Shown: piece after piece, positions 1-64,000 of the stretch | Numbering within the stretch: the first letter of the stretch is position 1 | Layout of the letters: each line of letters starts with the position of its first letter | Source of the DNA: Alphaproteobacteria bacterium | GTDB lineage: Bacteria > Pseudomonadota > Alphaproteobacteria > Rs-D84 | Assembly (NCBI GenBank): GCA_017615655.1 | Contig: JAFZZS010000002.1 | Span: 3,114 to 67,113 of the forward strand | Direction of reading: 5' to 3' | Length of the DNA: 64,000 nucleotides | The notes under the pieces: model-generated | Databases searched by the model: none | What the model was told of the DNA's origin: nothing | What the model saw: the letters and a program-made list of their open reading frames with translations, nothing else | Translations under genes and position numbers: made by a program

Positions 1-1
1 T

Positions 2-2734
2 GAATTTAATTTGGGGGTGGATGTTAATGACAAGGCCAGTGAAGTAAAGTCAAAAATAGACGCTTTGGCATCAGAATTTCCAACAGATTTAAAGCAACCA
101 GTTATTGAAAAATTGAACCCATTACAGACGTCTGTGGTTGATATCGCGCTAAGCGGCCCATCTTTGAGAGATTTACAAGAATATGCTGATAACACACTCT
201 CTAATAAACTTACATCTATAAATGGTGTTGCAAGTGTATCAATTTTTGGCGGTGAAAAACGTGCTATTCGTGTTGCACTAAATCCACAAACTATGGCGGC
301 ACATGGTGTTACAATAATGGATGTAATATCGGCAATGGGTACAAATAATCTTAACGTTCCGGGGGGAAAAATAGAAGTTGGTTCCGATTCTGCGAATGTT
401 CGATTTATCGGGGAATTCGATTCGGTTGATGCAATTAAAAATTTACATATAACAACCGCTGAGGGTCAAAAATTTAAATTGAGTGATATAGCGTCTGTCA
501 CCGATGCTGCCCGGGATTTAGATACAGGGGCACGTTTTAATGGAAACCCGGTTGTTATCGCATCAGTGGTCAAAGCGTCTGATGGTAATGCAGTTAAAAT
601 ATCGCGTGATTTAAAAAAGAATTTACCAGTCTTTCAGGCGGATTTACAGGCACATGTTCCAGATGCTACGATGGAAATTATTTCTGATTCGTCTATAGTA
701 GTTTCAAATGAGACATCAAGTACCATAAAAGGTATTTTACTTGGTGTTGTTTTCACAATTATTGTGTTATTGGCATTTACTAAAAATTGGCGATCAACAA
801 TTATCGCAGGGGTTGTGATACCTGCATCGTTGGTTGCAGGTTTGTTCTTTGTTAATGCTAGTGGGTTTACCATTAACGCGATGACCTTGCTTGCTTATTC
901 ATCGGCGCTGGGGACCTTGGTGTCAAACGCTATTATTCTTATAGAAGCAGCGTTGCAAGAGATGAATACAGGAAAATCCGCTGAAAATGCCGCAATAGAT
1001 GGGACAAAGCGGGTCGCAGTGTCTGTGTTTGCGGGTGTCGGAACGAATGTTGTTGTGTTCTTGCCATTAGCGTTTATGGGGGGGATTGTTGGTAAATTTA
1101 TGATGCAGTTTGGAATGACTGTTGTTTATCTTACTGTGTTATCGTTAATCTTTTCGTTTACATTAACGCCGATGATGATAGCAAAAATTTTGCGTATCGT
1201 TAAACCAACACAAAAGGTCGTAAAGCAAAAAAAACGTTCATGGTTAGAAAAATGGTTCGCATTTCAATATAAGCATTCTGGACGTGTGATATTAATAGCG
1301 TTTGGAGTTTTGGTTGCATCTGCAATTTTAACCAAATTTACCGGGAACGAATTTAGTCCAGCGACAGATGCAAATGAAATAAATATTACTGCACGTGCGC
1401 CGATGGGCGCAACGTATGAGAAATCACAATCTATCGCAGAAAAAATAGAAAAAGTTTTATCTGGTGTACCCGAGATTAAATCTACATCGGTAAAAATTGG
1501 GGACAGAGGATTGCAAAATATTGCGGTAAAAATCAAATTGGTTGATAGGGCGCATAGAAGAAAAAGTGATAAAAAAATCGCACGTGAAGTTTTACCTGAA
1601 TTATCAAAGATACCTGACGCAGAAATTCAAATTCGCGCAGGCGAGGGGGTTTCTTCGGTGATTTCTGCGGATATAGTTTTGAATATATATGGTGATGATG
1701 ATGCTCTGCGTCAGCAATACGCCACAATGGCATTAGATACAATAAATAGTATCCCAGAGGTTCAAACTGCGGTTTTCGCACAACAAAAACCTGGTGACGA
1801 GATACAATTTATCCCTGATGCAGATAAGATGGATTTTTGGGGTATAAAAAATTCGTATGCAGGAACAGTTTTGCGTTCCGCACTTTACGGAAACGATACA
1901 TATAAGTATAAAGAGGCCGGGGAAGAATACCCGATTGTTTTAGAATTTGCGCGTCCATTCAAAGGATTATCAATGTTTGATGATGTATTGGTTAATTCAC
2001 AAAAAGGTATGGTTGCATTGTCACAACTTGGTACAATCAAAACAGTCACTTCAACCCCAGATATTCGCCGATTGGATAAAAGTCGTGTAACAGAAATAGA
2101 TATAAACCTTGGGAAATCTACCAGTGGACCAGTGCAAACGAAAATAGTCAATGCATTGAATAAGATGGATTGGCGTCCTGGATATGGGTATGAATTTGGT
2201 GGTATGGCAGAAATACAATCTGAAACTACGTCAGAAATAGGAATGGCGTTTTTATTGGCGACTATATTAACATTTATGTTGTTGGCGGCAATTTTAAATT
2301 CATTGATTCATCCACTTACGATTGCTACATCTATTTTAACAAGTTTTGCAGGTGTATTTACATTATTATTCTTGTCAGGTGCCTCAATGAATGTAGGGGC
2401 GATGCTTGCATTTGTTATGTTGGTTGGTTTGGTTGTTAATAATAATATTTTGGTGTTAGAACCAACAATAAAGCGGATACAAAGTGGTGAAAATATCAAA
2501 GTCGCAATGTGGAACGAATTGAATGATAAAAAGAATATGGTGTTAATGACATCTATTGCGGTTATGGCTGGTATGTTACCACAGTTATGGAGTGCGGATG
2601 GTATGAAGTCTGCAATGGCATCAGTTATGATTGGTGGTATGGGCGCAAGTTTATTATGGACATTTATGCTGACGCCGGCACTGTTTTTTGCGATGGAACG
2701 TATACGGCAGAAATTAAAGAATTTAAAAAAATAA
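2..2734 (+). CDS. RND (AcrB/AcrD/AcrF-family) multidrug efflux permease, 5'-truncated by window edge (about 110 N-terminal residues missing)
   Basis: 907-aa ORF aligns from about residue 115 of AcrB-type pumps (periplasmic porter domains plus 12-TM pattern). The reading frame is open to the window edge. Terminator hairpin follows at 2736-2760. Confidence 0.85.
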   Translation, partial: EFNLGVDVNDKASEVKSKIDALASEFPTDLKQPVIEKLNPLQTSVVDIALSGPSLRDLQEYADNTLSNKLTSINGVASVSIFGGEKRAIRVALNPQTMAAHGVTIMDVISAMGTNNLNVPGGKIEVGSDSANVRFIGEFDSVDAIKNLHITTAEGQKFKLSDIASVTDAARDLDTGARFNGNPVVIASVVKASDGNAVKISRDLKKNLPVFQADLQAHVPDATMEIISDSSIVVSNETSSTIKGILLGVVFTIIVLLAFTKNWRSTIIAGVVIPASLVAGLFFVNASGFTINAMTLLAYSSALGTLVSNAIILIEAALQEMNTGKSAENAAIDGTKRVAVSVFAGVGTNVVVFLPLAFMGGIVGKFMMQFGMTVVYLTVLSLIFSFTLTPMMIAKILRIVKPTQKVVKQKKRSWLEKWFAFQYKHSGRVILIAFGVLVASAILTKFTGNEFSPATDANEINITARAPMGATYEKSQSIAEKIEKVLSGVPEIKSTSVKIGDRGLQNIAVKIKLVDRAHRRKSDKKIAREVLPELSKIPDAEIQIRAGEGVSSVISADIVLNIYGDDDALRQQYATMALDTINSIPEVQTAVFAQQKPGDEIQFIPDADKMDFWGIKNSYAGTVLRSALYGNDTYKYKEAGEEYPIVLEFARPFKGLSMFDDVLVNSQKGMVALSQLGTIKTVTSTPDIRRLDKSRVTEIDINLGKSTSGPVQTKIVNALNKMDWRPGYGYEFGGMAEIQSETTSEIGMAFLLATILTFMLLAAILNSLIHPLTIATSILTSFAGVFTLLFLSGASMNVGAMLAFVMLVGLVVNNNILVLEPTIKRIQSGENIKVAMWNELNDKKNMVLMTSIAVMAGMLPQLWSADGMKSAMASVMIGGMGASLLWTFMLTPALFFAMERIRQKLKNLKK

Positions 2735-2735
2735 A

Positions 2736-2760
2736 AACGGGACATTTTGTCCCGTTTTTA
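2736..2760. terminator. Bidirectional rho-independent terminator between RND pump (+) and thyA (-)
   Basis: Perfect 8-bp stem aacgggac/gtcccgtt with 5-nt loop, flanked by an A-tract upstream and a T-tract downstream. Confidence 0.75.
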
Positions 2761-2761
2761 T

Positions 2762-3733
2762 CTAGCGTGCAACATCGCCACGTAATTTTTCATGACATTT
2801 ATAATTTTGTAATTTAAATCCGTTTGCTGCCTCCCATGCCAACATACCACGCCAGTTTTCATCAGGAATTTCAACAGTTGGTAATTGATACGGAATACGT
2901 TTTATTTGTTCTTGCATTTGTGGAATGTGATTTTCGTAAATGTGTGCATCATGCAGTTCGCCTTTTAGTATACCAGGTTTTAAACCAACCTCTTTGGCAT
3001 AGAGCATAAGAAGTAATGCGTATGACGCAATATTGTACGGCACCCCAAGAAACATATCACATGAACGCTGTGTCCAAATTAAATTTAACCTGTCACCATC
3101 AACCAGTAAATTATGCATAATATGGCATGGTGGTAGCGCCATTTTATCCATTTCAACAGGATTCCACGCACTGATAATAATGCGGCGATTCGTAGGATCG
3201 TTTTTTAATGTGTTGATTGCGGATTTTACCTGGTCATATCCAGGATTTTGCGGATCAAAGTTATCCATCGGGTTTTTATCAATACGCTCAGGGTCGAATT
3301 CATATTTTCCACCAAAGTGACGCCATTGAAAACCATAAACAGGTCCCAAGTCACGTTCCATAGACATTGCGCGATTACGAAGAGTTGTTTTTTCTTCTTC
3401 GGTTGGACGACGACCAAAATATTCCGGAAATTCGCGAACACTTGTTTCATAGACAGGTTTCCATTTTGGTGCACTGGACCATTCATCCCAAATTGTACAT
3501 TTGCGATCTTGCAGCCATTTTTTATCGGTGATACCTTTGATAAAAAATTCCAGTTCGGTAGCAATATTTTTAAGCCCCATTTTTTTTGTTGTGATTAATG
3601 GAAAACCCATGTCCATATCATGAACAAAAACCGCACCTGCGGGATTACGTAGTGTTTTTATACCGGTACGATTGTTGGTCAGGTCTGTTTTTGTGTCCAA
3701 AATTTCTTGGCAAATATCTAAGTATGCTTTCAT
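2762..3733 (-). CDS. thyA: Thymidylate synthase ThyA (folate-dependent, long ~324-aa form)
   Basis: Typical ThyA motifs: FHDMDMGFPL, WNP, the active-site region, and the C-terminal PCH/DAHIY region. Start chosen at MKAYLDICQEILD (ATG at 3731-3733) rather than the upstream in-frame Met. Confidence 0.9.
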   Translation of the reverse strand: MKAYLDICQEILDTKTDLTNNRTGIKTLRNPAGAVFVHDMDMGFPLITTKKMGLKNIATELEFFIKGITDKKWLQDRKCTIWDEWSSAPKWKPVYETSVREFPEYFGRRPTEEEKTTLRNRAMSMERDLGPVYGFQWRHFGGKYEFDPERIDKNPMDNFDPQNPGYDQVKSAINTLKNDPTNRRIIISAWNPVEMDKMALPPCHIMHNLLVDGDRLNLIWTQRSCDMFLGVPYNIASYALLLMLYAKEVGLKPGILKGELHDAHIYENHIPQMQEQIKRIPYQLPTVEIPDENWRGMLAWEAANGFKLQNYKCHEKLRGDVAR

Positions 3734-3808
3734 ATTTTTTCCTTTCTTAAATGTTGACAATCTGAATATACAGTGTTTTATTGTGTTATGCAAGGTATAT
3801 TTGTAGGC

Positions 3809-3836
3809 TTGCAAATATGTTAATGGATGTTATAAT
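3809..3836 (+). promoter_or_regulatory. Putative sigma70-type promoter for the HAD hydrolase gene (-35 TTGCAA, 16-nt spacer, -10 TATAAT)
   Basis: TTGCAA at 3809-3814 and TATAAT at 3831-3836, about 28 nt upstream of ATG 3864, in the divergent thyA/HAD intergenic region. Confidence 0.35.
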
Positions 3837-3863
3837 GAACTTGTTCTTATCAGGGAAAATTAC

Positions 3864-4463
3864 ATGTTTAAACGGGTAAATGTGGTACTGTTTGATTTTG
3901 ACGGGACGTTATCTTGGCCCGATTCAAATACGGCATTTTTGCATTATTGTATGCGGCATTCAATAAAGCCTTGGTTGTTTTTGCCGTTAATTGTTTTTTG
4001 TGCATGCGTGGGTATTCTTAGACCCGGGGGAATATGGTGGCGTCAAAATATGCGCAGGTTTATTACTAAAGACATGGTTCGCAAATTTGCACCGGATTTC
4101 ATTAAACAACATATTCGCAACAGATTTGGTTGGGCTGCAGAAAAAGTTGCCGATGAACAGGCGGCGGGGAACAAGGTGTTGCTGATTTCTGCGTCACCAG
4201 ATTATCTTATTCCAAAATTAGTTCATGATATGAAGTTTGACGCGGTTATTTGTTCCAAAATGTATACAAAAAAACCGTGGAAATACAGATTTCTGTGTCG
4301 CGGTTATAATAAAGTATATGCAATGGATGAATGGGCAAAAGAAAATAATTTCATTCCGCATGTCGTACGCGCATATTCAGACAGTAAAACTGATATGCCA
4401 ATGATGGAGATTGCAGAACAGCAAATATGGATAAATCCAAAAACAGGATTGCCTGTATATTAA
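3864..4463 (+). CDS. HAD-superfamily hydrolase (HAD-IB/phosphoserine-phosphatase-like)
   Basis: N-terminal DxDGT motif (LFDFDGTL), Lys and DD-like motifs downstream, 199 aa. Confidence 0.6.
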   Translation: MFKRVNVVLFDFDGTLSWPDSNTAFLHYCMRHSIKPWLFLPLIVFCACVGILRPGGIWWRQNMRRFITKDMVRKFAPDFIKQHIRNRFGWAAEKVADEQAAGNKVLLISASPDYLIPKLVHDMKFDAVICSKMYTKKPWKYRFLCRGYNKVYAMDEWAKENNFIPHVVRAYSDSKTDMPMMEIAEQQIWINPKTGLPVY

Positions 4464-4491
4464 TAAACGTGCTATATAGGCGTGTTTTGTA

Positions 4492-5370
4492 TTATTTATC
4501 AAAATCTAATTCTTTTAATTTCTCGGCACGTGGCGCAATTTTTTCAATTGATGTTTGTATTTGTTCTATATCTGATTGTGCCTGGGTAAAATGTTTTCGT
4601 ACATTGTCAGTGCGTTCTGCAAGTCGTGATAAATCAGCCAGTAACAAATCCAGTTCGCGTTTAATCTGGCCAGCCACGCGTTTAATTTTTATGTCAGATA
4701 ATACAGACCGAATAGTGTTTAATGTCGCCCACAATGTAGATGGGGATACAATAAATACCTTTTTGCGTGCTGCATAATTGATTATTCCGGAAAACTCACG
4801 ATGTAATGTTTCAAATATAGATTCCGATGCAATAAACATCATTGCACTTTCTGCGGTCTTTCCTGGGATAATATATTTTTCAGCAATTGCATCTATGTGT
4901 TTTCTGACATCTAATTCAAATTGTTTGCGGTATAATTCAGGATTTTCATTATTTGTCATACGTGAAAAAGATTCCAGTGGAAATTTGCTGTCTATGATCA
5001 TATCGCCTGGTGGATACGGCAAGCGTATAATACAATCAGGACGAACACCCGTATCCATTACGTGTTGAAATGCATATGTTTCAGGGGGCATGATATCAGC
5101 CACTAAATCTTCCAATTGTCTTTCACCAAATGTTCCACGGGCTTGTTTATTGCCCATAAGTATATTTTTAAAGTTAGCAATATCAGAACTGATATTTTTC
5201 AATTCTGTTGCATTTTGTGCCAGAACCCCAAGTCTCTCGGATAAACGTTCACGCAGGCGTGCATTATCTTCGCGCAAAGCAGATGTATCTATGCCGTTTG
5301 GCCGCATTAGCAGCACACCAAGCATTATGATTATAAGTGCGCTCATTACTATTAAAATATAAGTTGTCAT
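4492..5370 (-). CDS. rmuC: DNA recombination protein RmuC (short form)
   Basis: N-terminal TM helix, coiled-coil region, conserved RmuC C-terminal domain (IMFIASESIFE, VSPSTLWATL). Start set at MTTYIL (ATG at 5368-5370); the upstream extension of the ORF is probably not translated. Confidence 0.7.
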   Translation of the reverse strand: MTTYILIVMSALIIIMLGVLLMRPNGIDTSALREDNARLRERLSERLGVLAQNATELKNISSDIANFKNILMGNKQARGTFGERQLEDLVADIMPPETYAFQHVMDTGVRPDCIIRLPYPPGDMIIDSKFPLESFSRMTNNENPELYRKQFELDVRKHIDAIAEKYIIPGKTAESAMMFIASESIFETLHREFSGIINYAARKKVFIVSPSTLWATLNTIRSVLSDIKIKRVAGQIKRELDLLLADLSRLAERTDNVRKHFTQAQSDIEQIQTSIEKIAPRAEKLKELDFDK

Positions 5371-5413
5371 TTGGATTTCCTTTGCTATCATCTTATTATA
5401 AAAGGATTTATGT

Positions 5414-5914
5414 ATGTTGCAAATGAAACTTTGTGGTGATTTAATATTGCGCGAAAAGTGTTCGCCTGTAGAGGTTATTACGTCTGAAATAAAGAATAAT
5501 ATGGACGAGATGGTAAAAATGATGCGCGAACAAAATGGTGTAGGACTTGCCGCGCCACAGGTTGGTATTACAAAACGGTTTCTTGTCATGATGAATCCTA
5601 AATCTGGTGAAATTTTTAAAATGATAAATCCTGTGATAACTTCGCGTAGTGAAGAGTTGGCGGTTATAGAAGAGGGGTGTTTATCGGTTTTGGGTCCTGA
5701 CAATTTGCCTGTATACGCAAATGTTACTCGTCCTGCGGTTGTGACAATTGAATGGATGGGGGATGATGGCAAGAAATATGCGGCGGAAATGTCTGGTATA
5801 ATGGCGCGTATTGCCCAGCATGAAACGGATCATTTGGATGGAATTTTATTTATTGATTATCTTGCGCCGGTAAAACGTGAAATGGTAATGCGTAAAGTGA
5901 GGCAACATAAATGA
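5414..5914 (+). CDS. def: Peptide deformylase
   Basis: GLAAPQVG, EGCLSV and HETDHLDG motifs; 166 aa. Confidence 0.92.
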   Translation: MLQMKLCGDLILREKCSPVEVITSEIKNNMDEMVKMMREQNGVGLAAPQVGITKRFLVMMNPKSGEIFKMINPVITSRSEELAVIEEGCLSVLGPDNLPVYANVTRPAVVTIEWMGDDGKKYAAEMSGIMARIAQHETDHLDGILFIDYLAPVKREMVMRKVRQHK

Positions 5915-6714
5915 AAGTCATTTTAATGGGAACCCCAGATTTTGTTGTACCTATGTTTGATGCGATTTCCGAAAGTCATGATGTTATCGCGGTATTTACG
6001 CGTGGCCCGAAACCTGTTGGTCGGAAACATGTGATTACAAAATCACCTGTGCACATCTGGGCGGAATCTAAAAATATTCCTGTATACCATAAACCAGGTG
6101 AGTATAATTTTAAACCTGATATGGTATTTGTTGCTGCATATGGTGCCATTTTACATAAAAATGTATTAAATTCTGCACCTTGCATAAATTTGCATCCAAG
6201 TTTATTACCACTTTATCGTGGACCGTCGCCAATTAAAACAGCAATTCTAAATGGTGATACAGAAAGCGGTGTCTGTCTTATGAGAATGACCGAAGAATTG
6301 GATGCGGGTGATATTTTAATGTGTCAGAAGTTTAACATTGAAATTGATGATACAAATGAAGTCATAGAAAAACATGTATCCGAAATCGGTTCAAAAATGA
6401 TTTTAGAATATATGAAGAATCCAAATAAATATCCCCCAATTAAACAAAGTGGAAAAATCGTCTATACGGCTAAAATCGGTGTATACGATGAAATAATAGA
6501 TTGGGAAAAGTCGCCAATTGAAATTCATAATTTGGTGCGTGCACTTGGGGCGGGGCGCACAAAAATAAACGGCATAGATGTAAAAATTCTTAAAACAAAA
6601 ATGAATGGTGATACATTGGAAATTGTAAAAATTCAACCGGCGGGCAAAAAGCCGATGGATTGGAAAAGTTTTGTAAATGGTCTGCGCGGTGCAGAGATAA
6701 AGTATGGTGAATAA
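5911..6714 (+). CDS. fmt: Methionyl-tRNA formyltransferase (compact, 267 aa)
   Basis: Formyl-transferase N-terminal fold (ILMGTPDF, HPSLLPLYRGPSPI). 4-nt overlap with the def stop, the classic def-fmt operon. Confidence 0.85.
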   Translation: MKVILMGTPDFVVPMFDAISESHDVIAVFTRGPKPVGRKHVITKSPVHIWAESKNIPVYHKPGEYNFKPDMVFVAAYGAILHKNVLNSAPCINLHPSLLPLYRGPSPIKTAILNGDTESGVCLMRMTEELDAGDILMCQKFNIEIDDTNEVIEKHVSEIGSKMILEYMKNPNKYPPIKQSGKIVYTAKIGVYDEIIDWEKSPIEIHNLVRALGAGRTKINGIDVKILKTKMNGDTLEIVKIQPAGKKPMDWKSFVNGLRGAEIKYGE

Positions 6715-6717
6715 AAT

Positions 6718-7053
6718 ATGGGCAATGAATTAGAACGAGATGTTTTTTGCTTGTATCGTGGCACGTTTGTTGCGCGGTCTGAATTTAATTCAAATGCACC
6801 CGCTTATCACGAATCCGAACATGGTGATTCGTATATGGCATCGCCGTATGGTGAATGTAAGTGTATATCTTGTTGTGCCACCAATAGATTAAATTGTGTA
6901 AATTGTGATATGCCGAAAATATTGAATGCAGAATTTCGCACAGAAATGTTAAAGAAATTCGATTTGGATGGCAATTATCTTGGTGCTGGTATGCCACAAC
7001 ATAGATGCGATATGTGCATGGCACAATATAAACAAAATGGACATTTAAGATAA
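6718..7053 (+). CDS. Cysteine-rich hypothetical protein (111 aa, 11 Cys)
   Basis: ORF packed between the fmt stop (6714) and truA start (7055) with 3-nt and 1-nt gaps. CxC, CC and CxxC spacing suggests metal binding. No recognisable family. Confidence 0.45.
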   Translation: MGNELERDVFCLYRGTFVARSEFNSNAPAYHESEHGDSYMASPYGECKCISCCATNRLNCVNCDMPKILNAEFRTEMLKKFDLDGNYLGAGMPQHRCDMCMAQYKQNGHLR

Positions 7054-7054
7054 A

Positions 7055-7798
7055 ATGACGCGGTATAAAGTTATTCTTGAATACGATGGAACAGATTTAA
7101 TTGGGTGGCAGGAAAACACCCAGGGTCCGTCAGTACAATCTTTATTAAAAGACGCTATTGAAAAATTTTGTGGTGTACGTCCCGATGTTATTGGGGCGGG
7201 GCGGACTGATGCAGGGGTTCATGCAATCGGTATGGTTGCACACTTTGATTTGAATAAAGAATTTGATGCAAATACAGTTATGCGTGCGGTGAATTTCTAT
7301 TTAAATAATGCGCCCGTATCAGTATTGGATTGTAAAATTGTTGCGGATGATTTCAATGCACGTTTTTCGTGTAAAATGCGGCATTATAAATATATAGTGT
7401 TGAATCGCCCGTCAAAACCAGTATTAGATAAAAATCGTGTTTGGTGGGTACCAAGAAAATTAAATATCAAGAAAATGCGTATGGCGGCAGATAAATTGGT
7501 TGGTAAACATGATTTTACGTCTTTTCGCGCATCAGAATGTCAAGCCAAAAGTCCAATAAAAACTCTTGATTCTTGCTGTATAGAACAAGATGATGATATG
7601 ATAATTTTTGATTTTTTTGCACGTTCTTTCCTGCATCATCAAGTTCGAAATATGGTTGGAACGTTGGTGGAAATTGGCTTGGGCAAGCCGTATGATATTG
7701 ACAAGATTTTTAAGGCCCAAGATCGTTCTGCAGCGGGGGCAACAGCCCCGGCGTCCGGACTGTACTTTATTCGTGCCGATTATGCCAAAAACGATTAG
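7055..7798 (+). CDS. truA: tRNA pseudouridine(38-40) synthase TruA
   Basis: GRTDAGVHA catalytic motif; 247 aa. Confidence 0.9.
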   Translation: MTRYKVILEYDGTDLIGWQENTQGPSVQSLLKDAIEKFCGVRPDVIGAGRTDAGVHAIGMVAHFDLNKEFDANTVMRAVNFYLNNAPVSVLDCKIVADDFNARFSCKMRHYKYIVLNRPSKPVLDKNRVWWVPRKLNIKKMRMAADKLVGKHDFTSFRASECQAKSPIKTLDSCCIEQDDDMIIFDFFARSFLHHQVRNMVGTLVEIGLGKPYDIDKIFKAQDRSAAGATAPASGLYFIRADYAKND

Positions 7799-9701
7799 AA
7801 TTTATTTTTGTAAAATGTCCAGATTTATAAATAATACCACCACCATGAATTATTTTTCTAGCGCATTTTGAATCTGTATTTACGTTAAAATAAGACACAA
7901 TGTATTTAATACCATCATCGTTACACATTGATAAAATGTTTTTACTTAGTGTGGTAAAGTTTTGAATATGTACAATTGACCAATGTGGAAAATTGACTTT
8001 ATATACACCGTATTCTTTGTGCAATTGTAAATTATCGGTACCTTGGGTTTCGCAATTAGATTGTTTCCATGTATCAAAGGCAAAATAATTACTGCTGTCA
8101 TGTGTTTTATTAAAGTGCAATTTTCCATCTATTACGGCACCTATTAGTTTATGATTATTACTTATGTAAAATACAGGCAATGGCGAAAATAAGAATATTA
8201 TAGTTCCAATTGATATTAATGTTCCTCCTAATAAAAGGTTAAAATGTCGTAAAATAGCGTATTTGAATTTATCAGAATTGCGTATGAATATTATACAGCA
8301 AAATCCAAGTGTTATGAATATAATTGGTATATTTGTAATATAACCAACATTCAGATTTGCTAGGGGCAGACTAGTAATATCAGATGCAATTGTAAGCATT
8401 ATATTGTAAACATTGTGTGCCAAGACTAATGGGCCCAGCAGTCCAAAAATAGAAAGTATTGTTCCAATAATAACAAGAGGCATAATAATAAATGAAAATA
8501 CTGGTAAAAATATCAAATTCCCCAAAATTCCGTAAAGTGATAATGTTCCAAAATGCATTATAGCGAATGGGCAAGTAAATAATGTGGCAATCAAAGCGGT
8601 TAGAAAAGCACCATAGATGTATTTTAGAAATTTATTATTTGGCAGTGTGGGATTTACAACAGTCCACAACCATAAAATCCCAAAAATTGCGGCAAAAGAT
8701 AATTGAAACCCCGCTTGCATTACAAAATGCGGATTTATCATTATAAGTATAATAAAAGCGATACTTGCTATGCGTAATGATATAATGTTTCGGCGTAATA
8801 TAAAAGCTAACATAATAAGCGTTGCCATCAGAAATGCGCGTAATGTTGCAACTCCGCATCCAGATAATAATACATATCCAATCAGTCCGCACCATGCACA
8901 AAGTATTGCGGGAATTCGTGCGGGGGTACGCTTTACAAGTTTTGGAAACAACCTAAACAAAAAATAAAATAGAATAAACAACCATCCCATCACAAGTGTT
9001 GTGTGGTACCCACTTATTGACCAAATATGTGACATCCCATTTGTCGCCCATATACCGCGATGACTATCAGGTAAAGTATGTTTATACCCTAGAATTAATG
9101 AATCTGCCAAGAAAGAATTTGCATGTTTTTTTATGGTGTTTCTAATGTTGTATACAGCAGATTTTGTCGTATATATCGTTTTTATATCTTGTATATATCC
9201 TGTGGCAGAAATGTTATCAAAATATGCCCAACGTGCAAAATCAAAACCGTTTGGAATATCTGCAGGTCCAGGTTTAAATAAACCCCCATTTCCAGATATT
9301 ACATCACCAATTTTATAAGATTCATTGGTTGTCGTTGATACGCGAACAGTTCCATACTTTTCTGTATCTAAATATATGCGCATTTTTTCGTTTGCAAAAT
9401 CGACATCTGTTATTTTACCAGTAATTTCAATACCATGAACATCGTGTTCAATGTATTTAACGTTTTTTGTGTGGGTGTAGATTCCTGAATATCCAAACCC
9501 AGTAAAAAAACACGCAAATAAACATAAAATTGGCCACTTTTTGACACCAAAAAACATGGATATCCCCAAAATGAGTGCCAATAGTAAAATCCATAAACTT
9601 GGCTCTGTACCCAATGAAAAATAGAGCCCCATACCAAAAGCAGCAAAAATTGGTGTCCAAAGAAACAGATTTTTATACTGATTATCAAGGAATTCTTTCA
9701 T
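7767..9701 (-). CDS. comEC: ComEC/Rec2-family competence membrane protein (no recognisable C-terminal metallo-beta-lactamase domain)
   Basis: Multi-TM competence domain. Start at MKEFLDNQYKNLFLWTPIFAAF (ATG at 9699-9701). C-terminal ~150 aa lack the HxHxDH MBL signature. Convergent 32-nt overlap with the truA 3' end. Confidence 0.7.
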   Translation of the reverse strand: MKEFLDNQYKNLFLWTPIFAAFGMGLYFSLGTEPSLWILLLALILGISMFFGVKKWPILCLFACFFTGFGYSGIYTHTKNVKYIEHDVHGIEITGKITDVDFANEKMRIYLDTEKYGTVRVSTTTNESYKIGDVISGNGGLFKPGPADIPNGFDFARWAYFDNISATGYIQDIKTIYTTKSAVYNIRNTIKKHANSFLADSLILGYKHTLPDSHRGIWATNGMSHIWSISGYHTTLVMGWLFILFYFLFRLFPKLVKRTPARIPAILCAWCGLIGYVLLSGCGVATLRAFLMATLIMLAFILRRNIISLRIASIAFIILIMINPHFVMQAGFQLSFAAIFGILWLWTVVNPTLPNNKFLKYIYGAFLTALIATLFTCPFAIMHFGTLSLYGILGNLIFLPVFSFIIMPLVIIGTILSIFGLLGPLVLAHNVYNIMLTIASDITSLPLANLNVGYITNIPIIFITLGFCCIIFIRNSDKFKYAILRHFNLLLGGTLISIGTIIFLFSPLPVFYISNNHKLIGAVIDGKLHFNKTHDSSNYFAFDTWKQSNCETQGTDNLQLHKEYGVYKVNFPHWSIVHIQNFTTLSKNILSMCNDDGIKYIVSYFNVNTDSKCARKIIHGGGIIYKSGHFTKINSNRFWHNRHE

Positions 9702-9780
9702 AACGGTGATTATAATTTTATTTTGTTGATTGGCAACAAGGATTTTCTTTATAATATTTACACATAAGGAGAAAAAACTT

Positions 9781-11349
9781 ATGTCGAAATATATTTTTGT
9801 TACAGGTGGTGTTGTTTCAAGTTTAGGCAAGGGCGTTTCCGCGGCATCGTTGGGCGCCCTTCTTCAATCCCGTGGGTACAGTGTGCATGTACGTAAATTT
9901 GACCCATATTTAAATGTAGATCCAGGAACTATGTCGCCACTACAGCATGGTGAAGTCTATGTTACAAATGATGGATTTGAAACGGATTTAGATTTGGGCT
10001 ATTATGAGCGATTTTTAGGAATAAAGTTAAGCAAGCACGATTCGGTTTCTGGGGGGCGTATCTATTGGGATGTATTAAATGCGGAACGTCGCGGTGATTA
10101 CCTTGGGGCGACTGTTCAAATGATTCCGCATGTTACCAACAAAATTAAAGAATACATTGCAGAACCCACAAATACAGATTTTGTTATTTGTGAAATAGGT
10201 GGAACAGTTGGGGATATAGAAGGAAAAGTCTTTTTGGAATCTATACGTCAGTTTGCAAATGATGTCGGACGTAGAAATGTGATGTTTGCGCACTTAACTT
10301 TGGCTCCTTATTTGGAACAAAGTGGCGAGTTAAAAACCAAACCTACGCAAATGTCTGTGCGTAGATTACTAGAAAATGGTATTCAGGCAGATATTTTATT
10401 TGTTCGTTCACCAAGGATGCTTACATCAGATGAAAAAGCGAAAATAGGTATGTTCTGTAACTTGCCGGCAAAGAATGTTATTACCAGTTTAGATGTTGAT
10501 AATATCTATAAAGTGCCATTAGTTTACAATTCGCAGGATGTATTCAACATAATGGCTGGACATTTCGGATTGCCTGATGCCGCAGGTGATATGTCAAAAA
10601 TAAAAAAAATAGAACATCATCTAAATGCAGATCTACCAGTTTGCACAATCGGTATTGTTGGCAAGTATTTTGATGTAGCAGATGCGTATAAATCTTTGAA
10701 CGAGGCGCTCTTTCATGCAAGTATTCAAAATCATGTGCGTCTAAAAATAAAAAAGATAGATGCGGAAAATTTCAAACCAGAAGATTGTAGCGATATTGAT
10801 GGTATATTGGTTCCTGGGGGCTTTGGTTCGCGTGGTGTCGAGGGGAAAATTGCAGCGGCAAGGTATGCCCGTGAAAATAATATTCCTTTTATGGGAATTT
10901 GTCTTGGAATGCAGGTCGCTGTAATAGATTTTATGCGAAATGTTGTCGGTGAACAGAATGCGAATTCAACCGAATTTTCAAAAAATTGTACGCCTGTTAT
11001 CGATATAATGCACGATTGTGATAAAGAAAATATGGGCGGAACATTACGTCTTGGGGCCTATCCTTGTGTTATCAAACCTGGGACACTTGCAGAAAGGGTT
11101 TATGGTTCAAACAATATTTCTGAACGGCATCGTCATAGGTACGAAGTCAATATTAAATACAAAGATGCTCTTGAGAAAAATGGTATGGTAATTTCAGGCA
11201 TGTCGCCTGATGGGAAATTACCTGAAATGATAGAAATTCCGACGCATAAATTTTTTATTGCTGGTCAATTTCACCCAGAATTTCAAAGTAACCCATTTAC
11301 TGGGCACCCGTTATTTAATGCTTTTATAGCCGCTGCAAAAGACAAGTAA
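9781..11349 (+). CDS. pyrG: CTP synthase
   Basis: MSKYIFVTGGVVSSLGKG N-terminus, glutamine amidotransferase domain (GICLGMQ, HRHRYE). Start set at the internal Met 9781. Confidence 0.93.
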   Translation: MSKYIFVTGGVVSSLGKGVSAASLGALLQSRGYSVHVRKFDPYLNVDPGTMSPLQHGEVYVTNDGFETDLDLGYYERFLGIKLSKHDSVSGGRIYWDVLNAERRGDYLGATVQMIPHVTNKIKEYIAEPTNTDFVICEIGGTVGDIEGKVFLESIRQFANDVGRRNVMFAHLTLAPYLEQSGELKTKPTQMSVRRLLENGIQADILFVRSPRMLTSDEKAKIGMFCNLPAKNVITSLDVDNIYKVPLVYNSQDVFNIMAGHFGLPDAAGDMSKIKKIEHHLNADLPVCTIGIVGKYFDVADAYKSLNEALFHASIQNHVRLKIKKIDAENFKPEDCSDIDGILVPGGFGSRGVEGKIAAARYARENNIPFMGICLGMQVAVIDFMRNVVGEQNANSTEFSKNCTPVIDIMHDCDKENMGGTLRLGAYPCVIKPGTLAERVYGSNNISERHRHRYEVNIKYKDALEKNGMVISGMSPDGKLPEMIEIPTHKFFIAGQFHPEFQSNPFTGHPLFNAFIAAAKDK

Positions 11350-11679
11350 TTATTTGCCAAAAATAAAATCTGGATTTGATGATATTGCTATGATTGTATC
11401 AATATCATCGTTTTCAGATGTGTGTTGCCGAATCGTTTTTCCGCATTTTTCACACTTGTGCGTGATAATATAACCATCTTTGGATGGAGTTACGGAAATT
11501 GGTTTCATCATACCACCACATGTTGCTTTTCGATCACCTGGGGTTTCATCTACGTGACGGGACCACAAGCATTTTGGGCAATGATTTGTATAACCATTAC
11601 CCAAAACAGATGTCCCGCAATTCTCACAAATAAAATTCTCAATGCGTTTTATAAATTTTTTCATACTATCACAGACCAA
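11350..11679 (-). CDS. RNHCP-domain zinc-ribbon protein
   Basis: CENCG...NHCPKC...C..C pattern typical of RNHCP domain; 109 aa. Overlaps the upstream gapR-like gene by 11 nt. Confidence 0.6.
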   Translation of the reverse strand: MVCDSMKKFIKRIENFICENCGTSVLGNGYTNHCPKCLWSRHVDETPGDRKATCGGMMKPISVTPSKDGYIITHKCEKCGKTIRQHTSENDDIDTIIAISSNPDFIFGK

Positions 11680-11917
11680 GCGCGGTTCGGTACATTTGTG
11701 TCAATTCGTCGGTTTCATCTAATTCATCTGGGTCCATTTTACGCAGGCGTATCATCTGGCGAATATATTTTGGATCATATCCAGCAGATTTTGCCTCGCT
11801 GTAAATTTCTTTGATATCGGCAGCTATTGCGGCACTATCTTCGTTTAATTTTTCGATTCGTTCGATGATACTAAGTAATTGTTGATTATCAAAGTTACCA
11901 TGATTTTCGTTTTTCAT
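11669..11917 (-). CDS. gapR: GapR-like nucleoid-associated protein (DUF2312/UPF0335)
   Basis: LLSIIERIEKLNEDSAAIAADIKEIYSEAKSAGYD...LGL closely matches the alphaproteobacterial GapR consensus; 82 aa. Confidence 0.75.
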   Translation of the reverse strand: MKNENHGNFDNQQLLSIIERIEKLNEDSAAIAADIKEIYSEAKSAGYDPKYIRQMIRLRKMDPDELDETDELTQMYRTALGL

Positions 11918-12000
11918 AGATGTTTTCCCCTTGTTAAGTTCAGCTTTTTATGATATACAATAAAACATAAAAATCAATAAAAACACGAGAGATTGTAAAA

Positions 12001-13374
12001 ATGACAAGATTCACCAAGATTACCGCATCTGTGGGCCCAAGTTGCGAAACAGAACGCGTGTTAAGACAGATGATTTCTATGGGTGTTAACGTTTGTCGAA
12101 TAAATTTCAGTCATGATACTGGCGAAGTTCAAGGTCATAAAATAGACTTAATTCGTAAAATATCTGATGAACTTGGGATGCCTGTTGGAATAATGGTTGA
12201 TTTGCAGGGACCAAAGCATCGTATTGGTAATTTTGCAACCGAAGAAAAATATCAAATTAAACCAGGACAAACATTTAGATTTGATTCTGATATGACCCCA
12301 GGAAATGCGAATCGGGTTCAGTTGCCAGATACTGATGTGATGAAATCTTTGCGGGTAGGGGACAGAATATTATTAAATGATGGTAAAATCGAAATGCAAG
12401 TATCGGAAATTATGCCAGACGCGGTTCGTGCCAAGGTTGTTCGTGGAACAGAGATTTGGTCGCGGCGCGGATTTAATTTGCCGGATACCGATATAAAAAC
12501 ATCCGTGCTAACAGACAAGGATAGGGCAGATTTAGAATATGCTTTGACCAAGAATCCAGATTGGGTCGCTGTATCGTTTGTTCAACGACCAGAAGATATT
12601 GCCGAGGTTCGTGATTTTATAACACAACGTACATCCAGACCAATCAAAATTATGGCAAAAATAGAACGTAAAAATGCAGTGGAAAAAATTGCAGATATTG
12701 CATCTATTGCAGATGGTATTATGATTGCGCGTGGTGATTTAGCCATAGAATTGCCGTATGAACAGGTACCGGCTATTTCACGTCATATTATACGCGAATG
12801 TCGTCGATTAAATCGCCCGGTAATTATGGCAACGCAAATGTTGGGGTCGATGGTTGAAAATGAATTTCCAACACGTGCAGAGATAAGCGATGTCGCTAAT
12901 GCAGCATATTTACATGTTGATTCAACAATGACATCCGAAGAAACAACGATTGGTTCTAATCCAGTCAAAGTAATTGAAACCATGGATAAAATTTTATCTT
13001 ATTCTGATATGGATGCCATAGCTAATCCAGATGATAGAAAAAATATAGAAAATGTTGCAGAAAATGATTGGTCACGGTCCGTGTCTTCTATGGCGTTTTT
13101 GAATCATGCGGTAGCAATAGTCGTTTTTGCACGTGATACAATTTCCGCCACAGAAATTTCGTCTAGGCGTCCAGATGTTCCAATTATAGCAGTATGCGAA
13201 GACAAATTGATTGCAAACCAGTTGTGTGTTTTACGTGGAGTACAACCCGTGTATACACCGGATTTATTTGCACAGCGCGATGCATATGCAGTTGCACATT
13301 TACTAAATCTTAAACCAGATAAGATAGTTATTGTTGATCAGGATAAAGTAAGTTTACGCAGTATAGATGAATAA
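12001..13374 (+). CDS. pyk: Pyruvate kinase
   Basis: KITASVGPS, RINFSHD and MVDLQGPKHRIG motifs, C-terminal regulatory domain; 457 aa. Confidence 0.9.
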   Translation: MTRFTKITASVGPSCETERVLRQMISMGVNVCRINFSHDTGEVQGHKIDLIRKISDELGMPVGIMVDLQGPKHRIGNFATEEKYQIKPGQTFRFDSDMTPGNANRVQLPDTDVMKSLRVGDRILLNDGKIEMQVSEIMPDAVRAKVVRGTEIWSRRGFNLPDTDIKTSVLTDKDRADLEYALTKNPDWVAVSFVQRPEDIAEVRDFITQRTSRPIKIMAKIERKNAVEKIADIASIADGIMIARGDLAIELPYEQVPAISRHIIRECRRLNRPVIMATQMLGSMVENEFPTRAEISDVANAAYLHVDSTMTSEETTIGSNPVKVIETMDKILSYSDMDAIANPDDRKNIENVAENDWSRSVSSMAFLNHAVAIVVFARDTISATEISSRRPDVPIIAVCEDKLIANQLCVLRGVQPVYTPDLFAQRDAYAVAHLLNLKPDKIVIVDQDKVSLRSIDE

Positions 13375-13620
13375 TTACTTTGTAATGGGTGGCATACATT
13401 CGCTGCCATCTAGTGGACAACAAACGAACCCGATTCCGTCAATATCTTTTAATTCTTCACCAGGGCAACATCCATTGATATCCGGACTAGCGTTGTCTTT
13501 GCAGGCAAATTCTGGAATATCAAGATTTGTGTAATACACACTTGTAATATATGCGGTTACAGTTGCTGTTACAACCGCGGTAATAACACATGCAATTATA
13601 ATTTTATATATGGTTTTCAT
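13375..13620 (-). CDS. Small membrane-anchored Cys-rich protein (81 aa, 6 Cys)
   Basis: N-terminal hydrophobic helix IIIACVITAVVTATVTAYI followed by a CC/CC-containing tail. Lies 27 nt downstream of the lpoA-like gene on the same strand. Confidence 0.4.
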   Translation of the reverse strand: MKTIYKIIIACVITAVVTATVTAYITSVYYTNLDIPEFACKDNASPDINGCCPGEELKDIDGIGFVCCPLDGSECMPPITK

Positions 13621-13647
13621 GGTTTTTTCCCTTTACTATTTTGTGTT

Positions 13648-15237
13648 TTATTCTGATATCTCGATTGAATCTATGTATGTACGACTAACATTTTCTAATG
13701 GTACGGGTTGATAATTTTCTGCGGTTATAGAAAATTCGTCGTTGTTTGCTGGCAGAATAGTTGCTGGTTGAAATGCGGAACTTGATGCACTTGATCTACT
13801 TACTCCGTAGGTTTTTGAACGATACTTGCCACGAAACCGATCCGGAATATTTATATAATCCATTGGGTTAACCCCTGGGGACCGCAATGACATTTCATCA
13901 GCAGGTGATATGTATGTATCATTTATTTTGTATACAGGAATTGTAAACGCGGATACCGGTGTTTTTGCAGTGGTCATAGTTCCATCTCCGTTTAACCTAA
14001 CGATACGCAATGCGCGTTCATTAAGTCCATTTGGACGTAATCTAAATAAACCATTGTTTCCGATATACCCGCTGGCATTCATAAGGTATGATGCCGCACC
14101 AGATTGTGAATATATTGCACCAATGGCTAAGATTGTTGCATCATACCCAAGTGCCGCCATTCTTGGTGCGGGCTTGGTTGTTGCGGATTCATAAATGTTA
14201 TTAAATTCAGATGGCAATTCTGGTAATGTGGCAAAAACCGCCCCTGTCATGGTTAAGTCTGAGGCGATATCACCTTCTTCCCACATAGGTGTACCATAAA
14301 ATTGCGCGTCACGAACCCCCAACCCATAGTACCGCAAGAACGATGCCAGTGATTTTGTATCTTCGCCATTGCCAAGGAATAACACCGAATCGTATGGCAA
14401 TGTCCCAAGTGTATCCGTGCGATTAATTTTTTCCAATTGTCGTACAAGTGATGATTTTTCAACTTGGGATATATTTTCATGGTTAATTATTGCGGATAAT
14501 ATTTCTTTGGCACGTGTGTTCGCTGCATTTCTAGCCGTATACATTGATGCATCCATTGCGGCATTTTTAATAGATTCTGTATCATGCTCGTTATAATAGA
14601 ATACACCAATATTATTTATGTCATATAATCTGGTTATTGATTGTGCGGCACCGGCCATCAAGCGTCCCGAAGAATTATTCGGCGCAATTATTATAAAGTT
14701 TCGTCCACCCATAGCATTCATTTCTTGCAATATGGCTTCAATTGTATTTGTTGGCATTACCGCCATACTAAATACCCCATCACCGACAGCAGATGTGTCA
14801 GATGTGAAAGAAAGTGCCGGTATACCAGATGGCTTCATATCACGCAAAATTTTTGCGTTTTCCGAAAATACAGGTCCGATTATAATTTCTGGATCAGATG
14901 CGATAGCGGCCTGAATAGTTTGGGTAACATTATCAACGCCAGTGTCATAAAATTCCATTTTCAATCCTGATGGTGCGAATCGTATATATGCGGCCTCGAT
15001 TGCGGGTAATAATGTCATGCCAATACTTGCCTTTGGACCAGTGGTTGGTAACAGAACCGCGATTTTATGATTGTCAGATGTTCCATAAAGTCCCGCACTA
15101 AATGTCCCATATTGTAATTCTGCGGGTGTTGATGTGGTCGTTTTATCGTATTCTGAATACCATCGATTTCCACCGCCACACCCTGCTAATAATGGCAGTA
15201 ACACTAAGAAAGAAAGTAATCTTGTTATAATATGCAT
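13648..15237 (-). CDS. LpoA-like lipoprotein (penicillin-binding protein activator / type-I periplasmic binding fold)
   Basis: Lipobox LLAGC after the signal peptide, PBP1-type binding fold. Divergent from rsmI exactly as in the yraL/yraM (rsmI/lpoA) pair. Start set at MHIITRLL (ATG at 15235-15237). Confidence 0.6.
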   Translation of the reverse strand: MHIITRLLSFLVLLPLLAGCGGGNRWYSEYDKTTTSTPAELQYGTFSAGLYGTSDNHKIAVLLPTTGPKASIGMTLLPAIEAAYIRFAPSGLKMEFYDTGVDNVTQTIQAAIASDPEIIIGPVFSENAKILRDMKPSGIPALSFTSDTSAVGDGVFSMAVMPTNTIEAILQEMNAMGGRNFIIIAPNNSSGRLMAGAAQSITRLYDINNIGVFYYNEHDTESIKNAAMDASMYTARNAANTRAKEILSAIINHENISQVEKSSLVRQLEKINRTDTLGTLPYDSVLFLGNGEDTKSLASFLRYYGLGVRDAQFYGTPMWEEGDIASDLTMTGAVFATLPELPSEFNNIYESATTKPAPRMAALGYDATILAIGAIYSQSGAASYLMNASGYIGNNGLFRLRPNGLNERALRIVRLNGDGTMTTAKTPVSAFTIPVYKINDTYISPADEMSLRSPGVNPMDYINIPDRFRGKYRSKTYGVSRSSASSSAFQPATILPANNDEFSITAENYQPVPLENVSRTYIDSIEISE

Positions 15238-15285
15238 TGAAAAATCCATTTTATTCTGTATTATTCTACTACAAAGGATTAATAA

Positions 15286-16083
15286 ATGCAAACGGGGCTT
15301 TATATTGTTGGTACGCCAATCGGAAATTTATCTGATATGTCGCCACGTGCCATAGATATTTTAAAAAATGTTGATTTAATTGCCGCCGAAGATACACGTG
15401 TTTTTGGTAAGATTGCGTCACATTTTGATATAAAAACACCACGCGTATCATGTCACGAATATAATGAGCGTAGGGTAATAAATGAAATTTTGGATAAAGT
15501 AAAAAATGGTGCATCAATTGCGGTTGTGTCAGATGCCGGTATGCCAGGCATAAGTGATCCTGGGTTCAGAATTGTTCGGGCGGCGCGCGATATGGGTGTG
15601 CCGGTGTTTATGGTACCTGGACCAACAGCGGTTATTTCGGGATTGGTACTAAGTGGTTTTCCAACTGATAGGTTTACGTTTTGTGGGTTTTTTGATGAAA
15701 AAAAGTTACGTGATGATAACAAGATTCGCCATACAATTGTTTACTATGAAAGTCCAAATCGCATAAAAGCTACGATAGCTGCAATTGTAAAGGTTATGCC
15801 GGAACGACAAATTGCAATTGTTCGTGAAATAACAAAAATGCATGAACAGACTATTGTTGGGTATCCTGCTGACCTGATGAATATTGATGCGCCACGTGGC
15901 GAAATAGTTATTGTCGTTGCACCCGCACCAGAGCATAAAATGTCCGATAATGAGATAGCAGAAATTGTTAACCAAGTCGCCGCAGATTCTACCAAGGGGG
16001 CTGCTGCAGATTTAGCGATGCGTACGGGTATATCAAAGAAAGAAGCGTATAATAGGTTACTAAAACGGGGCGAGAAGGAATGA
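15286..16083 (+). CDS. rsmI: 16S rRNA (cytidine1402-2'-O)-methyltransferase RsmI
   Basis: LYIVGTPIGNLSDMSPRA...AAEDTR tetrapyrrole-methylase-fold motifs; 265 aa. Confidence 0.88.
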   Translation: MQTGLYIVGTPIGNLSDMSPRAIDILKNVDLIAAEDTRVFGKIASHFDIKTPRVSCHEYNERRVINEILDKVKNGASIAVVSDAGMPGISDPGFRIVRAARDMGVPVFMVPGPTAVISGLVLSGFPTDRFTFCGFFDEKKLRDDNKIRHTIVYYESPNRIKATIAAIVKVMPERQIAIVREITKMHEQTIVGYPADLMNIDAPRGEIVIVVAPAPEHKMSDNEIAEIVNQVAADSTKGAAADLAMRTGISKKEAYNRLLKRGEKE

Positions 16084-16634
16084 TAAAATTCATAGGCGCT
16101 TTTGAAAGGGTTTGTGATTTGCCAAAAACTCAGTTTGCCGAATATGCTTTCGCAGGGCGCAGTAATGTAGGTAAATCATCGTTGATAAACGCGGTTGTTG
16201 GAATGCAAATTGCGCGTACATCTAATACCCCGGGGCGTACACAAACACTTAATGTATTTAATATTAATGATAAAGTAACGATTGTTGATTTGCCTGGTTA
16301 TGGCTATGCAAAAGTATCAAAGAAAGAAGCAGAAAATTGGATGTTACGCTTTCAAGAGTATATAATGACACGGCGACAACTTAAGAGATTGTTCATTTTA
16401 ATTGATTCACGAATCGGACCACGAAATTCGGATATGGATTTAATGGAATTCTGTGATAAAAATGGAATTTCTTATCAAATCATTTATACCAAGAAAGATA
16501 AAAAAATACGAGAACATAATCAGGTAGAAATATCCGCGGACGTGCATCCGGCAATGATTGCAAACATTTTGGAAACGTCGGCAGAAAAAAGACATGGGAT
16601 TGATAAATTAAGGGTCATAATTGGTATCAAATAA
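16080..16634 (+). CDS. engB: Ribosome biogenesis GTPase YihA/EngB
   Basis: G1 motif GRSNVGKSSLINA, DLPGYG. 4-nt overlap with the rsmI stop. Confidence 0.88.
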   Translation: MIKFIGAFERVCDLPKTQFAEYAFAGRSNVGKSSLINAVVGMQIARTSNTPGRTQTLNVFNINDKVTIVDLPGYGYAKVSKKEAENWMLRFQEYIMTRRQLKRLFILIDSRIGPRNSDMDLMEFCDKNGISYQIIYTKKDKKIREHNQVEISADVHPAMIANILETSAEKRHGIDKLRVIIGIK

Positions 16635-19149
16635 TAATATTTTTTGTGTTTCTAATCCGGCAAAGATGCTGGATGGGTTGTGGCATGTTATTTGTGAATC
16701 TGGAATAGATTTATCCAATATTCTTGTTTTTGTACCAAGTCGCCGTTCTGCGCGTAGCGTAGAAAAGATGATTGTTGATAAAGTTGGGCATGCAGTCATT
16801 TTACCAAAAATAATTCCATTAGGTGTGGGTGTTGATGGCGAAGATATCGAAGAATATAATAATTCTAAAACTGTATCTGAACTGGAACGTATAATTACGA
16901 TGTCATATTTGCTTGCCAAAATTCCAAGTATACAAAATATTACATCTGCGATTCCTGTTGCGCGTACCTTGGTTACGATGCAGGATTATTTGGAAAATAG
17001 TGGCATAGATATAGCGGATATAAACTGGGCAGAATTGGTTGATGAAAAGTATGCACAGCATTTTCAGGAAAAAGCTAAAATCTTATCTGTTTTGGGAAAT
17101 GTCGAAAAAAATATTTTTAATGGACGAGATACCGAAACGAAAGCCAGAAATTCCGCTGTATACAAATGGTGCGATTATGTAAAAAAATTACCAGATGATA
17201 ATTCTTTAATTATTGTATGTGGGTCTACGGCAAGTGTGCCTGTTACGAAAAAATTGATGAGCGTTATCGCAAGTTTGAAAAATGGAAGAATAATTTTATC
17301 TGGAAAAATTTCAGGTAACGTAGATGACTTTAAATTAGATACAAACCCATATAATGCAGAGTATAAATTTTTATCTGATATTGGTTTAAGTCCAAAAGAC
17401 GTTCAAGAAATATATGTTGGCGATTCTCACATAGATTTTATGAATTTAGCATTTGGAAACACATTCACTAATGATGCGGGGTACGATTTATCTAATTGTC
17501 ATATTATCGAGGCAAATCGTGAATCTGAAGAAGCGGCTATTGCCGCAGAAATTGCGGCACGTGCAGTAAAGGCGAATAAATCTGTTTTAATAATAACACC
17601 TGATGCCGCCGGAAATCAGCGGTTGTTGACAGAATTTAATCGTCGTGGCATTGTCGCAGATTTTTCCGGTGGTGTATCTGGTATAGCAACGCCAGCGGGC
17701 AGGGCAATTCTAAATCTGTTTGATGACTGGATAGAAACAGGTAACAGTAATTTTGAAAATATTTATTCTTTATTTAATTTTGATTTATTCAATACGGTGG
17801 CCGAAATAATTAACCGATTTGAAGATGATTTATTACCAGTTGTTGTATTAGATGATTCCGCATCAGTTCAAGTTTGGATGGAAATTAAAAAATTATCTGA
17901 TTGCTTAAATTCGCAGAACATTAGGCTTTCAATAAAAGATGCACGTGCATTTATAGCAGATACACTATCAAAAATGCGTGTTCGCGCCCCTATGAATGAT
18001 ATGGCTCGCGTTGTTGTACTTGGAACAATAGAATCACGTATGCAGACCGCAGATGTTGTAATTTTAACTGGGTTAAATGAAGGTATGTTTCCATCTATGG
18101 GATATGCTAATCCATGGCTACCACGGGGGGTGTCCGATAAAATTGGTTTGCCGTCACCTAATCACAAAGTATCATTAATGGCACTTGATTTTATGACTTT
18201 GTCTTGTGGTCCCGATGTTTATTGGTTGCGCAGCAGGGTTTCTGGGGGTGTTCAAACCCAAGAATCACGATTTTTATCGCGTGTTATGGCCGCGCATGGA
18301 ATTTTTGATAAAAGTGCCGCAGGTGAAATGTTAAGAGCAGTGCGATTACGTGATATTGTTCCAGCCAAGTCATTGTCTTATCTTGATCCGACACCACCAG
18401 CCGATAGGTCTGATGTGTACGTTACGTCATTAGAAGTGTTGATACATAATCCATATGCATTTTATGTAAAGCATATATTACATTTGTCACCGCTAAAAGA
18501 TTTTTGGGTTGGTAGTGATGCGCGTGATTTTGGCATTTTGGTTCATGATGTTTTAGAGCACGCCCCACAAAATGCGACATCAGAATATTTGGTCAGTAAA
18601 ATGGATGAGGCGGCGCATGAACTAATCGGGCAAAATAATTTAATTTTCTATATATGGCATAAACGTTTTCAGGAAATTGCGCCAGTTGCCGCACAAATGT
18701 TGGCAGATACATCAGGCGCCAGTGTAGAAATTAGTGGCAGTGTAAATATAAATGGACGAACCATTCGTGCACGTGCAGACCGGGTTTGGAATGATGGGGT
18801 TTTGGACATAAAAACTGGGTTAGCACCAACACGTGCCCAGATTATGAAGGGTAATATGCCCCAGTTACCATTAGAGGCATTAATGTTAAAAAATGGCGGA
18901 TTCAAACCGTATACGTCAAGTTTATCAAAGACCCCAGTTATGAAATTTTTACAATTAAAATCCCATGATGTTCGTTTGATAGAGTATAATTCAGAAGAAA
19001 CTGATAATGCCATAAATGCGACATATAATAAAGTTGTTGAAGTGTTTAATATGTATTCACGCGATGGCTCCGCTTATAAGTATTTACCAACCAATGATCC
19101 GAAATACAGGGATATAGATGATTTTGCACGTGTTAGTGAACGTGATTAA
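16621..19149 (+). CDS. PD-(D/E)XK nuclease superfamily protein, AddB-like (double-strand break repair)
   Basis: 842 aa. C-terminal RADRVWNDGVLDIKTG matches the GRIDRxD...DYKTG nuclease motif of AddB/RecB-family nucleases. No AddA-like helicase gene adjacent. Confidence 0.5.
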   Translation: MVSNNNIFCVSNPAKMLDGLWHVICESGIDLSNILVFVPSRRSARSVEKMIVDKVGHAVILPKIIPLGVGVDGEDIEEYNNSKTVSELERIITMSYLLAKIPSIQNITSAIPVARTLVTMQDYLENSGIDIADINWAELVDEKYAQHFQEKAKILSVLGNVEKNIFNGRDTETKARNSAVYKWCDYVKKLPDDNSLIIVCGSTASVPVTKKLMSVIASLKNGRIILSGKISGNVDDFKLDTNPYNAEYKFLSDIGLSPKDVQEIYVGDSHIDFMNLAFGNTFTNDAGYDLSNCHIIEANRESEEAAIAAEIAARAVKANKSVLIITPDAAGNQRLLTEFNRRGIVADFSGGVSGIATPAGRAILNLFDDWIETGNSNFENIYSLFNFDLFNTVAEIINRFEDDLLPVVVLDDSASVQVWMEIKKLSDCLNSQNIRLSIKDARAFIADTLSKMRVRAPMNDMARVVVLGTIESRMQTADVVILTGLNEGMFPSMGYANPWLPRGVSDKIGLPSPNHKVSLMALDFMTLSCGPDVYWLRSRVSGGVQTQESRFLSRVMAAHGIFDKSAAGEMLRAVRLRDIVPAKSLSYLDPTPPADRSDVYVTSLEVLIHNPYAFYVKHILHLSPLKDFWVGSDARDFGILVHDVLEHAPQNATSEYLVSKMDEAAHELIGQNNLIFYIWHKRFQEIAPVAAQMLADTSGASVEISGSVNINGRTIRARADRVWNDGVLDIKTGLAPTRAQIMKGNMPQLPLEALMLKNGGFKPYTSSLSKTPVMKFLQLKSHDVRLIEYNSEETDNAINATYNKVVEVFNMYSRDGSAYKYLPTNDPKYRDIDDFARVSERD

Positions 19150-19913
19150 TTTATTTTTAACATCAACCCGCAATGATCTGTAGATTTTTCTGCGGAACGT
19201 GGGCAACGGTCAATTTCGCATGCAGATATAAATTTTTGTGCGGATTTGTTTGCCAAAAAGTAGTCTAACCGCAGACCATTGTTGTGTTCAAGGCTTTTCT
19301 GTCGATAACTAAACCATGTGTATCCAATTTCTTTTGGATGCATATAACGCCAGGCATCCACCCATCCAGCATTTAACCATTTTTGCATAATTTCACGTGC
19401 CGCAGGTGCCGAAATACTTGACCCCAGATAATTTTTAGGGTTCCATATATCACGATCTTCAATTGCAACGTTAAAATCACCACCAATTATAACCGCTTCT
19501 TCGGAATCAAGGTACCGGGCAATATAGTCTGTAAATGCCCGCATCCATTCCAGTTTATATTTGAATTTTGGTGATTCTTCGGATTCGCCGTTTGGCATAT
19601 AAACATTAATTATGCGCAACCGCCCATCAATGACAGTTTCCAAAAAACGCGCATTGGGATCCGGATAATTTGGCATACCACGAATCGTGTCTTCAATAGA
19701 ATATTTTGAAAAAGTTGCGACCCCATTCCAACTTTTTTGTCCAAAAACCTTGATATTATATCCATATTCATCAAACAAGTTGTGTGGAAACGTAGAGGAT
19801 TCAACCTTTAATTCCTGGACCAAAATAGTATCATATTCTCCAGATTTTAATATATCCAAGAAAGATTCGGCATGAGCCCGTATTGAATTTATATTCAGCG
19901 TTAATATTTTCAT
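19146..19913 (-). CDS. xth: Exodeoxyribonuclease III
   Basis: MKILTLNINSIRA N-terminus, EEP-fold motifs (GGDFN, DHC); 255 aa. Confidence 0.9.
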   Translation of the reverse strand: MKILTLNINSIRAHAESFLDILKSGEYDTILVQELKVESSTFPHNLFDEYGYNIKVFGQKSWNGVATFSKYSIEDTIRGMPNYPDPNARFLETVIDGRLRIINVYMPNGESEESPKFKYKLEWMRAFTDYIARYLDSEEAVIIGGDFNVAIEDRDIWNPKNYLGSSISAPAAREIMQKWLNAGWVDAWRYMHPKEIGYTWFSYRQKSLEHNNGLRLDYFLANKSAQKFISACEIDRCPRSAEKSTDHCGLMLKIN

Positions 19914-19981
19914 ATTTGCAATATTTCCTTTTATATATATAATAGTCGTAGGATTTTATAAAAACAACAAGGATTTTTATT

Positions 19982-21562
19982 ATGAATATGTATCAGTTTT
20001 TAGAGACCACTGTTCAGCGGTATCCAGATGTGTTGTACCTGGTTCGTGAAAATGTGACGTATGCGGGCTTTCTTGAATTAGTAAAGCGTCGTGCGGCGAC
20101 ATTGCATGATTTAGGTGTTAAATCAGGTGATGTTGTTGGTATTTTGTCGCATAATTTACCCGCATTTCCAATAACATTATTTGCAATTTGGTTTCTAGGT
20201 GGCAAAGTTTTGTTGCTTGATACAAATTTGACACCATTTGAATACGATAATATGACGCAAATCACGAAGTGTAATTTTGTTTGCGCAGAAAAGTCATTCT
20301 TTTATAAAACAGATAAATTTACATTCATAGATATCACAACAACTGATGGCGATGTAAATCCGAAACTTAAACCAGCAGATATCAAAGATTCCGAAATTGC
20401 AACACTTTCGTTTACATCTGGATCGACCGGGACCCCAAAGGTTGTGCCATTGACTCATTATAATTTGGTTGAATGTGCGCATTCTTTATATGACATGAAA
20501 CAATGGATTGCAGAAGGTGATATTTTGTACGGTTTCTTGCCGATGTATCACGTATTCGGATTCGCGGTGGAAGTCTTGGCGACATTACAATACGGCGCCG
20601 GGGTATTATTACAGCCGACCATTAATCCCAAGGAATTGATGTCAGATTTCCAAAAATATCGTCCACAGGTTATTCCTGCGGTGCCCAGATTGTTCGAGGT
20701 TTTCCGTAACAAGATAATTGACGGAATCAAGGCAAAGCATAAATGGTTATTGTTCTCGTTCGTGCTAAGAAATGCTGCCTTTTTGCGCAAAATCGGACTT
20801 GGTAGATTGGTAAATGCAATTTTCAAACCGGTTCTTAATGTGTTCGGTGGACGTGCAAAATTACTTGTTGCAGGTGGCGCAGCTACAAAACCAGAAATTG
20901 AAGATTTCTTTGTGGGACTGGGGCTTGGTTTTATTCAAGGCTATGGTATGACAGAAACTGTTGGACCAATCTGTATTTCGAAACCATGCAAGGGGCGCGT
21001 TCCATTTGCATTTGGTGGCCCAACAACGAATAATGTAGTTGAAATTCGTGATAAAAATGCGGATGGGGTCGGTATTTTGTGGCTAAAAGGTAAACAGGTA
21101 TTCGGTGGATACATGAATAACGAAGATGCCAACAAAGATGCATTCGATGAACGTGGATTCTTTAATACTGGTGATATGGTATCGATGGATAAGAATGGCG
21201 AATTGCATTTTGCTGGTCGTAAAAAACAAGTTATTGTTTTGGACAGTGGTAAAAATGTTTATCCTGATGAATTGGAAGGTTTATTCATAACCATCCCAGG
21301 TGTTAAAAATGTTGCGGTGTTTGAACACAAAATCAAAGATAAGACCGTTTCATACGGCGTGTTCAGTGTTGAACCAGGTGTGACATTGGAAAAATTGGCG
21401 GCGGAAATTGCGGAAAAGAATAAAAAGGTCGCTTCTTATAAATGGGTGACCCATTTTGCAATGACTACTGAAGATTTGCCAATGACCAGTACGCAAAAGG
21501 TCAAACACCATATTGTCCGCAAGAACCTTATCGAAGGCAAATATCCAGATAGAAGGGAATAA
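19982..21562 (+). CDS. AMP-dependent synthetase/ligase (acyl-CoA synthetase-like)
   Basis: AMP-binding box SFTSGSTGTPKVV, GYGMTETVG, and a C-terminal hinge with Lys; 526 aa. Confidence 0.75.
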   Translation: MNMYQFLETTVQRYPDVLYLVRENVTYAGFLELVKRRAATLHDLGVKSGDVVGILSHNLPAFPITLFAIWFLGGKVLLLDTNLTPFEYDNMTQITKCNFVCAEKSFFYKTDKFTFIDITTTDGDVNPKLKPADIKDSEIATLSFTSGSTGTPKVVPLTHYNLVECAHSLYDMKQWIAEGDILYGFLPMYHVFGFAVEVLATLQYGAGVLLQPTINPKELMSDFQKYRPQVIPAVPRLFEVFRNKIIDGIKAKHKWLLFSFVLRNAAFLRKIGLGRLVNAIFKPVLNVFGGRAKLLVAGGAATKPEIEDFFVGLGLGFIQGYGMTETVGPICISKPCKGRVPFAFGGPTTNNVVEIRDKNADGVGILWLKGKQVFGGYMNNEDANKDAFDERGFFNTGDMVSMDKNGELHFAGRKKQVIVLDSGKNVYPDELEGLFITIPGVKNVAVFEHKIKDKTVSYGVFSVEPGVTLEKLAAEIAEKNKKVASYKWVTHFAMTTEDLPMTSTQKVKHHIVRKNLIEGKYPDRRE

Positions 21563-21652
21563 TTATGCCGGTTGAGAATCTCGCAGAAATCTATATACAC
21601 ACAAGTAGTGTATTGCTGGGCAAAAATACATTAAATTTATTGTCGATACAAT

Positions 21653-21691
21653 CGACCGGATGTGTAGCGCGTCTGGTCGTTTTTATTTTTT
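21653..21691 (+). terminator. Probable rho-independent terminator after the AMP-ligase gene
   Basis: cgaccgga(11-nt loop)tctggtcg stem with one G-U wobble, followed by tttttatttttt. Confidence 0.45.
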
Positions 21692-21714
21692 AATCAAAAC
21701 AAAAGGAGTAAACA

Positions 21715-22548
21715 ATGGCAAAACAAAGAATCGGATATGATGAATATCAGGAAAAATTGGAACTGCAAAGACGGGCGGATGAACTAAAGCAAAAAAAAGA
21801 AGAACAAGAGAAAAAAAAGAAAGAGGCAGAAAAAGAAAAATTGCGCGTAGCCAAGGCACAGGAAAAACTGGAAAAAAAGAAAGAACGTATAGTTGCAAGT
21901 GGTATTCAACCTTTACGATATTCTTTTTTAAAGGGGGCATTGATCGGTCAAATGGTGGCTTTTGGACTTGGAAATTTGATGTTCGGAGTGGATCATGTGT
22001 TTAATGAGGACAATGGTCAGTATTACCCGCCAAGATATCATACTTACGGCGAAGCAATTAGAAATGCTTATGGTGCTGGTGATTGGAAAGAAGACCCCTA
22101 TAATGTCGCAATTGATACTTTTTTGAATTTGCTAATCACTTCTATAGTAATGTCGATTGTTGTGTCAGAAAATGCGAAAAGAACCAAAAAGGAGGCTAAG
22201 CAACTTCTCGGAAAAATAGAAGGTGTGCAATATCGTAGTACTTCGATTTGGGATCTTGAGCAGAAACTAGCGGATTTGAATGTAGATGGGAATAAGATAT
22301 TAGAGTCTCTTTCAGAAGTAGATAGAAGCTATTTTGAGAAGTTGGCGAAAGGCAATTGGAACGAGGCTGGTTATGAAAAATGTATAGCGATTATCCGGGG
22401 ATATTTGAAATCGCATAAAAAAGAGTATGAAGAAATCATTAAAGTTATTGATGAGGCGGTGTTGCCAGAAGACATTAAAAAGAAATATGGTAAAGGAAAA
22501 GTTATTTCTTTTGGTGCCGCCCAGGCGTTATCTGAACTTAAAAGGTAA
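21715..22548 (+). CDS. Hypothetical Lys/Glu-rich coiled-coil protein with two predicted TM helices (277 aa)
   Basis: N-terminal ~60 aa are K/E-rich (KQKKEEQEKKKKEAEKEKL...), followed by the hydrophobic segments ALIGQMVAFGLGNLMFGV and FLNLLITSIVMSIVV. RBS AAAGGAG lies upstream. Bracketed by terminators on both sides. Confidence 0.5.
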   Translation: MAKQRIGYDEYQEKLELQRRADELKQKKEEQEKKKKEAEKEKLRVAKAQEKLEKKKERIVASGIQPLRYSFLKGALIGQMVAFGLGNLMFGVDHVFNEDNGQYYPPRYHTYGEAIRNAYGAGDWKEDPYNVAIDTFLNLLITSIVMSIVVSENAKRTKKEAKQLLGKIEGVQYRSTSIWDLEQKLADLNVDGNKILESLSEVDRSYFEKLAKGNWNEAGYEKCIAIIRGYLKSHKKEYEEIIKVIDEAVLPEDIKKKYGKGKVISFGAAQALSELKR

Positions 22549-22552
22549 AAAA

Positions 22553-22580
22553 CACCGCCCATTTGGGCGGTTGTTTTTTT
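22553..22580. terminator. Bidirectional rho-independent terminator between the K-rich hypothetical (+) and mnmE (-)
   Basis: accgccc-attt-gggcggt stem flanked by aaaa and tgttttttt. Confidence 0.8.
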
Positions 22581-22589
22581 GCTTGATAT

Positions 22590-23888
22590 TTATTTCCCAA
22601 GGCATAGTTGTGAAAATGTCATGTCCAGAACTTCGTCCGTGCTGATTACACCGAGTATCTTGCCAATTGCATCTGCGGCATAACGAATGTGTTCGGACAA
22701 TATATCATAATCGCCATTTGATTTATCCATTGCGTTTTTTAATTCATCGGCGGCGGTTTTAACCAAATCGTATGTCCGGGCATTTATCATCAATACCGAT
22801 TCGCCACCACCGGCGATTTTGTTTATATGCTTGCCCAATATTGACATCAATTCTGTAATTCCATCACCAGTTTTTGCCGATGTATATATGGCGCCCGAAA
22901 TCGTATGATTAGTAATTGTATCAGATTTATTTACAACCAAAATTTCGCCCGGTTTTATCTGAATTTGCGAATCGTTTGGGGTTATTACATGTATAACAAT
23001 GTCTGCATTATCAATTTCACTGTTTGTGCGTTCAATACCGATTCGTTCCACCGTATCCATTGTATCACGTATCCCCGCCGTATCTGACACGTTTACCAAA
23101 TACCCATTAATATCCATTGTCGCAGATACAACATCGCGCGTTGTCCCCGGAATATCAGACACTATGGCGCGTGCACTGCCCACAATACGATTAAACAAAG
23201 ATGATTTGCCAACATTGGTTTCACCAACAATCGCAACATTGATTCCACATGTAATCGCACGTGATGTACTGTATCTTTTCAATGCCGCAGAAACCGCCGT
23301 ATACAACTGTTTTATATTTTCATAAATTGTTGTATCAATATTTCCCGGTAAATCATCCGCATCATAATCTGTCATTGCAGCGGCATATGCCGAAATTTTT
23401 AGCATCTGGTTGCGCCATTCGGCATAAATATCACTATCGCCACCCATCATAGATTTTAATGCCGCAATGCGTTGTTTTTCGGTTTGCGCATCAAGTAACG
23501 CAACCAGACCATCAACATCTGATAAATCCATTTTACCGTTATAAAATGCGCGTTTTGAAAATTCGCCAGGCATCGCGATTCGCATCTTGCTTTCATGCAA
23601 GAAACGAAATATCTTACTAACAACAGCCATTGCGCCATGTGACTGAATTTCAATAATATCGGTACCAGTAAAACTGTGTGGCGCGGCAAAGTATATAACA
23701 ACACATTGATCAATGATTTCGCCGTCTTTATCGCGCAGATTTGTAAAATATGCGTGGCGTGGAACCGGTGGACGTCCAATAATTTTTTTCGCGAATTCAT
23801 CTAGGTCATTCCCAGATATACGAATCACCGCAACCCCGGATTTTCCGTGTCCAGATGAAAGAGCAAAAATCGTGTCGTCATTACCCAT
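22590..23888 (-). CDS. mnmE: tRNA modification GTPase MnmE
   Basis: N-terminal IFALSSGHGKSGVAVIRISG, G-domain GETNVGKSSLFN, C-terminal CxGK; 432 aa. Confidence 0.92.
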   Translation of the reverse strand: MGNDDTIFALSSGHGKSGVAVIRISGNDLDEFAKKIIGRPPVPRHAYFTNLRDKDGEIIDQCVVIYFAAPHSFTGTDIIEIQSHGAMAVVSKIFRFLHESKMRIAMPGEFSKRAFYNGKMDLSDVDGLVALLDAQTEKQRIAALKSMMGGDSDIYAEWRNQMLKISAYAAAMTDYDADDLPGNIDTTIYENIKQLYTAVSAALKRYSTSRAITCGINVAIVGETNVGKSSLFNRIVGSARAIVSDIPGTTRDVVSATMDINGYLVNVSDTAGIRDTMDTVERIGIERTNSEIDNADIVIHVITPNDSQIQIKPGEILVVNKSDTITNHTISGAIYTSAKTGDGITELMSILGKHINKIAGGGESVLMINARTYDLVKTAADELKNAMDKSNGDYDILSEHIRYAADAIGKILGVISTDEVLDMTFSQLCLGK

Positions 23889-24463
23889 TATTTATTGCCG
23901 CTTATTTCTTTTAAAGCCATTGGAACCAGTTTCGATATATCAAGTGTTGGATTTTGGGTAACAAGTTTTTGCGCCATTTCAACAACATCCATACGGCGAT
24001 AACCCAACGATTCAAGTGCTGATAGTAAATCAGGTAATACGCCACCCGAATCGGATGAAGAAAAATCAAACGAAGTGCCACCTACCTTGGATTTTAATTC
24101 GACAATGATTTTCTCGCCCATTTTTTTGCCTACGCCCGGCGCCATAGATATTGTTTTTGCATCACCCGTTGCGATTGCGGTCATCAAAGTGTCTGTCTTT
24201 ATTGTGCTCATTATGGCAAGTGCAACCTTGGGTCCAACCCCGGATACAGTGGTTAACATGTTAAAAATGTTTTGTCCAGAAATAGAAGAAAAACCAAATA
24301 AACGAATCGAATCTTCGCGGACAAGTGTCTCAATCCACAAGGTCACAGGTGACTTTAATGTAAATATTTCTGGGGTGTAAACACGGTAACCAACAGACCC
24401 CGCCATCAAAATAATGAATCCATCACCGATATAATCAACAATGCCTTGCAATTTTCCAATCAT
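23888..24463 (-). CDS. ruvA: Holliday junction branch-migration complex subunit RuvA
   Basis: MIGKLQGIVDYIGDGFIILMAGSVGYRV, HhH motifs; 191 aa. 1-nt overlap with the mnmE start. Confidence 0.9.
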   Translation of the reverse strand: MIGKLQGIVDYIGDGFIILMAGSVGYRVYTPEIFTLKSPVTLWIETLVREDSIRLFGFSSISGQNIFNMLTTVSGVGPKVALAIMSTIKTDTLMTAIATGDAKTISMAPGVGKKMGEKIIVELKSKVGGTSFDFSSSDSGGVLPDLLSALESLGYRRMDVVEMAQKLVTQNPTLDISKLVPMALKEISGNK

Positions 24464-24515
24464 TTGTTATCCTTATGCCAGTTATTTTAATCTAATTGAA
24501 TCAAAAGGTCAAATT

Positions 24516-25232
24516 ATGAGTGGACACAGCAAATGGCACAATATTCAACATAAAAAGGGCTTGGCGGATGCTGCGCGTAGTGGTTTGTTTACAAAACTAG
24601 CACGTGAAATTACCATGGCAGCCAAACTTGGTGATAAAAATCCGGACAATAATCCACGTTTGCGTCTTGCAATATTACAAGCACGCAAGAACTCTATGCC
24701 AAATGATAATATTAAACGTGCAATCGAAAAAGCATCAGGTTCAAATACTGAAAGTTATGTTGCTGTACGTTACGAAGGTTATGGCCCAGGTGCTGTGCCG
24801 ATTATTGTTGAAGCATTGACAGATAATCCACGGCGCACCGTACCCGAAGTTCGAAACATATTTTCTAAACATGGTGGCAATATGGGCGAAGAAGGCAGCG
24901 TTGCATTCTTGTTTACTCGCGTTGGTCAGATTTTGTATCCGGCATCGGTTGGTAAAACCGAAGATGAAATGATGGAAATTATTATGGATGCAGATGCGGA
25001 CAATTTAGAAACCAGCGAAGAGGGTTTTATTATCACAACAAAGCCAGATGATTTTATGAATGTGCAGAAGAAAATCGCGGATGTGCTGGGTGAACCAGAA
25101 AGTGCTGAACTGACCTGGGTTCCAAATATGCCGATGGATTTGGATGAAGAAACTTGGGGCAAGGTCGAAAGGTTGGTTGATGCCTTGGATGCGAATGACG
25201 ATGTTCAGAAAGTCTTTACTGCCGCGGCATAA
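24516..25232 (+). CDS. yebC: YebC/PmpR-family transcriptional regulator
   Basis: MSGHSKWHNIQHKKGLADAARSGLFTKLAREI; start set at the internal Met 24516. Confidence 0.9.
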   Translation: MSGHSKWHNIQHKKGLADAARSGLFTKLAREITMAAKLGDKNPDNNPRLRLAILQARKNSMPNDNIKRAIEKASGSNTESYVAVRYEGYGPGAVPIIVEALTDNPRRTVPEVRNIFSKHGGNMGEEGSVAFLFTRVGQILYPASVGKTEDEMMEIIMDADADNLETSEEGFIITTKPDDFMNVQKKIADVLGEPESAELTWVPNMPMDLDEETWGKVERLVDALDANDDVQKVFTAAA

Positions 25233-25265
25233 TTTAGTGGTTAGTGTAAGTTGTTAGTAATTAGT

Positions 25266-25289
25266 AAAACCGCCATTGTGGCGGTTTTT
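25266..25289. terminator. Bidirectional rho-independent terminator between yebC (+) and ruvC (-)
   Basis: aaaaccgcca-ttg-tggcggtttt hairpin. Confidence 0.75.
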
Positions 25290-25291
25290 AC

Positions 25292-25783
25292 TTATTTTAT
25301 AAATTTGTTAAAATTAGTTGTGTTTGCGTGGGCCAGGGCGATTGCGATGGCATCACTTTCGTCTGATGTTTTTGGATTGGCAACAGGTAATAGTATTCGC
25401 ACCATTTTATCAACTGCCGTTTTATCGGCGTGCCCGCCACCAGTTAAAATTTTCTTTATCCGATTCGGTTCGTATTCAAATATTGGGATGTCTTTAACCG
25501 CAATAGCGACCATTGCAGAGGCACGTGCATGCCCTAATATCAGTGTTGTTGTTGGATTTTTATTTACAAACGTAATTTCTATACTGCACTCATTCGGTGA
25601 AAATGTATCGCAGAGTTTTGAAACCTCGTTAAAAATAATGGCCAGGCGCTCGGCAAGTGGTCCGGTCTTTTTGGGTAATATAACACCGCTTGCGACATAA
25701 TGACGTGTAGATCCGGTGGTATCTATTACAGCCCAACCAGTATGTAAAAGTCCAGGATCAATCCCCAGTATTCTTGTTGTCAT
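25292..25783 (-). CDS. ruvC: Crossover junction endodeoxyribonuclease RuvC
   Basis: MTTRILGIDPGLLHTGWAVID; RNase-H fold acidic residues; start at ATG 25781-25783. Confidence 0.9.
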   Translation of the reverse strand: MTTRILGIDPGLLHTGWAVIDTTGSTRHYVASGVILPKKTGPLAERLAIIFNEVSKLCDTFSPNECSIEITFVNKNPTTTLILGHARASAMVAIAVKDIPIFEYEPNRIKKILTGGGHADKTAVDKMVRILLPVANPKTSDESDAIAIALAHANTTNFNKFIK

Positions 25784-25785
25784 TA

Positions 25786-26115
25786 TTATTTCCTGAAGGT
25801 TATTTTGCCTACACAATCGGAACCAAAATATTTATTTATTTTCTTTTTTATTTCATCGGTCATATAGGATAATTTTAGTGTATACGCCGGATTGCGTGGA
25901 CGCAATACAATATTGTATTCACCGGAACGGGTCTTTTTTACCGCACAAATATCGGCCAAGCCAGCGATTTCCTTGCCGATGATATTGGGCCATTGTGCAA
26001 CCAAATCAGAATCCGATGCGCGAACCCCAAACAATTTCATAAGTCCCCCCAAGGCCCCTGCAATAGTTTGTGGGCGTGCGGTACGTTTTTTAAATTTATC
26101 TTCTTGGTTTGACAT
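25786..26115 (-). CDS. DUF721 (DciA-like) domain protein
   Basis: 109 aa with a DUF721-like pattern (LVAQWPNIIG...IAGLADICAVKK...LVLRPRNPAYTLKL). 2-nt gap to ruvC, overlaps the mltA 3' end by 20 nt. Confidence 0.5.
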   Translation of the reverse strand: MSNQEDKFKKRTARPQTIAGALGGLMKLFGVRASDSDLVAQWPNIIGKEIAGLADICAVKKTRSGEYNIVLRPRNPAYTLKLSYMTDEIKKKINKYFGSDCVGKITFRK

Positions 26116-27220
26116 AGCTGTATTCTTTTGGCATTAAAATGTACATCTCGCCTTGGGCATGTTGACCATGTGCATAACTATATGCCTCGTCACCTTTGCC
26201 AAAGAATATATCTGCACGCACCCAACCACGAATTGCGCTGCCTGTATCCTGAGCAATCATAAGGCGTCTAAATTTTTGACCATTCGATAGGTTGGTATCA
26301 ATGTATACGGGCAATCCCAATGTATACAATGAATCATCCATGGCTACACTGCGTATCTTTGAAAGTGGGGTTCCAAGTTTTCCGATAACATCTGGTGGAA
26401 CGGATTCATAAAAATAAACATACCTTGGATTATTATATATAACTTCTTTGGCAAGTTTTGGGTTCTTTTTTAGATGTTGCCATACCGCATCTGCGGAATA
26501 TCCACCATCTGGACGGATACCTTTATTACGTAGTTGTTCACCGATAGACTTAAATGGCATATCATTCACCGCCGCGAAGTTTAACTTCACCATTGTGCCG
26601 TCTGAAAGTTTTAGCATGCCACTTCCTTGGATTTGGATATTTTGGACATCAACAATGTTTGCCCAATATAATACACGTCCAATCTTATTTTCGACAATTT
26701 TCTTTTTGGGGACACCTTTGAAGTTTTGTCCATTCGTTGGAATACCCATAAGTGGTTCATTACATTCTGCGGTTTTGGTGCGACATCCTGGAATAACCGG
26801 GGAATAGTACCCTGTATACGTTCCTTTGGTTGAACCATTGTCATTATAAATTTTATATGGTTGAAAGTTTGATTCAAACCATGCGCGCACAGTCTCGTTA
26901 TCGGCGCTAGCACTGGGCAACATATTGCATTTTTCTTCAAAAAGGGCGCGATCTGGAACCACACGTCCAGTATATTGTATCTTGGCCTTGCACGAATTTC
27001 TGAATGCTTGTAAAGCGTATCTTACATCATCTTTGTTCCAGTCTGGCAGTTCAGAATAAGATACGGCCTTTAAGTTTTTGGATGGATATACCGAATCATT
27101 GCCAGTATGTGTCGGGGTTGAAAGGTCGCATGATGTTAGTAAAAAACCGAAAAATACAGCCACAATACCCCCGAAAAAGCGTCTTGAAAAATCGCATTTC
27201 ATTTTATTTTTTCCCCCCAC
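26096..27220 (-). CDS. mltA: Membrane-bound lytic murein transglycosylase A (lipoprotein)
   Basis: Lipobox LLTSC, MltA domain, C-terminal 3D domain (IAQDTGSAIRG...DIFFG). Alternative start MKCDF at 27202. Confidence 0.85.
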   Translation of the reverse strand: MGGKNKMKCDFSRRFFGGIVAVFFGFLLTSCDLSTPTHTGNDSVYPSKNLKAVSYSELPDWNKDDVRYALQAFRNSCKAKIQYTGRVVPDRALFEEKCNMLPSASADNETVRAWFESNFQPYKIYNDNGSTKGTYTGYYSPVIPGCRTKTAECNEPLMGIPTNGQNFKGVPKKKIVENKIGRVLYWANIVDVQNIQIQGSGMLKLSDGTMVKLNFAAVNDMPFKSIGEQLRNKGIRPDGGYSADAVWQHLKKNPKLAKEVIYNNPRYVYFYESVPPDVIGKLGTPLSKIRSVAMDDSLYTLGLPVYIDTNLSNGQKFRRLMIAQDTGSAIRGWVRADIFFGKGDEAYSYAHGQHAQGEMYILMPKEYSYVKPRR

Positions 27221-27284
27221 TTGTAAAATTTCTCTTTAGTGTTATATTATCATAAAACGGGTCATAAAAAAAGGAGCAATCGTA

Positions 27285-27722
27285 ATGGCAAAGTTTAATA
27301 TTATATCTCAGTTTTTGAAAGATATCTCTTTCGAGAGCCCAAATGTTCCAGATTTATTCTTTAAACAGGATAATGGTCAGGCAGAATTAGAAATAAATAT
27401 AGATATGCAGGTAAAAGGTTCAGAAAAAAATCTGTTTATGGTTGATTTGATTACGAAAATCCATTCGAAATTAAAGGCTGATTCTAAATCTATCTTCTTA
27501 ATTGAAGCAACATATTCAGGTTTGGTTCAAATGGAAGAAGAAAAAGATGAAGATGTTAAAAAGCGCACTTTGCTGATAGATGTTCCTGCATTGTTGTTCC
27601 CATCTGTTCGTGCATTGGTAACTCGCCTTACCGCAGAATCTGGTTTTCCACCGTTTGCAATGCAACAAGTTGATTTTGCGGAGTTATATGAAAAAAGAAA
27701 CCAAAAACAAGAAGCCAAATAA
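27285..27722 (+). CDS. secB: Protein-export chaperone SecB
   Basis: FNIISQFLKDISFESPN N-terminus, acidic C-terminal tail; 145 aa. Confidence 0.88.
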   Translation: MAKFNIISQFLKDISFESPNVPDLFFKQDNGQAELEINIDMQVKGSEKNLFMVDLITKIHSKLKADSKSIFLIEATYSGLVQMEEEKDEDVKKRTLLIDVPALLFPSVRALVTRLTAESGFPPFAMQQVDFAELYEKRNQKQEAK

Positions 27723-27727
27723 TTTTC

Positions 27728-27751
27728 AAACGCACCTTCGGGTGCGTTTTT
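27728..27751 (+). terminator. Rho-independent terminator after secB
   Basis: aaacgcacc-ttcg-ggtgcgttt hairpin followed by a T-run. Confidence 0.75.
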
Positions 27752-27821
27752 CACTGCCTTTGCGATTTCATAAAAATTGTGATATCATATAGTGTGCCAA
27801 ACGTTGTGGTAGGGGGATTGT

Positions 27822-29006
27822 ATGGGCAAAGATAGATATATTTCTGTACGCAGTTCAGTAAGTGGTTTTTCCTTTGCGAATCTTGGTTTATTTACGGGAT
27901 TTGCAGATGGTATTTATAATGCTGTTTATTCACTTGTTATACTAGAAATATTTAAAAGTTCAGCAATTGTTGGTGTTTATGTCGCAATATATTCTATTTT
28001 TTGCATGATAGTCGCCCTGTTTGCTAATGAAATATTTCGGCAATTTTCCAAGACCAAGGTTTTTTATTTTGCATTATTGATGTTGGTGGTTTGCTATGCC
28101 ATGATGGGATTTTCGGTGATGCCTCGTACATTCATCGTTTTGGATTATACCAGTGGTTTTGCAATAACGTTAACGGCGCTTTTGATACCATTGTTTATGT
28201 CTGATTTTTCGGGTGTCGCCGGAATGGCACGTCTTAATTCACGTTATCATTTATGGACGAATATTGGGGCATTATTTGCACCAATGTTGGCGGTTGTTGT
28301 TGCAACAAGGTATGGTAACAGATCGGCTTTCTTTCTATCTTCGGCTATTTATTTGGCGGCCTGGACCTTTTTTAAATATTTTCGTCTTATCCAAGAAGAT
28401 AAACAAATCAAACCAATGAATCCGCGACGAACAGTTCGTGCGTTGATTCGTAATGCGATAGCTTTTTTTAGAACACCTGGAATGCTGCGCGCATACCTTA
28501 TAAATTTTGGTTTTTATTCATTACGTGCTATGCGGTATCTTTATGTTCCTATTGTTGTCATAGAAAATGGTTTTACCAAGGACACATTAGGGCTGGTTTT
28601 GACAATCGGTATTATACCATATTTGTTGCTGTCCGAGGCAATGGGGCACCTGGTTAGGCGATTCGGTAAGAAAATATGGCTGGTACTTGGCTTTGGGACT
28701 TTTGCGGCATTTTCAATGTGGGCTACGTTTGCAAGTGGGTTTCCTTTGCTTTCTATATTTGTTTTGTGGCAGATTTCTGGCGCATTTATGGAACCAGTGC
28801 ATGATTTGTTGTTCTTTGATAACACAAAGAAATCTCAGCAGACCAGGTTTTACGGTGTTTTTCGTACCAGTGCCAACTTGCCCAGTGTAATTGCCCCAAT
28901 AGTCGGTGCGGCGTGTATCACATTGTTTGGTGTAACATCGGCGGTATGGTTCGTAACAGCCGCCATAGGTGTCATATCTGTCTTGATTTTAATTGCTAAA
29001 AAGTAA
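27822..29006 (+). CDS. MFS transporter
   Basis: 12 predicted TM helices in a 6+6 arrangement; 394 aa. Confidence 0.65.
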   Translation: MGKDRYISVRSSVSGFSFANLGLFTGFADGIYNAVYSLVILEIFKSSAIVGVYVAIYSIFCMIVALFANEIFRQFSKTKVFYFALLMLVVCYAMMGFSVMPRTFIVLDYTSGFAITLTALLIPLFMSDFSGVAGMARLNSRYHLWTNIGALFAPMLAVVVATRYGNRSAFFLSSAIYLAAWTFFKYFRLIQEDKQIKPMNPRRTVRALIRNAIAFFRTPGMLRAYLINFGFYSLRAMRYLYVPIVVIENGFTKDTLGLVLTIGIIPYLLLSEAMGHLVRRFGKKIWLVLGFGTFAAFSMWATFASGFPLLSIFVLWQISGAFMEPVHDLLFFDNTKKSQQTRFYGVFRTSANLPSVIAPIVGAACITLFGVTSAVWFVTAAIGVISVLILIAKK

Positions 29007-29060
29007 TTGCAAGGTGCCTTTTTTCTTTGTATTATTTCGATATAAGAAAAGGGGTTATTT

Positions 29061-30131
29061 ATGGCTAAGAAAGAAGCAGTTGCCACGAGTGCAAAAAATC
29101 CTGCACTGGAATCAGCGTTGGCACAAATTCAAAAACAATTTGGTAAAGAAGCCATCATGAAAATGGGTGATGGGTCGCAACAGAATATCGAAGCAATATC
29201 TTCTGGCTCTTTGGGGTTAGATATTGCGCTTGGGATTGGTGGATATCCGCGCGGGCGAATTGTTGAGATATATGGTCCGGAAAGTTCTGGAAAAACCACA
29301 CTAGCATTACATGCAGTTGCCGAGGCACAAAAGAAAGGTGGCACGTGTGCGTACATAGATGCAGAAAATGCGTTGGATCCAAGTTATGCAAAAAAGTTAG
29401 GTGTCGATGTCGCAAACCTTATTATATCGCAACCCGATTCGGGTGAACAGGCACTTGAGATTGCTGATACTCTGATTAAATCTGGTGCAGTCGATGTCGT
29501 TGTAATCGATTCGGTTGCGGCTCTTGTTCCCAAGGCGGAATTAGAAGGTAATATTGGTGATAGTTTTGTCGGTACAACCGCCCGATTGATGAGCCAATCA
29601 CTTAAAAAATTAGCGGGCAGTGTATCACGCAGTAACACATTGCTTATATTTATCAATCAGATTCGTATGAAGATAGGTGTTATGTTTGGAAATCCTGAAA
29701 CGACATCTGGTGGAAATGCGTTAAAGTTTTATGCTTCGGTACGTTTAGATATCCGCAGGACAGGTGCAATCAAGGACAAGGAAAACGTTATCGGAAATGA
29801 AACACGTGTAAAAATTGTAAAGAATAAAGTTGCCCCACCTTTCCGTACGGTTGATTTTAAAATTATGTATGGCGAAGGAATTTCTCGTATAAGCGAAATC
29901 TTGGATATGGGTGTCAAATATGATTTCATCGACAAAGCAGGCAGTTTTTATTCGTATAATAACGAGCGCATCGGCCAGGGTGAAGCGAATGCACGTCAAT
30001 GGCTAAAAGATCATCCAGAAGCCCAAGCCGAGTTATTGGATAAGATAATGGCACGCGCGAATGGTATCGCCGAGGAAATGACAATTGGTTCACCAGATGA
30101 TGATGCGGGTGGGTCTGTTCAGGATGAATAA
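29061..30131 (+). CDS. recA: Recombinase RecA
   Basis: [33 protein letters not shown]alker A, L1/L2 loops; 356 aa. Confidence 0.95.
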
Positions 30132-30153
30132 ATATTAAACAAAAGGGGATGGC

Positions 30154-31059
30154 ATGAATCTGTCCAGAATATTTACTTTATCAAAAATAATTTTACGTGG
30201 ACATGTGTTTAACTGGTTTTGGCGGCCGCGTGGGGTCAGACGAAAGATTAGAAGTAATATTTTAGCGGACTTGTTGCCCAAATATTTCAAAAGATATTTA
30301 CCCGCAGCGGCAAGTATCCCGGAACGCAAAGTTATAAATGATGATGAAAACGAAAAAATCTTTACGCTTTGGCTTCAGGGTGAAGAAAATGCCCCTGATT
30401 TAATCAAAGCATGTTTTCGCAGTGTTCGTCGTCATTGTAAACAAGAATTGGTGGTATTGGATGAAAATACAATTTTTGATTATATAACCCTGCCAAAAGA
30501 AATTGTAGAAAAACGGCGTGCAGGAAAAATCAAACATGCGCATTTTGCAGATATATGTCGTGTGGAGTTACTTTATGAACACGGGGGTTTTTGGTTGGAT
30601 TCAACAGGGTTTGTGACAGCACCAATTCCTGATTGGATTACTAATGAAGACTTTTTTGTGTACATGGCAGGAAATAAAGTTGGCAGCCCATATAGTTTTA
30701 TGCAGAATTGTTTTATTCGTGCGCGTAAGGGGGCGTATTTGCTTGATGCATGGCGTGCGATGATATTAGATTTTTGGATGCACGAAGATCATAATCTTGA
30801 TTATTTTATGCATCAATTAATCTTTAAAACACTGGTTCAAAATGATCCGCGGGCTGAAAAATATTTTGCCAAGATGCCACATGTTGACCAAACACCAACG
30901 CATGCGCTTTGGTGGGCATATGGTGCCAAGCCATTTAATCAGGAAGTATTTGACAAGGTTACATCAGGTTCGTTCTTTCAAAAGACCACATATAACAGTC
31001 CATGGGTGAAAGATATCCAAGAAGGAACCTTTGCGGATGTTATGGTAAATAAAATGTAA
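30154..31059 (+). CDS. Caps_synth / Gly_transf_sug-type (GT32-like) glycosyltransferase
   Basis: IFTLWLQGEENAPDLI...HFADICRVELLYEHGGFWLDSTG matches the capsular-polysaccharide-synthesis (DXD sugar-binding) family consensus. Starts 22 nt after the recA stop with its own RBS. Confidence 0.6.
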   Translation: MNLSRIFTLSKIILRGHVFNWFWRPRGVRRKIRSNILADLLPKYFKRYLPAAASIPERKVINDDENEKIFTLWLQGEENAPDLIKACFRSVRRHCKQELVVLDENTIFDYITLPKEIVEKRRAGKIKHAHFADICRVELLYEHGGFWLDSTGFVTAPIPDWITNEDFFVYMAGNKVGSPYSFMQNCFIRARKGAYLLDAWRAMILDFWMHEDHNLDYFMHQLIFKTLVQNDPRAEKYFAKMPHVDQTPTHALWWAYGAKPFNQEVFDKVTSGSFFQKTTYNSPWVKDIQEGTFADVMVNKM

Positions 31060-31071
31060 AAAGTATATGCT

Positions 31072-31839
31072 ATGCCAAAGATATCAGTTATTGTTCCTGT
31101 GTATAACGCAGAAAAGTACTTGGTTCAATGCCTTGATAGTCTTAGATTACAAGAATTTGGTGATTTTGAAGTAATTTGTATAAATGATGGCAGTTTTGAT
31201 AATAGTGGTAAAATACTGACAGAATTTGCCGAATTAGATAAGCGTTTTATCATCATAAATAAAAAAAATGCAGGTGTATCTGCGGCGCGTAATGATGGAA
31301 TTAAAATTGCACGTGGTGAATATATTCATTTTATGGATGCAGATGATGTTATTGACAGTGAATATTATTCAAAAATGATACACTTTGCCGAAGGTAATGA
31401 TGTTATTTGTTCGGGTTTTATATCGAATAGTAAATATTCATCAAGCCTTACGTACAAAAGGAAGCATGTTCTGGTTGGAATTTTTGGTAAATTGCTTTGG
31501 TCACAAGCATTGGTAAAATCTTTTGTTTGGCGTTATTTATTTAAAACAGAATTTATAAAGAAAAATAAATTATTATTCGATACGTCGCTTGTTTCCCAAG
31601 AAGACGCAATATTTGTTCTGGATTCATTGGTAAAAGCGAATCGATTGGTGATAGTCCCGAACGTTAATTACCACTATATATTTAATGAGAATTCAGCGTT
31701 AAACAGTAAAGGCGAGGCGCACCGTGCCAAATTGAAAAAGCAATATAAATTTGGTAAACAATATAGAAAACAATATGCAAAAAATAATAATGTTATGTTG
31801 TTATGGTGGTTTAGAAAGTTATTAAAATTGTTTTTTTAA
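31072..31839 (+). CDS. Family 2 glycosyltransferase
   Basis: MPKISVIVPVYNAEKYLVQCLDSL...INDGSFDNS...DADD GT-A signature; 255 aa. Confidence 0.8.
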   Translation: MPKISVIVPVYNAEKYLVQCLDSLRLQEFGDFEVICINDGSFDNSGKILTEFAELDKRFIIINKKNAGVSAARNDGIKIARGEYIHFMDADDVIDSEYYSKMIHFAEGNDVICSGFISNSKYSSSLTYKRKHVLVGIFGKLLWSQALVKSFVWRYLFKTEFIKKNKLLFDTSLVSQEDAIFVLDSLVKANRLVIVPNVNYHYIFNENSALNSKGEAHRAKLKKQYKFGKQYRKQYAKNNNVMLLWWFRKLLKLFF

Positions 31840-31853
31840 CAAGGGAATAATAT

Positions 31854-32867
31854 ATGCCAAAGATATCTATGATTATACCAATGTATGGCGTAGAAAAATA
31901 CCTGCGCAGATGTTTAGACAGTGTAAGGAATCAAACGTTCACAGATTTTCAGGTTATATGTGTTGATGATGCATCGCCGGATAAATCTGGTGAAATCGCC
32001 GAAGAATATGCGGCAAAAGATAAACGTTTTATGGTTATACATAAAGAAAATGGCGGTTTGTCTGATGCGCGTAATGCGGGTATGCCATATGCCAAGGGTA
32101 AGTATATAATGTTTTTGGATAGTGATGATTTTATTCATCCGCAAACAATGGAAATCGCATATAATGCAGTCGAAAAAAACAAATCTGATATCGCATCTTT
32201 TGCATATGACAGATTTTACCGTCCACAGCTAATGGTACGACATATTTTGCATATGAATACAGATAATGTTATTCCATATGGAATAAAGAAAAGATACAAT
32301 CTGGATAAGATAAAAACCAGAACATCAAACGATATTTTTGAATATGCAACCGAACAATCCAGTAATTCACGAAATAAAAACAAGCATTGGCTGGTTAAAC
32401 ATTGTCAGGTTTGGAAAAATATTTATCGTCGCGATTTAATTGCCAATATTCCGTTTATCAAAGGTATTGTATTTGAAGATTTTCCATGGTGGTCTGCGGT
32501 GATGTTGAAAAAGCCCCGTATCACAGTTATAAATTTGCCACTTTATTATTATGTGCCAAATTTTGAGGGTATTGTTTTATCTGCAAAACAACTGCGTATA
32601 ATGACAAGTCTGTGTACGGGAATAAAGTACGCATACAAATTATACAGAGATGCCGCTAGTGATTATCAAATGAAAAAATGGCAAGAAAATTTTCTGTGGT
32701 TCTTTATCAGTAAAACATTTGGTAAATTGAAATACTTACAAACAGATGATGAAAAGGCAACGGCAAAAAAAGAATTTGTTGATATGAATAACATCGGTGT
32801 ATTTAATGATGTGCCAGATGAATGGTGGGCTGTACGCGAAAAAATATATGATTTTATAAATAAATAA
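31854..32867 (+). CDS. Family 2 glycosyltransferase (paralog of the upstream gene, longer C-terminus)
   Basis: MPKISMIIPMYGVEKYLRRCLDSV...VDDASPDKS...DSDD; 337 aa. Confidence 0.8.
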   Translation: MPKISMIIPMYGVEKYLRRCLDSVRNQTFTDFQVICVDDASPDKSGEIAEEYAAKDKRFMVIHKENGGLSDARNAGMPYAKGKYIMFLDSDDFIHPQTMEIAYNAVEKNKSDIASFAYDRFYRPQLMVRHILHMNTDNVIPYGIKKRYNLDKIKTRTSNDIFEYATEQSSNSRNKNKHWLVKHCQVWKNIYRRDLIANIPFIKGIVFEDFPWWSAVMLKKPRITVINLPLYYYVPNFEGIVLSAKQLRIMTSLCTGIKYAYKLYRDAASDYQMKKWQENFLWFFISKTFGKLKYLQTDDEKATAKKEFVDMNNIGVFNDVPDEWWAVREKIYDFINK

Positions 32868-32881
32868 TACCAGTATAAAAT

Positions 32882-33718
32882 TTATATCATTGATTTTTTA
32901 AATCGTGATGGGACTTTGACTACCCATTTGATACCCATCATTCCTGGTTTTCCAATAGCATATATTGGTCGAAATATGCGTTGCATTATCCGAGCAATTT
33001 TTATATATCGTTCTGTGTGCGCAGGTTTATTGGTTACTAAATTTATTGTCCCATTTCCCCGACGACGCAGGTGATTTACCCAATCTGCGCCACGAAGTTC
33101 TGCCTTGTGAAGTAACATTTCCATATCAACAGCACCAAAATGTAACAAGTATAAGTTTTCATCTATATGGAAATTATGCCGTTTAACATGATGAAAACCG
33201 CTGCCCCAGGTTGCTGGTTTAAAAAGTACCACTGGTTTTGTATACCGCGTAGAGAGCAAGGCGTAACCACGTTGACTTAACATAGGTTTATTTTTATCCA
33301 ATGCTTTTTCATAGTTCATATTTTGACCAATGTCTAGCCCCAGTCCAGACACTGTCGTTTTGTAATTGAGATTTGATAAATATTCAGCAAGAGTTTTTTT
33401 TATATTTGGATCAACAATTAAAAATTCATCAGAATCACACCCAATGACAATCTTATATTTTTTAAATAGTCTTTGCGCTAATTCTGAGATTTTTCCAATT
33501 CTGTATTTATCACCAGCGGCGCGCGACATATTAACATGTGGCAATTTTATTACATTCGCATTACCGGTATTTTTTGGTGTGTGTTGATCGGTTCCGTCCA
33601 AAATTATGTAAAGATTTTCTTTGCCTAGTTCACGACCATAATATTCAATCCAACGAGATAGAAAGAATTCATCATTTCGTGCCATTGTTATGGCGGCAAT
33701 AGATTTTGTTTTTGTCAT
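32882..33718 (-). CDS. Putative GT-A-fold glycosyltransferase (GT2_4/GT92-like), family uncertain
   Basis: N-terminal IAAITMARNDEFFLSRWIEYYG...LYIILDGTD...GCDSDEF (DxD-like); 278 aa. Confidence 0.45.
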   Translation of the reverse strand: MTKTKSIAAITMARNDEFFLSRWIEYYGRELGKENLYIILDGTDQHTPKNTGNANVIKLPHVNMSRAAGDKYRIGKISELAQRLFKKYKIVIGCDSDEFLIVDPNIKKTLAEYLSNLNYKTTVSGLGLDIGQNMNYEKALDKNKPMLSQRGYALLSTRYTKPVVLFKPATWGSGFHHVKRHNFHIDENLYLLHFGAVDMEMLLHKAELRGADWVNHLRRRGNGTINLVTNKPAHTERYIKIARIMQRIFRPIYAIGKPGMMGIKWVVKVPSRFKKSMI

Positions 33719-34566
33719 AGTTTCCCTGCCAGTAGTTTTTGTATTCCATATTTCATATTATGGTATGTCGCACTTAGCATATTGCGAGAAAGTGTTTTTT
33801 TGACATAATCTGTACCATATGTTTGTGACGCCGATTCAATAATTGCGTTACGCAGTTTGGTTGGGACATGTTCAAGTACATAATTTATTTGTCGACCCAA
33901 TCCACCGTCGTGCCGTGTAAAGGAAATCTTTTTTATAAAGGGGACTTTGGCATGATAGAGTTTTTTTACGTTGTTGTATATGCCACGACCTTTCACAACA
34001 TATATACACTTCCATGTTCCACCATGTGATATAACGTTGCTAGAAAACCCATGTTCATATAGATGGGTTATTATGCCCTTGTCATCTTGGTGTTTCACAT
34101 TGTTTATAAATTTATTAAACCAATCAGACATAAAGATTGTTTTGCGCATGCCAATAAACCATGATTGAATATGCGGATGTGTTTTCTTGGGATTTTCCAC
34201 CAAGCCAAATGCATCAGTATCAAATAATTCCATTTTTTTAAGGTATGGTTTAATATCAAACAGTGGACCGTATACACTATCGTTTACCATATACATAAAA
34301 TCATACTGGGTTAAATCAAGATGTTCTTTTGCCCATTTATATGCGCGTTTGTAAGAGCCAAAATCATATTCGCCATGACGTTCAGCAATCGCATTTAATA
34401 CATAAGGTATAAGTTTATCTAATTCGATTTTCGGAATATCAGAGTCCATACAAACGATTAAATCCCCAATTTTTGCCAAACAAGAAACATAATAAACCAG
34501 GGATGCGTCAACTTTGTTATTCGCATTATACCCAGCAAACAAAAATAACCTTTTATTCCTAGACAT
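33715..34566 (-). CDS. Polysaccharide biosynthesis protein (RgpF/WavE-like, uncertain)
   Basis: 283 aa, no TM segments. Overall similarity to rhamnan/LPS-core synthesis accessory proteins is weak and judged only from motif-level recall. 4-nt overlap with the downstream GT gene. Confidence 0.3.
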   Translation of the reverse strand: MSRNKRLFLFAGYNANNKVDASLVYYVSCLAKIGDLIVCMDSDIPKIELDKLIPYVLNAIAERHGEYDFGSYKRAYKWAKEHLDLTQYDFMYMVNDSVYGPLFDIKPYLKKMELFDTDAFGLVENPKKTHPHIQSWFIGMRKTIFMSDWFNKFINNVKHQDDKGIITHLYEHGFSSNVISHGGTWKCIYVVKGRGIYNNVKKLYHAKVPFIKKISFTRHDGGLGRQINYVLEHVPTKLRNAIIESASQTYGTDYVKKTLSRNMLSATYHNMKYGIQKLLAGKL

Positions 34567-34630
34567 GTATTTAGTCCTACTATATAATGATACTAGCTAA
34601 ATAAACCTTTTTCAATAAAGGATATTAAAT

Positions 34631-35560
34631 ATGTCAATTAATTATGACAATAAGAGAAAAGACATAACTTTTTGTACAATGTTGTTTAGAATGCCGACGC
34701 AGAATTTGGCGGCTATCAAGGGTGGAAACAGAAATTTTGAAGAATTTTATTTAGCGTCATTAAAAAGATTATGTGAAACTTTTAATCATGTATCGTTATG
34801 GTGTGATGCGGAAACAGCAAATTATTTGAATAAAGCTGGCTTCAAAAATAAAATACACATGAAAATTATGAAATTACAAGATTTACCCCATTGGAGTGAA
34901 CGTGAATCTTGCAGAAAAATTATGTACAAGATGAAAAAGTATGTTGGATATTTTTTGCATCATCGTTCACCAGAATTGTGGGTTGATTATTTGCCATTAA
35001 TGTGGGCAAAGCCGGCAATTATTGATTGGGCAGCCAAAAATAATAAATTTAAAAGTGATTATTTTATGTGGATTGATGCAGGAGCATTTAGTCCTAGGTA
35101 CGCAAATTCAAATTTATGGAATAATTGGAATGGTCATATTGTTGCCAGACCTAAACGTGTACGTATGACGATTGCGATAACATTGGGTAAATCGCGTCCT
35201 CATTTTGTCCCGCGTTTCGTGTACGATTTATGTAAATGGTTGTTTGTAAAACCAATTGAACCGGCAAATTCGCATAATTTAGCAAAACAAAATTTAAGGG
35301 ATATTGCAATGACCAATGCAGATTACGATGTTCCAGGTGGATGTTTTATGGTTCCTAAAAACAAAGCCCATGATTTTTATCAGGCATTTGAACGTGTTCG
35401 TAAAATAATGAAAAAGCATGATTTGTGCTGTGTCGATCAGGGAATTTTTCAAGCCATGATGAAATTTGATGTCGATGATTTGTTTGAATTGAAATATATC
35501 AAGGGATATAAGTCTTTGTATGCGTTGGTTGCAGGTAAAGATTATGATACCTTTGCATAA
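34631..35560 (+). CDS. HtrL/YibB-like LPS-biosynthesis-associated protein (uncertain)
   Basis: 309 aa, with a WIDAGAF segment reminiscent of HtrL_YibB-family proteins found in LPS core clusters. Confidence 0.3.
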   Translation: MSINYDNKRKDITFCTMLFRMPTQNLAAIKGGNRNFEEFYLASLKRLCETFNHVSLWCDAETANYLNKAGFKNKIHMKIMKLQDLPHWSERESCRKIMYKMKKYVGYFLHHRSPELWVDYLPLMWAKPAIIDWAAKNNKFKSDYFMWIDAGAFSPRYANSNLWNNWNGHIVARPKRVRMTIAITLGKSRPHFVPRFVYDLCKWLFVKPIEPANSHNLAKQNLRDIAMTNADYDVPGGCFMVPKNKAHDFYQAFERVRKIMKKHDLCCVDQGIFQAMMKFDVDDLFELKYIKGYKSLYALVAGKDYDTFA

Positions 35561-35575
35561 TTCTGATGTATAAGG

Positions 35576-35603
35576 AAAAAACCGCCGTATCGGCGGTTTT
35601 TTT
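35576..35603. terminator. Bidirectional rho-independent terminator between the HtrL-like gene (+) and typA (-)
   Basis: aaaaaccgccg-tat-cggcggttttttt. The typA stop codon lies within the T-tract. Confidence 0.8.
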
Positions 35604-37437
35604 ATAATTCTTCTTTGCCACGAGCAAGTTTTTTACGTTTACCGCTATCTAATTCTTTTTTACGCAGACGAATTGTTGCAGGGGTGACCTCAACTAGTTC
35701 ATCATCCTGAATATACGATAATGCTTCTTCAAGAGAGATTTTGCGCGGTGGTGCCAGAAATAATTTTTCATCTGCGGTAACACTGCGAACATTTGTTAAT
35801 TCTTTACCTTTAATCGGATTTACTTCAAGGTCGTTTTCTTTGCTATGTTCGCCAATAATCATCCCAGAATAAACCTCGGTTTGTGGTCCGACAAATAATA
35901 CGCCACGTGGTTCCAAATTATGTAAAGCATATGTTGCAGTCACACCCTTTTCCATGGATACCAAAACACCTGGACGATATTGGACAATTGGTCCGCGGTA
36001 TACATCGTATTTATCAAAGACGCGGTTCATAATGCCTGTACCACGTGTATCAGTTCTAAATTCAGACAAATACCCTATTAAACCACGTGATGGTGCAGAA
36101 AATACAATACGTGTTTTGCCACCACCAGATGCCTTCATTTCCGTAATTGTTGCCTTGCGTTTAGTCATTTTTTCAATTACAACGCCACTAAATTCATCAT
36201 CTACATCAACGACAACTTCTTCGATTGGTTCCAGTGTTTCACCATTTGGACCTGTTTGCATAACAACACGTGGACGACTGACACTAAGTTCAAATCCTTC
36301 GCGACGCATGGTTTCAATTAAAATACCCAATTGTAATTCGCCACGTCCAGATACCTCAAATGATTCTTTGTTTTCGCTTTGTGTAACCTTTAAGGCGATA
36401 TTCGTTTCGGCTTCTTTGAAGAGACGTTCACCAATCATACGTGATGTTAGTTTCTTGCCACTTTGTCCGGCCAACGGCGATGTGTTAACGAAAAATGTCA
36501 TGGTAAGTGTTGGCGGATCAATTGGCATTGCAGGTATTGGTTCAGTTACCGATGGATCACAAAGAGTGTCAGCAACAGTTGCCTTGGTAAATCCCGCAAC
36601 AACAACAATGTCTCCAGCAGATGCACTTTCGCGTGATATTTTTTCAATTCCGCGGTGTTCAATAATTTTTGTGATTTTGGCATTTTCGACAAACTCACCT
36701 TTCATATTTATTGCCTTGACTGACTGACCAACGCGGACAGTTCCTGATTCTATTTTACCTGTTAGAATTCTGCCAACATATGGGTCTGATTCCAATGTTG
36801 TGGCTAGCATGGTGAAAGGGGCATCCAATTGACAACGAGTGCCATTACAATCAGGTGCCGGGACATGGTCAACAATTAATTGGAATAATGGGGTTAAATC
36901 TTTATGTTCGTCATCCAGATTGCGTACCGCCCAACCGTCACGTCCAACAGCATAAAGATATGGAAAGTCTAGTTGTGCATCGTCTGCACCCAGTTTATCG
37001 AATAAATCAAATGTTTCTGATAAAACTTCATCTGGGCGTGCATCAGATCTGTCGACCTTGTTAATACATACGATGGGGCGTAACCCAAGTTTTAATGCTT
37101 TGGATAGTACAAACTTAGTTTGGGGCAGGGGACCTTCGGCACTGTCTACCAATAATACCACGCCATCAACCATGGATAGAATACGTTCTACCTCGCCACC
37201 AAAATCGGCGTGTCCCGGGGTATCCACAATATTAATTTTGTAATCATGCCACAGAACGGATGTTGGTTTGGCCGAGATGGTAATTCCGCGTTCGCGCTCG
37301 ATATCGCCACTGTCCATGACGCGATCTTCCACGCGTTCATTTTCACGGAAAGTGCCGGCCTGTTTCAACATATTATCAACCAAGGTTGTTTTACCGTGGT
37401 CAACGTGCGCGATAATTGCAATATTACGAATCTTCAT
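35602..37437 (-). CDS. typA: Translational GTPase TypA/BipA
   Basis: [24 protein letters not shown]-like domain order; 611 aa. Confidence 0.93.
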
Positions 37438-37563
37438 GTTTTAGCCCTTTTTTGCCCTAAGGGTATAGATTATACGATATTTTTTAAAATTCAACAAATT
37501 ATGAAACATTTTTATAAAAAATGGGTACTAATAAATGGTGGGTTACGTTTTGTTAAGGTAAAA

Positions 37564-37586
37564 GAAATCGCCCGACGGGCGATTTC
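37564..37586 (-). terminator. Probable rho-independent terminator downstream of serS
   Basis: gaaatcgccc-gac-gggcgatttc hairpin, short T-run on the minus strand. Confidence 0.55.
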
Positions 37587-37589
37587 TAT

Positions 37590-38870
37590 CTAGTGTTTTC
37601 CACCAATTTTCGTTCGACCACCCATCAAGGCCTGTAACTTTTTCGGAATATTTACACTGCCATCTGCATTTTGATGGTTTTCAATTACTGGCACCAATGC
37701 ACGAGGCAGGGCGATTCCAGTATTGTTTAATGTTGCAACAAACCTGACTTCGCCAGTTGCGTTTTCGCGATAGCGTGTGTTTGTGCGACGTGCCTGAAAT
37801 TGACCAATGGATGAGCAGGAACCCAATTCACGATAGGAGTTTTCTGATGGAAACCATGCTTCGACATCATTCATTTTGACTTTATTGAAACCCATATCGC
37901 CAGTAGAATTTGCAATTACGCGGTACGGTAATTCTAAATCTTCGATAACTTCGCACAAATTATTCAGTAGGTGTTCATGCATTTCATCGCTTTGTTCCGG
38001 AGTACAAAATATATACTGTTCAACCTTGTTAAATTGATGAACGCGCACTATACCGCGTGTGTCTCGTCCAGCTGCCCCAGCTTCTTTGCGAAAACATGGC
38101 GAAAATCCTGCATATTTTATCGGCAAATCATTTTCAGATAAAATTTCATCTGCATGCAAAGAATTTAAGACGATTTCTGCGGTACCAGTTAAGCATCTAT
38201 CAGTATCGGTTAACATAAACACATCATTATTCATTACTGATAAATCCGAACCCATAAAGTGCCCTGCATTAAATATCGTTTGTGGTTTAGATATGGATGG
38301 ACATTCAATGTATTTGAATCCTTTGGTAATAAGTTTTTGAATAACATATGTTTGAATTGCCAATGAAAGTTCCGCGGCTTCGCCAGCAAGAGCATAAACA
38401 CGTGTGCCACAAATATTTGCAATTTTTTCCGGCATCCACCATCCATTCATTTCTAATAATTCCCATTGTGGACGGGGGGTAAAATCAAATGTCCGCGGGG
38501 TGCCTATACGACGGATTTCCACGTTTGCAGAATCATCAGCACCAACGGGTGCGTCCGCCGATGGTATTTGTGGAACGCGATGTAACAGGTCATTTAATAC
38601 CGCTTCTTTATCGGCCAATTCCGCCATATCATTTGCAATTTCTTCGCTAATTTCTTTTGATTTCGCAATCAGTGGTGCTTTATCTGTGGCAGTTGGAATT
38701 TCTTTTGATATTTTATTTTTCTCTGCTGTTTTTGTCTGTGTAATTGTTTTTAATTCGCGTACACGCACATCCAAAGATAAAATATCATCAACCACGTTTG
38801 GAAAATTTTTTACCTTGCAAGCATTTTTAACTATATCTGGATTTTCACGAATAAATTTTATATCCAACAT
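37590..38870 (-). CDS. serS: Serine--tRNA ligase
   Basis: N-terminal coiled-coil arm (MLDIKFIRENPD), class II motifs 2 and 3; 426 aa. Confidence 0.93.
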   Translation of the reverse strand: MLDIKFIRENPDIVKNACKVKNFPNVVDDILSLDVRVRELKTITQTKTAEKNKISKEIPTATDKAPLIAKSKEISEEIANDMAELADKEAVLNDLLHRVPQIPSADAPVGADDSANVEIRRIGTPRTFDFTPRPQWELLEMNGWWMPEKIANICGTRVYALAGEAAELSLAIQTYVIQKLITKGFKYIECPSISKPQTIFNAGHFMGSDLSVMNNDVFMLTDTDRCLTGTAEIVLNSLHADEILSENDLPIKYAGFSPCFRKEAGAAGRDTRGIVRVHQFNKVEQYIFCTPEQSDEMHEHLLNNLCEVIEDLELPYRVIANSTGDMGFNKVKMNDVEAWFPSENSYRELGSCSSIGQFQARRTNTRYRENATGEVRFVATLNNTGIALPRALVPVIENHQNADGSVNIPKKLQALMGGRTKIGGKH

Positions 38871-38886
38871 ATCTAATTCCTTTGAT

Positions 38887-39792
38887 TTATTGCGCGTTTG
38901 TATTCAAGTAACTTATTGCGTCCATCGCTGCTGTACAGCCAGTTCCTACTGCTGTCGCAATTTGCATTTTTAGGTTTGAATGAACATCACCTGCAACGAA
39001 TACTCCAGCTGGTAATGCGTCAGGAGCGATACGTCCCAAATCATCGCGTCTGATGTCTTCGGTTAAATAATCTGTGTTTGCTTCGTGACCAATGGCAACG
39101 AATATTCCATCACAGACAATTTGTTGGTCGTCCAAAGTTGTCGCAATCAGTTCGCCTGTGTCCGAATTCGGTTTTGCAGATATTTTCTTTAATTCTGTAT
39201 TGAATATGCACTCTATATTTTTCTTTTCTTTGACACGGTCACGAATAACTGCTTCGGCACGTGTGAATGCAGATTTGCGGTAAACTATTTTCACAGTTTT
39301 TGCGATATCTGATAAATATAATGCGTCATTTAATGCGGTATTACCGCCACCAATCACTAATACCGTTTTCCCGCTATAGAAAAAACCGTCACATGTTGCA
39401 CAATATGATACACCGCGACCAAAAAACTCGCGTGCACCCTCGATTTCCAGTTTTCTTGGGGATGCCCCAGTTGCCAAAATTATTGAACGTGTTTGGTATT
39501 TTTCACCCTGGGTATCGGTTACGATAAAGGTGTTCTTTTCGCCATTTTCAATATGCGCGGCAGTTTTCATTTTGATTTTTGCACCAAATGATTCAGCTTG
39601 TTTTTTTATAAACTCTACAAGTTCAAAACCACTGCCATGCCATCCAGGATAGTTTTCCAGTGTTGGAATACTGGCGGTTTGACCACCAAGTGTGTCACCA
39701 CCCATAACAAGTGTGTTTTTATTTCCGCGACCGCAATAAATTGCAGCCGTCAATCCAGCTGGGCCGGAACCTAATATAATAACGTCATACAT
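38887..39792 (-). CDS. trxB: Thioredoxin-disulfide reductase
   Basis: YDVIILGSGPAGLTAAIY FAD site, CATC redox-active disulfide, GGGNTA NADPH site; 301 aa. Confidence 0.92.
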   Translation of the reverse strand: MYDVIILGSGPAGLTAAIYCGRGNKNTLVMGGDTLGGQTASIPTLENYPGWHGSGFELVEFIKKQAESFGAKIKMKTAAHIENGEKNTFIVTDTQGEKYQTRSIILATGASPRKLEIEGAREFFGRGVSYCATCDGFFYSGKTVLVIGGGNTALNDALYLSDIAKTVKIVYRKSAFTRAEAVIRDRVKEKKNIECIFNTELKKISAKPNSDTGELIATTLDDQQIVCDGIFVAIGHEANTDYLTEDIRRDDLGRIAPDALPAGVFVAGDVHSNLKMQIATAVGTGCTAAMDAISYLNTNAQ

Positions 39793-39853
39793 TCCTATTC
39801 ATCCTTTGGCTAGAACAATAGCATAACAAATTTTTATGTGCCATAAAAAAGTA

Positions 39854-40348
39854 TCACTTGCCAAAATGCTTTTTTAGTGTTTGATATGCAGCGGATATCT
39901 TTGTAAATTCTTGGCCGCTGGATTCTGATGTGTGCGCGGTATCTGGATGGTATTTTTTTGCAAGCGCACGATACTTTGATCCAATTTCACGCCAAGACGC
40001 AGTAATTGGCAAATCTAATGTTTTAAATGCATTAATGATTGTCGAAGATAAGGATTTTTTCACCGGCATTTTGTCAAATGTGCTGCGCCCAGTGATAAAA
40101 TCATTTAAAAATTTTATATAATCTGCAGATTCTTGTTTAGAGCGTTTGTTGATTGGTGAACCAAAAGTTCTGGTTTCCCAATCTTCCTCAATTTCTTCGG
40201 GCGTCATATCGGCATAGAAGTTCCAGTTCTTATTATATTCTGCAGCGTGTTCTTGGCAAAAATACCAATATTCTTTTAATTCGCGTGTCTTAGGCGCCCG
40301 ACATGTACCAGCTTTGGTACATCCTTTTACTTCGCATTTTTTTATCAT
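39854..40348 (-). CDS. Zinc-ribbon protein with C-terminal J (DnaJ) domain
   Basis: N-terminal CEVKGC...C....C..H zinc-finger-like region; C-terminal YRALAKKYHPD J-domain signature; 164 aa. 4-nt overlap with the xerD stop. Confidence 0.6.
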   Translation of the reverse strand: MIKKCEVKGCTKAGTCRAPKTRELKEYWYFCQEHAAEYNKNWNFYADMTPEEIEEDWETRTFGSPINKRSKQESADYIKFLNDFITGRSTFDKMPVKKSLSSTIINAFKTLDLPITASWREIGSKYRALAKKYHPDTAHTSESSGQEFTKISAAYQTLKKHFGK

Positions 40349-41211
40349 TTATCAAATTCCTTGTTATTCGAAAGCGGATGATGTTGTTCGACAACCTGTT
40401 GCAATTTTTCTGGTAATACGTGAGTATATATTTGGGTCGTTGATATATCCTCGTGTCCAAGCATCATTTGGATTGCACGCAAGTTCGCACCATGTGATAA
40501 TAAGTGCGATGCAAATGAATGTCGTAACACGTGCGGTGTTACACGAGATGGGTCTATTCCTGAAAGTACTGCGCATTTTTTTAATAATTTGAAAAAACCG
40601 TCACGTGTTATATGTCCAGATGATGAATTTGATGGAAATACATATTTTGATTCATCATCACCGCGCAGATTAATCCATTTACCTAGTGCATTTACTGCTG
40701 CGTCGTACATTGGAACGATGCGTTCTTTGGCGCCCTTGCCATGAATCAGTAATCGGTCGCCCAGAATAGCGGTCATCGGCAGTTCACAAAGTTCCGATAC
40801 GCGTAATCCTGATGCATAGAGCAATTCTATCATTGCGCGCAGACGGACAGAATTGCGAAAATCACCGGCGGATGAGATTAATAATTCTATTTCGTCGACT
40901 GATAATAATTTTGGTAACGTTTTTGACCTTTTGGGCAGTTCTAAATTTGCTGCTGGGTTTTTGGTTATTATGTGTTCCAACATCAAGAATTTATAAAAAC
41001 TTCTAAGAGCACTTGCCTTACGTGCAATGGACGAGGCCTTGGCATCAAGCGTCGCGAAATAATTTTGAATATCTTGTTCAGTTGCTTTTTCTAAACCGCC
41101 AGAAATTGCAGAATCGGCATGTCGCAAATCATTTTCGTAACTTGCAAGTGTGTTTTTACTGCGTCCCTTCTCGGCGGACATAGCTTCTAAAAATATATCT
41201 ATGTGGTTCAT
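40345..41211 (-). CDS. xerD: Tyrosine recombinase XerD
   Basis: R...HxxR...Y catalytic residues (HVLRHSFASHLL, GHEDISTTQIYTHV). Start set at MNHIDIFLEA (ATG at 41209-41211). Confidence 0.85.
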   Translation of the reverse strand: MNHIDIFLEAMSAEKGRSKNTLASYENDLRHADSAISGGLEKATEQDIQNYFATLDAKASSIARKASALRSFYKFLMLEHIITKNPAANLELPKRSKTLPKLLSVDEIELLISSAGDFRNSVRLRAMIELLYASGLRVSELCELPMTAILGDRLLIHGKGAKERIVPMYDAAVNALGKWINLRGDDESKYVFPSNSSSGHITRDGFFKLLKKCAVLSGIDPSRVTPHVLRHSFASHLLSHGANLRAIQMMLGHEDISTTQIYTHVLPEKLQQVVEQHHPLSNNKEFDK

Positions 41212-41360
41212 TATTGATATAAAATAACTTCGGTTACATTTTGTGTTGGTGGAAAATATATTATCATCAAAACTAGCAAAATAATGATAAAGATCCACAT
41301 AATTATTTTATTTCTTCTAGAATTTCTCTTTTTTAATGGCATATATTTTTCCTTTAAAAA

Positions 41361-42419
41361 TTAAATTGTATCAAAACTTGCGATAAATACACCTGATGCA
41401 GCAATTATAATCAATGGTGGTGCAATTATCGCAAGCAATGTTGGTAATGTTCCATTGGAACCCAGTGCGGTAAATACATTCAACAGAAAGTATAACGCAA
41501 AACATGTTAATATCCCCAAACTAAACTTTGTTCCAAACGAATGATTTCGTCGTTGACGCGTCTGTGAAAATGCGATACCAAGTGTCGCCATCGCTATCAT
41601 AGTTAATGGCAGAAACAGTAAAGTCCAAAATTGAACCAGGTGCCCGCGGACAGAAACCCCTATGTTCGACATTTTCTGTATGAATTCTGGTAAATTCCAG
41701 AAAGATATTTGATCAGGTTGCAGGTATCTATCAAGCACGGTTTGTGGTGTTATAAGTGTTTTACCATTCCATTGTCCTGTTTTGATTTTTCCAGACGTGT
41801 CAGATACAGTTGCATTATTAGTCGCGAGTCCAGATTCTGAAAGGGTTATTTTGTTCGAGTCTATGCGTTGACGAAGCACAAAGTCAGAGTCTTGAATGTA
41901 TATAGTTGTATTATGAAAAATTAAGTTATCAGATTCTTTTGTCATATCTGTTGCAACAATTGTTATATGTCCGTCATTTGAAGATTCGTGTAACCATATT
42001 TTGCCATCAACTAGGTTAAGATGTTCTCGACTAATATTTTCTGATGTCAGGCTAACTGCATAAGGATTTATTACAGTAGTAGCAAATGCACCAATAATAA
42101 ACGCACCAATCAGAAATGGTCGACCAATCTGATATGGCGAAAGCCCAGCACCCGAGATAATAACCCCTTCGCTTGAACGAGTTAGATTATAATATGCGAC
42201 CAATGTTCCCATAAATACAGCAAGCGGTAAGAACAGAGGAACATATTCAATCAATCGTATCCATGCGTCATTAAGTGCGGCGATGACCGTGGGATGACTT
42301 GGCAAACGTTCCACGAAGGTTACTGCATATATAATTCCACATACAATAAGTAATACAAGCCCGACTCCCGAGAAAAATCGCCTGAACAAAAATCTGGATA
42401 AAATTCTACTTGATGCCAT
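41361..42419 (-). CDS. LptF/LptG-family LPS export permease (YjgP/YjgQ)
   Basis: Three N-terminal TM helices, a periplasmic beta-jellyroll region, C-terminal TM helices; 352 aa. Confidence 0.65.
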   Translation of the reverse strand: MASSRILSRFLFRRFFSGVGLVLLIVCGIIYAVTFVERLPSHPTVIAALNDAWIRLIEYVPLFLPLAVFMGTLVAYYNLTRSSEGVIISGAGLSPYQIGRPFLIGAFIIGAFATTVINPYAVSLTSENISREHLNLVDGKIWLHESSNDGHITIVATDMTKESDNLIFHNTTIYIQDSDFVLRQRIDSNKITLSESGLATNNATVSDTSGKIKTGQWNGKTLITPQTVLDRYLQPDQISFWNLPEFIQKMSNIGVSVRGHLVQFWTLLFLPLTMIAMATLGIAFSQTRQRRNHSFGTKFSLGILTCFALYFLLNVFTALGSNGTLPTLLAIIAPPLIIIAASGVFIASFDTI

Positions 42420-42537
42420 TTTATGTCTTTTGTTTCATTTATTTTCACCTAAAAAGTATAACCTGTTTATTTCCCAATTGCAAAATTAAAATGAAGATTT
42501 ATAATGCATCGTTATACGTAGACTAGGAAGTAGTAAA

Positions 42538-43008
42538 ATGGATAAGAAACCAATTTCAAAACAGGGCTTTGAAGCTTTGGTCAAAGAGTTAAAACAGTTA
42601 CAAGAGGTAGATCGCCCGGAAATATTAAAGGTAGTGCAATGGGCGCGGTCTCTTGGGGATTTGTCCGAGAATGCGGACTATAGCGCTGCACGCGAGAAGC
42701 AGCGCGAAATAGACAAGCGAATTCAATACATAGAAAATTTTATAAACAATGCATCTGTTATTGATGTTGACACTTTGTCAGGCGATAGGGTCGTGTTCGG
42801 TGCACGCGTGGTATGTGAAGACGAAGATGGAAATCGTATGCAGTGTCGTATTTTGTCTGATGTTGAATCTGATGGGAAACAGGTTATATCGTGTACATCG
42901 CCAGTGGGACGTGCGTTAATTGGTCGCTGTGTTGGGGATACGTGTGTTGTTCGGTTGCCCTCCGGGGAACGGGAATATGAGATATTGGAAGTAAAATTTA
43001 AAGAGTAG
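42538..43008 (+). CDS. greA: Transcription elongation factor GreA
   Basis: N-terminal coiled-coil with LSENADYSAAREKQ, C-terminal FKBP-like domain; 156 aa. Confidence 0.92.
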   Translation: MDKKPISKQGFEALVKELKQLQEVDRPEILKVVQWARSLGDLSENADYSAAREKQREIDKRIQYIENFINNASVIDVDTLSGDRVVFGARVVCEDEDGNRMQCRILSDVESDGKQVISCTSPVGRALIGRCVGDTCVVRLPSGEREYEILEVKFKE

Positions 43009-43010
43009 GT

Positions 43011-44759
43011 TTGAATGTGTCGATAAGATTGTTGCCCGATTATCTTGTAAATCAGATTGCCGCTGGCGAGGTTGTTGAACATGGCGCAAGTGTTGTTAAA
43101 GAGGTAATAGAGAATGCACTTGATGCGGGTGCGGACCAAATTATCATAGATGTTGTTGATGGGGGGCGCACATCAATAAATATTGTAGATAATGGTTCAG
43201 GAATGGATAAAGAGGATCTTGCACATTGCATAATGCGACATGCAACATCAAAATTACCAGACGATAATTTAATGCGCATAAATTTTATGGGATTTCGTGG
43301 CGAAGCATTGCCATCAATTGCGTCTGTGTCAGATATGACAATTGATACGTGTAATGGAACAGATTCTAATGGTTGGCATCTTGATTGTAATACTGGGGAT
43401 ATAAAACCATCTGATTGGCAAAGTGGAACACGTGTCCGTGTTCAAAATTTGTTTGCGAAAACACCAGCACGATTAAAATTTCTACGAACAGACAGAGCAG
43501 AAATGATGGCGGTGTTAGACGTTGTGAAACGTCTTGCGATGGCGCGTAGTGATGTTGGTTTTGTATTAAATAATAAATGGCATTTTCCGAAAGATCAGCC
43601 ACTTATGGAACGAATCATTGCGGTGATGGGCGAAGATGTTAGAAATCGTATGCATGTGGTTGATGTTACATCTGGGTCACTTAGTGGTATGCGACTTATG
43701 GGGTATATTTCAGATCCAACACTTCGCAGAGCCTCATCTGTTGATCAGTATTTATTTGTTAATGGCAGACCCGTAAAAGATAAAGTATTGGTTGGGGCTT
43801 TACGTGCGGCATATATGGATGTTATGCATGCGCGTGAGTTTCCACTTTGTGCATTATATTTGACTTTGCCCCCAGAAAATGTTGATGTGAATGTATCACC
43901 AACAAAAAATGATGTGCATTTCTTGGAACCGACGCATGTGCGCTCTTTTATTATAAAAGCGTTGCGCGATGTTCTGTCAAAAACCATGGTTGAAACAGAT
44001 GCAAACAATATTACAGATAGTAAGATATCTTTTACAGGGCCGCTTGTTTCTAGACCGCGGTTTTCGTCGTATACAAAATTTGTTCATCAACCAGATAATA
44101 GGCAAAAAAGTTTGTTTGAAACATATGTAAATCAAAAACCTATCATAGAGACTAAAAGTGATGATATTCAAAAACAAGATGATGTTTTTGAGTCACAACC
44201 ACTGGGGCGCGTCATAGGGCAGGTGGCGAATAAATATATAATTGCGGCGACATCTGATTCTTTGGTCATAGTTGATCAACATGCCGCACATGAACGTATA
44301 ACATATGAAAAAATGCGAAAGCATCTTATAAAAGTACAACCATTATTGACACCAATAGTCGTTCATTTGCGTACAGAAGATATTTCTGCGGTCTTGATGA
44401 TAGTTGATGATTTGCGCGATAGCGGTTTGGTAATAGATTCTTTTGGCGATGATACAATCGCGATTTTTGAAAAGCCATCTGATTGGGATATGGATTGGTC
44501 CGCCGTGTTACATGATATCGCGGACGAGGTTCGCGCATATGGACATTCCAGTATACTAAAAGAAAAATTGCATTTAAAACTGGCAAATCATGCGTGTCAT
44601 CATTCGGTTCGTGCGGGACAAAAATTGAACTATGAACAAATGGATGCGTTATTGCGTGATATTGAAAGAACTGAGCATGGGGGCGAATGTAATCATGGGC
44701 GTCCAGTGTACAAATTTATACCATTAAATCAAATCGATGGTTGGTTTGAAAGGGCATAG
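43011..44759 (+). CDS. mutL: DNA mismatch repair protein MutL
   Basis: IAAGEVVEHGASVVKEVIENALDAG GHKL ATPase motif; C-terminal dimerisation domain; TTG start 3 nt after the greA stop. Confidence 0.92.
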   Translation: MNVSIRLLPDYLVNQIAAGEVVEHGASVVKEVIENALDAGADQIIIDVVDGGRTSINIVDNGSGMDKEDLAHCIMRHATSKLPDDNLMRINFMGFRGEALPSIASVSDMTIDTCNGTDSNGWHLDCNTGDIKPSDWQSGTRVRVQNLFAKTPARLKFLRTDRAEMMAVLDVVKRLAMARSDVGFVLNNKWHFPKDQPLMERIIAVMGEDVRNRMHVVDVTSGSLSGMRLMGYISDPTLRRASSVDQYLFVNGRPVKDKVLVGALRAAYMDVMHAREFPLCALYLTLPPENVDVNVSPTKNDVHFLEPTHVRSFIIKALRDVLSKTMVETDANNITDSKISFTGPLVSRPRFSSYTKFVHQPDNRQKSLFETYVNQKPIIETKSDDIQKQDDVFESQPLGRVIGQVANKYIIAATSDSLVIVDQHAAHERITYEKMRKHLIKVQPLLTPIVVHLRTEDISAVLMIVDDLRDSGLVIDSFGDDTIAIFEKPSDWDMDWSAVLHDIADEVRAYGHSSILKEKLHLKLANHACHHSVRAGQKLNYEQMDALLRDIERTEHGGECNHGRPVYKFIPLNQIDGWFERA

Positions 44760-44874
44760 TAATTATTAATTTTATGCATTTGGAATAAGTGCAATTATTA
44801 ACCACTTTTTTCTTTACTTTATGGGCTTTTTTTTCTATTCTTGGGCATAAGAAATAATAAAAAGGAGAAAATAA

Positions 44875-45189
44875 ATGGAAGAAGTCACCGCAGTTGATAC
44901 AGCTACACAAACAACACAACAAGTTGCGCAACAGGGGGGATGGGGCGGTTTGTTTGTTTACTGTTTAGTTATCTTTGCAATCATATATTTCTTTATGGTT
45001 CGCCCAAATAAAAAGCGCATGGCGGAATATCAAAAGATGTTAGATTCTATTAAGGTTGGTGATCGTATCATGGCCGCTGGGATATATGGTACAGTCAAAA
45101 AAGTTGGTGAAAAAACTCTTGAAATGGAAATAGCCAAAGGCGTAGTGATAGAAGTCAGCAAGAATTCTGTTGCTGGTATAGAAAAATAA
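44875..45189 (+). CDS. yajC: Preprotein translocase subunit YajC
   Basis: Single TM, then the characteristic MVRPNKKRMAEYQKMLDSIKVGDRI motif; 104 aa. Confidence 0.9.
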   Translation: MEEVTAVDTATQTTQQVAQQGGWGGLFVYCLVIFAIIYFFMVRPNKKRMAEYQKMLDSIKVGDRIMAAGIYGTVKKVGEKTLEMEIAKGVVIEVSKNSVAGIEK

Positions 45190-45201
45190 GGGGATCGGGT
45201 T

Positions 45202-46758
45202 ATGTTTAAAAAATTAGCAATTATTTTTGTTGCGGTGTTTGGGGTATTGCTTTCAATGCCAACGTTGTTTCCAAAATCGGCAAAGTATTTTCCAACATGG
45301 ATGCATCCTATTTCTTTGGGATTGGATCTTAAAGGTGGTGCCCAACTGTTACTAGAGGTTGATACTGCCACGATGCTTAAGGAAAAATCTGCGCAACTTT
45401 ATGACGAAGTTCGCAGTGCAATGATTGACCGCAATAAGGGGGTTATAAGATTTTCTAATTTGCGTAACAATGACGGTGTGATTTCACTTGTTTTGCGTGA
45501 GGAAGAGGATGTATCCAAAGCCAAGGGGCGTTTGAAAAGTGTTCTTGGAAACACCGTTGATATTTCATCGTCTGGCAAAACACTAACTTTATCTTACACG
45601 GATAAACAAAAAGAAGAGATGTCTGCAGATGCATTGGCACGAAGCATTGAAATCGTTCGTCGTCGTATTGATGCCCTGGGAACAAAAGAGCCTTCTATTC
45701 AAAGTCAGGGTGGAAAATATATTTTGGTACAACTGCCCGGTGTTGATAACCCAGAACATATCAAGGAACTTATCGGTCAAACTGCGAAGATGACATTCCA
45801 TTTGGTTAATGAAAATGTTACCCAAGAACAATTGGCTTCTGGGGTTGCCCCTGCGGGGACAGAGTTTTTGCCGTATATGGATGCACAATGGAACAGTGTT
45901 CCTGTGTATTCACGTATAGAAGTATCCGGTGAAAGTTTAAAAGATTCTCAGGCAGATTTTGATCAAAATAATATGCCTGTTGTGACGACAGTATTTGATG
46001 CTGTGGGGGCACGCAGATTTGCGAAATTAACAACCGAGCATGTTAATGAGCGATTCGCAATTGTCTTGGACGGTAAAGTTTTGTCGGCCCCGACCATTCG
46101 TGAACCAATACCTGGTGGTCGTGGTCAGATTTCTGGCGGATTTACACTTCAGGGTGCCAAAGATTTAGCAGTGTTGTTACGTAGTGGTGCGTTACCAGCA
46201 CCTTTGCAGGTCATAGAAGAACGCACTGTTGGTGCGGGATTGGGGGCGGATACTATCGCCCAGGGAAAAATTGGCTCTGCCATTGGTGTTATATTTGTAT
46301 TGCTGTTCATGTTAATGGTGTATCGTGGTTTTGGTTTGATTGCAGATATTGTTTTAATGGTTAATCTTGCAATGATAATCGGGGTATCTGCGTTAATGGG
46401 TGCAACATTAACATTACCAGGTATTGCCGGTATCGTCCTTACACTTGGTATGGCGGTGGACGCAAATATTTTACCGTTTGAGCGTATTAGGGATGAAATA
46501 CGTTCGGGTGCGACACCGTTGCGTGCCGTAGATTCTGGGTTTAACCGTTCAATGAAAACGGTTCTTGATGGTGAGCTTACGAACTTGATTTGTGCGCTTA
46601 TTTTGTTCCAATTTGGTGCCGGTCCGATTCGCGGATTTGCGGTTACATTGTCACTGGGGGTTATTACCACACTGTTCACATGTATATGGCTGTCGCGTTT
46701 GTTGATAGATTGGTACATGGGTGGCAAAAATAAAAAAATTGGTTATGTGAAAAAGTAA
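45202..46758 (+). CDS. secD: Protein translocase subunit SecD
   Basis: Large periplasmic domain followed by the SecDF TM bundle; 518 aa. Confidence 0.92.
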   Translation: MFKKLAIIFVAVFGVLLSMPTLFPKSAKYFPTWMHPISLGLDLKGGAQLLLEVDTATMLKEKSAQLYDEVRSAMIDRNKGVIRFSNLRNNDGVISLVLREEEDVSKAKGRLKSVLGNTVDISSSGKTLTLSYTDKQKEEMSADALARSIEIVRRRIDALGTKEPSIQSQGGKYILVQLPGVDNPEHIKELIGQTAKMTFHLVNENVTQEQLASGVAPAGTEFLPYMDAQWNSVPVYSRIEVSGESLKDSQADFDQNNMPVVTTVFDAVGARRFAKLTTEHVNERFAIVLDGKVLSAPTIREPIPGGRGQISGGFTLQGAKDLAVLLRSGALPAPLQVIEERTVGAGLGADTIAQGKIGSAIGVIFVLLFMLMVYRGFGLIADIVLMVNLAMIIGVSALMGATLTLPGIAGIVLTLGMAVDANILPFERIRDEIRSGATPLRAVDSGFNRSMKTVLDGELTNLICALILFQFGAGPIRGFAVTLSLGVITTLFTCIWLSRLLIDWYMGGKNKKIGYVKK

Positions 46759-46769
46759 GAGGTTAGAAT

Positions 46770-47633
46770 ATGAAATTGCATTTTATGAAGTATCGCAAGT
46801 TATCGTATTGGATTTCCGGTGCATTGGTTTTGTTATCAATTTTATCACTTGCAATCAAAGGACTTAATTATGGTATTGATTTTGCGGGTGGTATTTCTAT
46901 GGAGGTAAAATCCAATAGTCCAGAATATACTGTCGACAAAATGCGCCACGATTTAGCGGCGTTTAGTCCGGAATTACAATCTGTGGATGGAGATTCTATA
47001 TTGATACGTGTTGGTTTGCCAAAAGGTGCGACAGATGCACAACAAAATGAACGTGTACGTGAAATTAAAAATATTTTGGGTTCACGTGTTGAATATTCCC
47101 AGGTGCAAATTGTTGGACCAAAAATTGGTGGTGAATTAGTGCGTGGTGGTATACTTGCTGTATTGGTATCGTTTATCTTGATGGCTGTATATATTTGGAT
47201 AAGGTATCGTGGAGGTTATGCAGTCGGTTCTTTTGTTTCATTGGTTTTGGACTTTGTTTTGATGTTTGGTTTTTTTTCTGTGGTCGGATTAGAATTTAAT
47301 CAAACAGCTATCGCCGTGGTTCTTATGGGGGTTGGATACTCTATAAATGATAAGGTTGTAAATTATGACCGAATCGACGAGAATATTAAAAAGTACCATA
47401 AAATGCCAATGGACGATATCATAGATTTATCTGTTAACGAGATGTTATCGCGAACCTTGATGACCAGTATAACGACAATATTGGCATTGTTGGGATTGTT
47501 TGTATTTGGCGGACTTGCATTGCGTGATTTTGCAATTGCTATGACTTTCTCGGTTATTATGGGGACTTTGACAAGTATTTATATCTCAAATGTAATTTTG
47601 TATCACTTTAATTTGCGTGAAACAAAATACTAG
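46770..47633 (+). CDS. secF: Protein translocase subunit SecF
   Basis: SecF TM pattern immediately downstream of secD; 287 aa. Confidence 0.9.
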   Translation: MKLHFMKYRKLSYWISGALVLLSILSLAIKGLNYGIDFAGGISMEVKSNSPEYTVDKMRHDLAAFSPELQSVDGDSILIRVGLPKGATDAQQNERVREIKNILGSRVEYSQVQIVGPKIGGELVRGGILAVLVSFILMAVYIWIRYRGGYAVGSFVSLVLDFVLMFGFFSVVGLEFNQTAIAVVLMGVGYSINDKVVNYDRIDENIKKYHKMPMDDIIDLSVNEMLSRTLMTSITTILALLGLFVFGGLALRDFAIAMTFSVIMGTLTSIYISNVILYHFNLRETKY

Positions 47634-47680
47634 GTTGGCTTTGTTACCTGTTATAAAACATATAAGGATAGGGGGGATGC

Positions 47681-49192
47681 ATGATTAAGATTATAAAAGT
47701 TTTTGTCGGAATCTGTCTTTGCGTGTTTACTGCGGGTACTGTTTTTGGTGGAAATTTATTTTTCGATGACGAGCCAATCCAAAACGGAATAAATGTTGTA
47801 GAAATGTCGCGTGGTTTTGCAGATATTTACGAAAAGTTGGATAGCGTCAGTTGGGGCGGAAAAAGTATAAATGTCGCAATTGAAAGTTTGGAAAATTTGC
47901 ATCAAAACGCACATATTGCCGCCACAGATGAACGTGTCGTTTTGGTTTGGGGCGATTCGATTATTGCTAATTATCCGGCGCCATCAGCACATGATTGGAA
48001 TGCATTTGGTGAAATTACGACGGCACTTGTTTTGAAACTTCGTGAGCGGGATCAAAATCTTGCTATGGCAGATGAAAGTGAGATTTATCGTGCCGTTGTC
48101 GATGGTCTGATGCGTGGTATAGATGAACGGGGGCGTTACATTTATTCGCCAGATGCCGAAGTCAGAAGTGATGGTCGAATACTTACCAGTGTTGGTATTG
48201 AAGGCATTCGTGATGAACGTGGAAATTTCAGAATTTCGGGTGTGTATAAAGGGTCCCCAGCCGATAACGCAGGAATTTCTGCGGGGGATTTGATTGGTGA
48301 AATTAATGGTACGTTGGTTTCAGAATTAGCTGATTCGGCATTAGCTGCGATGATGTCTGGATTTAATTCAGGAACGTTAAAAATGACACTGATGACCCCA
48401 AGTGGAACACGTCGTGTTGTGGTGCGTCGTGCAACGGTGGTTCTAGCGGATGCTGATGTGGTCTTTATGGATGATGATAATGGTGGAATACTGCAGATAA
48501 TTGTGAATCAGGTTTCAAGTAATTCCGCGTCTATTGTTAGTGAGGCATTGGCAAAACATAAAGATTTATCAGGTGTAATTCTTGATTTGCGTTCAGCCAA
48601 TGGTGATGATGAACGAGCCGCAGCCAGACTTGCAGGATTATTTATAGGGTCGCGTCCAATTATGCGGGTTGTTGAAACTGCACGTGATGAAGTCGAAGTT
48701 GTCCCTGCGGGTGATGCGGTTACAAATGCACCGGTTGTGGTTGTTGTGTCAAACATGACGCGCGGTACTGCCGAGGCTATTGCAAGCGCATTTTATGAAA
48801 ACGGTCGTGGGGTTTTAATTGGAACGCCAACAGCTGGAATGGCGCGAATTGCATCAAGGGTTAAACTGGACGATGGTGGAATTTTGGAACTGATGAATAA
48901 ATCGGTCAAAACAGGTACTGGAAACATTATAGATAGACGCGGTGTTTTTCCATTGGTTTGTCTATCTAATATAAGGACATCATCACAGCAGAGTGCATTC
49001 TTCCTTAATGTAATAAACAATGATTTTCGTGCACATGATTATAACCGTGACAAGAATGTAGATGCAGAAGCTATACGACGCGGGTGCCCAACAATAACCA
49101 GTGGTGAAGACGAAGATATGGTTGCTCTTTCGGTTGCAGTAAAAATTTTAACCGATAAAAAAGTCTACAGTAGGTTATTAAATTTTGAATAA
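47681..49192 (+). CDS. S41-family (CtpA/tail-specific protease-like) protein with PDZ domain; catalytic dyad appears degenerate
   Basis: Signal peptide and a PDZ segment (GVYKGSPADNAGISAGDLIGEING). The S41-like core reads NMTRGTAEAIASAF where SASASE is expected, and IGTPTAGMARIA where GKG is expected. Confidence 0.45.
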   Translation: MIKIIKVFVGICLCVFTAGTVFGGNLFFDDEPIQNGINVVEMSRGFADIYEKLDSVSWGGKSINVAIESLENLHQNAHIAATDERVVLVWGDSIIANYPAPSAHDWNAFGEITTALVLKLRERDQNLAMADESEIYRAVVDGLMRGIDERGRYIYSPDAEVRSDGRILTSVGIEGIRDERGNFRISGVYKGSPADNAGISAGDLIGEINGTLVSELADSALAAMMSGFNSGTLKMTLMTPSGTRRVVVRRATVVLADADVVFMDDDNGGILQIIVNQVSSNSASIVSEALAKHKDLSGVILDLRSANGDDERAAARLAGLFIGSRPIMRVVETARDEVEVVPAGDAVTNAPVVVVVSNMTRGTAEAIASAFYENGRGVLIGTPTAGMARIASRVKLDDGGILELMNKSVKTGTGNIIDRRGVFPLVCLSNIRTSSQQSAFFLNVINNDFRAHDYNRDKNVDAEAIRRGCPTITSGEDEDMVALSVAVKILTDKKVYSRLLNFE

Positions 49193-49201
49193 GGATATAA
49201 G

Positions 49202-49855
49202 ATGTTTTTGGCTTATGAAAACAAATTGAAATGGAATTGGGTTATCATAGCATGTATCATTACATGTTTTTTGACATTTGCGGGAATATTTGGTTTGGAT
49301 ATTCCGCTGTACAATTTTTTGCACCAATTTAATTGGCGTATTTGGGATGTTATTGGTAATGTGTTTAGTACTAAAAATTGGCTAGCCATATCATTAATAA
49401 TTGTTGTGATATTTTATATTCGTAAACTTATTCAAACAAAATCCAAATTTAATTTATTGGATATGTATTCCAAAATTCGCAGCAGTTATGCTTTTTGGGT
49501 GTTTTGCTCGGTTTTGTCGGCTGCGTTAATTGGGGGTATATTAAAAATTGTTTTAGGACGTATGCGCCCGATTTTCTACGAGGCGTTGAATATCACAGGA
49601 TTCTTTCCTTTTACGATGGATTGGGCGTTTCATTCGATGCCATCAGGTCATACACTTGCATCTTTTGCAGGTTTGATAATGATTGGAATGTTAGCGCCAC
49701 GTGGCAGATGGTATGCATTTACTTTTGCGGTAATCATTGGATTGTCACGTGTTTGTGTTGGTGCTCATTGGCCATCGGATATTGTTGTTGGGGCATTCAT
49801 AGGTATTGTCGCCGCAAATATTGTAAAGTATGTTTTATCTAAACGTGCAAAATAA
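49202..49855 (+). CDS. PAP2-family membrane phosphatase
   Basis: The three PAP2 motifs are present: KIVLGRMRP, PSGH and SRVCVGAHWPSD; 217 aa with multiple TM helices. Confidence 0.8.
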   Translation: MFLAYENKLKWNWVIIACIITCFLTFAGIFGLDIPLYNFLHQFNWRIWDVIGNVFSTKNWLAISLIIVVIFYIRKLIQTKSKFNLLDMYSKIRSSYAFWVFCSVLSAALIGGILKIVLGRMRPIFYEALNITGFFPFTMDWAFHSMPSGHTLASFAGLIMIGMLAPRGRWYAFTFAVIIGLSRVCVGAHWPSDIVVGAFIGIVAANIVKYVLSKRAK

Positions 49856-49905
49856 ATCGGTTTGTGGGCTGTTAATTTGCTTTTTTTTGTGATACAATAC
49901 CCAGT

Positions 49906-52107
49906 ATGAGTGATAAATCAAAATTTTTACCTGAACGTGTTTCTGGGGCGCTGAAGGGGTTTGCAATTAAACTCTGTGGTGTGGCAGTTTCTTTGGTTGC
50001 TGCGTGGTCAGTTTTAGTGTTGTTTTTTCATAATCCATACCTAGATGGAATATCAACAGCCAGCAATTTTGGTAGTCAGTCATTGATGGGAAATTTTGTT
50101 GGGGTATTACGTTATATGGTTGGGTATATTCCAACGCTGTTTTTGTTGTTGTGTCTTGGTAGATATGGAATAAATTTGATACTGGGTGGCGATGACGATG
50201 GAACACCGGAATACAACATATTGCGTGGTTTTGTTGCGGTTTGTTTGGGTGGTGCGGGTTTTGGTATCATTGCGCCACGTGCTACCTTTGGTGGTATGGT
50301 GGGTGCAGTTGCGGCGGCAGATATATCTGGATTGATAGGTGGGTTTGGAATCTTGGTCGGGATTTTATGTTTATGTGGATTTTTTGTATTAGCGGGTGTG
50401 CTGTTGCATATAAGTTTTAGTGATGTAATGCGCATCATTAATATCGTATGGCGTGTATTGCGTTGGATATTAACCGCTTTTCATTTAATGCGAGAAATTC
50501 CAGATGAAGATATAGAAGAAGACGAAGAAACTGAAGAGGAAGAAGAGGAGCCTAAGCCTCGAAAGAAAGCTCGTCGCAAGACAATCGTTAAAAGTTCTGA
50601 TAGTGAGGCTGTTGAATACGAATTGCCAGATCCAGAATTTTTAGCAAGTTCTAGTTTTGGAAAGACTGTCATTACACCAGAATTGAAAAAACAGGCGGCG
50701 TTGCTTGAAACACATTTTGCAGAATACGGTGTTAATGGTCATGTAACTGGAATTCGTCCAGGACCAATTGTAACACTTTATGAATTTATGCCCGATTCTG
50801 GTACGCGTATGGTGGACGTTAGTAAAACTGTCAAGGATATGACGCGTGCGATGGCAACCGAGAATATCCGTATTGCGCATATCCCGGCAACTCAGTTGAT
50901 TGGGGTTGAAATGGTGAATTTAAATCGTCAGATGGTGCGTTTTGGTGGTTTGGTTGGAAACGAGGCATTTATAGAATCTAAATACAAAATACCGCTTGCG
51001 TTAGGTGTGGATATTGGTGGAAATCCTATGTATTACGATTTGGCAAAAATGCCACATATGTTGATTGCGGGACGTACTGGGTCTGGTAAGTCCGTGTTTG
51101 TTCAGTCAATTATAACGTCTATTGTTTATCATTTTACACCTGATAAGTGCAAGTTAATAATAATCGATCCAAAGGGTGTTGATTTTGGATTTTGGGACGA
51201 TATTCCACATTTGATAACCCCGATTGTTAAGTTGGATGCAGCGGCAGCAGTAAACGCGTTAAAATGGGCTGTACGCGAAATGGAGGAACGTTATAAACAA
51301 TTACAAGTGTTAAATGCGCGTAATATAGAAAGTTATAACGAGGCGGCGGCTGAAAAACGCGCTTCTGGTGAAAAGTTAACGCGTCAAGTTGCGGTTGGTA
51401 CCGATGAAGAAACAGGTGAATTGTTGTTTGAGACCCAGGAAGTTGATTTATCGGATATGCCGTACATAGTTATTATTATTGACGAGGTGGCAGATCTTAT
51501 GTCACTGGCACGGAAAGAGGTCGAAGCATGTGTTCAACGTATTGCACAAAAGGCACGTGCAGCCGGTATACATCTTGTTATGGCGACCCAGCGACCAGAT
51601 GCAATGACCATTACTGGTGTTATCAAGGCAAATTTCCCAACGCGTGTTTCTTTCCAAGCACGCAGCGTTATTGATTCTATGACGACACTTGGTGAAAAGG
51701 GTGCAGAACAATTACTGGCTTGTGGTGATATGTTGTTTAGCGAGGCTGGCAAGGTCCCAGTGCGTATACATGGGGCATTCATTGCTGATGAAGAAATGAA
51801 TCGTATTGGCGATTTCTTGCGTGGTCAAGGTGAGCCAGAATATGCATCGGGTGTTACGGATGATGATGGTGATTTTACGGGTTCTGGTGGCGAAGGAATG
51901 GGCAGTGGTGCCTCTGGGGGTGGCAAAGATGCGGATTTATATACGCAAGCCAAAGAATATGTATTACGTGATAAAAAGCCAACAATATCGTATATTCAGC
52001 GTCGTTTGAGTGTCGGATACAACAAAGCCGCTGGTTTTATGGAACGTATGGAACAAGAAGGAATTGTAAGTGCCCCTGATGCAAATGGAAAGCGTCATAT
52101 ATTATAG
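49906..52107 (+). CDS. ftsK: DNA translocase FtsK
   Basis: N-terminal TM domain, acidic/basic low-complexity linker, motor domain with GRTGSGKSVF Walker A, C-terminal gamma winged-helix domain; 733 aa. Confidence 0.93.
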   Translation: MSDKSKFLPERVSGALKGFAIKLCGVAVSLVAAWSVLVLFFHNPYLDGISTASNFGSQSLMGNFVGVLRYMVGYIPTLFLLLCLGRYGINLILGGDDDGTPEYNILRGFVAVCLGGAGFGIIAPRATFGGMVGAVAAADISGLIGGFGILVGILCLCGFFVLAGVLLHISFSDVMRIINIVWRVLRWILTAFHLMREIPDEDIEEDEETEEEEEEPKPRKKARRKTIVKSSDSEAVEYELPDPEFLASSSFGKTVITPELKKQAALLETHFAEYGVNGHVTGIRPGPIVTLYEFMPDSGTRMVDVSKTVKDMTRAMATENIRIAHIPATQLIGVEMVNLNRQMVRFGGLVGNEAFIESKYKIPLALGVDIGGNPMYYDLAKMPHMLIAGRTGSGKSVFVQSIITSIVYHFTPDKCKLIIIDPKGVDFGFWDDIPHLITPIVKLDAAAAVNALKWAVREMEERYKQLQVLNARNIESYNEAAAEKRASGEKLTRQVAVGTDEETGELLFETQEVDLSDMPYIVIIIDEVADLMSLARKEVEACVQRIAQKARAAGIHLVMATQRPDAMTITGVIKANFPTRVSFQARSVIDSMTTLGEKGAEQLLACGDMLFSEAGKVPVRIHGAFIADEEMNRIGDFLRGQGEPEYASGVTDDDGDFTGSGGEGMGSGASGGGKDADLYTQAKEYVLRDKKPTISYIQRRLSVGYNKAAGFMERMEQEGIVSAPDANGKRHIL

Positions 52108-52131
52108 TGTAAATAGACTACTTTTTTGATT

Positions 52132-52159
52132 TTGTTATTGGGACATTTTGTGATATAAT
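52132..52159 (+). promoter_or_regulatory. Putative sigma70-type promoter for the first outer-membrane protein gene (-35 TTGTTA, 16-nt spacer, -10 TATAAT)
   Basis: TTGTTA 52132-52137, TATAAT 52154-52159, RBS AAAGGAG 52170-52176, ATG 52186. Confidence 0.4.
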
Positions 52160-52185
52160 TAGGTTATTAAAAAGGAGTGTATAAA

Positions 52186-53376
52186 ATGAAAATGTATTTA
52201 CCAGGATTTGTTTTTGCAACAATGTTGGTTGCATCCATGCCGGCGATTGGTGCAACTGGTTATGGAATGAGTGGCAATTCAAATAATATGAATTATGCAC
52301 AGTATGAAACACGTTCTACAACGCGTACATATTCGAATACTGGAAATTATGGTGCCTATAACAATAGTAATTACGGGACAAGATATTATAATAATCAAGG
52401 TGCTAATCGTAATCAGATGTATCGTGGATACAATGGTGCATCAAGCACGCGTACTGTTACAACGAACAACCGCCAAACCGTACGCAGAAGTATGAAGCGT
52501 AAATACTATTTGGCGCATCCTTTCTTTCAACCAACCGAAGGTAAATTTGGTTCGATAACAGATTTGGCATATAATACCGCATCGTATAATTTTGATATTA
52601 CGCCGGCGTCGGGTGTTACGATGTCTGATACATCTGCAAAGTGGGATATGAAGCAGTATGCTGTCAAAGAAGATTTCAGTTTTGGAATCACTGACAGATT
52701 TGGTTTGTTGTTGATGGGTCGTTATGATACAACAAAATACAAATTTGATTGGTCTACTGCGCCAGATGACAAGATGGATGATCATGGGTTTAATATTTAT
52801 GGTGCTGGTGCACAGTGGCGTTTTGTTGATAATGAGAAATGGATTGGAACGCTATCTGCTTACTATGAGAGACAGCAAGATATTGCTAATGAATTCGTGT
52901 TGGATTTGAAGGCTGGTTATAAAGTTTCAAAATCGACCATATATGGACTGGCACGGGGTTGGTTGGTGAATTTCGATGAAGAAATGTATGGAAACGGCGT
53001 TGTCGGCTCAAATGAAAGTGGGTACACTGAATCTATATTCTTGGAATATGATGGCGATGCCGAAAGAACGTTTTTCTTTGAAGCTGGACTTGGTGTATTT
53101 AGTGTACTGGATGAAGATTGGACATTGAATGTCGAGGCTCTTGTTGGTAATTATGATTGGCATAATCAGGCATCCATCAAGGGGGCGATTGGTTGGCAAC
53201 CAAACGATTGGTTCGCTTTGAACTTGTATGTCAAAACATCATTCTTTGATAGTGCCGATGGTAAGAATTTAGATTTCTATGGCACCGAATCAGGAATATG
53301 GAAATACATGGGTGAAGCAAAATTAGATAAGTACAGAGAAATGTCTGTTGGTGGTCAGATAATATTCTATTTCTAA
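52186..53376 (+). CDS. Outer-membrane beta-barrel protein with N/Y/G/R-rich low-complexity N-terminal region
   Basis: Signal peptide (FVFATMLVASMPAIGA), about 80 aa of N/Y/G-rich sequence, alternating amphipathic strands, C-terminal aromatic ...IIFYF; 397 aa. Confidence 0.6.
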   Translation: MKMYLPGFVFATMLVASMPAIGATGYGMSGNSNNMNYAQYETRSTTRTYSNTGNYGAYNNSNYGTRYYNNQGANRNQMYRGYNGASSTRTVTTNNRQTVRRSMKRKYYLAHPFFQPTEGKFGSITDLAYNTASYNFDITPASGVTMSDTSAKWDMKQYAVKEDFSFGITDRFGLLLMGRYDTTKYKFDWSTAPDDKMDDHGFNIYGAGAQWRFVDNEKWIGTLSAYYERQQDIANEFVLDLKAGYKVSKSTIYGLARGWLVNFDEEMYGNGVVGSNESGYTESIFLEYDGDAERTFFFEAGLGVFSVLDEDWTLNVEALVGNYDWHNQASIKGAIGWQPNDWFALNLYVKTSFFDSADGKNLDFYGTESGIWKYMGEAKLDKYREMSVGGQIIFYF

Positions 53377-53426
53377 TGTGGATAAGTCCGGTGGCTTTAA
53401 ACGTCACCGGATAGTTTTTATATGAA

Positions 53427-54152
53427 ATGATGAAAATGCGCAAAATTTTATCTCTTTGTATATTGTCTGTGTTATGCGGTGCTCCTGCGTATTCACTTGA
53501 TTTGTCACAAGATACATCTGATCCATTATTCTTGCAGGCACGTGGTGGGTTGTTATCCAAGACTGGACTGGATTATTTTGAAACTGGGTTAAGGGTAGGT
53601 CAGTCATTATCGTATGGCTTGGCAGACAAGTTTGTAATTGGAGGCAGTGTTCATTATCAACGTGATTTTGAACGTTCTGAAAACGGTTTCTCGAGTATAG
53701 ATTTAGGTGGCGTGTATCGTATAGGAACTGCGGCAGAAAATGCGCAACATATTATATATGATTTTCTAATTGGACTTAAATTTGGCGGGTCGCATCGCGT
53801 ACGTACCCCGGATTATGCTGATTCTGCGTATTATGTTGGGTTGCGTTTTGGTCGTCAGTACGAAGGTGTCACTTTTGCTGGTACAATAAAATCTACGTGG
53901 ATATTTGATGATGTGCCATTAGGTATGGCATTCATAGACTTTGTGCCAGAATTTTATTTTCGTGTGAATAATAATTGGCGTGTTGGTGGAAATGTTGCCT
54001 TGCGCAAGGCAACAAATTCGTATTATAACGAGGAATCTATTGGTCTAAATATTGTTCGTGAATATGGACGGACGCAGTACGCTGGGCATATAGACTACGC
54101 ATTCGAGGCCGAAGATATATCGGCTGGTGTTTCAGTTAATATATTATTTTAA
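53427..54152 (+). CDS. Outer-membrane beta-barrel protein (paralog of the upstream gene)
   Basis: Signal peptide (ILSLCILSVLCGAPAYS), C-terminal ...VNILF. The internal FSFGITDRFGLLLMGRYD / LSYGLADKFVIGGSVHYQ correspondence with the upstream OMP suggests paralogy. Confidence 0.55.
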   Translation: MMKMRKILSLCILSVLCGAPAYSLDLSQDTSDPLFLQARGGLLSKTGLDYFETGLRVGQSLSYGLADKFVIGGSVHYQRDFERSENGFSSIDLGGVYRIGTAAENAQHIIYDFLIGLKFGGSHRVRTPDYADSAYYVGLRFGRQYEGVTFAGTIKSTWIFDDVPLGMAFIDFVPEFYFRVNNNWRVGGNVALRKATNSYYNEESIGLNIVREYGRTQYAGHIDYAFEAEDISAGVSVNILF

Positions 54153-54153
54153 T

Positions 54154-55440
54154 CTATTCAAACGATTTTTTAGCATGTTCTCGCAGCGAATTCCAATATT
54201 CCAATCTCTTTTTTATGTCACGTTCAAATCCGCGTTCAATTGGATGATAGAAACTTTGACGTTCCATGCTTTCAGGAAAACAATTTTGACCGCTGCATCC
54301 AGATTCTGTTTCAGGGTCATAGATATAATTTTTACCATACCCAAGATTCTTCATCATTTTCGTTGGCGCATTTAAAATATTTTTTGGTGGCATTAAATTG
54401 GATGTTTGTTTTGCAACCGAATACGATGCCATTTGTGCTTTGTAAGCTGAAATACTTTTGGGTGCAGTTCCAAGATATATTACCAACTCGGTCAGTGCAA
54501 TATCACCTTCGGGACTGCCCATACGTTCATAGACCTGCCATGCTGCGAGTGCCAGTTGCATCGCATTTGGATCAGCAAGTCCAATATCTTCCATTGCAAA
54601 TCGTGTCAGACGACGAAAAATATACATTGGATCTTGTCCTGCAGTCATCATTCTGGCAACCCAATATAATGCGGCATCGGTATCGCTGGCTCGTAATGAT
54701 TTATGAACCGCAGAAATAAGATTATAATGTTCATCACCTGATTTGTCAGATAACGGTGCACGCTTTTGAATTACTGAATCTAAATCGTCCGCAGATAAAT
54801 TCTTTCTAAATTTTGCGGATACAAGATATTCTGTGGTATTTAATAAAAATCTTGCATCACCATCGGATATTTCGGCCAAATGTTTTTTTGCGTCTGGGGT
54901 AAGAGGTATTTTCTTTCCAAGATATTTTTCTGCGCGTTCAATAAGTGTCATTAAATCATCCGTATTTAACGGTTCCAAAACACCAATATGACAACGTGAT
55001 AATAATGCATTATTCAAATTGAAACTTGGGTTTTCGGTTGTAGCGCCAATAAAAACCACTGTTCCATCTTCAAGATATGGTAATAATGTATCTTGCTGTG
55101 TTTTATTGAATCTGTGGATTTCATCAATAAAAAGTAGAGTTCCACGTCCAATTGACGTATTTGTACGTGCAATTTCCATCGTTTTCTTTATATCTGCTGT
55201 GCCAGAAAATACGGCGGACATTGGGACAAAATCCATATCAACTGAATTTGCCAATGCACGTGCAATGGTGGTCTTGCCACATCCTGGGGGACCCCATAAT
55301 AACAAATTAGATAATTTTTTATTATCGACCATACGGCGAATAATACCATTTTCACCAAGTAATGCCCGTTGACCAACAATCTCATCGATTGTGTTTGGTC
55401 GCATAATATCCGCCAAAGGGCGCGTTGTTACATTAGACAT
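54154..55440 (-). CDS. rarA: Replication-associated recombination protein A (RarA/MgsA)
   Basis: AAA+ core LLWGPPGCGKTTIARALAN, sensor motifs, C-terminal MgsA domain; 428 aa. Confidence 0.92.
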   Translation of the reverse strand: MSNVTTRPLADIMRPNTIDEIVGQRALLGENGIIRRMVDNKKLSNLLLWGPPGCGKTTIARALANSVDMDFVPMSAVFSGTADIKKTMEIARTNTSIGRGTLLFIDEIHRFNKTQQDTLLPYLEDGTVVFIGATTENPSFNLNNALLSRCHIGVLEPLNTDDLMTLIERAEKYLGKKIPLTPDAKKHLAEISDGDARFLLNTTEYLVSAKFRKNLSADDLDSVIQKRAPLSDKSGDEHYNLISAVHKSLRASDTDAALYWVARMMTAGQDPMYIFRRLTRFAMEDIGLADPNAMQLALAAWQVYERMGSPEGDIALTELVIYLGTAPKSISAYKAQMASYSVAKQTSNLMPPKNILNAPTKMMKNLGYGKNYIYDPETESGCSGQNCFPESMERQSFYHPIERGFERDIKKRLEYWNSLREHAKKSFE

Positions 55441-55539
55441 TTTATTATTAGCCTTGTTTATGGTATAATCATCTTATTAAATAAATAGGACATTGGCAAA
55501 TGTAAAATTTGCCCAGGTTTTGAACCCCAGGAGGCTATT

Positions 55540-57552
55540 ATGCGTGTTTGTATAAATGTTGAAGATAAGCGTTGGAAAAAATATAAAATTGATTTTTCAA
55601 AAATTGTCAATGCGTCAGTTCCTGCTAAATACAAAAATTCTGAGGTTTCAATTACACTTGTTAATGATGATGAAATACGCAAAATAAATAAGAAGTATCG
55701 CAAGATAAATAAACCAACTAATGTCCTGTCGTTTGAGTTATCAGATGATATTTTGTTGGGTGATATATTTATTTCAATTGATACTGTGATGCGCGAATCC
55801 AAACAGGAACATATTTCAGTCGCAGAACATACCGCACATATGGTTGTCCATGGCATATTACATTTATTGGGATATGACCATATGACCGATAAAGATGCGC
55901 AAAAAATGGAAACAAAGGAAATAAATATATTACGTAAGTTGGGTTACAAAAATCCATATATAAACGATGGTGATATCTGTTCAGATAGAATGTGTTGCCC
56001 CGGTGAAAAAACAATAAGTGCGTTTAGACATTTTTTTGAGGGTGCACTTGGTCGAACGATATTATACGTATTGTTTGGTTTAATATCATCATTAGGTTTT
56101 GCGCCATTCTATATGTGGTGGTTTTCTATAATTGGTATTGGGGGGGCATACTTGTTAAGTATAAAAAGTTTACCTGGACATTCGGGAATAGGTAAATTTA
56201 TACGTATCTTTCCATTTGGCGCATTTTATGCAATTGCGATGTTCTGGTGGGTATTGCATAGTATTTATGTTATTCCAGAACTTGCGGCACAATTCGCAAT
56301 ATGGACGATACCAGGGCTTATAGGTATAGGTTTGGTTGGTGGTATTGTGTTTTCCTTTCCATTTATGGCTATTTCATCTGTACGGGCAAATGCGGCGTGT
56401 AGACCATTTTTATTTGCGGCTGTTTGGACCCTTGTGCTGTGGTGTCGTGAATGGATTTTTACTGGGTTTCCATGGAATCCGATCGCTAATATTGTCATTG
56501 GAAATGTATATTTATCCAATTCTATGTCATTGTATGGGGCATTAGGGTTAACATTTGTGATAATTGGTTTGATTGGTGCACTATCGGAAATTATCAGAAA
56601 TTTCCGTAATACGATGAATTGGTTTGCTATGTTTGTTTTTGTGTGTCTGGGTGCACTTGGTATTATTTATGGCGTTAGAAATATAAATGTTTCTGCCCAA
56701 AATCATGGGATTAATTCACCGCTTATTCGTATTATACAACCCGCGCAAAGTGCTGCACAAAAAGCAACACATTCACGTACGGCTGCGCTACAAAATGCAA
56801 ATTATAATATCAATCTGATGGTGTCGTTGGCATCCATAGATGGCGAATATGATTTGGCGGTATTTCCAGAAACAGCATATCCATTTGTTATGACAGATGG
56901 GGATATAATGTCAATTTCGCGTTTGCTATCAAAACCAATAGTTATTGGTTCCAATTATTACAGTGATGGTAATTTGTATAATTCACTGATTGTATCGGAC
57001 GTAGATGGCGTAATTTCTCATGTATACAGTAAGTCACATTTGGTACCGTTTGGCGAATATCGGCCATTTGGAAATATTATACCAACACCAGGACAATTAA
57101 CGCCTGGTAATGGACCAGAACTTATTAAAATGAATATCAAAGGACAAAGATTTGTATTTGCCCCTGCGGTTTGTTATGAAGTAATATTTTCTGATTCGTT
57201 GATACCAAACGGTCAAACACCAGATGCAATTATCAATATAACAAATGATAATTGGTTTGGTAAGACCCCTGGGACGTATCAGCATCTTGATATGGTGCGC
57301 AGATATGCAATTGAATCAGGCTTGCCGATTATTCGGGCAAATTATTCGGGTGTTAGTGCATTTATTGCCGCAGATGGTAATGTTGTTGCGTATATGCCCG
57401 TAAGCCAAACAGGTCAAATAGATGGCTTTGTATGGGGTGCGCACAAGACAATGTATCGTGTAATTGGTCGTGATATGTGGATGATAATCATTTTGATAAT
57501 TTCGTGCTTGGCGGTGATATGGATTTCAGAAGTTTCACGCAATCGTTCCTGA
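55540..57552 (+). CDS. In-frame fusion: endoribonuclease YbeY (N-terminal ~150 aa) plus apolipoprotein N-acyltransferase Lnt (C-terminal ~520 aa)
   Basis: YbeY metal site HGILHLLGYDH at residues ~104-114. The Lnt multi-TM region and CN-hydrolase domain (VFPETAYPF, CYEVIF) follow with no intervening stop. An internal Met that could start Lnt lies at 55990. Confidence 0.7.
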   Translation: MRVCINVEDKRWKKYKIDFSKIVNASVPAKYKNSEVSITLVNDDEIRKINKKYRKINKPTNVLSFELSDDILLGDIFISIDTVMRESKQEHISVAEHTAHMVVHGILHLLGYDHMTDKDAQKMETKEINILRKLGYKNPYINDGDICSDRMCCPGEKTISAFRHFFEGALGRTILYVLFGLISSLGFAPFYMWWFSIIGIGGAYLLSIKSLPGHSGIGKFIRIFPFGAFYAIAMFWWVLHSIYVIPELAAQFAIWTIPGLIGIGLVGGIVFSFPFMAISSVRANAACRPFLFAAVWTLVLWCREWIFTGFPWNPIANIVIGNVYLSNSMSLYGALGLTFVIIGLIGALSEIIRNFRNTMNWFAMFVFVCLGALGIIYGVRNINVSAQNHGINSPLIRIIQPAQSAAQKATHSRTAALQNANYNINLMVSLASIDGEYDLAVFPETAYPFVMTDGDIMSISRLLSKPIVIGSNYYSDGNLYNSLIVSDVDGVISHVYSKSHLVPFGEYRPFGNIIPTPGQLTPGNGPELIKMNIKGQRFVFAPAVCYEVIFSDSLIPNGQTPDAIINITNDNWFGKTPGTYQHLDMVRRYAIESGLPIIRANYSGVSAFIAADGNVVAYMPVSQTGQIDGFVWGAHKTMYRVIGRDMWMIIILIISCLAVIWISEVSRNRS

Positions 57553-57556
57553 AGAT

Positions 57557-57760
57557 TTATTGGTGAAAATAATTTAATATCCATACACGGATTGCAGATG
57601 ACAGATTTGTCTTTAATTTACGTGCCGAATCGATTTCATTAATAATCTTGGCCACAGATGTTGCACGAATTTCTGCGATTTCATGTAATGCGTCTATAAA
57701 TTCTGACTCAAGTGAAATACTGGTTTGATGCCCTGATAAAGAAACAGATATTTTCTTCAT
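57557..57760 (-). CDS. Ribbon-helix-helix (RHH_4 family) protein
   Basis: KISVSLSGHQTSISLESEFIDALHEIAEIRATSVAKIINEIDSAR...NLSSAIRVWIL matches the conserved alphaproteobacterial RHH_4 pattern; 67 aa. Confidence 0.6.
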   Translation of the reverse strand: MKKISVSLSGHQTSISLESEFIDALHEIAEIRATSVAKIINEIDSARKLKTNLSSAIRVWILNYFHQ

Positions 57761-57761
57761 T

Positions 57762-58196
57762 TTATATTTTACCCCCCATCAAACAGTCCAAAATGGCACG
57801 GTATGGATCATCGTATTGACGTAAAATGCTAAGCCCCAAATTATCTAGCATAAAGCAGGTGCCAAAAGAATCAAATGCAAACCAAAACAAATCATTACGA
57901 CCAAAGATTGTTTTGCCACGAATACTCGGGATGTTGGTTAAATCAGAATTTATTTGAAAAATATTTGGAGTTGGGTATTTGGAAGAACTGGCAAATTCTG
58001 TTGGACCAAATATATACCCAGATCCTAATTTCATGCCGCCATATTTTTGGTAAATACTTATCATATACGATGGTAACATAGCAGCCCGAATTTTTTGTAG
58101 GTTCAGGTTTACTAGGTTTATTTGTCCGGGTGTTGCCGCAAGGGCGCATGTGACATTTCGTTCTTTAATTTTTGTTAAGAAATCCTGCTCTGTCAT
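57762..58196 (-). CDS. SUKH-1 (SMI1/KNR4)-like protein, putative immunity-type domain
   Basis: MLPSYMISIYQKYGGMKLGSGYIFG matches the LPxxYxxFLxxxNGG core. LFWFAFDSFGTCFMLD matches the C-terminal IPFAxDGxGxxxCLD motif of SUKH-1. 144 aa; 1-nt gap to the RHH gene. Confidence 0.5.
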   Translation of the reverse strand: MTEQDFLTKIKERNVTCALAATPGQINLVNLNLQKIRAAMLPSYMISIYQKYGGMKLGSGYIFGPTEFASSSKYPTPNIFQINSDLTNIPSIRGKTIFGRNDLFWFAFDSFGTCFMLDNLGLSILRQYDDPYRAILDCLMGGKI

Positions 58197-58208
58197 ATTT
58201 GTGCCTTT

Positions 58209-58712
58209 TTATTGGCGGCGATTTGATGCGATATTTGCCGCCATTTGACTAAGTCTGTCCGCGACAGCATTACCACCGTTGCCTGCAAGTGTTGAATGTA
58301 TAGGTAAGTATATTTTTTTCTTGGGATTTGGTAACCATATTGTTTCATTCCCAGATTGTTCGATTATGAATCTATCAAGGTTTTGTGATAACGGAAAAGT
58401 GTAGCACATAAACAAATTATCAAGATTTAATTGTCCGCCCCATATCAGCGGTACACGAAATCGTATTGATAGATTATCCGGAATATTTTGCCCTGTTAAT
58501 AACGCCATAAATTCATCGCGATTAAGGTTCATTAATGCCAGTTCTTGGACACAGTCAGATAGCGACTTCATAAAAGTATGACAAAGTTCTTTGTATTGTT
58601 GAAACCAATCTGGTGATACTCGAACATTATGAGGATTTATGGGCATGACCGGCATGTCCGGCATTTTCAGGTCTTTTAGGCGATTTTCAGCGTTTGCTTG
58701 TGTCCATTGCAT
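58209..58712 (-). CDS. Hypothetical protein (167 aa) in toxin-position upstream of SUKH-like gene
   Basis: No recognisable motifs. 12-nt gap to the downstream gene and 1-nt overlap with the upstream gene. Confidence 0.45.
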   Translation of the reverse strand: MQWTQANAENRLKDLKMPDMPVMPINPHNVRVSPDWFQQYKELCHTFMKSLSDCVQELALMNLNRDEFMALLTGQNIPDNLSIRFRVPLIWGGQLNLDNLFMCYTFPLSQNLDRFIIEQSGNETIWLPNPKKKIYLPIHSTLAGNGGNAVADRLSQMAANIASNRRQ

Positions 58713-59626
58713 TAATTTTTACCTATGTAATTAGTAACAGTGCTTATGTACGTAGATATAGCATCAAATAATTCTTTGTCAAAGTCTTTTGGTTGTGTGT
58801 TTTGATTTTCTGACATAAACTTCTTGAATTGTTGTAAATCACTAAATGTAGATATAAGTTCATGTCTAGTTGTACCAGTTGGTGCAATTAAACAGCCACG
58901 TAAATGAATGTCGTCTGCACTATCCCCAAGGGTTTCTTCAAAAAGAGTTACAAGGGTTTGAAATGCATCGACTACATCGGTTACACTTGCACTTGATGCC
59001 CCAATCCACAGTGTCTGATCATAACCAAGCGCAACGATTGGATTGTTCAACTTTCCAATGTGTTTACATGGTTTCATTATATATCCTGCAGATTCAAATA
59101 TTCGGTTCATTTCCATTGCAAATGGACTGTGATTATTATTTGATTTTGTTGGTGCCATCCCAGTAGGTTGTGCAGAAAGTGATGGTTGGGTATTTAATTG
59201 TTGTGTTGGTGGTGAAAATCTTTTCTGTTTAGTTGCAACCCGATTTAGCGCAGGTGATAATGGACGGGCTTGGGCAGATGGGGGGGGCCCATAGCTACTT
59301 AATACAGTCGGCTGTGTTGTAGCAGGCTGTTGTGGTTCAATAACCTGAGGCTGAGGTTTTGGCTGAACAAGAAATGGAATTTTACGAAAACGCGGTCTGA
59401 CAATCAGGTAGAGCCCGGTCAGTGCCAATATAATAGCAACTACAAGTGAAACATAGAATTCTGGTTTTATATTTGTACGCGTGGCTTGAAGTTCTGAAAG
59501 ATATTCCCAATGTGCCGCGGAAAATATATCAAATCCATACCGCATATTCATCCAAAAGGTTGCTGCAAGCGCAACCGTCATCAACCACAATATACCAAGT
59601 AAAATTTTATCGAAATTTCTTTTCAT
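58712..59626 (-). CDS. Hypothetical bitopic membrane protein: 2 TM helices, Pro/Gln-rich linker, C-terminal ~130-aa Cys-containing globular domain
   Basis: TM segments ILLGILWLMTVALAATFWM and FYVSLVVAIILALTGLYLIV. Linker QPKPQPQVIEPQQPATTQPTVL...PPPSAQARPLSP...QPSLSAQPTGMAP. 304 aa, first gene of the cassette. Confidence 0.5.
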   Translation of the reverse strand: MKRNFDKILLGILWLMTVALAATFWMNMRYGFDIFSAAHWEYLSELQATRTNIKPEFYVSLVVAIILALTGLYLIVRPRFRKIPFLVQPKPQPQVIEPQQPATTQPTVLSSYGPPPSAQARPLSPALNRVATKQKRFSPPTQQLNTQPSLSAQPTGMAPTKSNNNHSPFAMEMNRIFESAGYIMKPCKHIGKLNNPIVALGYDQTLWIGASSASVTDVVDAFQTLVTLFEETLGDSADDIHLRGCLIAPTGTTRHELISTFSDLQQFKKFMSENQNTQPKDFDKELFDAISTYISTVTNYIGKN

Positions 59627-59669
59627 TTTACTTAAATTATATCACATTTATGATAAAGTAGAAAGTGTT

Positions 59670-60356
59670 ATGATAAAAACAGATGCCATTTTTGATGTGA
59701 TAGATGAATTTTCGTGCATATGGGTTCCGACTAGTGTCGAAGCCCCCGATCTTGCAAAAATATCAAACATTGTTATTGTGCAGAATAAAGAATTTTTGTC
59801 ATTACCAATTGGGGCAATAGGTCGGGTATGGCCGTGGCTGGAACATAGTAAAGTAAAATTATTAACACGTCTGGAATTTGATTTTAAAAATGATACTACA
59901 CCAGATATGGCGATGTCTGAATTAGCAACGAAGACAACAGAAGCTTTTAGACATGGGGCGTCAGGGGCGCAAATTTTTGTTCACATTAATAATATTCCAG
60001 AATTTGTAAAAATGATTTTACCGTTGCGGGACGATTTGTTTTTTGAACGGTATCTTTCTGTGGCGATAAATATTGATGAAATTAAAAACGGTAATGTAAA
60101 AGACGTCTTGGAATTGCTTGCAAAAATCAAACCCGATTCTGTTTTAGTAATTGCAGATGGCGATTCGTTTGACCCGAAGTCTGATTTTGTAGGGCGAATT
60201 TTCGGTATGCTTGAAAATTGGGGATGGGACTTTGCATTACATATTATGTTCGGTGGCAATATGATGCGTGTAAGTCAGGTTTTACGTCTTGTACAAAGAA
60301 TGCAACCTAAATTAATATCTGATTTGCGGGTCTTTATCATTCCACCCCAAGAATAA
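59670..60356 (+). CDS. Hypothetical protein (228 aa), divergent from the 4-gene cassette
   Basis: ORF with reasonable codon usage and no recognisable family. 20-nt convergent overlap with the trmB 3' end. Confidence 0.4.
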   Translation: MIKTDAIFDVIDEFSCIWVPTSVEAPDLAKISNIVIVQNKEFLSLPIGAIGRVWPWLEHSKVKLLTRLEFDFKNDTTPDMAMSELATKTTEAFRHGASGAQIFVHINNIPEFVKMILPLRDDLFFERYLSVAINIDEIKNGNVKDVLELLAKIKPDSVLVIADGDSFDPKSDFVGRIFGMLENWGWDFALHIMFGGNMMRVSQVLRLVQRMQPKLISDLRVFIIPPQE

Positions 60357-60966
60357 TGTATTTGACCTCTGTGGTATGTGCCATATTTTTTTGTTGGTAA
60401 CGTGTTTTAATTGTGTCGTGCGTTGAATTACAGACTTTAAGTTTTGTCCTTTTTACTTGTTCCAAAATCCAATCGTAATATTCCCAATGGTCTGTGCCAA
60501 TGATAATTCTGCCATCAGGTGCAAGATTTTGTCCTAGTAATGTTAAAAACTTGGCATTAAGTAGTCTGCGTTTTTCATGACGCGCCTTGGGCCATGGGTC
60601 AGGATGCAGTACCCAAATTGTATCAAATTGAAATTTTGCTTTATCAAACAGCAGACGAACATCATCCGGCCAAATACGCAAATTTTTGTATTCTGGCGTT
60701 ATGGTTTCGTTTTCATCACAAATCGCCGAGAGCAGGGCGGCAACCCCATTTACAAATGGTTCGGCACCGACAATAATTTTATCTGAATTAACAATCGCCA
60801 AGTCCCGCATATGTTCACCAGCACCAAAGCCGATTTCTAAAATACTGTTTTTTTCGTCAGCATTTGGCGCAATCTTGGGCAGTACGGTTTCAATCAGCCG
60901 TTCTTTACGGGCGGATAATTTTTTGCCGTGACGGCGACCAAATGTTCTTATTTCTTGTTTTTCCAT
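60337..60966 (-). CDS. trmB: tRNA (guanine46-N7)-methyltransferase
   Basis: SAM-binding EIGFGAGEH motif, TrmB family; 209 aa. Confidence 0.85.
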   Translation of the reverse strand: MEKQEIRTFGRRHGKKLSARKERLIETVLPKIAPNADEKNSILEIGFGAGEHMRDLAIVNSDKIIVGAEPFVNGVAALLSAICDENETITPEYKNLRIWPDDVRLLFDKAKFQFDTIWVLHPDPWPKARHEKRRLLNAKFLTLLGQNLAPDGRIIIGTDHWEYYDWILEQVKRTKLKVCNSTHDTIKTRYQQKNMAHTTEVKYIILGVE

Positions 60967-61005
60967 ATATTTAGTATAAAATGCAAATATTGAAAATACA
61001 AGGAT

Positions 61006-62586
61006 TTGATAATGAGAACAGGTTTAAGTGAAGATTTAATTGCGCGTGTTTTGGGCGGTGCACCAAAGTATACTTTGGCAGAACTTGAGGAAAAATTTCC
61101 ATTGCGTGTATTACCCGATGGGGCTCTGGTAACCCGATTCGCACCAAGTCCAACCGGTTTTATGCATATTGGAAATCTTTATGGGGCGTTGATTGATTAT
61201 AAATTAGCGCGTCAATCGGGTGGTGTGTTTATGTTACGCATCGAAGATACTGATACAAAACGTGAAGTTTCTGGGGCGGTTGAGATAGTCAAAAATGCGA
61301 TGCAAAGTTTCGGCTTAGAGTATAATAATGATGAACAATATGGTCCGTATTATCAATCGCAACGCAGGGAAATATACCATTCTGTGGCGGCGGAATTATT
61401 AAGAACAGGGCATGCATATCCATGCTTTTTAACGGCACAAGATATGGAAAAAATTCGCGCGGAACAATCGTCTGCGGGGTTTGCAACGGGTATCTATGGC
61501 GAATTTGCACGTGATCGTGATATAACCGAAGAAGACATTATAAAGCATCTTGATAATGGCGAGATACCGTCTATTCGGCTGTATTCAACTGGTGACCCAG
61601 CAAAAAGAATTTTCTGTAAAGATGCTGTTCGTGGGTCAATTGGATTTCCAGAAAATAATGAAGACATTGTCTTAGTAAAATCAAATGATGGATTACCAAC
61701 ATACCATTTCGCGCATTTATGTGATGACCACTTTATGCGTACAACACATGTTGTTCGTGGTGAAGAATGGTTACCATCATTGCCATTACACTATCAATTG
61801 TTTCGCATGATGGAATGGACACCACCAATTTATATTCATACGGCAACGTTGGATAAAATAGATGCAGAAACAGGTAAGCAACGTAAAATGTCTAAACGTA
61901 AAGACCCAGAAAGTAATGTCGCATTTTTCTTGCAAGAAGGTTGGCCAACGGATGCGGTAATTGAATATTTAGGAAATATTTTGGCATCTGGGTACGAAGA
62001 AGCAAAATTAAAGGGTGCGGTAAAAAATTTCTGGGAATACGAAATGAAACCAAAAAAGATACCAATGTCGGGTGGTTTGTTCGATATGAAGAAATTAGAG
62101 TGGTGGTCGAAAGAATACATTGGTGCAATGTCTGTTCCTGATTTAGTAAAAAGTGTTATCGATTGGGCAAATGAATACGGTGATGAAAAACAAAAAATGC
62201 AGGTCGCAGATACCGATTATTTGACTGCGGTGCTTTCTATTGAACGCGACAATCCACGCCGTATACGTAAAGATTTTATTACATGGAAACAGACATTGGA
62301 AATAGAAGAATTTTTCTGGGATGAATTGTTTGTGGCGAACAAGGAATATAAATATAATACGGATGTATTGAACGCATTTTTAGAAACGTTTAATATTGCT
62401 GATGATAAAGATGTGTGGTGGAATAAAATAGTTGCGATTGCCGAAAAATTCGGCGTTAAAAATGGTGATGTTGCGATGAATTTGCGAGTCGCACTTTCAG
62501 GGCGCATGAATACGCCGGACCTTTATTCTATTATGCAGGTTATGGGCGAAGGACGGGTTAAGGAGAGAATAAAGAATGCAATTTAA
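61006..62586 (+). CDS. gltX: Glutamate--tRNA ligase (long form with extended C-terminal domain)
   Basis: Class I HIGH motif (PTGFMHIGN) and KMSKS (KMSKR); 526 aa. Alternative start at 61012. Confidence 0.85.
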   Translation: MIMRTGLSEDLIARVLGGAPKYTLAELEEKFPLRVLPDGALVTRFAPSPTGFMHIGNLYGALIDYKLARQSGGVFMLRIEDTDTKREVSGAVEIVKNAMQSFGLEYNNDEQYGPYYQSQRREIYHSVAAELLRTGHAYPCFLTAQDMEKIRAEQSSAGFATGIYGEFARDRDITEEDIIKHLDNGEIPSIRLYSTGDPAKRIFCKDAVRGSIGFPENNEDIVLVKSNDGLPTYHFAHLCDDHFMRTTHVVRGEEWLPSLPLHYQLFRMMEWTPPIYIHTATLDKIDAETGKQRKMSKRKDPESNVAFFLQEGWPTDAVIEYLGNILASGYEEAKLKGAVKNFWEYEMKPKKIPMSGGLFDMKKLEWWSKEYIGAMSVPDLVKSVIDWANEYGDEKQKMQVADTDYLTAVLSIERDNPRRIRKDFITWKQTLEIEEFFWDELFVANKEYKYNTDVLNAFLETFNIADDKDVWWNKIVAIAEKFGVKNGDVAMNLRVALSGRMNTPDLYSIMQVMGEGRVKERIKNAI

Positions 62587-63331
62587 ACCAAATCTTAATT
62601 TATTGAATGAATGGCGCGATGCCGAACATGCGGTAAATTTTGCTAGTAATACCGCATTTATTTCTGTGTTTAAACGTGATAACAAAACACTGGTATATAT
62701 GTGCGACCGACACAAATTAAACATATCTTTTAATATGGTTGATATGTGTTTTGCTGATGATTTCGGTGTAAAGCCAGATGTTTTATTGACCGAAATGGAA
62801 AATGATGGTTTTAAATGGAAATTAAATTGGCATGGGTTGCAGGATAATACGCTTGCCTATGCGGCGGCTGTGGCGGCAAAGAGAAATTTACCGATTGTAT
62901 TCGCAGATTTATCAGATGATCAAATGGTTAAAGTCATAAATCGTGGATTTCTAGATAATAAAATTACAGTTGCAGATTTAGGTAGAGTTCTTGGAAAATC
63001 GGGTGGGCCAGATTCCCATGGAAATCTAGATCAGCAAATGTTGGCGTATTTAGATAGGTTTGGACGCAATCCATTTATGTTACAAAATATTGCCGCAGCA
63101 TTGAATAAATATGATACAGTATTTTGTATATTTGGCATAGGACATTATGAATGCCAACGAAGTGCATTGGAAGATATGTTGGGCAAACCAGAGTATATAA
63201 CACAAATCAAAAATATGCGTGGCGATTTTTCTAATTTAAATATAACACCAATGAAATTGTATGATTTTGAACAGCCAAATACTATGGGGGTAATTATAAA
63301 TGACAAAAACAAGACGTTTGGTTCGCGCTAA
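62576..63331 (+). CDS. Hypothetical protein (251 aa), translationally coupled to gltX
   Basis: 11-nt overlap with the gltX 3' end; no recognisable family. Confidence 0.4.
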   Translation: MQFKPNLNLLNEWRDAEHAVNFASNTAFISVFKRDNKTLVYMCDRHKLNISFNMVDMCFADDFGVKPDVLLTEMENDGFKWKLNWHGLQDNTLAYAAAVAAKRNLPIVFADLSDDQMVKVINRGFLDNKITVADLGRVLGKSGGPDSHGNLDQQMLAYLDRFGRNPFMLQNIAAALNKYDTVFCIFGIGHYECQRSALEDMLGKPEYITQIKNMRGDFSNLNITPMKLYDFEQPNTMGVIINDKNKTFGSR

Positions 63332-63377
63332 ATTAAAAAAAGTACGGCATGATAAGCATGCATCGCGTTTGTTGCGT

Positions 63378-64000
63378 ATGTTGCGGGCAACTGGGCTTTT
63401 TCGATGGGAACGCCCATCGACTCGTGCCGAAGAAGTTATGAATATTTTAACACATGGTATTGGTATTGGGCTTGCTTTGGCTGGGTTGTCAATGCTCGTC
63501 GCGTTTGCAGCAATTTATGGAAATGCATGGTCGATTGTGTCATGTGCTATTTTTGGGGTAACAATGTTCACATTGTATTTTGGTTCAACAATGTGTCATG
63601 CAACAATTGGTCAGAAAAGTGAGTGTTTTTTCGAGGTTTGGGACAGTGTCGCCATCTATGCATTGATTGCCGGTACATACACGCCGTTTTTGTTAGTGAA
63701 TTTACGTGGTGGTTTGGGGTGGACTATCTTTGGCATCTTGTGGGCAATTGTTATTTTTGGTGCCGTTGTTAAAATTCGTAACCCCCATCAGCAACCTAAA
63801 TGGGTGGTTGCGCTTTATTTAATAATGGGATGGACCTTGTTGTTTATACTGCCGGCAATGATACGCCATATTCCGCCGCGTGGGTTGTGGTTTATTTTAG
63901 CGGGTGGTTTGTCATATAGTTTTGGAGTTATATTTTACCTGTGGCGCAGGTTAAAATTTTCGCATGCAATATGGCATTTGTTCGTGATTGGCGGAACTGT
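63378..64000 (+). CDS. Hemolysin-III/PAQR-family membrane protein, 3'-truncated by window edge
   Basis: A frame open to the window edge encodes ...EEVMNILTHGIGIGLALAGL...MCHATIG...HxxxH-type motifs across multiple TM helices. This is a different frame from the 63404-63622 track ORF. An alternative upstream start lies at 63300. Confidence 0.6.
   Translation, partial: MLRATGLFRWERPSTRAEEVMNILTHGIGIGLALAGLSMLVAFAAIYGNAWSIVSCAIFGVTMFTLYFGSTMCHATIGQKSECFFEVWDSVAIYALIAGTYTPFLLVNLRGGLGWTIFGILWAIVIFGAVVKIRNPHQQPKWVVALYLIMGWTLLFILPAMIRHIPPRGLWFILAGGLSYSFGVIFYLWRRLKFSHAIWHLFVIGGT

Follow-up and report, generated by a model that had tools for sequence, protein, structure and literature searches.

A Probable Accessory Gene for a Putative Zinc Microprotein in the Variable Slot between fmt and truA of Enterousia-like Alphaproteobacteria

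The described proteins that come closest to the one considered here are the C(P)XCG zinc-finger micro-proteins of Haloferax volcanii, among them HVO_2753 and HVO_0758 (PMC11241148, PMC10716476). Like the 111-aa product of the gene that lies between fmt and truA in our window (i.e., the whole stretch of 64,000 nucleotides that was analysed), these proteins are small, cytoplasmic and single-domain, carry paired Cys knuckles, and have many lineage-specific paralogues; as a rule they bind or regulate and do not catalyse. The window protein, however, is bacterial, is unrelated to them in sequence, belongs to one chromosomal slot, and is built on a CxCxxC/CxxC/CxxC arrangement. It does not fall within the C(P)XCG class: in addition to its length of 111 aa, its knuckles (CISCC, CVNCD and CDMCM) have no Gly after the second Cys. 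A second likeness is to domains that bind two zinc ions, such as the FYVE/RING cross-brace and the double zinc ribbon (PF12773), in which eight ligands are likewise arranged as successive knuckles within some 60–70 residues. The echoes to these domains are faint and non-significant (E = 5 for FYVE, E = 2.9 for the double zinc ribbon), and the window protein differs from them in having no significant profile or fold match and in possessing an extra N-terminal SE[FY]N hairpin.

Trm112/YcaR (PF03966) is also small and of the Cys4 type, and offers a comparable setting beside a tRNA-modifying enzyme. But Trm112 acts with RNA-modification enzymes (tRNA and rRNA methyltransferases) as a fixed partner, whereas the gene that we describe, hereafter the cassette, is dispensable in close relatives; the family to which it belongs, type A, gives no match to Trm112, and one paralogue of type C gives an echo at E = 8.3. 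At the level of the locus, integrons and arrays of orphan immunity genes resemble the slot in that short, promoterless and unrelated ORFs stand in the same orientation behind an upstream promoter, and in that their content also differs between close relatives. In contrast to integrons, the slot has no integrase, either in place or among its neighbours HAD, rmuC, def, fmt, truA, comEC and pyrG; the intergenic spacers are only 0–32 nt, too short to accommodate attC sites, and slot junctions carry remnants of the fmt 3′ and truA 5′ ends, which indicates homologous or illegitimate recombination. By analogy, we would file the cassette as a member of an orphan family of putative zinc microproteins in an unusual, integrase-free hotspot, closest in mode to the small zinc-finger micro-proteins and to the two-zinc, eight-ligand domains.

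Because the gene is short and has no family annotation, it might be taken for a spurious ORF in a non-coding spacer, an option that the original prediction had left standing. Several properties of the sequence contradict this. When 5.8 billion proteins were searched by word index, six homologues were recovered, all exactly 111 aa in length and 61–100% identical, one of which is an NCBI "hypothetical protein" of an Alphaproteobacteria MAG. Two profile searches, of which the exhaustive one covered 1.84 billion representatives, brought type A to about 24 members of 93–130 aa that share 34–85% identity, i.e., the six close homologues and about 18 more distant ones, full length throughout. Within the A111 group, dN/dS was 0.14–0.25 in nine of ten pairs and 0.46 in the other, and later pairs that we examined gave 0.22–0.31. 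In a DNA alignment of seven sequences, 37, 42 and 70% of sites were variable at codon positions 1, 2 and 3, and the GC contents at these positions in the cassette (0.44, 0.40 and 0.29) match those of the neighbouring genes. The hyper-conserved 3′ half of the cassette showed neither an Rfam family nor an unusual RNA fold (z = −0.38). A minus-strand ORF at 6785–7024 was rejected as an alternative since the variation tracks codon positions in the plus frame. By these evolutionary measures 6718–7053 is a real gene under purifying selection; together with a usable translation signal, the full-length conservation, the selection and the excess of third-position variation refute the spurious-ORF reading.

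The positions of the gene and its spacing within the operon, as originally reported, agree with the sequence (Table 1). Its ATG at 6718 stands 3 nt past the fmt stop (6712–6714), and a single nucleotide separates its TAA (7051–7053) from the ATG of truA at 7055; upstream, the 3′ end of def overlaps the start of fmt by 4 nt. When paired with a generic 16S 3′ tail, i.e., a generic anti-Shine-Dalgarno sequence, the Shine-Dalgarno-like element of the cassette forms a duplex of −5.8 kcal/mol, against −5.4 kcal/mol for the element of def and −2.45 kcal/mol for the background on average. A GG(T/G/A)GA motif also precedes truA in relatives whose slot is empty. Because the element belonging to truA in the window is weak (−3.0 kcal/mol), its translation is probably coupled to that of the cassette by termination and reinitiation at the TAA-A-ATG junction. 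A scan of 4400–8200 for promoters and terminators found no excess over shuffled sequences, and none between fmt, the cassette and truA. The arrangement points to expression of the cassette by translational coupling, in which it would borrow the operon that surrounds it: a Shine-Dalgarno element in the last codons of the preceding gene, short spacers, and a stop-restart into truA.

Table 1. Positions of the cassette, its operon neighbours, signals and protein motifs, and of other families found in the slot (window positions unless a locus is named).
Feature	Position	Strand	Evidence or remark
def (peptide deformylase)	5414-5914	+	operon gene 1; Pfam PF01327 Pep_deformylase, E 4.5e-42
fmt (methionyl-tRNA formyltransferase, 267 aa)	5911-6714	+	Formyl_trans_N PF00551, E 3.5e-30; upstream border of hotspot
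GGTGA Shine-Dalgarno-like element	6706-6710	+	within last fmt codons, 7 nt 5′ of cassette ATG
Type-A Cys8 microprotein gene (111 aa)	6718-7053	+	ORF, homologues, dN/dS, codon-position variability, AF2
N-terminal beta-hairpin region, C...V.SE[FY]N motif	6748-6789	+	invariant C11, V18, S21, E22, N24
Central Cys cluster, C47-x-C49-xx-C52...C60-xx-C63	6856-6906	+	invariant in 23 sequences; equivalent Cys invariant in type B
C-terminal C97-xx-C100 knuckle, in R-C-x-x-C-M-A-Q-Y-K	7006-7017	+	invariant; aligned by hhalign to type-B CxxC
High-identity tract relative to L010	6858-7062	+	sliding-window DNA identity 92-100%, flanks about 70-82%
Stop-restart junction TAA-A-ATG, cassette/truA	7051-7057	+	sequence
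truA (tRNA pseudouridine synthase A)	7055-7798	+	PseudoU_synth_1 PF01416, E 1.1e-34; downstream border of hotspot
Family D loci	L031:801-995, L035:3812-4045, L045:3811-4008, L085:481-678, L058:3813-4428, L086:144-500
E-type loci	L044:1302-1972, L043:1933-2328, L062:4094-4378

The flanks of the operon yielded some observations on gene structure. A convergent comEC-like gene (7767–9830, minus strand) shares its last portion of about 32 nt (7767–7798) with the 3′ end of truA; the overlap is called likewise in L001, L020 and L089, and in relatives the gene has DUF4131 and Competence domains. On the other side, the mechanical list of ORFs holds an rmuC at 4492–5772 (minus strand) of 426 aa that begins with TTG and would overlap def; relatives and Pfam favour a 292-aa RmuC starting near 5370. 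Just 3′ of pyrG, at 11350–11679 on the minus strand, lies a gene for a 109-aa RNHCP-domain protein with 8 Cys (PF12647, E 5.6e-29), which shows zinc-ribbon echoes, is unrelated to the cassette, and has homologues in L020 and L089 that likewise lie close to this neighbourhood.

The cassette protein contains nine Cys (11, 47, 49, 52, 53, 60, 63, 97 and 100) and not the 11 that had been claimed for it, although the motifs picked out at the time, CKC (47–49), CC (52–53), CxxC (49–52 and 60–63) and CDMC (97–100), are all present. Eight of the nine (C11, C47, C49, C52, C60, C63, C97 and C100) are invariant in an alignment of 23 type-A sequences, some of which share no more than 34% identity with the window protein; C53, the ninth, is not conserved. 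V18, S21, E22, N24, H31, Y104, L110 and R111 are likewise invariant. The signature of type A can be written as C-x(n)-CxCxxC-x7-CxxC-x(n)-CxxC following an N-terminal "V.SE[FY]N" hairpin, with the spacing between CxCxxC and CxxC given as x(6-8) across the superfamily described below.

The N-terminus does not resemble a signal peptide and, judged from its sequence, the protein is cytoplasmic. Its invariant Cys form the four-ligand knuckle sets expected of a generic structural zinc-binding domain. Because a cytoplasmic protein with eight invariant thiols is most simply read in this way, we infer two structural Cys4 metal sites, most likely for zinc; among the zinc-finger micro-proteins predicted in Haloferax, however, there are several that fail to bind this metal (PMC11241148). 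An iron-binding redox protein, either rubredoxin-like with Fe(Cys)4 or a carrier of Fe-S clusters, would likewise suit an anaerobic fermenter and account for the eight invariant Cys, and there is a weak, non-significant likeness to the Fe/Zn-ribbon of Ta0289 (E 1.2). However, the motifs of rubredoxins and ferredoxins (CxxCG/CPxCG and CxxCxxCxxxCP) and any Pfam match to them are absent, and the operon holds no gene for a redox partner, all of which renders this possibility very unlikely.

Structure prediction with AF2 depended on the depth of the alignment. Given 22 sequences, one model out of five was confident, at pLDDT 83.5 and pTM 0.67, the other four ranging from 57 to 64 in pLDDT, whereas an alignment of six sequences gave pLDDT 34. 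The best model consists of two beta-hairpins and three helices, with strands at residues 9–11 and 16–18 in the N-terminal hairpin, and on this model we infer a compact fold of beta-hairpins and helices around the putative metal sites. With a match defined as a Foldseek E of at most 0.001 or a TM above 0.5, the model had no analogue in the PDB (best E 1.6, TMq 0.19) or in BFVD (best E 0.82, TMq 0.18), TM values staying below 0.25. Sequence-profile searches of the PDB with the alignments of types A and B and of family D (see below) returned nothing significant; the best echoes, all non-significant, were the zinc ribbon of Ta0289 (E 1.2), TFIIIC (E 3) and FYVE (E 5). That the protein has no recognisable family was borne out: Pfam and NCBIfam gave no match even at permissive thresholds, and in Pfam-A, NCBIfam, PHROGs and PADLOC the number of families hit was zero at E values up to 1–10. 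Its paralogues produced only non-significant echoes in Pfam, NCBIfam, PHROGs and PADLOC.

Tracing of the type-A homologues to their contigs brought to light other small ORFs, also rich in Cys, in their immediate vicinity. Those of type B (59–83 aa) follow the pattern C...VV.SEYN.NG.C.C..C...C..C...C..C and have their own eight invariant Cys in 17 sequences; type C proteins are 59–75 aa long. Alignment of A with B by hhalign yielded a probability of 97.8% (E 8e-13), with type A consisting of a B-type core of about 65 aa plus two insertions (residues 25–44 and 81–95), and the motif of the N-terminal hairpin is common to both. The HMMs of A, B and C match one another, and the window protein, which has the Cys8 signature and the location of the family, matches the A profile at 1e-49 and the B profile at 1e-6. 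On these profile relationships, A, B and C are a previously undescribed superfamily, here defined as "Enterousia Cys8", and we found no account of the family in the literature. The distribution of Cys within type C suggests that the N-terminal and middle Cys may belong to one metal site: members with a single middle Cys (L011, L055, L067 and L060) have two N-terminal Cys each, and the only member with one N-terminal Cys (L080) retains the middle CxxC. In terms of the window protein, we propose that one site would combine the N-terminal Cys with C60, C63 and one of C47, C49 and C52, and that the other would combine the remaining two of these three with C97 and C100.

The metallothioneins SmtA and BmtA are likewise Cys-rich and contain CxC and CxxC motifs, and loci of metallothioneins typically vary in the number of tandem copies. 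As a Cys-rich and presumably cytoplasmic protein with both motifs, encoded in a hotspot whose arrays vary in copy number, the cassette might therefore be proposed to serve as a metal buffer or store, its copies following metal exposure. Yet its Cys density is much lower than that of SmtA and BmtA, at 8% for type A (9 of 111 residues in the window protein) and 11–12% for types B and C, and the protein contains 11 aromatic residues (Phe and Tyr), where proteins of the SmtA/BmtA type have almost none, many invariant residues other than Cys in a conserved, fold-like pattern, and predicted regular secondary structure. Together with the absence of a match to the Pfam metallothionein family Metallothio_Pro, these features make a storage role quite unlikely.

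The superfamily is both rare and phylogenetically confined. About 24 type-A and 13 type-B clusters are present in the database of 5.8 billion proteins, ten matches at E ≤ 0.001 were found among the 1.84 billion representatives, and the sole match among 185,579 reference genomes was a Ca. Enterousia sp. MAG. Types A, B and C were found only in Ca. Enterousia-like Alphaproteobacteria of the order Rs-D84; to judge from the sample names, the loci of the homologues appear to come from ruminant and chicken gut metagenomes. Enterousia and other Rs-D84 are gut bacteria whose genomes, of less than 1 Mb, encode neither respiration nor most of biosynthesis, and they are thought to rely on the cells of partners (PMC12306168).

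All members of A, B and C that could be placed on contigs sit in the fmt-truA interval of a conserved neighbourhood, HAD-rmuC-def-fmt-[slot]-truA-comEC-pyrG, and the 64-kb window contains no second copy of the family. To avoid selecting for the cassette, we surveyed metagenome contigs with the window Fmt alone as query, which recovered 66 loci with Fmt 30–93% identical (all but one at least 54%); many contigs are short, and the counts rest on 52 non-redundant complete junctions. The slot is occupied in 41 of the 52 by one to four small Cys-rich genes each, drawn overall from at least two unrelated families, and type A accounts for only six junctions. The remaining 11 are empty, with fmt and truA abutting, and nine of these carry TAATG, in which the stop of fmt runs into the start of truA. 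The original prediction had treated direct adjacency of fmt and truA in relatives as evidence against the gene: such adjacency does occur in these 11, but the gene itself is real. As to whether relatives have a gene in this position, most do, though seldom one of type A, and the remainder have none.

Empty slots occur both in the closest relatives of the window (Fmt 81–88% identical) and in distant ones. In a simple neighbour-joining tree of two proteins, Fmt and TruA, the states EMPTY, A111, A102, D and A-B are interleaved inside the clade of the window. This pattern bears directly on the idea, put forward when the gene was first noticed, that its product is a metal or redox partner of the formylation and deformylation module, which might take the form of a metallochaperone that supplies or shields the labile metal of deformylase, or of a Trm112-style zinc-ribbon subunit of Fmt or TruA. 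Deformylase is a metalloenzyme, the traced members of the superfamily are all tightly coupled within the def-fmt-truA operon, and the Fmt of this lineage has a shortened C-terminal domain, to which Formyl_trans_C (PF02911) matched over profile positions 3–47 of 100 only. But 11 of the 52 relatives, including those with Fmt 81–88% identical and of the same 267 aa, have no gene in the slot; elsewhere unrelated families occupy it, the type of cassette departs from the fmt+truA tree, and there is no resemblance to Trm112 or to chaperone families. Since the slot is emptied and refilled among relatives without following this tree, the gene can be dispensed with or replaced, in contrast to the conserved Def, Fmt and TruA; this combination of fast turnover and conserved neighbours argues against a dedicated Def/Fmt partner, which we regard as unlikely, even if the strict confinement to the slot might yet reflect some functional tie to Fmt or TruA. 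The possibility that the cassette compensates for the short C-terminal domain of Fmt was rejected, because the 267-aa form is common to relatives with and without cassettes. On balance we favour, with moderate confidence, the interpretation that the gene is an accessory, exchangeable occupant of a gene-turnover hotspot between fmt and truA and not a fixed partner in formylation.

Comparisons of individual loci carry signs of such exchange. Between the window and L010, a locus of a Ca. Enterousia MAG, dS is 0.32 for the cassette and 1.2–2.1 for def, fmt and truA, although the low value for the cassette may stem in part from the AT-biased two-fold codons of a protein rich in Cys, Asn and Tyr. 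The tract of high identity between these two loci (Table 1), with 92–100% over 6858–7060, is a probable product of recent recombination; an embedded RNA as the cause of the identity was ruled out, there being no Rfam or RNA-fold signal. The window and L025 show the reverse pattern, with flanks 81–90% identical and cassettes only 40% identical.

In L010, the 32-nt spacer between the A and B genes (L010:6337–6368) consists of AATGACGCG and then AAAATATGGAGAATAAAAT. Of these, the former repeats exactly the cassette-truA junction of the window (7051–7062), initial truA codons included, and the latter reproduces almost unchanged the 3′ end of fmt together with its stop (cf. window 6697–6717). Spacers resembling the end of fmt are present also in L033 and L049. 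The remnants in L010 fit an origin of arrays from the illegitimate joining of fmt-X-truA alleles. Under the mechanism that we propose, cassettes would be gained, lost and swapped when the housekeeping genes on either side recombine homologously, and arrays would grow by illegitimate joining of fmt-3′/truA-5′ junctions.

Not all of the genes in the slot are related. Family D (60–80 aa), the commonest single occupant, has four invariant Cys in the pattern CxxC...C...G.x.V...C..F, and L086 codes for a tandem double-D protein. Alignment of D with B by hhalign gave a probability of 1.2%, and a single superfamily for all hotspot genes was rejected on this basis. Larger Cys-rich hotspot proteins of an "E" type (94–131 aa; CxxC...CxC...GxC...NPIK) have no Pfam match; longer Cys-rich proteins of "x/E" types are found as well, and the HMM-based classing of some ORFs (the "x" types) is approximate. 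Across these unrelated families, 84 of 93 distinct hotspot proteins (L001–L091) end in Arg or Lys, 61 of them in Arg (examples are encoded at L048:2889–3760, L017:1079–1885 and L055:3807–4666), compared to only 13 of 47 long ORFs of the window. The terminal Arg or Lys could be a requirement at the protein level, or a by-product of purine-rich last codons that serve the next gene as a Shine-Dalgarno or termination context.

What the cassette does within this hotspot can be approached from its size and pattern of conservation. The protein is too small for, and has no catalytic motif of, an enzyme, and its loops vary while its ligands do not, which together point to a binding module. Our best guess is that this module would be stabilised by zinc and would act on a partner, either protein or RNA, as its adaptor or inhibitor, in an interaction that changes fast and is specific to the lineage. 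A more specific version would have the cassettes at an interface of conflict, as swappable inhibitors, decoys or immunity factors directed against phage, the toxins of competitors or a partner organism, and turning over in an arms race. The behaviour of the hotspot (presence or absence in close relatives, zero to four copies, allele replacement, and signs of horizontal exchange), the sharing of one slot by two unrelated families, and the inferred dependence of the host lineage on partner cells (PMC12306168) are what such a process might produce. But no homologue, and no sign of an anti-phage or phage origin, was found in PADLOC, PHROGs, GenBank phages (by tblastn) or IMG/VR; genes for toxins, integrases and defence are absent nearby; and dN/dS is below 1, with positive selection not seen. 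We consider the conflict version doubtful, but it is compatible with the binding-module explanation and does not compete with it.

With genomes of less than 1 Mb and most biosynthesis lost (PMC12306168), Rs-D84/Enterousia nevertheless retain up to four tiny Cys-rich genes within an essential translation operon and trade them actively. In practical terms, the fmt-truA locus is a compact marker of strain-level variation and a likely handle on the interaction targets of these uncultured bacteria. The "hypothetical protein" of the annotation is real, and many similar ORFs of 60–130 aa in relatives deserve gene calls. The Cys8 family is rare, and no relative of it could be detected in Pfam, in the PDB or among the viral structures, such that analysis of its structure and metal content would define a new small-protein fold. 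A bolder proposal, which we advance only tentatively and consider rather improbable, is that the fmt-truA position of Rs-D84/Enterousia is a dedicated, integrase-free exchange site, at which unrelated zinc microproteins are shuffled and coupled to essential translation genes so as to modulate either conflict and partner interactions or the biology of initiator tRNA and tRNA modification. If this were true, the locus would represent, in gut bacteria that depend obligately on partners, both a new kind of accessory-gene hotspot and a new family of folds.

Follow-up and report, generated by a model that had tools for sequence, protein, structure and literature searches.

The interval between recA and typA in the 64-kb window (the whole stretch of DNA analysed here) holds a core-plus-variable glycosyltransferase locus, which sits at a conserved chromosomal position and has native composition. 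The six genes found there (G1 to G6; Table 1) are, on balance, probably a strain allele of an ancient, vertically inherited and modular locus that builds a lineage-variable, LOS-type outer core. Six genes of these families, in mixed orientation, had been proposed in the original prediction, and both the open reading frames and every Pfam call are reproduced, with all domain calls for G1-G6 exceeding curated cut-offs. In contrast, the proposal that the block is an island inserted between recA and typA is contradicted by a same-locus cluster in 28/28 relatives and by native composition. No published description of a recA-typA glycosyltransferase locus was found in the literature.

Table 1. The recA-typA glycosyltransferase block, its flanks and its intergenic signals (positions in the window).
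Feature	Position	Strand	Description
MFS gene	27822-29006		Directly upstream of recA in all cases
Promoter-like site ahead of recA	29007-29035		Consensus match
recA	29061-30131	+	Pfam RecA 9.7e-140; conserved left anchor
recA-G1 spacer	30132-30153	+	22 nt; Shine-Dalgarno AAAGGGG only
Whole block	30154-35560	+ + + - - +	Filled by six intact open reading frames
G1	30154-31059	+	301 aa; Caps_synth/GT32-like GT-A glycosyltransferase; core
G2	31072-31839	+	255 aa; short WaaH-like GT2; accessory, slot A
G3	31854-32867	+	337 aa; WaaH-like GT2; core
G4	32882-33718	-	278 aa; GT-A-type, Glyco_tranf_2_4; core
G5	33715-34566	-	283 aa; single-domain RgpF-family glycosyltransferase, predicted GT-A; core
G5/G6 divergent spacer	34567-34630		64 nt; back-to-back promoter-like sites
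G6	34631-35560	+	309 aa; putative HtrL/YibB-family protein, predicted GT-A-like fold; accessory, slot C
Bidirectional intrinsic terminator between convergent G6 and typA	35575-35603		13-bp stem, 6 GC pairs, T runs both sides
typA/bipA	35602-37437	-	Pfam GTP_EFTU + BipA_C; conserved right anchor

Both anchors vary little, with RecA 90-97% identical across 27 related loci spanning recA to typA and TypA 88-97% identical in related loci. The wider neighbourhood is intact in locus L087 (MltA-SecB-MFS-recA, cluster, typA-SerS-TrxB-DnaJ-Xer-LptG-GreA-MutL), and the genes for the nearest recombinase (XerC/XerD type, 4.8 kb from the block) and for LptG (5.8 kb from the block) are both syntenic. Elsewhere the window is mostly housekeeping, which agrees with the earlier view of the block as its only accessory segment; however, seven open reading frames have no family assignment and this view therefore cannot be fully asserted.

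In the window, the recA-G1 spacer contains no hairpin and no terminator-like site, and G1-G3 are probably co-transcribed with recA. Among the related loci, the recA-G1 gap measures 30 nt or less in 11/28, and most of the others have a GC-rich hairpin within a gap of 50-65 nt. G4 and G5 overlap by 4 nt and so would form one operon. The strongest promoter-like sites of the region, on the + strand at 34560-34588 (11/12, for G6) and on the - strand at 34615-34587 (10/12, for G5-G4), are consensus matches alone, and the total number of matches equals shuffle expectation. No SOS box was found upstream of recA.

Conservation of the locus was assessed in 28 related contigs spanning recA to typA, with both flanks present. 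The interval contains 5-8 glycosyltransferase-type genes in 28/28 loci, and wherever a contig is long enough to reveal its position, the G4 orthologue sits between recA and typA. The backbone runs in a constant order, with G1 and G3 pointing forward and G4 and G5 in reverse (28/28, 28/28, 28/28 and 25/28 loci, respectively), and three variable slots bring the number of architectures to 23 among the 28 loci. In the window, slot A (between G1 and G3) is filled by G2 and slot C (between G5 and typA) by G6, while slot B is empty; G2 and G6 are found again in their own slots in other lineages. Synteny of recA and typA among relatives thus speaks against the predicted insertion, given that they share the locus, that four of the six genes occur in nearly every locus and that one locus (L132) has G1 to G6 in unchanged order, plus one further GT2. 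The gene set of the sister genome L004, the closest species representative, differs from that of the window. Families filling the variable slots are GT4, GT61, GT92, GT8, GT6, GT2, Stealth and NUDIX. The clade appears to be a family-level group of uncultured, host-gut Alphaproteobacteria, and may be kin to Candidatus Enterousia in the order Rs-D84.

Horizontal acquisition of an accessory island in the window genome would fit several features of the block, including its low GC content (0.346 vs 0.390 for the remaining window; p = 4e-4), the lowest GC in the window in G2 (0.309), mixed gene orientation, a gene set unlike that of L004, and a GC3 in accessory-slot genes that averages ~0.07 below that of the host. 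However, the GC deficit sits in codon positions 1 and 2, not 3 (block GC3 0.288 vs 0.312; p = 0.06), and the fit to synonymous codon usage equals or exceeds the window average and is no worse than that of housekeeping genes. Comparing GC and codon usage against the flanks therefore gives a divided outcome, with overall GC lower but GC3 and synonymous usage native. Over the 28 genomes, glycosyltransferase GC3 follows that of the flanks from 0.24 to 0.65 (core r = 0.94, p = 5e-14; accessory r = 0.90), and in L004 it equals the flanking value (0.47-0.55). The G2 and G6 families are dense and graded within the clade, and the block has no tRNA, no flanking direct repeat and no integrase besides the syntenic XerC/XerD-type gene. 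With native composition, no hallmarks of mobility and the site occupied in all relatives by a cluster sharing the four-gene backbone, the island was rejected and is considered highly improbable. For a block of glycosyltransferase genes, reduced GC and genes in mixed orientation are hence no evidence of recent acquisition.

Vertical descent is probably accompanied by some exchange. Median p-distances of G1, G3 and G4 (0.29-0.32) fall inside the range of the flank genes (MltA 0.22, TrxB 0.30 and MFS, the fastest-evolving of them, 0.42), and G4 divergence correlates with housekeeping divergence (rho 0.44, p = 0.001). G1, G3 and G5 distances show no significant correlation with housekeeping distances; together with the reduced GC3 of accessory genes, this makes some between-lineage exchange likely, superimposed on vertical descent.

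All six products are soluble or peripheral GT-A-type proteins. G1 matches Caps_synth (PF05704, 8.9e-62) and Gly_transf_sug (PF04488, 7.4e-6), and its orthologues in 28/28 loci are 58-81% identical. G4 (Glyco_tranf_2_4, PF13704, 6e-11) is likewise present in 28/28 loci, has 253 relatives in JGI metagenomes and retains an invariant GCD-x-DEF motif in the alignment of relatives. G2 and G3 are both Glycos_transf_2 proteins (PF00535, 2.2e-35 and 5.7e-38, respectively), for which a search of 18,950 NCBIfam models gave the same top match, PRK10073, the model for WaaH, the UDP-glucuronate:LPS HepIII glycosyltransferase. Scores of 137.7 bits (G2, 4.3e-40) and 131.3 bits (G3, 3.9e-38) fall far under the equivalog cut-off of 423, compared with 633 bits for E. 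coli WaaH; the two were thus rejected as WaaH equivalogs and are family relatives of the enzyme, not orthologues. Identity to E. coli WaaH is 28% over 246 aa for G2 and 31% over 237 aa for G3. G3 occurs in 28/28 loci (54-76% identity), and G2 has orthologues, also in slot A, in L096, L108 and L132 (57-66%), within a family graded from 77% down to 53% in Alphaproteobacteria MAGs.

G5 and G6 are the two weakest family calls, and are confidently predicted to adopt GT-A folds. G5 is present in 25/28 loci and is the fastest-evolving core gene (median p-distance 0.51). It matches RgpF (PF05045, 1.3e-19), a protein described in the context of rhamnan synthesis (PMC9574508), only at model positions 2-241 of 503, the N-terminal half. 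Given this half coverage, and with no rml or rgpCD-like genes at any locus, its assignment as a full-length RgpF rhamnan synthesis protein was rejected. The AF2 model of G5 (pLDDT 94.3) retrieves in Foldseek searches the galactofuranosyltransferase GfsA as best match (8yrl; E 1.9e-6, TM 0.51), then TarP/TarS and glycogenin. G6 is at best a distant member of the HtrL_YibB family, as suggested by a weak match to the N-terminal half of PF09612 (2.5e-6; 27.7 bits vs a gathering cut-off of 24.1), a score of 31 bits against TIGR02192 (cut-off 265) and 30% identity to E. coli HtrL with just 73 aa aligned. Its AF2 model (pLDDT 93.3) matches GT-A enzymes only, with XXYLT1 (3.1e-5) followed by the GT6 enzymes alpha3GalT, GTA and GTB (TM ~0.35), and residues D231-Y-D233 are invariant. 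G6 is found in 7/28 loci (53-81% identity), with one further truncated copy.

No hydrophobic 19-residue segment is found in G1-G6, meaning that flippase, polymerase, ABC permease and ligase are all missing from the block; with no exporter, chain-length regulator or sugar-nucleotide gene among the six either, this part of the original prediction is confirmed. The same holds in the 28 loci, where no flippase, polymerase, exporter, ligase, initiating transferase, chain-length or sugar-nucleotide gene was detected and no gene family has more than one hydrophobic segment; the genome itself was viewed over 64 kb, a span in which the inner-core genes (waaA and those for heptosyltransferases) and msbA do not appear, and the absence of export, polymerase and ligase functions is a property of the locus. 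Given these absences, that of an initiating phosphoglycosyltransferase among them, and six soluble or peripheral enzymes, stepwise cytoplasmic assembly is the likeliest mode of synthesis. Working at the inner membrane from its cytoplasmic face, the enzymes would transfer single sugars from common nucleotide sugars to a lipid-anchored acceptor, which is most probably lipid A-inner core. The product would then enter the generic LPS route, with flipping by MsbA and export by the Lpt system, yielding a short non-repeating LOS-type outer core whose structure is set in each lineage by the accessory transferases present. The nearby, syntenic LptG gene indicates that LPS is made and exported. We infer the acceptor from the functions absent at the locus together with family resemblance, and likewise infer donors, reaction order and surface exposure; for LPS-core enzymes, resemblance refers to comparison with the E. 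coli Waa proteins only, and GT2, GT4 and GT8 families serve O-antigen, capsule and protein glycosylation too.

A clearly less probable, though still credible, reading is that these genes supply the glycosyltransferases for a surface polysaccharide polymer (O-antigen, capsule or EPS) assembled on undecaprenyl phosphate, with the initiating transferase, the flippase and polymerase (or an ABC exporter) and any sugar-nucleotide genes elsewhere in the genome. Caps_synth, RgpF, GT2, GT4 and Stealth proteins are frequently encoded in clusters for capsule, O-antigen and rhamnan, split polysaccharide loci occur in Alphaproteobacteria, and inspection covered only 64 kb of the genome. Nevertheless, genes for export, polymerisation, initiation, chain length and precursors occur in 0/28 loci, which one would hardly expect of a polymer cluster this deeply conserved, and multi-pass membrane candidates among the other window genes are limited to the MFS protein, LptG and PAP2. 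In addition, Rs-D84 genomes measure ~0.75-1.0 Mb (PMC12306168), and so, if the lineage belongs to this order, there would be little space for a second, dispersed pathway.

A target other than LPS, either a surface protein (through general O-glycosylation or modification of an adhesin) or a diacylglycerol-type glycolipid with the MFS neighbour as a possible flippase, appears unlikely. Soluble GT-A enzymes may use various acceptors. MFS glycolipid flippases such as LtaA exist, and the MFS gene always adjoins recA upstream and evolves faster than any other flank gene. However, the MFS protein has generic superfamily similarity only and no PDB relative, recA stands between its gene and the cluster, the locus has neither an oligosaccharyltransferase nor any marker of protein glycosylation, and the best specific similarities of the enzymes are to those of LPS core synthesis. 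Among the targets originally suggested (LPS core, O-antigen or a protein glycan), LPS core thus remains plausible and the others now stand as rivals to it.

The analysis documents a modular locus, probably for a surface glycan, that stays at one position throughout a clade of uncultured gut Alphaproteobacteria; the proposed biochemistry is deduced from genes, and no question of long standing is opened. If the organisms are reduced-genome Rs-D84, the retention of 5-8 glycosyltransferases at one site in at least 23 configurations would make surface oligosaccharide a principal axis of diversification. A bolder and unlikely extension is that gut Alphaproteobacteria with reduced genomes, of Rs-D84 or Ca. 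Enterousia type, carry at a fixed locus, coupled to recA physically and probably also in transcription, a combinatorial surface-glycan 'barcode' in which four transferases are invariant and three slots take cassettes. In this view the slots use families found more typically in eukaryotes (GT6 of the histo-blood-group type, GT61, GT92 and GT32) together with Stealth sugar-phosphate transferases. Should the products of the locus mimic or engage glycans of host or partner cells, host or partner specificity, along with escape from phage or immunity, would depend mainly on this locus in an otherwise minimal genome; it would also provide a typing scheme for the group.

Several characterized systems resemble the recA-typA locus in part. 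Wzx/Wzy or ABC O-antigen and capsule clusters (E. coli galF-gnd, streptococcal rgp) share a fixed site, variable content, lower GC and the Caps_synth, RgpF and GT2/GT4 families, but differ in possessing a flippase with polymerase or an ABC system, an initiating transferase, a chain-length regulator and NDP-sugar genes, all absent in the 28 loci. In the E. coli waa (rfa) region, together with the satellite genes waaH (yibD) and htrL (yibB), the resemblance lies in the enzymes: G2 and G3 are WaaH-like over nearly their full length (28-31%), G6 would share the HtrL_YibB family, the slot-B GT4 aligns with WaaB and the GT8 with WaaO/WaaJ. Missing from the recA-typA locus, in contrast to waa, are a GT9 heptosyltransferase, a Kdo transferase, a core kinase and the WaaL ligase. 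In Campylobacter jejuni, Neisseria (lgt) and Haemophilus, LOS loci are similarly glycosyltransferase-only and produce short, strain-variable outer cores through gene content. They are heavily phase-variable through homopolymeric tracts, whereas the block has no such tracts (longest run A8/T8; any G/C tract shorter than 6, and no SSR reaching 5 copies), so that variation would occur through gene content only; sialic-acid genes are also absent from the recA-typA locus.

The closest analogue is the LOS outer-core locus (OCL) of Acinetobacter baumannii, which is flanked by ilvE and aspS (Kenyon et al. 2014, PMC4172580). As at recA-typA, a fixed chromosomal site flanked by two housekeeping genes contains ~5-7 glycosyltransferase genes without wzx/wzy or an exporter, and many locus types arise as variable genes join a conserved portion; the two family repertoires overlap in GT2, GT4, Caps_synth (GtrOC27) and HtrL_YibB (OCL5) (PMC4172580). 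The two differ in phylum-level lineage, proteins and flanks. Polysaccharide deacetylase, acyltransferase and rml genes are not seen in the recA-typA clade, which adds GT61, GT92, GT6, RgpF-type and Stealth enzymes, and OCL products have solved structures, whereas the recA-typA locus is known from genes alone. Its OCL-type features nonetheless comprise a fixed position (28/28), a content of glycosyltransferase, Stealth or NUDIX genes only, and a conserved module with 23 architectures, and the locus could serve as a practical typing marker for the clade, analogous to OCL typing in Acinetobacter.

The interval 30154-35560, between recA and typA, is filled completely by six intact open reading frames in the order + + + - - +, here termed G1 to G6 (see table). 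The domain families originally assigned to all six are reproduced above curated Pfam cut-offs. No hydrophobic 19-residue segment occurs in any of the six glycosyltransferase (GT) proteins, compared with nine, six and four in the MFS, LptG and PAP2 controls. A PDB sequence search with G1, G4, G5, G6 and the MFS protein encoded beside recA yielded no match, hence structure models were made for G5 and G6, the two weakest domain calls. The G5 model (pLDDT 94.3) adopts a GT-A fold, with the Aspergillus galactofuranosyltransferase GfsA as its best structural match (E 1.9e-6, TM 0.51), followed by TarP/TarS and glycogenin. The G6 model (pLDDT 93.3) matches only GT-A nucleotide-sugar enzymes, namely XXYLT1 and then the GT6 members alpha3GalT, GTA and GTB, all of them remote (TM about 0.35); a D-Y-D motif is invariant in G6. 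Given Pfam calls above cut-off and the GT-A models of G5 and G6, 'six glycosyltransferase-type genes' is a fair description, with G6 a putative glycosyltransferase by fold alone.

Coordinates and domain matches of the glycosyltransferase-type genes and their flanking genes
Feature	Coordinates	Strand	Position or domain match
recA	29061-30131	+	left flank
G1	30154-31059	+	Caps_synth 8.9e-62, plus Gly_transf_sug (DXD-region family)
G2	31072-31839	+	Glycos_transf_2 2.2e-35
G3	31854-32867	+	Glycos_transf_2 5.7e-38
G4	32882-33718	-	Glyco_tranf_2_4 6e-11
G5	33715-34566	-	RgpF 1.3e-19, first 241 of 503 model positions only
G6	34631-35560	+	HtrL_YibB 2.5e-6, N-terminal half only
typA/bipA	35602-37437	-	right flank

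Related genomes carry a GT cluster at the same site. Among the matches listed in a RecA scan of species-representative genomes, a close relative is L004, an uncultured Alphaproteobacteria MAG (RecA 95% identical) with the order recA-G1-G3-GT4-G4-G5-typA; more distant relatives (RecA at most 73% identical) share no synteny within 10 kb. The contexts of G6 homologues gave two further loci, L084 (G1 G3 G4 G5 G6 GT8 GT61) and L087 (G1 G3 GT4 G4 G5 G6 GT92 GT2), the latter with its neighbourhood kept whole from MltA through MutL. Scanning metagenomes with an alignment of G4 recovered 253 relatives; in every sufficiently long contig, G4 lies between recA and typA. Both flanks are present in 28 loci, namely the window, L004, L084, L087 and 24 of L088-L161. 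Clustering of the 177 ORFs from these 28 intervals resolves a constant backbone of G1>, G3>, G4< and G5< (28/28, 28/28, 28/28 and 25/28 loci, respectively), with three variable slots. In the window, L096, L108 and L132, the occupant of slot A (G1-G3) is a G2-type GT2 (57-66% identical). Slot B (G3-G4) may contain a GT4, a Stealth hexose-1-phosphate transferase, a NUDIX protein or a G3 paralogue, or be empty, while slot C, between G5 and typA, is either empty or occupied by G6, GT61, GT92, GT8, GT6, further GT2s or a G5 paralogue. The 28 loci thereby display 23 architectures; L132 contains all six window genes in the same order plus one extra GT2.

The fifth ORF of the L143 interval encodes a member of the GT6 histo-blood-group transferase family (PF03414, 4.6e-21), the Stealth transferase occurs in six loci (L090, L108, L116, L135, L145 and L161) and the NUDIX protein in two (L090 and L133); together they hint at phosphodiester-linked sugars, and possibly at host-like epitopes, in some lineages. 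Tandem G1 duplicates are found in L138 and L154, both lacking G5, and L154 also carries two apparent pseudogenes, a GT2 divided between two ORFs and a G6 shortened to 200 aa. Lone G6 homologues without GT neighbours lie near gyrA and rpmH (L085 10001-10933, 69%; L086 10001-10933, 63%), and the HtrL-like gene is therefore not always in the recA-typA locus.

The block has lower GC content than the rest of the window (0.346 vs 0.390, p = 4e-4). The deficit sits at codon positions 1 and 2, and thus reflects amino-acid content; GC3 is 0.288 vs 0.312 (p = 0.06), and synonymous codon choice in the block fits the window background no worse than that of housekeeping genes does. Hallmarks of a mobile island were sought and none was found: the 64-kb window contains no tRNA genes, no direct or inverted repeats were found flanking the block, and the sole recombinase (40345-41298) passes the NCBIfam XerC/XerD-type cut-off and is syntenic in relatives.

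The cluster also shares the compositional history of its chromosome. Flank GC3 ranges from 0.24 (L138) to 0.65 (L141) across the 28 genomes, whose RecA proteins are 90-97% identical, a wide compositional radiation within one clade. Core-GT GC3 tracks flank GC3 through this range (r = 0.94, p = 5e-14), as does that of accessory GTs (r = 0.90; mean 0.07 lower). For G1, G3 and G4, the median pairwise protein distances (0.29-0.32) fall within the range of the flank genes MltA (0.22), TrxB (0.30) and MFS (0.42, the fastest-diverging flank gene by p-distance), and G5 is alone among core genes in being clearly fast (0.51). The distances of G4 are correlated with those of housekeeping genes (rho 0.44, p = 0.001), in a setting where correlations between housekeeping genes themselves are just 0.17-0.75. 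An impression from three loci that GT divergence is decoupled from housekeeping divergence was abandoned, given the behaviour of G1, G3 and G4 over all 28. G2 and G6, both missing from L004, belong to dense families of uncultured Alphaproteobacteria proteins with smooth identity gradients.

The original prediction of an island inserted between recA and typA is thus not upheld, since the locus occupies the same interval in 28/28 related loci, with native composition and no marks of mobility. The opposing case, in which relatives carry the same genes here with native composition, holds for the locus and its core; strain-specificity is confined to the choice of accessory cassettes. The cluster is almost certainly an ancestral modular locus, and recent acquisition as an island is highly improbable.

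Intergenic features suggest how the cluster may be transcribed. The recA-G1 gap of 22 nt (30132-30153) contains a Shine-Dalgarno sequence only, without a hairpin; the G1-G2 and G2-G3 gaps are 12 and 14 nt long. There is a 4-nt overlap of G5 with G4, the region's two best promoter-like matches stand back to back in the 64 nt between G5 and G6, and G6 is followed, before typA, by a bidirectional terminator of 13 bp. Promoters and terminators were scanned as consensus matches, whose counts are at shuffle level, and the G6/typA terminator alone is convincing. Taken together, the gaps, overlap, promoter-like sites and terminator suggest three putative transcription units: recA-G1-G2-G3, G5-G4 and G6. 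The recA-G1 junction takes two forms among relatives: 11 of the 28 loci, including the window, have a gap of at most 30 nt (mostly about 21-23 nt, with a Shine-Dalgarno only), and most others have 50-65 nt with a GC-rich hairpin that is possibly an attenuator or terminator. SOS-coupled expression via recA was considered and rejected, as no alphaproteobacterial GTTC-N7-GTTC box lies upstream of recA; matches throughout the window are at chance level (44 vs 36.6 expected). Phase variation was likewise rejected, with no homopolymer longer than 8 nt, G/C tract or SSR in the block.

Beyond the cluster, the window was described as otherwise housekeeping; it is not purely so, since seven ORFs lack a Pfam or NCBIfam match, including 21715-22548, 52177-53376, 53427-54152, 58209-60356 and 62576-63331. 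The second and third of these have signal-peptide-like N-termini. Beside the cluster, the typA-serS spacer forms a second small site of variation, with one or two small ORFs without family match in relatives (L004 13549-14654; L084 10297-11394; L087 14862-15404) and none in the window (37438-37589). In the sister species, the trxB homologue has the opposite orientation to that in the window (L004 16226-16742 vs window 38887-39792). A search for RNA families gave no Rfam match at gathering threshold anywhere in the 64 kb. A single 670-aa ORF (55540-57552) combines a YbeY endoribonuclease domain with apolipoprotein N-acyltransferase (Lnt) domains; either the two genes are fused or the ORF rule has joined them.

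All enzymes of the cluster are soluble or peripheral GT-A types. The original observation that export, polymerase, chain-length and sugar-nucleotide genes are lacking extends to all 28 loci, where initiating phosphoglycosyltransferase, flippase, polymerase, ABC exporter, chain-length regulator, ligase and sugar-nucleotide enzyme are absent. LPS export by this genome is predicted from an LptG-like permease (41361-42419), syntenic in L087. These three features make stepwise lipooligosaccharide (LOS) assembly the simplest mechanism: lipid A-inner core would receive single sugars one after another on the cytoplasmic side, the product would be exported by the generic MsbA/Lpt route, and a short LOS-type outer core would result, its structure set by the cassette complement. 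We give this mechanism an even to marginally better than even chance. A dispersed O-antigen or capsule pathway with export genes elsewhere in the genome is rather unlikely, as the defining components of polymer clusters are absent at the locus; none of the unassigned window ORFs encodes a multi-pass membrane protein that could be a cryptic Wzy or WaaL. Glycosylation of protein or glycerolipid, with the neighbouring conserved MFS protein as a speculative flippase, is less probable still: that protein has only generic superfamily similarity and no PDB relative, and was rejected as a dedicated flippase. The MFS gene (27822-29006) sits immediately 5' of recA in almost all related loci that extend far enough on that side.

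Resemblances to Escherichia coli enzymes, and to the Acinetobacter outer-core locus described below, support LOS outer-core assembly. For both G2 and G3, none of 18,950 NCBIfam models scores higher than PRK10073 (the WaaH model), and E. coli WaaH aligns with them almost full-length at 28-31% identity; HtrL aligns weakly with G6, the GT4 cassette resembles WaaB, and the GT8 cassette resembles WaaO/WaaJ. The E. coli comparison covered Waa proteins only, and every score falls well short of its equivalog cut-off.

Proteins identical to G2 and G5 are deposited at NCBI from an 'Alphaproteobacteria bacterium' MAG (locus tag J5742, 275-kb contig). The same locus was found again in several SRA assemblies, and one G2 homologue (67% identical) carries the name Candidatus Enterousia merdequi. 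Enterousia, listed in NCBI taxonomy as Alphaproteobacteria incertae sedis, has been placed in the order Rs-D84, farm-animal gut bacteria whose 0.75-1.0 Mb genomes encode neither a TCA cycle nor respiratory chains (PMC12306168). By inference, the organism of the window would belong to Rs-D84 as well. None of the papers in the library searched links Rs-D84 or Enterousia to this locus. The cluster is rated as a variable GT locus of LOS-outer-core type, at a new chromosomal site in a little-known lineage; the analysis is chiefly of value because it corrects the island reading and records the architecture across the clade. Among known systems, O-antigen and capsule polymer clusters differ in their defining components. 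The E. coli waa region has families in common, but is defined by GT9, Kdo-transferase and ligase genes that the cluster lacks. The LOS loci of Campylobacter, Neisseria and Haemophilus serve an analogous function, though they depend on phase-variable repeats that the block lacks. The closest known system is the Acinetobacter baumannii outer-core locus (OCL), which is built to the same plan and likewise contains Caps_synth and HtrL_YibB proteins (PMC4172580).

Follow-up and report, generated by a model that had tools for sequence, protein, structure and literature searches.

A ybeY–lnt gene fusion conserved across genome-reduced Alphaproteobacteria and its probable bifunctional product

Introduction

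YbeY is among the most conserved of bacterial proteins, and its precise mode of action is debated. In the stretch of DNA analysed here (64 kb in length, referred to as the window), its gene runs into that of the apolipoprotein N-acyltransferase Lnt, an integral membrane enzyme of lipoprotein maturation for which we know of no link to ribosomes. The question that this locus raises is what such a gene encodes. The initial annotation left three alternatives: a genuine bifunctional protein, a lost stop codon with translational reinitiation at the internal Met-151, or a sequencing error. The evidence set out below favours the first of the three, and the probable explanation, which we hold with good confidence, is a genuine and anciently fixed fusion whose product is one bifunctional inner-membrane protein.

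One reading frame with two complete enzymes

The fused gene and its parts are the following.

55540–57552, plus strand: fused ybeY-lnt open reading frame of 670 aa from the ORF list, with an ATG start and a TAA stop at 57550–57552
55540–55962, plus strand: complete YbeY endoribonuclease domain, aa 1–141, with the conserved LGYKNPY at its end (PF02130, TIGR00043, alignment, Foldseek)
55849–55881, plus strand: Zn-binding motif H104-x3-H108-x5-H114 (HGILHLLGYDH), aa 104–114, coordinates verified
55963–56055, plus strand: junction, aa 142–172, flexible at 142–155 and followed by a juxtamembrane helix at 156–167
56056–57549, plus strand: apolipoprotein N-acyltransferase, aa 173–670 (TIGR00546, LNT_N and CN_hydrolase, AF2, Foldseek)
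56869–57174, plus strand: codons of the Lnt catalytic triad, E444 (56869–56871), K498 (57031–57033) and C545 (57172–57174)

The 670-aa frame was verified from ATG to TAA and has only its terminal stop, as first annotated, whereas the other two reading frames of the span contain 44 and 51 stops; at the local base composition, 670 open codons would arise by chance with a probability of ~1.7e-21. This single frame holds three Pfam domains (YbeY at aa 14–134, E 1.4e-36; LNT_N at 180–342; CN_hydrolase at 436–618) and two NCBIfam equivalogs, so that the in-frame fusion claimed at the outset does consist of a complete YbeY and a complete Lnt. E. coli YbeY aligns to it over residues 19–153 of 155 and E. 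coli Lnt from residue 2 on, from which it follows that both parents are complete and that the junction is short. The AF2 model of the whole protein (mean pLDDT 83.2, pTM 0.72) recovered both folds, and a protein identical to that of the window (P0001) is found in public assemblies. The joining of YbeY and Lnt in frame as one gene is confirmed.

The YbeY part scores 125.6 bits against PF02130 (cut-off 25), covering profile positions 6–129 of 129, and 131.4 bits against the YbeY equivalog TIGR00043 (cut-off 45). Its residues 14–143 correspond to residues 19–153 of the 155 of E. coli YbeY, with 40% identity over 149 aa. The N-terminal domain is modelled with a pLDDT of ~75–89 and adopts the YbeY fold, its Foldseek matches being 1oz9 (TM 0.84), 1xm5 (0.80–0.81) and 7y7o (0.77). 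The histidine motif reported in the initial annotation was located at the positions listed above; it is found in 80 of the 80 retrieved loci, and its three histidines, together with R54, do not vary across the 77-sequence alignment A1. These features suggest that the YbeY part keeps its RNase activity and its role in 16S rRNA 3' maturation.

For the Lnt part, the equivalog TIGR00546 gives 210.3 bits against a cut-off of 132.9 and covers profile positions 1–394 of 395, and PF20154 and PF00795 give 59.7 and 70.2 bits against cut-offs of 27.1 and 23.2. The alignment to E. coli Lnt begins at aa 161 (Lnt residue 2) and shows 25% identity over 491 aa. In the AF2 model, helices span residues 169–184, 193–210, 216–242, 246–270, 285–306, 329–353, 358–387 and 644–669, with an alpha/beta domain at 396–640. 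The layout is therefore read as TM1–7 at ~169–387, a periplasmic nitrilase-like domain at ~396–640 and TM8 at 644–669, Lys and Arg residues being confined to the predicted cytoplasmic short loops. The model thus predicts eight transmembrane helices, an N-terminus in the cytoplasm and a nitrilase domain inserted between TM7 and TM8; Foldseek matches this part to the structures 5n6m, 5n6h and 5vrh at TM 0.77–0.81. The earlier description of a complete Lnt with 8 TM helices and a CN-hydrolase domain agrees with the AF2 helices, the two Pfam domains and the equivalog alike. The residues essential in E. coli Lnt are E267, K335 and C387, together with E343, Y388 and E389 (PMC3850990). Their counterparts E444, K498 and C545 and, likewise present, E506, Y546 and E547 are all invariant in alignment A1, and the Lnt part probably N-acylates diacylglyceryl-apolipoproteins.

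Conservation across relatives

Genomes of 121 GTDB species encode a relative of the fused protein, of which 80 were retrieved (Candidatus Enterousia, rumen and gut MAGs). The fused ORF is uninterrupted in all 80, with 654–722 aa between stops except at locus L027, where it ends at the contig edge; this comparison of orthologous loci, which had been proposed as a check, found no stop or frameshift between ybeY and lnt in any of the 80 genomes. Among the protein clusters formed at 90% identity, all of the best 120 carry all three Pfam domains, at 55–100% identity. More distant fused proteins at 32–53% identity are P0121–P0124, P0126, P0129, P0135 and P0140, and the best 120 matches to P0135 are all fused. 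Over 99 close pairs, dN/dS comes to 0.11 in YbeY, 0.24 in the junction and 0.15 in Lnt, values that show purifying selection on each of the three segments in the fused frame. YbeY is the most strongly constrained of them, with 59 of its 141 positions conserved at 95% or more in 81 species.

These data contradict an artefact, be it an error of sequencing or of assembly, or a mutation that has recently turned the gene into a pseudogene. MAG assemblies in general contain errors, and nothing further speaks for it; the same architecture recurs in 80 of 80 species-level genomes from independent assemblies, varied hosts and different laboratories, hundreds of protein clusters are fused, and selection acts on every segment. 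We regard its probability as negligible, and the sequencing error considered in the initial annotation was excluded on the basis of the same uninterrupted ORF in the 80 genomes and of the same open frame in all of the best 120 clusters. As judged from this distribution, the fusion is real and conserved across species, and it was probably fixed anciently.

In a rough neighbour-joining tree, built from BLOSUM distances and without support values, most fused proteins group together with five unfused Lnt nested within them, which indicates that the fusion is neither irreversible nor obligatory, and the fused P0140 is placed elsewhere, which makes a single origin uncertain. No intermediate with ybeY directly upstream of an unfused lnt was found among the closest unfused relatives (P0133, P0136, P0139). 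The genes upstream of unfused lnt were not YbeY: those at L081 and L082 have no Pfam match, and the contexts at L089 and L090 are unrelated.

The locus and its origin

The fused gene lies between two neighbours on the opposite strand and is preceded by short sequences that resemble initiation signals.

54154–55440, minus strand: rarA/mgsA (AAA+ ATPase), divergent upstream neighbour (Pfam MgsA_C, AAA_assoc_2, AAA)
55461–55469: extended -10-like sequence TGgTATAAT, by consensus likeness only
55529–55534, plus strand: Shine-Dalgarno-like sequence AGGAGG, 5 nt before the ATG, by consensus likeness only
57557–57760, minus strand: RHH_4 protein of 67 aa, convergent downstream neighbour (PF13467, E 1.1e-21)

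As rarA/mgsA is the upstream neighbour, there is no ybeZ or miaB in that position, and since the RHH_4 gene is convergent, the fused gene forms a single-gene unit. Synteny with each neighbour is kept in 78 of 80 Enterousia loci, and the RHH_4 gene is also syntenic at the distant locus L086. NCBIfam and Pfam searches of the conserved hypothetical genes downstream found only the RHH_4 domain of the 67-aa gene. The extended -10-like sequence sits in the 99-bp divergent intergenic region common to rarA and the fused gene; the promoter and terminator scan performed no better than on shuffled sequence.

In E. coli the order is miaB-ybeZ-ybeY-ybeX-lnt (NC_000913.3), which bears out the original statement that ybeY and lnt are operon neighbours there. 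Pfam analysis of the flanking genes found no ybeZ, ybeX or miaB at the locus. The same three genes were not found in the 64-kb window by Pfam, which covered every ORF of at least 250 aa and most of at least 120 aa, and tblastn of E. coli YbeZ, YbeX and MiaB against the window gave zero matches; the absence of ybeZ and ybeX noted at first is borne out by both approaches. Nor was ybeZ found at any of the 90 loci examined. In the distant relatives L085, L086 and L087, miaB overlaps or adjoins the fused gene on its upstream side, which marks the fusion as a remnant of the miaB-ybeZ-ybeY-ybeX-lnt cluster after the loss of ybeZ and ybeX; the downstream gene block of the window is also present at L086.

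A separate candidate was considered at 37.6–42.4 kb on the minus strand, where a 164-aa ORF between ORFs of 300–350 aa had raised the suspicion of a second ybeY-like operon. It was rejected, as Pfam assigned the region to LptF/G, an XerC/D-type integrase, a DnaJ-domain protein, a thioredoxin-reductase-like protein and SerRS.

The absence of ybeZ, the usual partner of ybeY, both from the window and at all of the 90 loci could be taken to mean that the YbeY module has given up its ribonuclease function and become a cytoplasmic accessory domain of Lnt with a metal-binding, regulatory or scaffolding role. rRNA maturation would in that case fall to a different enzyme or to a further copy of ybeY at another place in the genome. 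This is very improbable, given the low dN/dS of the module and the number of its positions that are nearly invariant, its unchanging His triad and R54, and a TIGR00043 score far over the equivalog cut-off. Moreover, the window contains only one ybeY-like sequence, and genomes of ~0.9 Mb seldom hold redundant copies.

The junction

Two features of the junction are listed here.

55978–56004, plus strand: cysteine cluster C147-x4-C152-C153-P154-G155 (CSDRMCCPG) at the fusion point
55990–55992, plus strand: Met-151 codon, the internal start proposed earlier, not conserved

No other segment of the protein is modelled with so little confidence, or conserved so poorly, as the junction: the AF2 pLDDT is 48–63 across aa 141–160, the mean frequency of the top residue is 0.51, and in 81 species none of its columns reaches 95% conservation. 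The helix at 156–167 corresponds to the cytoplasmic N-terminal stub of Lnt.

Such a segment would be compatible with an ORF that gives rise to two proteins, a free cytoplasmic YbeY and a normal Lnt, through proteolysis in the flexible junction or through internal or coupled initiation close to where Lnt begins, with the localisation of both unaffected. Initiation at Met-151, as suggested in the initial annotation, was dropped: in 81 species residue 151 is Met in 2% and mostly Ser, no Shine-Dalgarno core was found upstream of this codon in the window, and the junction, whose dN/dS indicates constraint, contains neither a start codon nor a Shine-Dalgarno sequence that is conserved. From the end of YbeY to TM1, a start codon occurs in 18 of 81 loci at the best single column, and an in-frame start with a Shine-Dalgarno core occurs in only 3 of 81. 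Annotated starts in the clade themselves have a Shine-Dalgarno core of at least 4 nt in only 27 of 81 cases, so its absence at internal sites is weak evidence against internal initiation, and initiation without it is possible in principle. Against the production of two proteins stand the lack of a conserved start over the whole stretch from the YbeY C-terminus to TM1, the lack of any known recognisable protease site, and a junction kept in frame and under selection in all 80 species, which would be needless if only the flanking parts mattered. Two separate products are for these reasons unlikely, and translation as one ~76-kDa chain without proteolytic separation is the outcome to which the conserved frame points.

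Across the 81 species, conservation within the cysteine cluster is 94% for C147, 93% for C152, 91% for C153, 83% for P154 and 90% for G155; of 204 fused proteins, 155 have the strict C-x4-C-C-P-G motif, most of the others having Cys-rich variants, and in some species the linker cysteines rise to as many as 9. The cluster was not found in the distant fused lineages, and AF2 confidence at this site is low. From the sequence comparison, C-x4-C-C-P-G at the junction is a new detail and a conserved one. The cluster stands just ahead of the juxtamembrane helix and TM1.

It could be argued that the fusion is a regulated coupling, in which the cluster is a metal-, redox- or heme-responsive element controlling the tethered YbeY RNase. 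This might be achieved by ligation of the catalytic Zn, as in the 'cysteine switch' of metalloproteinases, or by dimerisation dependent on Zn or Fe-S. Although quite unlikely, this reading, if true, would mean that minimal gut bacteria adjust 30S maturation and quality control to the status of their envelope or metals, and would give a first mechanistic sense to the placement of ybeY beside membrane and cation genes (ybeX/corC, lnt), long noted but not explained.

A model of the fused protein

The proposed model of one bifunctional protein starts from the ancestral proteobacterial cluster miaB-ybeZ(phoH)-ybeY-ybeX(corC)-lnt, from which one lineage of Alphaproteobacteria with reduced genomes (the order Rs-D84, Candidatus Enterousia and allied MAGs) would have lost ybeZ and ybeX. 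Enterousia and Rs-D84 genomes are smaller than ~1 Mb (PMC12306168). The ybeY stop codon would then have been lost, so that YbeY reads into Lnt. In the resulting protein, the Zn-dependent RNase domain would lie in the cytoplasm, separated from TM1 by a linker of ~17–30 aa, and the cytoplasmic N-terminus of Lnt makes its topology compatible with a cytoplasmic YbeY. Within one polypeptide, YbeY is most likely anchored on the cytoplasmic side of the membrane. The Lnt body of eight helices and its periplasmic nitrilase domain would carry out the usual N-acylation of apolipoproteins, and with both activities retained, YbeY would perform 16S rRNA 3'-end maturation and 30S quality control at the membrane surface. 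YbeY and Lnt would thereby be made at a 1:1 stoichiometry, with the partner YbeZ not encoded nearby. The simplest view is that genome streamlining acted on two operon neighbours and that the fusion was tolerated as its by-product, and streamlining alone is sufficient to explain it; an adaptive coupling of YbeY and Lnt is possible.

Implications

No description of a YbeY–Lnt fusion was found in the full-text literature searched, a body of papers without Liao et al. 2021 (Biochem Soc Trans), the principal review on YbeY. Hundreds of fused proteins carry only the database label 'apolipoprotein N-acyltransferase'. Automated pipelines would consequently score Enterousia and Rs-D84 genomes as lacking YbeY, a near-universal marker, and this mislabelling could distort completeness estimates and metabolic reconstructions for these bacteria, which are abundant in rumen and gut. 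If a membrane-tethered YbeY without a neighbouring YbeZ holds, its essential job can be done from a fixed position at the membrane, which would constrain models of the mechanism and site of the final steps in 30S maturation. Fusions of neighbouring genes are a classic hint of functional linkage, and this one bears on why ybeY adjoins corC and lnt across Proteobacteria.

Comparison with known systems

The closest counterpart is the ybeZ-ybeY-ybeX-lnt cluster of E. coli, with miaB ahead, which has both enzymes in common with the fused gene, as well as their order and orientation, and in which ybeZYX-lnt is described as an operon (bioRxiv 10.1101/2023.03.20.533420). In E. coli, however, the four genes are separate and the 155-aa YbeY is soluble, whereas the window lacks ybeZ and ybeX and has ybeY and lnt as a single ORF, whose Cys-containing junction is novel.

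In YbeY–Era fusions, YbeY is likewise the N-terminal module and is joined to a frequent genomic neighbour; YbeY N-terminal to Era is the commonest Era fusion (review PMC10582724). Era itself is soluble, acts in 30S assembly and interacts physically with YbeY, which gives that fusion an obvious functional logic, unlike the fusion to Lnt. A precedent for a functional Lnt with a second enzyme facing the cytoplasm is Ppm1 (Rv2051c) of Mycobacterium tuberculosis, in which Lnt is joined to polyprenol-monophosphomannose synthase, the counterpart genes being adjacent but separate in relatives such as M. smegmatis (PMC3850990). The extra domain of Ppm1 is C-terminal and also belongs to envelope biogenesis, whereas that of the window's protein is N-terminal and is an RNA-processing enzyme.

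Nucleases held at the cytoplasmic face of the membrane include RNase Y, through an N-terminal TM helix, and RNase E, through an amphipathic membrane-targeting helix. The concept is the same as that of a tethered YbeY, but the folds are unrelated, and while the anchors of RNase Y and RNase E are dedicated short segments, the anchor of YbeY would be a complete second enzyme.

A single reading frame for YbeY and Lnt

The in-frame ybeY–lnt fusion proposed in the initial annotation stands. One ORF of 670 codons runs from ATG to TAA at 55540–57552 on the forward strand, its terminal stop being the only one in frame, against 44 and 51 stops over this stretch in the two alternative frames; at the base composition of the window, 670 open codons would arise by chance with p ~1.7e-21. 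Three Pfam domains are recognized in its product:

aa 14–134, YbeY (E 1.4e-36)
aa 180–342, LNT_N
aa 436–618, CN_hydrolase

Both NCBIfam equivalogs are passed, TIGR00043 (YbeY) with 131 bits (cut-off 45) and TIGR00546 (Lnt) with 210 bits (cut-off 133). The two parents are complete, because in the alignment to solved structures, with which tblastn agrees, residues 19–153 of the 155 of E. coli YbeY correspond to aa 14–143, and E. coli Lnt aligns from residue 2 onwards (2–464 to aa 161–621), leaving only about 17 residues (aa 144–160) outside both. The coordinates first reported for the YbeY His motif and for Met-151 were correct on recheck. In an alignment of 77 sequences, H104, H108, H114 and R54 of YbeY are invariant, as are E444, K498 and C545 of Lnt (E. 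coli E267, K335 and C387) and its E506, Y546 and E547.

Conservation of the fusion

A sequencing error had been considered as an alternative. The best 120 clusters from a search space of 5.8 billion proteins are all of about 670 aa and carry all three Pfam domains, at 100% to 55% identity. A relative is encoded in 121 genomes of a GTDB scan with one genome per species, and the 80 loci retrieved belong to metagenome-assembled genomes (MAGs) from rumen, hindgut and human gut, many of them named Candidatus Enterousia, a member of the uncultured alphaproteobacterial order Rs-D84 with genomes mostly below 1 Mb (PMC12306168). The stop-to-stop ORF with the YbeY His motif spans 654–722 aa in these loci, except in L027, where the contig ends, and comparison of the 80 orthologous loci revealed no stop or frameshift between ybeY and lnt. 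These clusters and species-level loci, all fused, rule out a sequencing or assembly artefact; the fusion is real. It is old enough to have diverged to ~32% identity and is fixed in more than 100 species. Pooled Nei–Gojobori dN/dS over 99 closely related pairs is lowest in YbeY (0.11), intermediate in Lnt (0.15) and highest in the junction (aa 142–172; 0.24); all three are under purifying selection, the junction being read in the fused frame.

Reinitiation at Met-151, also raised in the initial annotation, is rejected: of 81 species, 2% have Met in this column and most have Ser, and between the end of YbeY and the first transmembrane helix (TM1) no start codon is conserved, ATG, GTG or TTG occurring in at most 18 of the 81 loci at any column. 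An in-frame start preceded by a Shine–Dalgarno core is found there in 3/81 loci only, an argument that is weak on its own because such cores are detectable at only 27/81 annotated starts; the absence of a conserved start codon is the stronger one. That YbeY and Lnt are split into two proteins, during or after translation, is considered unlikely.

The favored reading, held with considerable confidence, is a single bifunctional membrane protein in which a putatively active YbeY would be tethered to the cytoplasmic face of Lnt. Most likely the fusion arose as a by-product when genome reduction affected operon neighbors, and was tolerated.

Predicted structure and the junction

The AlphaFold2 model built on the alignment (mean pLDDT 83.2, pTM 0.72) begins with a compact alpha/beta domain at the N-terminus, followed by a low-confidence stretch (pLDDT 48 for aa 141–150 and 63 for aa 151–160), a helix at aa 156–167, seven TM helices within aa 169–387, a second alpha/beta domain (aa 396–640) and a last TM helix at aa 644–669. 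Foldseek against the PDB gave TM-scores of 0.77–0.81 for Lnt structures and 0.77–0.84 for YbeY structures. Among the short loops of the Lnt part, Lys and Arg are confined to those predicted to be cytoplasmic. Lnt structures have established that the E. coli enzyme has its N-terminus on the cytoplasmic side, and therefore a YbeY placed ahead of it would stay there, tethered to TM1.

Exactly at the fusion point lies a feature that the initial annotation did not mention, at the same position in the 80 retrieved loci (L001–L080):

55978–56004 (+), aa 147–155, C147-x4-C152-C153-P154-G155 cluster, from the alignment of 81 species

Conservation across these species is 94% for C147, 93% for C152, 91% for C153, 83% for P154 and 90% for G155. 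The strict C-x4-C-C-P-G motif occurs in 155/204 fused proteins, and most of the others have Cys-rich variants with up to 9 Cys in the linker segment analyzed, such as CQCGCGNKCNCKNCSCCSCPG in L050 (L050 and L055 have 8 and 9; further Cys-rich cases are L064, L065 and L076). In distant fused lineages the junction is short and devoid of Cys. The cluster has no confident structure in the model. It could be speculated that it binds a metal or an Fe–S center, or acts as a Cys-Pro heme-regulatory motif; a dimerization hook, or a metalloproteinase-like cysteine switch acting on the YbeY zinc, are equally speculative ideas. The fusion would gain in interest if the cluster were shown to regulate the RNase.

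Gene neighborhood and origin

The gene order in E. coli K-12 is miaB-ybeZ-ybeY-ybeX-lnt, a cluster called the ybeZYX-lnt operon (bioRxiv 10.1101/2023.03.20.533420). In the window, a divergent rarA/mgsA and a convergent RHH_4 gene flank the solitary fused gene; this arrangement is retained in 74–78/80 Enterousia loci. The reported lack of ybeZ and ybeX is borne out, as E. coli YbeZ and YbeX queries matched neither the window nor any of 90 loci (tblastn), and no PhoH, CorC or MiaB turned up when all ORFs of the window of at least 250 aa were scanned with Pfam. Distant fused proteins with 32–53% identity (P0121–P0124, P0126, P0129, P0135, P0140) were recovered when 1.84 billion cluster representatives were searched exhaustively. 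They belong to MAGs labeled Rickettsiales or Alphaproteobacteria; at three of their loci (L085, L086, L087) miaB lies directly upstream, overlapping by 4–10 nt. The simplest history would be that ybeZ and ybeX were lost from the ancestral cluster, then the ybeY stop codon, and that the upstream region was rearranged later, in Enterousia.

In a crude neighbor-joining tree of the Lnt parts most fused proteins group together, with five unfused Lnt nested among them and P0140 placed elsewhere. No ybeY was found upstream of the nested unfused lnt genes at their loci, so later fission or loss of the fusion is possible, and perhaps a second, independent fusion event. Type II CRISPR-Cas loci (L081 5195–9080, L082 5106–8991, L090 2623–6763) lie within ~1–2 kb of the closest unfused lnt genes, which belong to MAGs labeled Rickettsiales. 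These CRISPR-Cas loci encode Cas1 and a Cas9 of 990–1083 aa; Cas2 is present in L081 and L082.

The distant fused proteins are annotated solely as apolipoprotein N-acyltransferase, as are all named database records (P0001, P0005, P0017, P0126, P0135, P0140 and others), so that name-based or single-best-hit annotation would count YbeY as missing from these genomes.

Other features of the window

57557–57760 (-), RHH_4 gene
57762–58196 (-), 144-aa ORF
58209–58712 (-), 167-aa ORF
58712–59626 (-), 304-aa ORF, Pro/Gln-rich middle
59670–60356 (+), 228-aa ORF
52177–53376 (+), 399-aa ORF, signal-like N-terminus, ends IIFYF
53427–54152 (+), 241-aa ORF, signal-like N-terminus, ends VNILF
2762–3814 (-), 350-aa thymidylate synthase ORF

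Pfam and NCBIfam scans of the block 57557–60356 match nothing beyond RHH_4, the other four ORFs being without a family. The block is syntenic beside ybeY–lnt in 75–78/80 Enterousia loci and also present at L086 (22–54% identity), and is a conserved cluster of small genes. The adjacent ORFs at 52177–53376 and 53427–54152, with Asn/Tyr/Gly-rich regions and without Pfam or NCBIfam match, are kept in 62–64/80 loci; these regions, together with the signal-like start and terminal F, are typical of outer-membrane beta-barrel proteins. The thymidylate synthase matches its 266-position Pfam profile over aa 29–349, which implies that, compared with the usual enzyme, it has a ~55-aa insertion and/or an extended N-terminus. 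GC skew is strongly positive (0.20–0.40) at 50000–54000, over FtsK and the putative outer-membrane-protein genes, and falls to ~0 over the minus-strand rarA, which probably reflects strand-specific gene composition.

Comparison with known systems

The fusion gives two well-known enzymes a new domain architecture but does not amount to a new kind of system. No description of it was found in the full-text literature searched, to which the main YbeY review did not belong. Membrane-anchored RNases are known in RNase Y and RNase E. YbeY also occurs fused in YbeY-Era, where its partner is the GTPase Era instead of Lnt (PMC10582724), and Lnt is likewise part of a fusion in M. tuberculosis Ppm1, but there it is joined to polyprenol-phosphate-mannose synthase rather than to YbeY (PMC3850990).

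Follow-up and report, generated by a model that had tools for sequence, protein, structure and literature searches.

SUKH144, a 144-residue protein encoded at 57762..58196 on the minus strand of the window (the whole 64,000-nucleotide stretch of DNA that was analyzed), is probably the subunit responsible for binding within an HNH-toxin/SUKH-immunity pair that has been domesticated, has degenerated catalytically and has become fixed in a core operon. Two observations make the pair look like a toxin-immunity system turned housekeeping complex: the four genes of the operon are conserved together, and P167, the protein encoded immediately upstream of SUKH144, is without the catalytic histidines of the toxin domains to which it is homologous.

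SUKH144 is a divergent SUKH-superfamily protein

The gene for SUKH144 is a single ORF with an ATG start. A preliminary description had picked out two hallmark SUKH segments in its product by eye, and both are real: MLPSYMISIYQKYGGMKLGSGYIFG corresponds to residues 40-64 and LFWFAFDSFGTCFMLD to residues 103-118. Because P42, Y49, G60, Y61, F63 and G64 in the first segment and L103, F104, W105, F106, F108, D109 and G112 in the second are at least 97% conserved among 120 cluster representatives, the resemblance is not due to chance. The family comprises 541 cluster representatives, nearly all 142-145 residues long and all from alphaproteobacterial MAGs of gut and rumen; the 120 matches listed of these 541 share 54-81% identity with SUKH144.

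The AF2 model calculated on the family alignment (pLDDT 91.9, pTM 0.87) consists of helices, a β-hairpin and a four-stranded meander. The first segment forms helix 43-52 and the β-hairpin 55-57/60-62, and the second contributes strands 105-109 and 114-117 to the meander. This predicted topology is that of the SUKH core as defined by Zhang, Iyer & Aravind 2011 (PMC3113570).

The protein had also been described as a SUKH-1 member. Membership of the superfamily holds, but SUKH144 falls short of the 25.4-bit gathering threshold of the SUKH-1 Pfam profile SMI1_KNR4 (PF09346), and a Pfam search with it returned no family at E≤1. When 43 orthologs were scanned singly, 13 gave sub-threshold matches to SMI1_KNR4 (best E 0.0019) and six gave weak matches to SUKH_6; no third family appeared. 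The sole NCBIfam match of SUKH144 is to the YrhA family (NF038335; residues 10-118, E 4e-4), at 20.3 bits against a curated cut-off of 55 bits. Scores against this profile form a graded series, from 165 bits for the Bacillus subtilis immunity protein through 135 bits (P0283), 62.7 bits (P0290), 58.6 bits (P0277) and 36.2 bits (P0278) down to SUKH144, which connects SUKH144 with the YrhA-family immunity proteins.

Alignment of the SUKH144 family (A1) to a true YrhA-family member by hhalign gave a probability of 56% (E 1.1e-4, 132 columns), and paired IPSGYKKFLQTVNGLDFNGLVIYG and FFGDSDTAWYCLD of SUKH144 with LPSYMISIYQKYGGMKLGSGYIFG and IFGRNDLFWFAFD of the YrhA-family immunity protein, respectively. 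A search of 1.8 billion representatives with the family profile reached P0283 at E 8e-6, which scores above threshold for Pfam SMI1_KNR4 (35.1 bits) and SUKH_6 (29.1 bits), and also P0291, which passes SUKH_5. A PDB sequence search with A1 returned chance-level matches only (MANF), and the same kind of search found no solved relative of the B. subtilis YrhA-family protein. SUKH144 is accordingly placed as a divergent SUKH-superfamily protein, nearest to SUKH-1 and the YrhA family and below every curated threshold.

SUKH144 is encoded in a conserved core operon

SUKH144 is the product of the third gene of a minus-strand operon, which begins with TM304 (58712..59626; 304 aa, two TM helices), continues with P167 (58209..58712; 167 aa, with a putative degenerate HNH, or His-Me finger, core) and, after SUKH144, ends with RHH67 (57557..57760; 67 aa, ribbon-helix-helix). 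The stop codon of TM304 and the start codon of P167 overlap as TAATG, the 12-nt spacer between P167 and SUKH144 contains AAAGG, and a single nucleotide lies between the SUKH144 stop and the RHH67 start. On the plus strand, U228 (59670..60356; 228 aa) diverges from TM304 at a distance of 43 nt. A scan of the operon for promoters and terminators returned sites no more frequently than in shuffled sequence. Searches of the four operon proteins against Pfam, PADLOC and PHROGs gave nothing but RHH_4 (PF13467), which RHH67 matches at 77.1 bits (E 1.1e-21). A PDB sequence search with alignment A4 gave a lectin at chance level. RHH67 is presumed to be a DNA-binding regulator; a literature search on PF13467/RHH_4 found nothing useful.

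Scanning one genome per GTDB species, we found SUKH144 relatives in 227 species representatives, whose source names are Candidatus Enterousia, uncultured Alphaproteobacteria and "Rickettsiales", and which include one closed genome of 958,618 bp (OZ007020.1). Enterousia belongs to the order Rs-D84; its genomes are mostly smaller than 1 Mb, and an obligately symbiotic or parasitic life is predicted for the organisms (PMC12306168). By tblastn, the order TM304-P167-SUKH-RHH is present in all 80 species-representative loci that were kept, wherever flank exists, and the flanks are constant as well: the operon is always bordered by U228/trmB/gltX and, at its other end, by a ybeY-lnt fusion. Across these loci, identity to the window gene is 53-81% for SUKH144, 48-86% for P167 and 58-82% for RHH67, alongside 59-84% for TrmB, 50-75% for YbeY-Lnt and 27-60% for TM304. 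The mean corrected pairwise distances are 0.61 for SUKH, 0.52 for P167, 0.46 for RHH, 0.41 for TrmB and 0.58 for YbeY-Lnt. Because of this synteny and these distances, we consider SUKH144 part of the core genome, inherited vertically and evolving at the pace of housekeeping genes. It is single-copy, no second copy being found within the 64-kb window.

The full tetrad also occurs in two divergent loci, L086 (GC 51%), which has the same ybeY-lnt flank, and L091 (GC 33%), which has other flanks (AsmA, AcpS). A P167-like domain is encoded upstream of the SUKH relative in seven of eight distant loci; in L093, the distant SUKH relative P0280 is a lone gene. Two other readings were considered for SUKH144 and rejected: an origin in a prophage or defense island, given the housekeeping flanks and the lack of any PHROG or PADLOC match, and a standalone SUKH protein, given that SUKH144 is always paired with P167. 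A mirror-tree comparison of SUKH144 with P167 gave a partial r of 0.12, and the higher values of fast-evolving proteins are probably rate effects. For U228 and TM304, whose distance matrices co-vary, partial r is 0.61. U228 has no match in Pfam, NCBIfam, PADLOC or PHROGs, adjoins the operon in every one of the 80 loci with flank and in L086, and may belong to the same system.

The N-terminal part of TM304 comprises two TM helices and a conserved loop, FGFNIFSAAHWEYL, seen both in its sequence and in alignment A3. A variable Pro/Gln-rich linker follows, and then a C-terminal domain of ~135 residues that is predicted to be cytoplasmic. Neither the full protein nor this domain has a match in Pfam or the PDB. 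The domain may be a degenerate NERD-like domain. The relative encoded upstream in locus L097 scores below threshold against Pfam NERD (E 0.0028, 18.6 bits vs 22.1), and this NERD-like protein matches the TM304 C-terminal domain at 15 bits by hmmsearch and with a probability of 9% by hhalign. The TM304 orthologs of L086 (3435-4484) and L091 (2452-3462) contain an insert of ~25-40 residues (..GGSSVWSSDIDGEFKSPV.. and ..QLPTWMIDGERVTSPV.., respectively) that resembles the W...SP segment of NERD domains. Since the insert is kept in the deep-branching L086 and L091 and deleted in Enterousia, the sequences suggest a stepwise reduction of a nuclease-related domain in TM304.

The neighborhood of the operon has features of its own. 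The 670-aa ORF at 55540..57552 (plus strand) fuses YbeY (HGILHLLGYDH motif) to Lnt (LNT_N and CN_hydrolase). YbeY is an rRNA-maturation endoribonuclease and Lnt an apolipoprotein N-acyltransferase. The same fusion was called in L001, L003, L005 and the distant L086, which rules out an assembly error and identifies the fusion as a lineage trait. Adjacent plus-strand genes at 52177..53376 and 53427..54152 encode proteins (399 and 241 aa) whose N-termini resemble signal peptides and whose last residue is Phe (..IIFYF and ..VNILF), which by their sequences look like outer-membrane β-barrels; no Pfam family was recorded for their counterparts in the compared loci. At 62576..63331 (plus strand), a 251-aa protein has a weak match to TraB/PrgY/GumN (E 0.0076, 16.6 bits against a cut-off of 26.8).

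P167 is homologous to the C-termini of HNH-type toxins

P167 has 217 close homologs. It has no match in Pfam, a tblastn search with it against plasmids found none, and PDB sequence searches gave chance-level matches only (CHMP4B with alignment A2 and XPB with A5). Its AF2 model (pLDDT 85.5) contains a ββα unit made up of strands 81-85 and 100-104 and helix 105-118.

The relationship to toxins can be followed through the more distant loci. In L088, P0283 lies after a 432-aa protein with an HPNCRC segment, which we take to be MuF-like. This protein has a weak Pfam VG15 match (E 0.094), and its C-terminus, which reads ..PKNWQIHHKMPLADSGTNEANNLVLIQNEPYHK.., has a weak Pfam HNH match (E 0.0059). 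The Enterousia P167 alignment (A2) matches this MuF-toxin C-terminus by hhalign with a probability of 72% (E 3.4e-5). Alignment A5, in which the P167 family is combined with the deep-branching homologs from L086, L091 and L089, matches it with a probability of 96.0% (E 3.9e-9) and matches the C-terminus of a B. subtilis LXG toxin with 94.9% (E 4.5e-8). Another homolog search with A2 yielded the same family only among the matches listed. With the P167-like protein of L097 as query, tblastn found several "HNH endonuclease" proteins as well as a B. subtilis "T7SS effector LXG polymorphic toxin" (E 4e-9), and in the annotated regions fetched from B. subtilis and Cytobacillus a "YrhA family protein" gene comes directly after the toxin gene. 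LXG toxins and their antitoxins have been reviewed (PMC6562991). From the hhalign and tblastn results for P167 and the YrhA relatives of SUKH144, it follows that each of the two window genes has its homolog in a live HNH-toxin/SUKH-immunity pair.

At its C-terminus (residues 142-167), P167 has a conserved tail in which GNGGN..DRLSQ precedes a helix with Arg as its last residue. All 147 sequences share G146, G147, N148, D152 and R153, and R165 is invariant in A5. The tail is also found in L086, L091 and L096; AF2 confidence is low at 142-146. Through this tail P167 could dock onto SUKH144, or else onto a factor for secretion or coupling.

The active-site histidines are missing from P167

In a core alignment (A6), we compared the HH doublet and the helix of P167-like proteins with those of HNH domains. 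The doublet is HH in the L088 toxin and in Cas8f-HNH. It is R84-F85 in the window P167, K-F in L086, M-F in L091, M-L in L089 and H-I in L096 and L097. The helix reads TFPLSQNLD in the window vs THPxHxxxH in L095-L097, with S109 and D113 replacing the helix histidines in P167. Among 147 cluster representatives, position 84 is always R and position 106 always F, while position 85 is F in 137, L in nine and M in one, and none has His at any of the three positions.

We assume by analogy with colicin E9 that the first His of the doublet corresponds to the metal ligand H102, the second to the general base H103, and the helix histidines to H127/H131. On this assignment, the whole P167-like clade would be without the general base, L095-L097 would keep three putative metal ligands (H..THPxHxxxH), and Enterousia would have lost all of them (R84, F85, S109, D113). 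The P167-like protein of L097, with HI and the helix THPLHAQIH, looks in its sequence like an intermediate stage of active-site decay. P167 has neither the general-base His after strand 1 nor the helix His/Asn ligands that characterize HNH nucleases, and its nuclease activity has presumably been lost. Loss of the canonical histidines is not proof that all activity is lost, as the conserved residues R84, D113, E118, Q119 and H139 could make up an alternative site.

The preliminary description had read SUKH144 as an immunity-type protein. One part of that reading stands: SUKH144 starts 12 nt downstream of a homolog of HNH toxin C-termini. Other marks of an immunity gene are missing, namely a partner with an intact active site and an N-terminal trafficking region (the 167 aa of P167 include no LXG, MuF, Rhs or signal region), and a variable, mobile locus, often with immunity arrays; the 80 loci are syntenic, the gene is single-copy and it diverges much as YbeY-Lnt does. 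Charge points in the same direction. In the live B. subtilis pair, the toxin C-terminus has a pI of 9.8 and the immunity protein a pI of 4.2, whereas the median pI of orthologs is 5.9 for P167 and 8.7 for SUKH144 (8.8 for the window protein). The usual combination of a basic toxin with an acidic immunity protein is reversed, which supports a changed function. With the active site of P167 decayed and the charges inverted, SUKH144 would no longer be needed against a DNase.

These results bear on whether the operon could be a functional toxin-immunity or addiction module, in which P167 is harmful, as a non-canonical nuclease or in a non-enzymatic way, SUKH144 is its immunity protein or antitoxin, RHH67 is the regulator and TM304 is an export or anchoring factor. 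Such a module would fit the tight coupling of a toxin-domain homolog to a following SUKH gene, and both genes are homologous to the live pair of LXG/MuF HNH toxin and YrhA immunity protein. Type II toxin-antitoxin operons typically have an RHH regulator. Deep divergence among HNH toxins is also known (Rehh preprint). We nevertheless regard an active module as unlikely, since none of the 147 representatives has the general-base His, the metal-ligand histidines have been lost, the basic charge expected of P167 and the acidic charge expected of SUKH144 are both missing, P167 has no trafficking domain and the PADLOC search gave no match. Moreover, conflict genes are normally variable and laterally mobile, whereas this operon has perfect synteny in 80 species representatives with genomes smaller than 1 Mb and evolves at housekeeping-like rates.

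Related genes flank virD4 in two lineages

Homologs of the triad flank virD4 in two unrelated lineages. The gene order in L089 (1-7142; GC 60%) is NERD-like, a 129-aa protein, VirD4, P167-like (319 aa), SUKH, VirB8 and VirB9, and that in L097 (2-3947; GC 32%) is NERD-like, VirD4, P167-like (182 aa) and SUKH.

A specific version of the domestication explanation would make the operon a T4SS/VirD4 accessory module for DNA or protein transfer, with P167 as the substrate or DNA-handling protein, SUKH144 as chaperone or adaptor, RHH67 as a relaxosome-like accessory factor and TM304 as the membrane platform. Apart from the virD4 loci, the conserved Arg-containing C-terminus of P167 (R165) would suit such a role, and RHH proteins are common relaxosome accessory factors. 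However, no virD4, virB8 or virB9 homolog is present in the 64-kb window, the operon has no T4SS neighbor in the 80 Enterousia loci, in L086 or in L091, and the link of TM304 to NERD-like proteins is weak, so that we think a T4SS role improbable.

It is very improbable that SUKH144 acts independently of its neighbor genes as an orphan immunity protein against HNH toxins of competing gut bacteria: SUKH and YrhA proteins do act in immunity elsewhere (PMC3113570), orphan immunity genes are common in gut bacteria (PMC12247911) and P0280 stands alone, but SUKH144 is always single-copy and paired with P167 in a coupled operon, evolves slowly, unlike the fast-evolving orphan immunity genes, and has a basic pI where nuclease inhibitors usually have an acidic surface.

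Discussion

The domesticated-pair explanation draws on the fold, the homologies, the histidine loss, the synteny and the slow evolutionary rate, all of which are tool results. According to it, P167 would go back to the domain of an HNH-nuclease toxin and SUKH144 to the SUKH immunity protein cognate to it, an arrangement that is still live in LXG (T7SS) and MuF polymorphic toxins. In Rs-D84/Candidatus Enterousia, the pair would have been fixed in the core genome, in a translationally coupled operon with TM304 and the RHH_4 protein, and the nuclease active site of P167 would have decayed, with HH changed to R-F and the metal-ligand histidines of the helix to S and D. SUKH144 would then most likely be a dedicated protein-binding subunit for P167, the retained toxin-immunity interface being reused as a stable heterodimer module. 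We infer this binding, as well as autoregulation by RHH67 and tethering of the heterodimer by TM304, probably at the inner membrane.

A broader scenario, which we consider doubtful, is that the whole conflict cassette of HNH domain, SUKH protein, NERD-like membrane protein and RHH protein was domesticated into an indispensable membrane complex in the Rs-D84 bacteria, which depend obligately on a partner. All of its nuclease-type domains would be degenerate, and the complex would derive from, and maybe cooperate with, a VirD4 pathway, serving in DNA or protein exchange with a partner cell and not in killing.

Annotation routinely treats SUKH proteins beside nuclease-like genes as immunity factors of bacterial warfare. 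In the present case, purifying selection acts strongly on both halves of the pair in all species sampled, in genomes smaller than 1 Mb, yet the "toxin" is without nuclease residues. If our explanation is true, this is a bacterial case in which a toxin-immunity interface has come to serve as a housekeeping heterodimer, and it gives a handle on four conserved genes in uncultured, widespread gut and rumen symbionts. It is also a warning for annotation: a SUKH fold with an HNH-like gene upstream does not by itself amount to an active toxin system.

Comparison with known systems

That SUKH144 is one more member of the SUKH superfamily is already known, in that one ortholog is named "SMI1/KNR4 family protein" at NCBI. 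No account of a dead HNH domain paired with a SUKH protein, strictly conserved in a core genome, turned up in the literature searches. Like the YrhA-family immunity proteins (NF038335, "YPO0640_fam"), SUKH144 has the SUKH fold class and the two motifs, and its gene lies directly downstream of one for a homologous HNH-type domain. It differs from them in its score (20.3 bits against the cut-off of 55), in its pI (8.8 vs 4.2), in its partner, which is free-standing with 167 aa, has no LXG/MuF trafficking part and lacks the catalytic His, and in its locus, which is an invariant core operon with membrane and RHH genes. Syd, a SecY-interacting protein, is a SUKH protein outside immunity. Both Syd and Knr4/Smi1 belong to other SUKH subfamilies and, unlike SUKH144, have no HNH-like partner gene. 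YobK of B. subtilis (PDB code 2prv), of the SUKH-1/SMI1_KNR4 family (PF09346), is 17% identical to SUKH144 and neutralizes the active LXG toxin YobL (PMC6562991). The nearest precedent, and the only one found in the literature searched, is the inactive GHH-clade HNH domain at the C-terminus of animal teneurins/Odd Oz (PMC3482391). That domain is eukaryotic and extracellular and kept no immunity partner, whereas the P167/SUKH144 pair is bacterial and has kept both halves.
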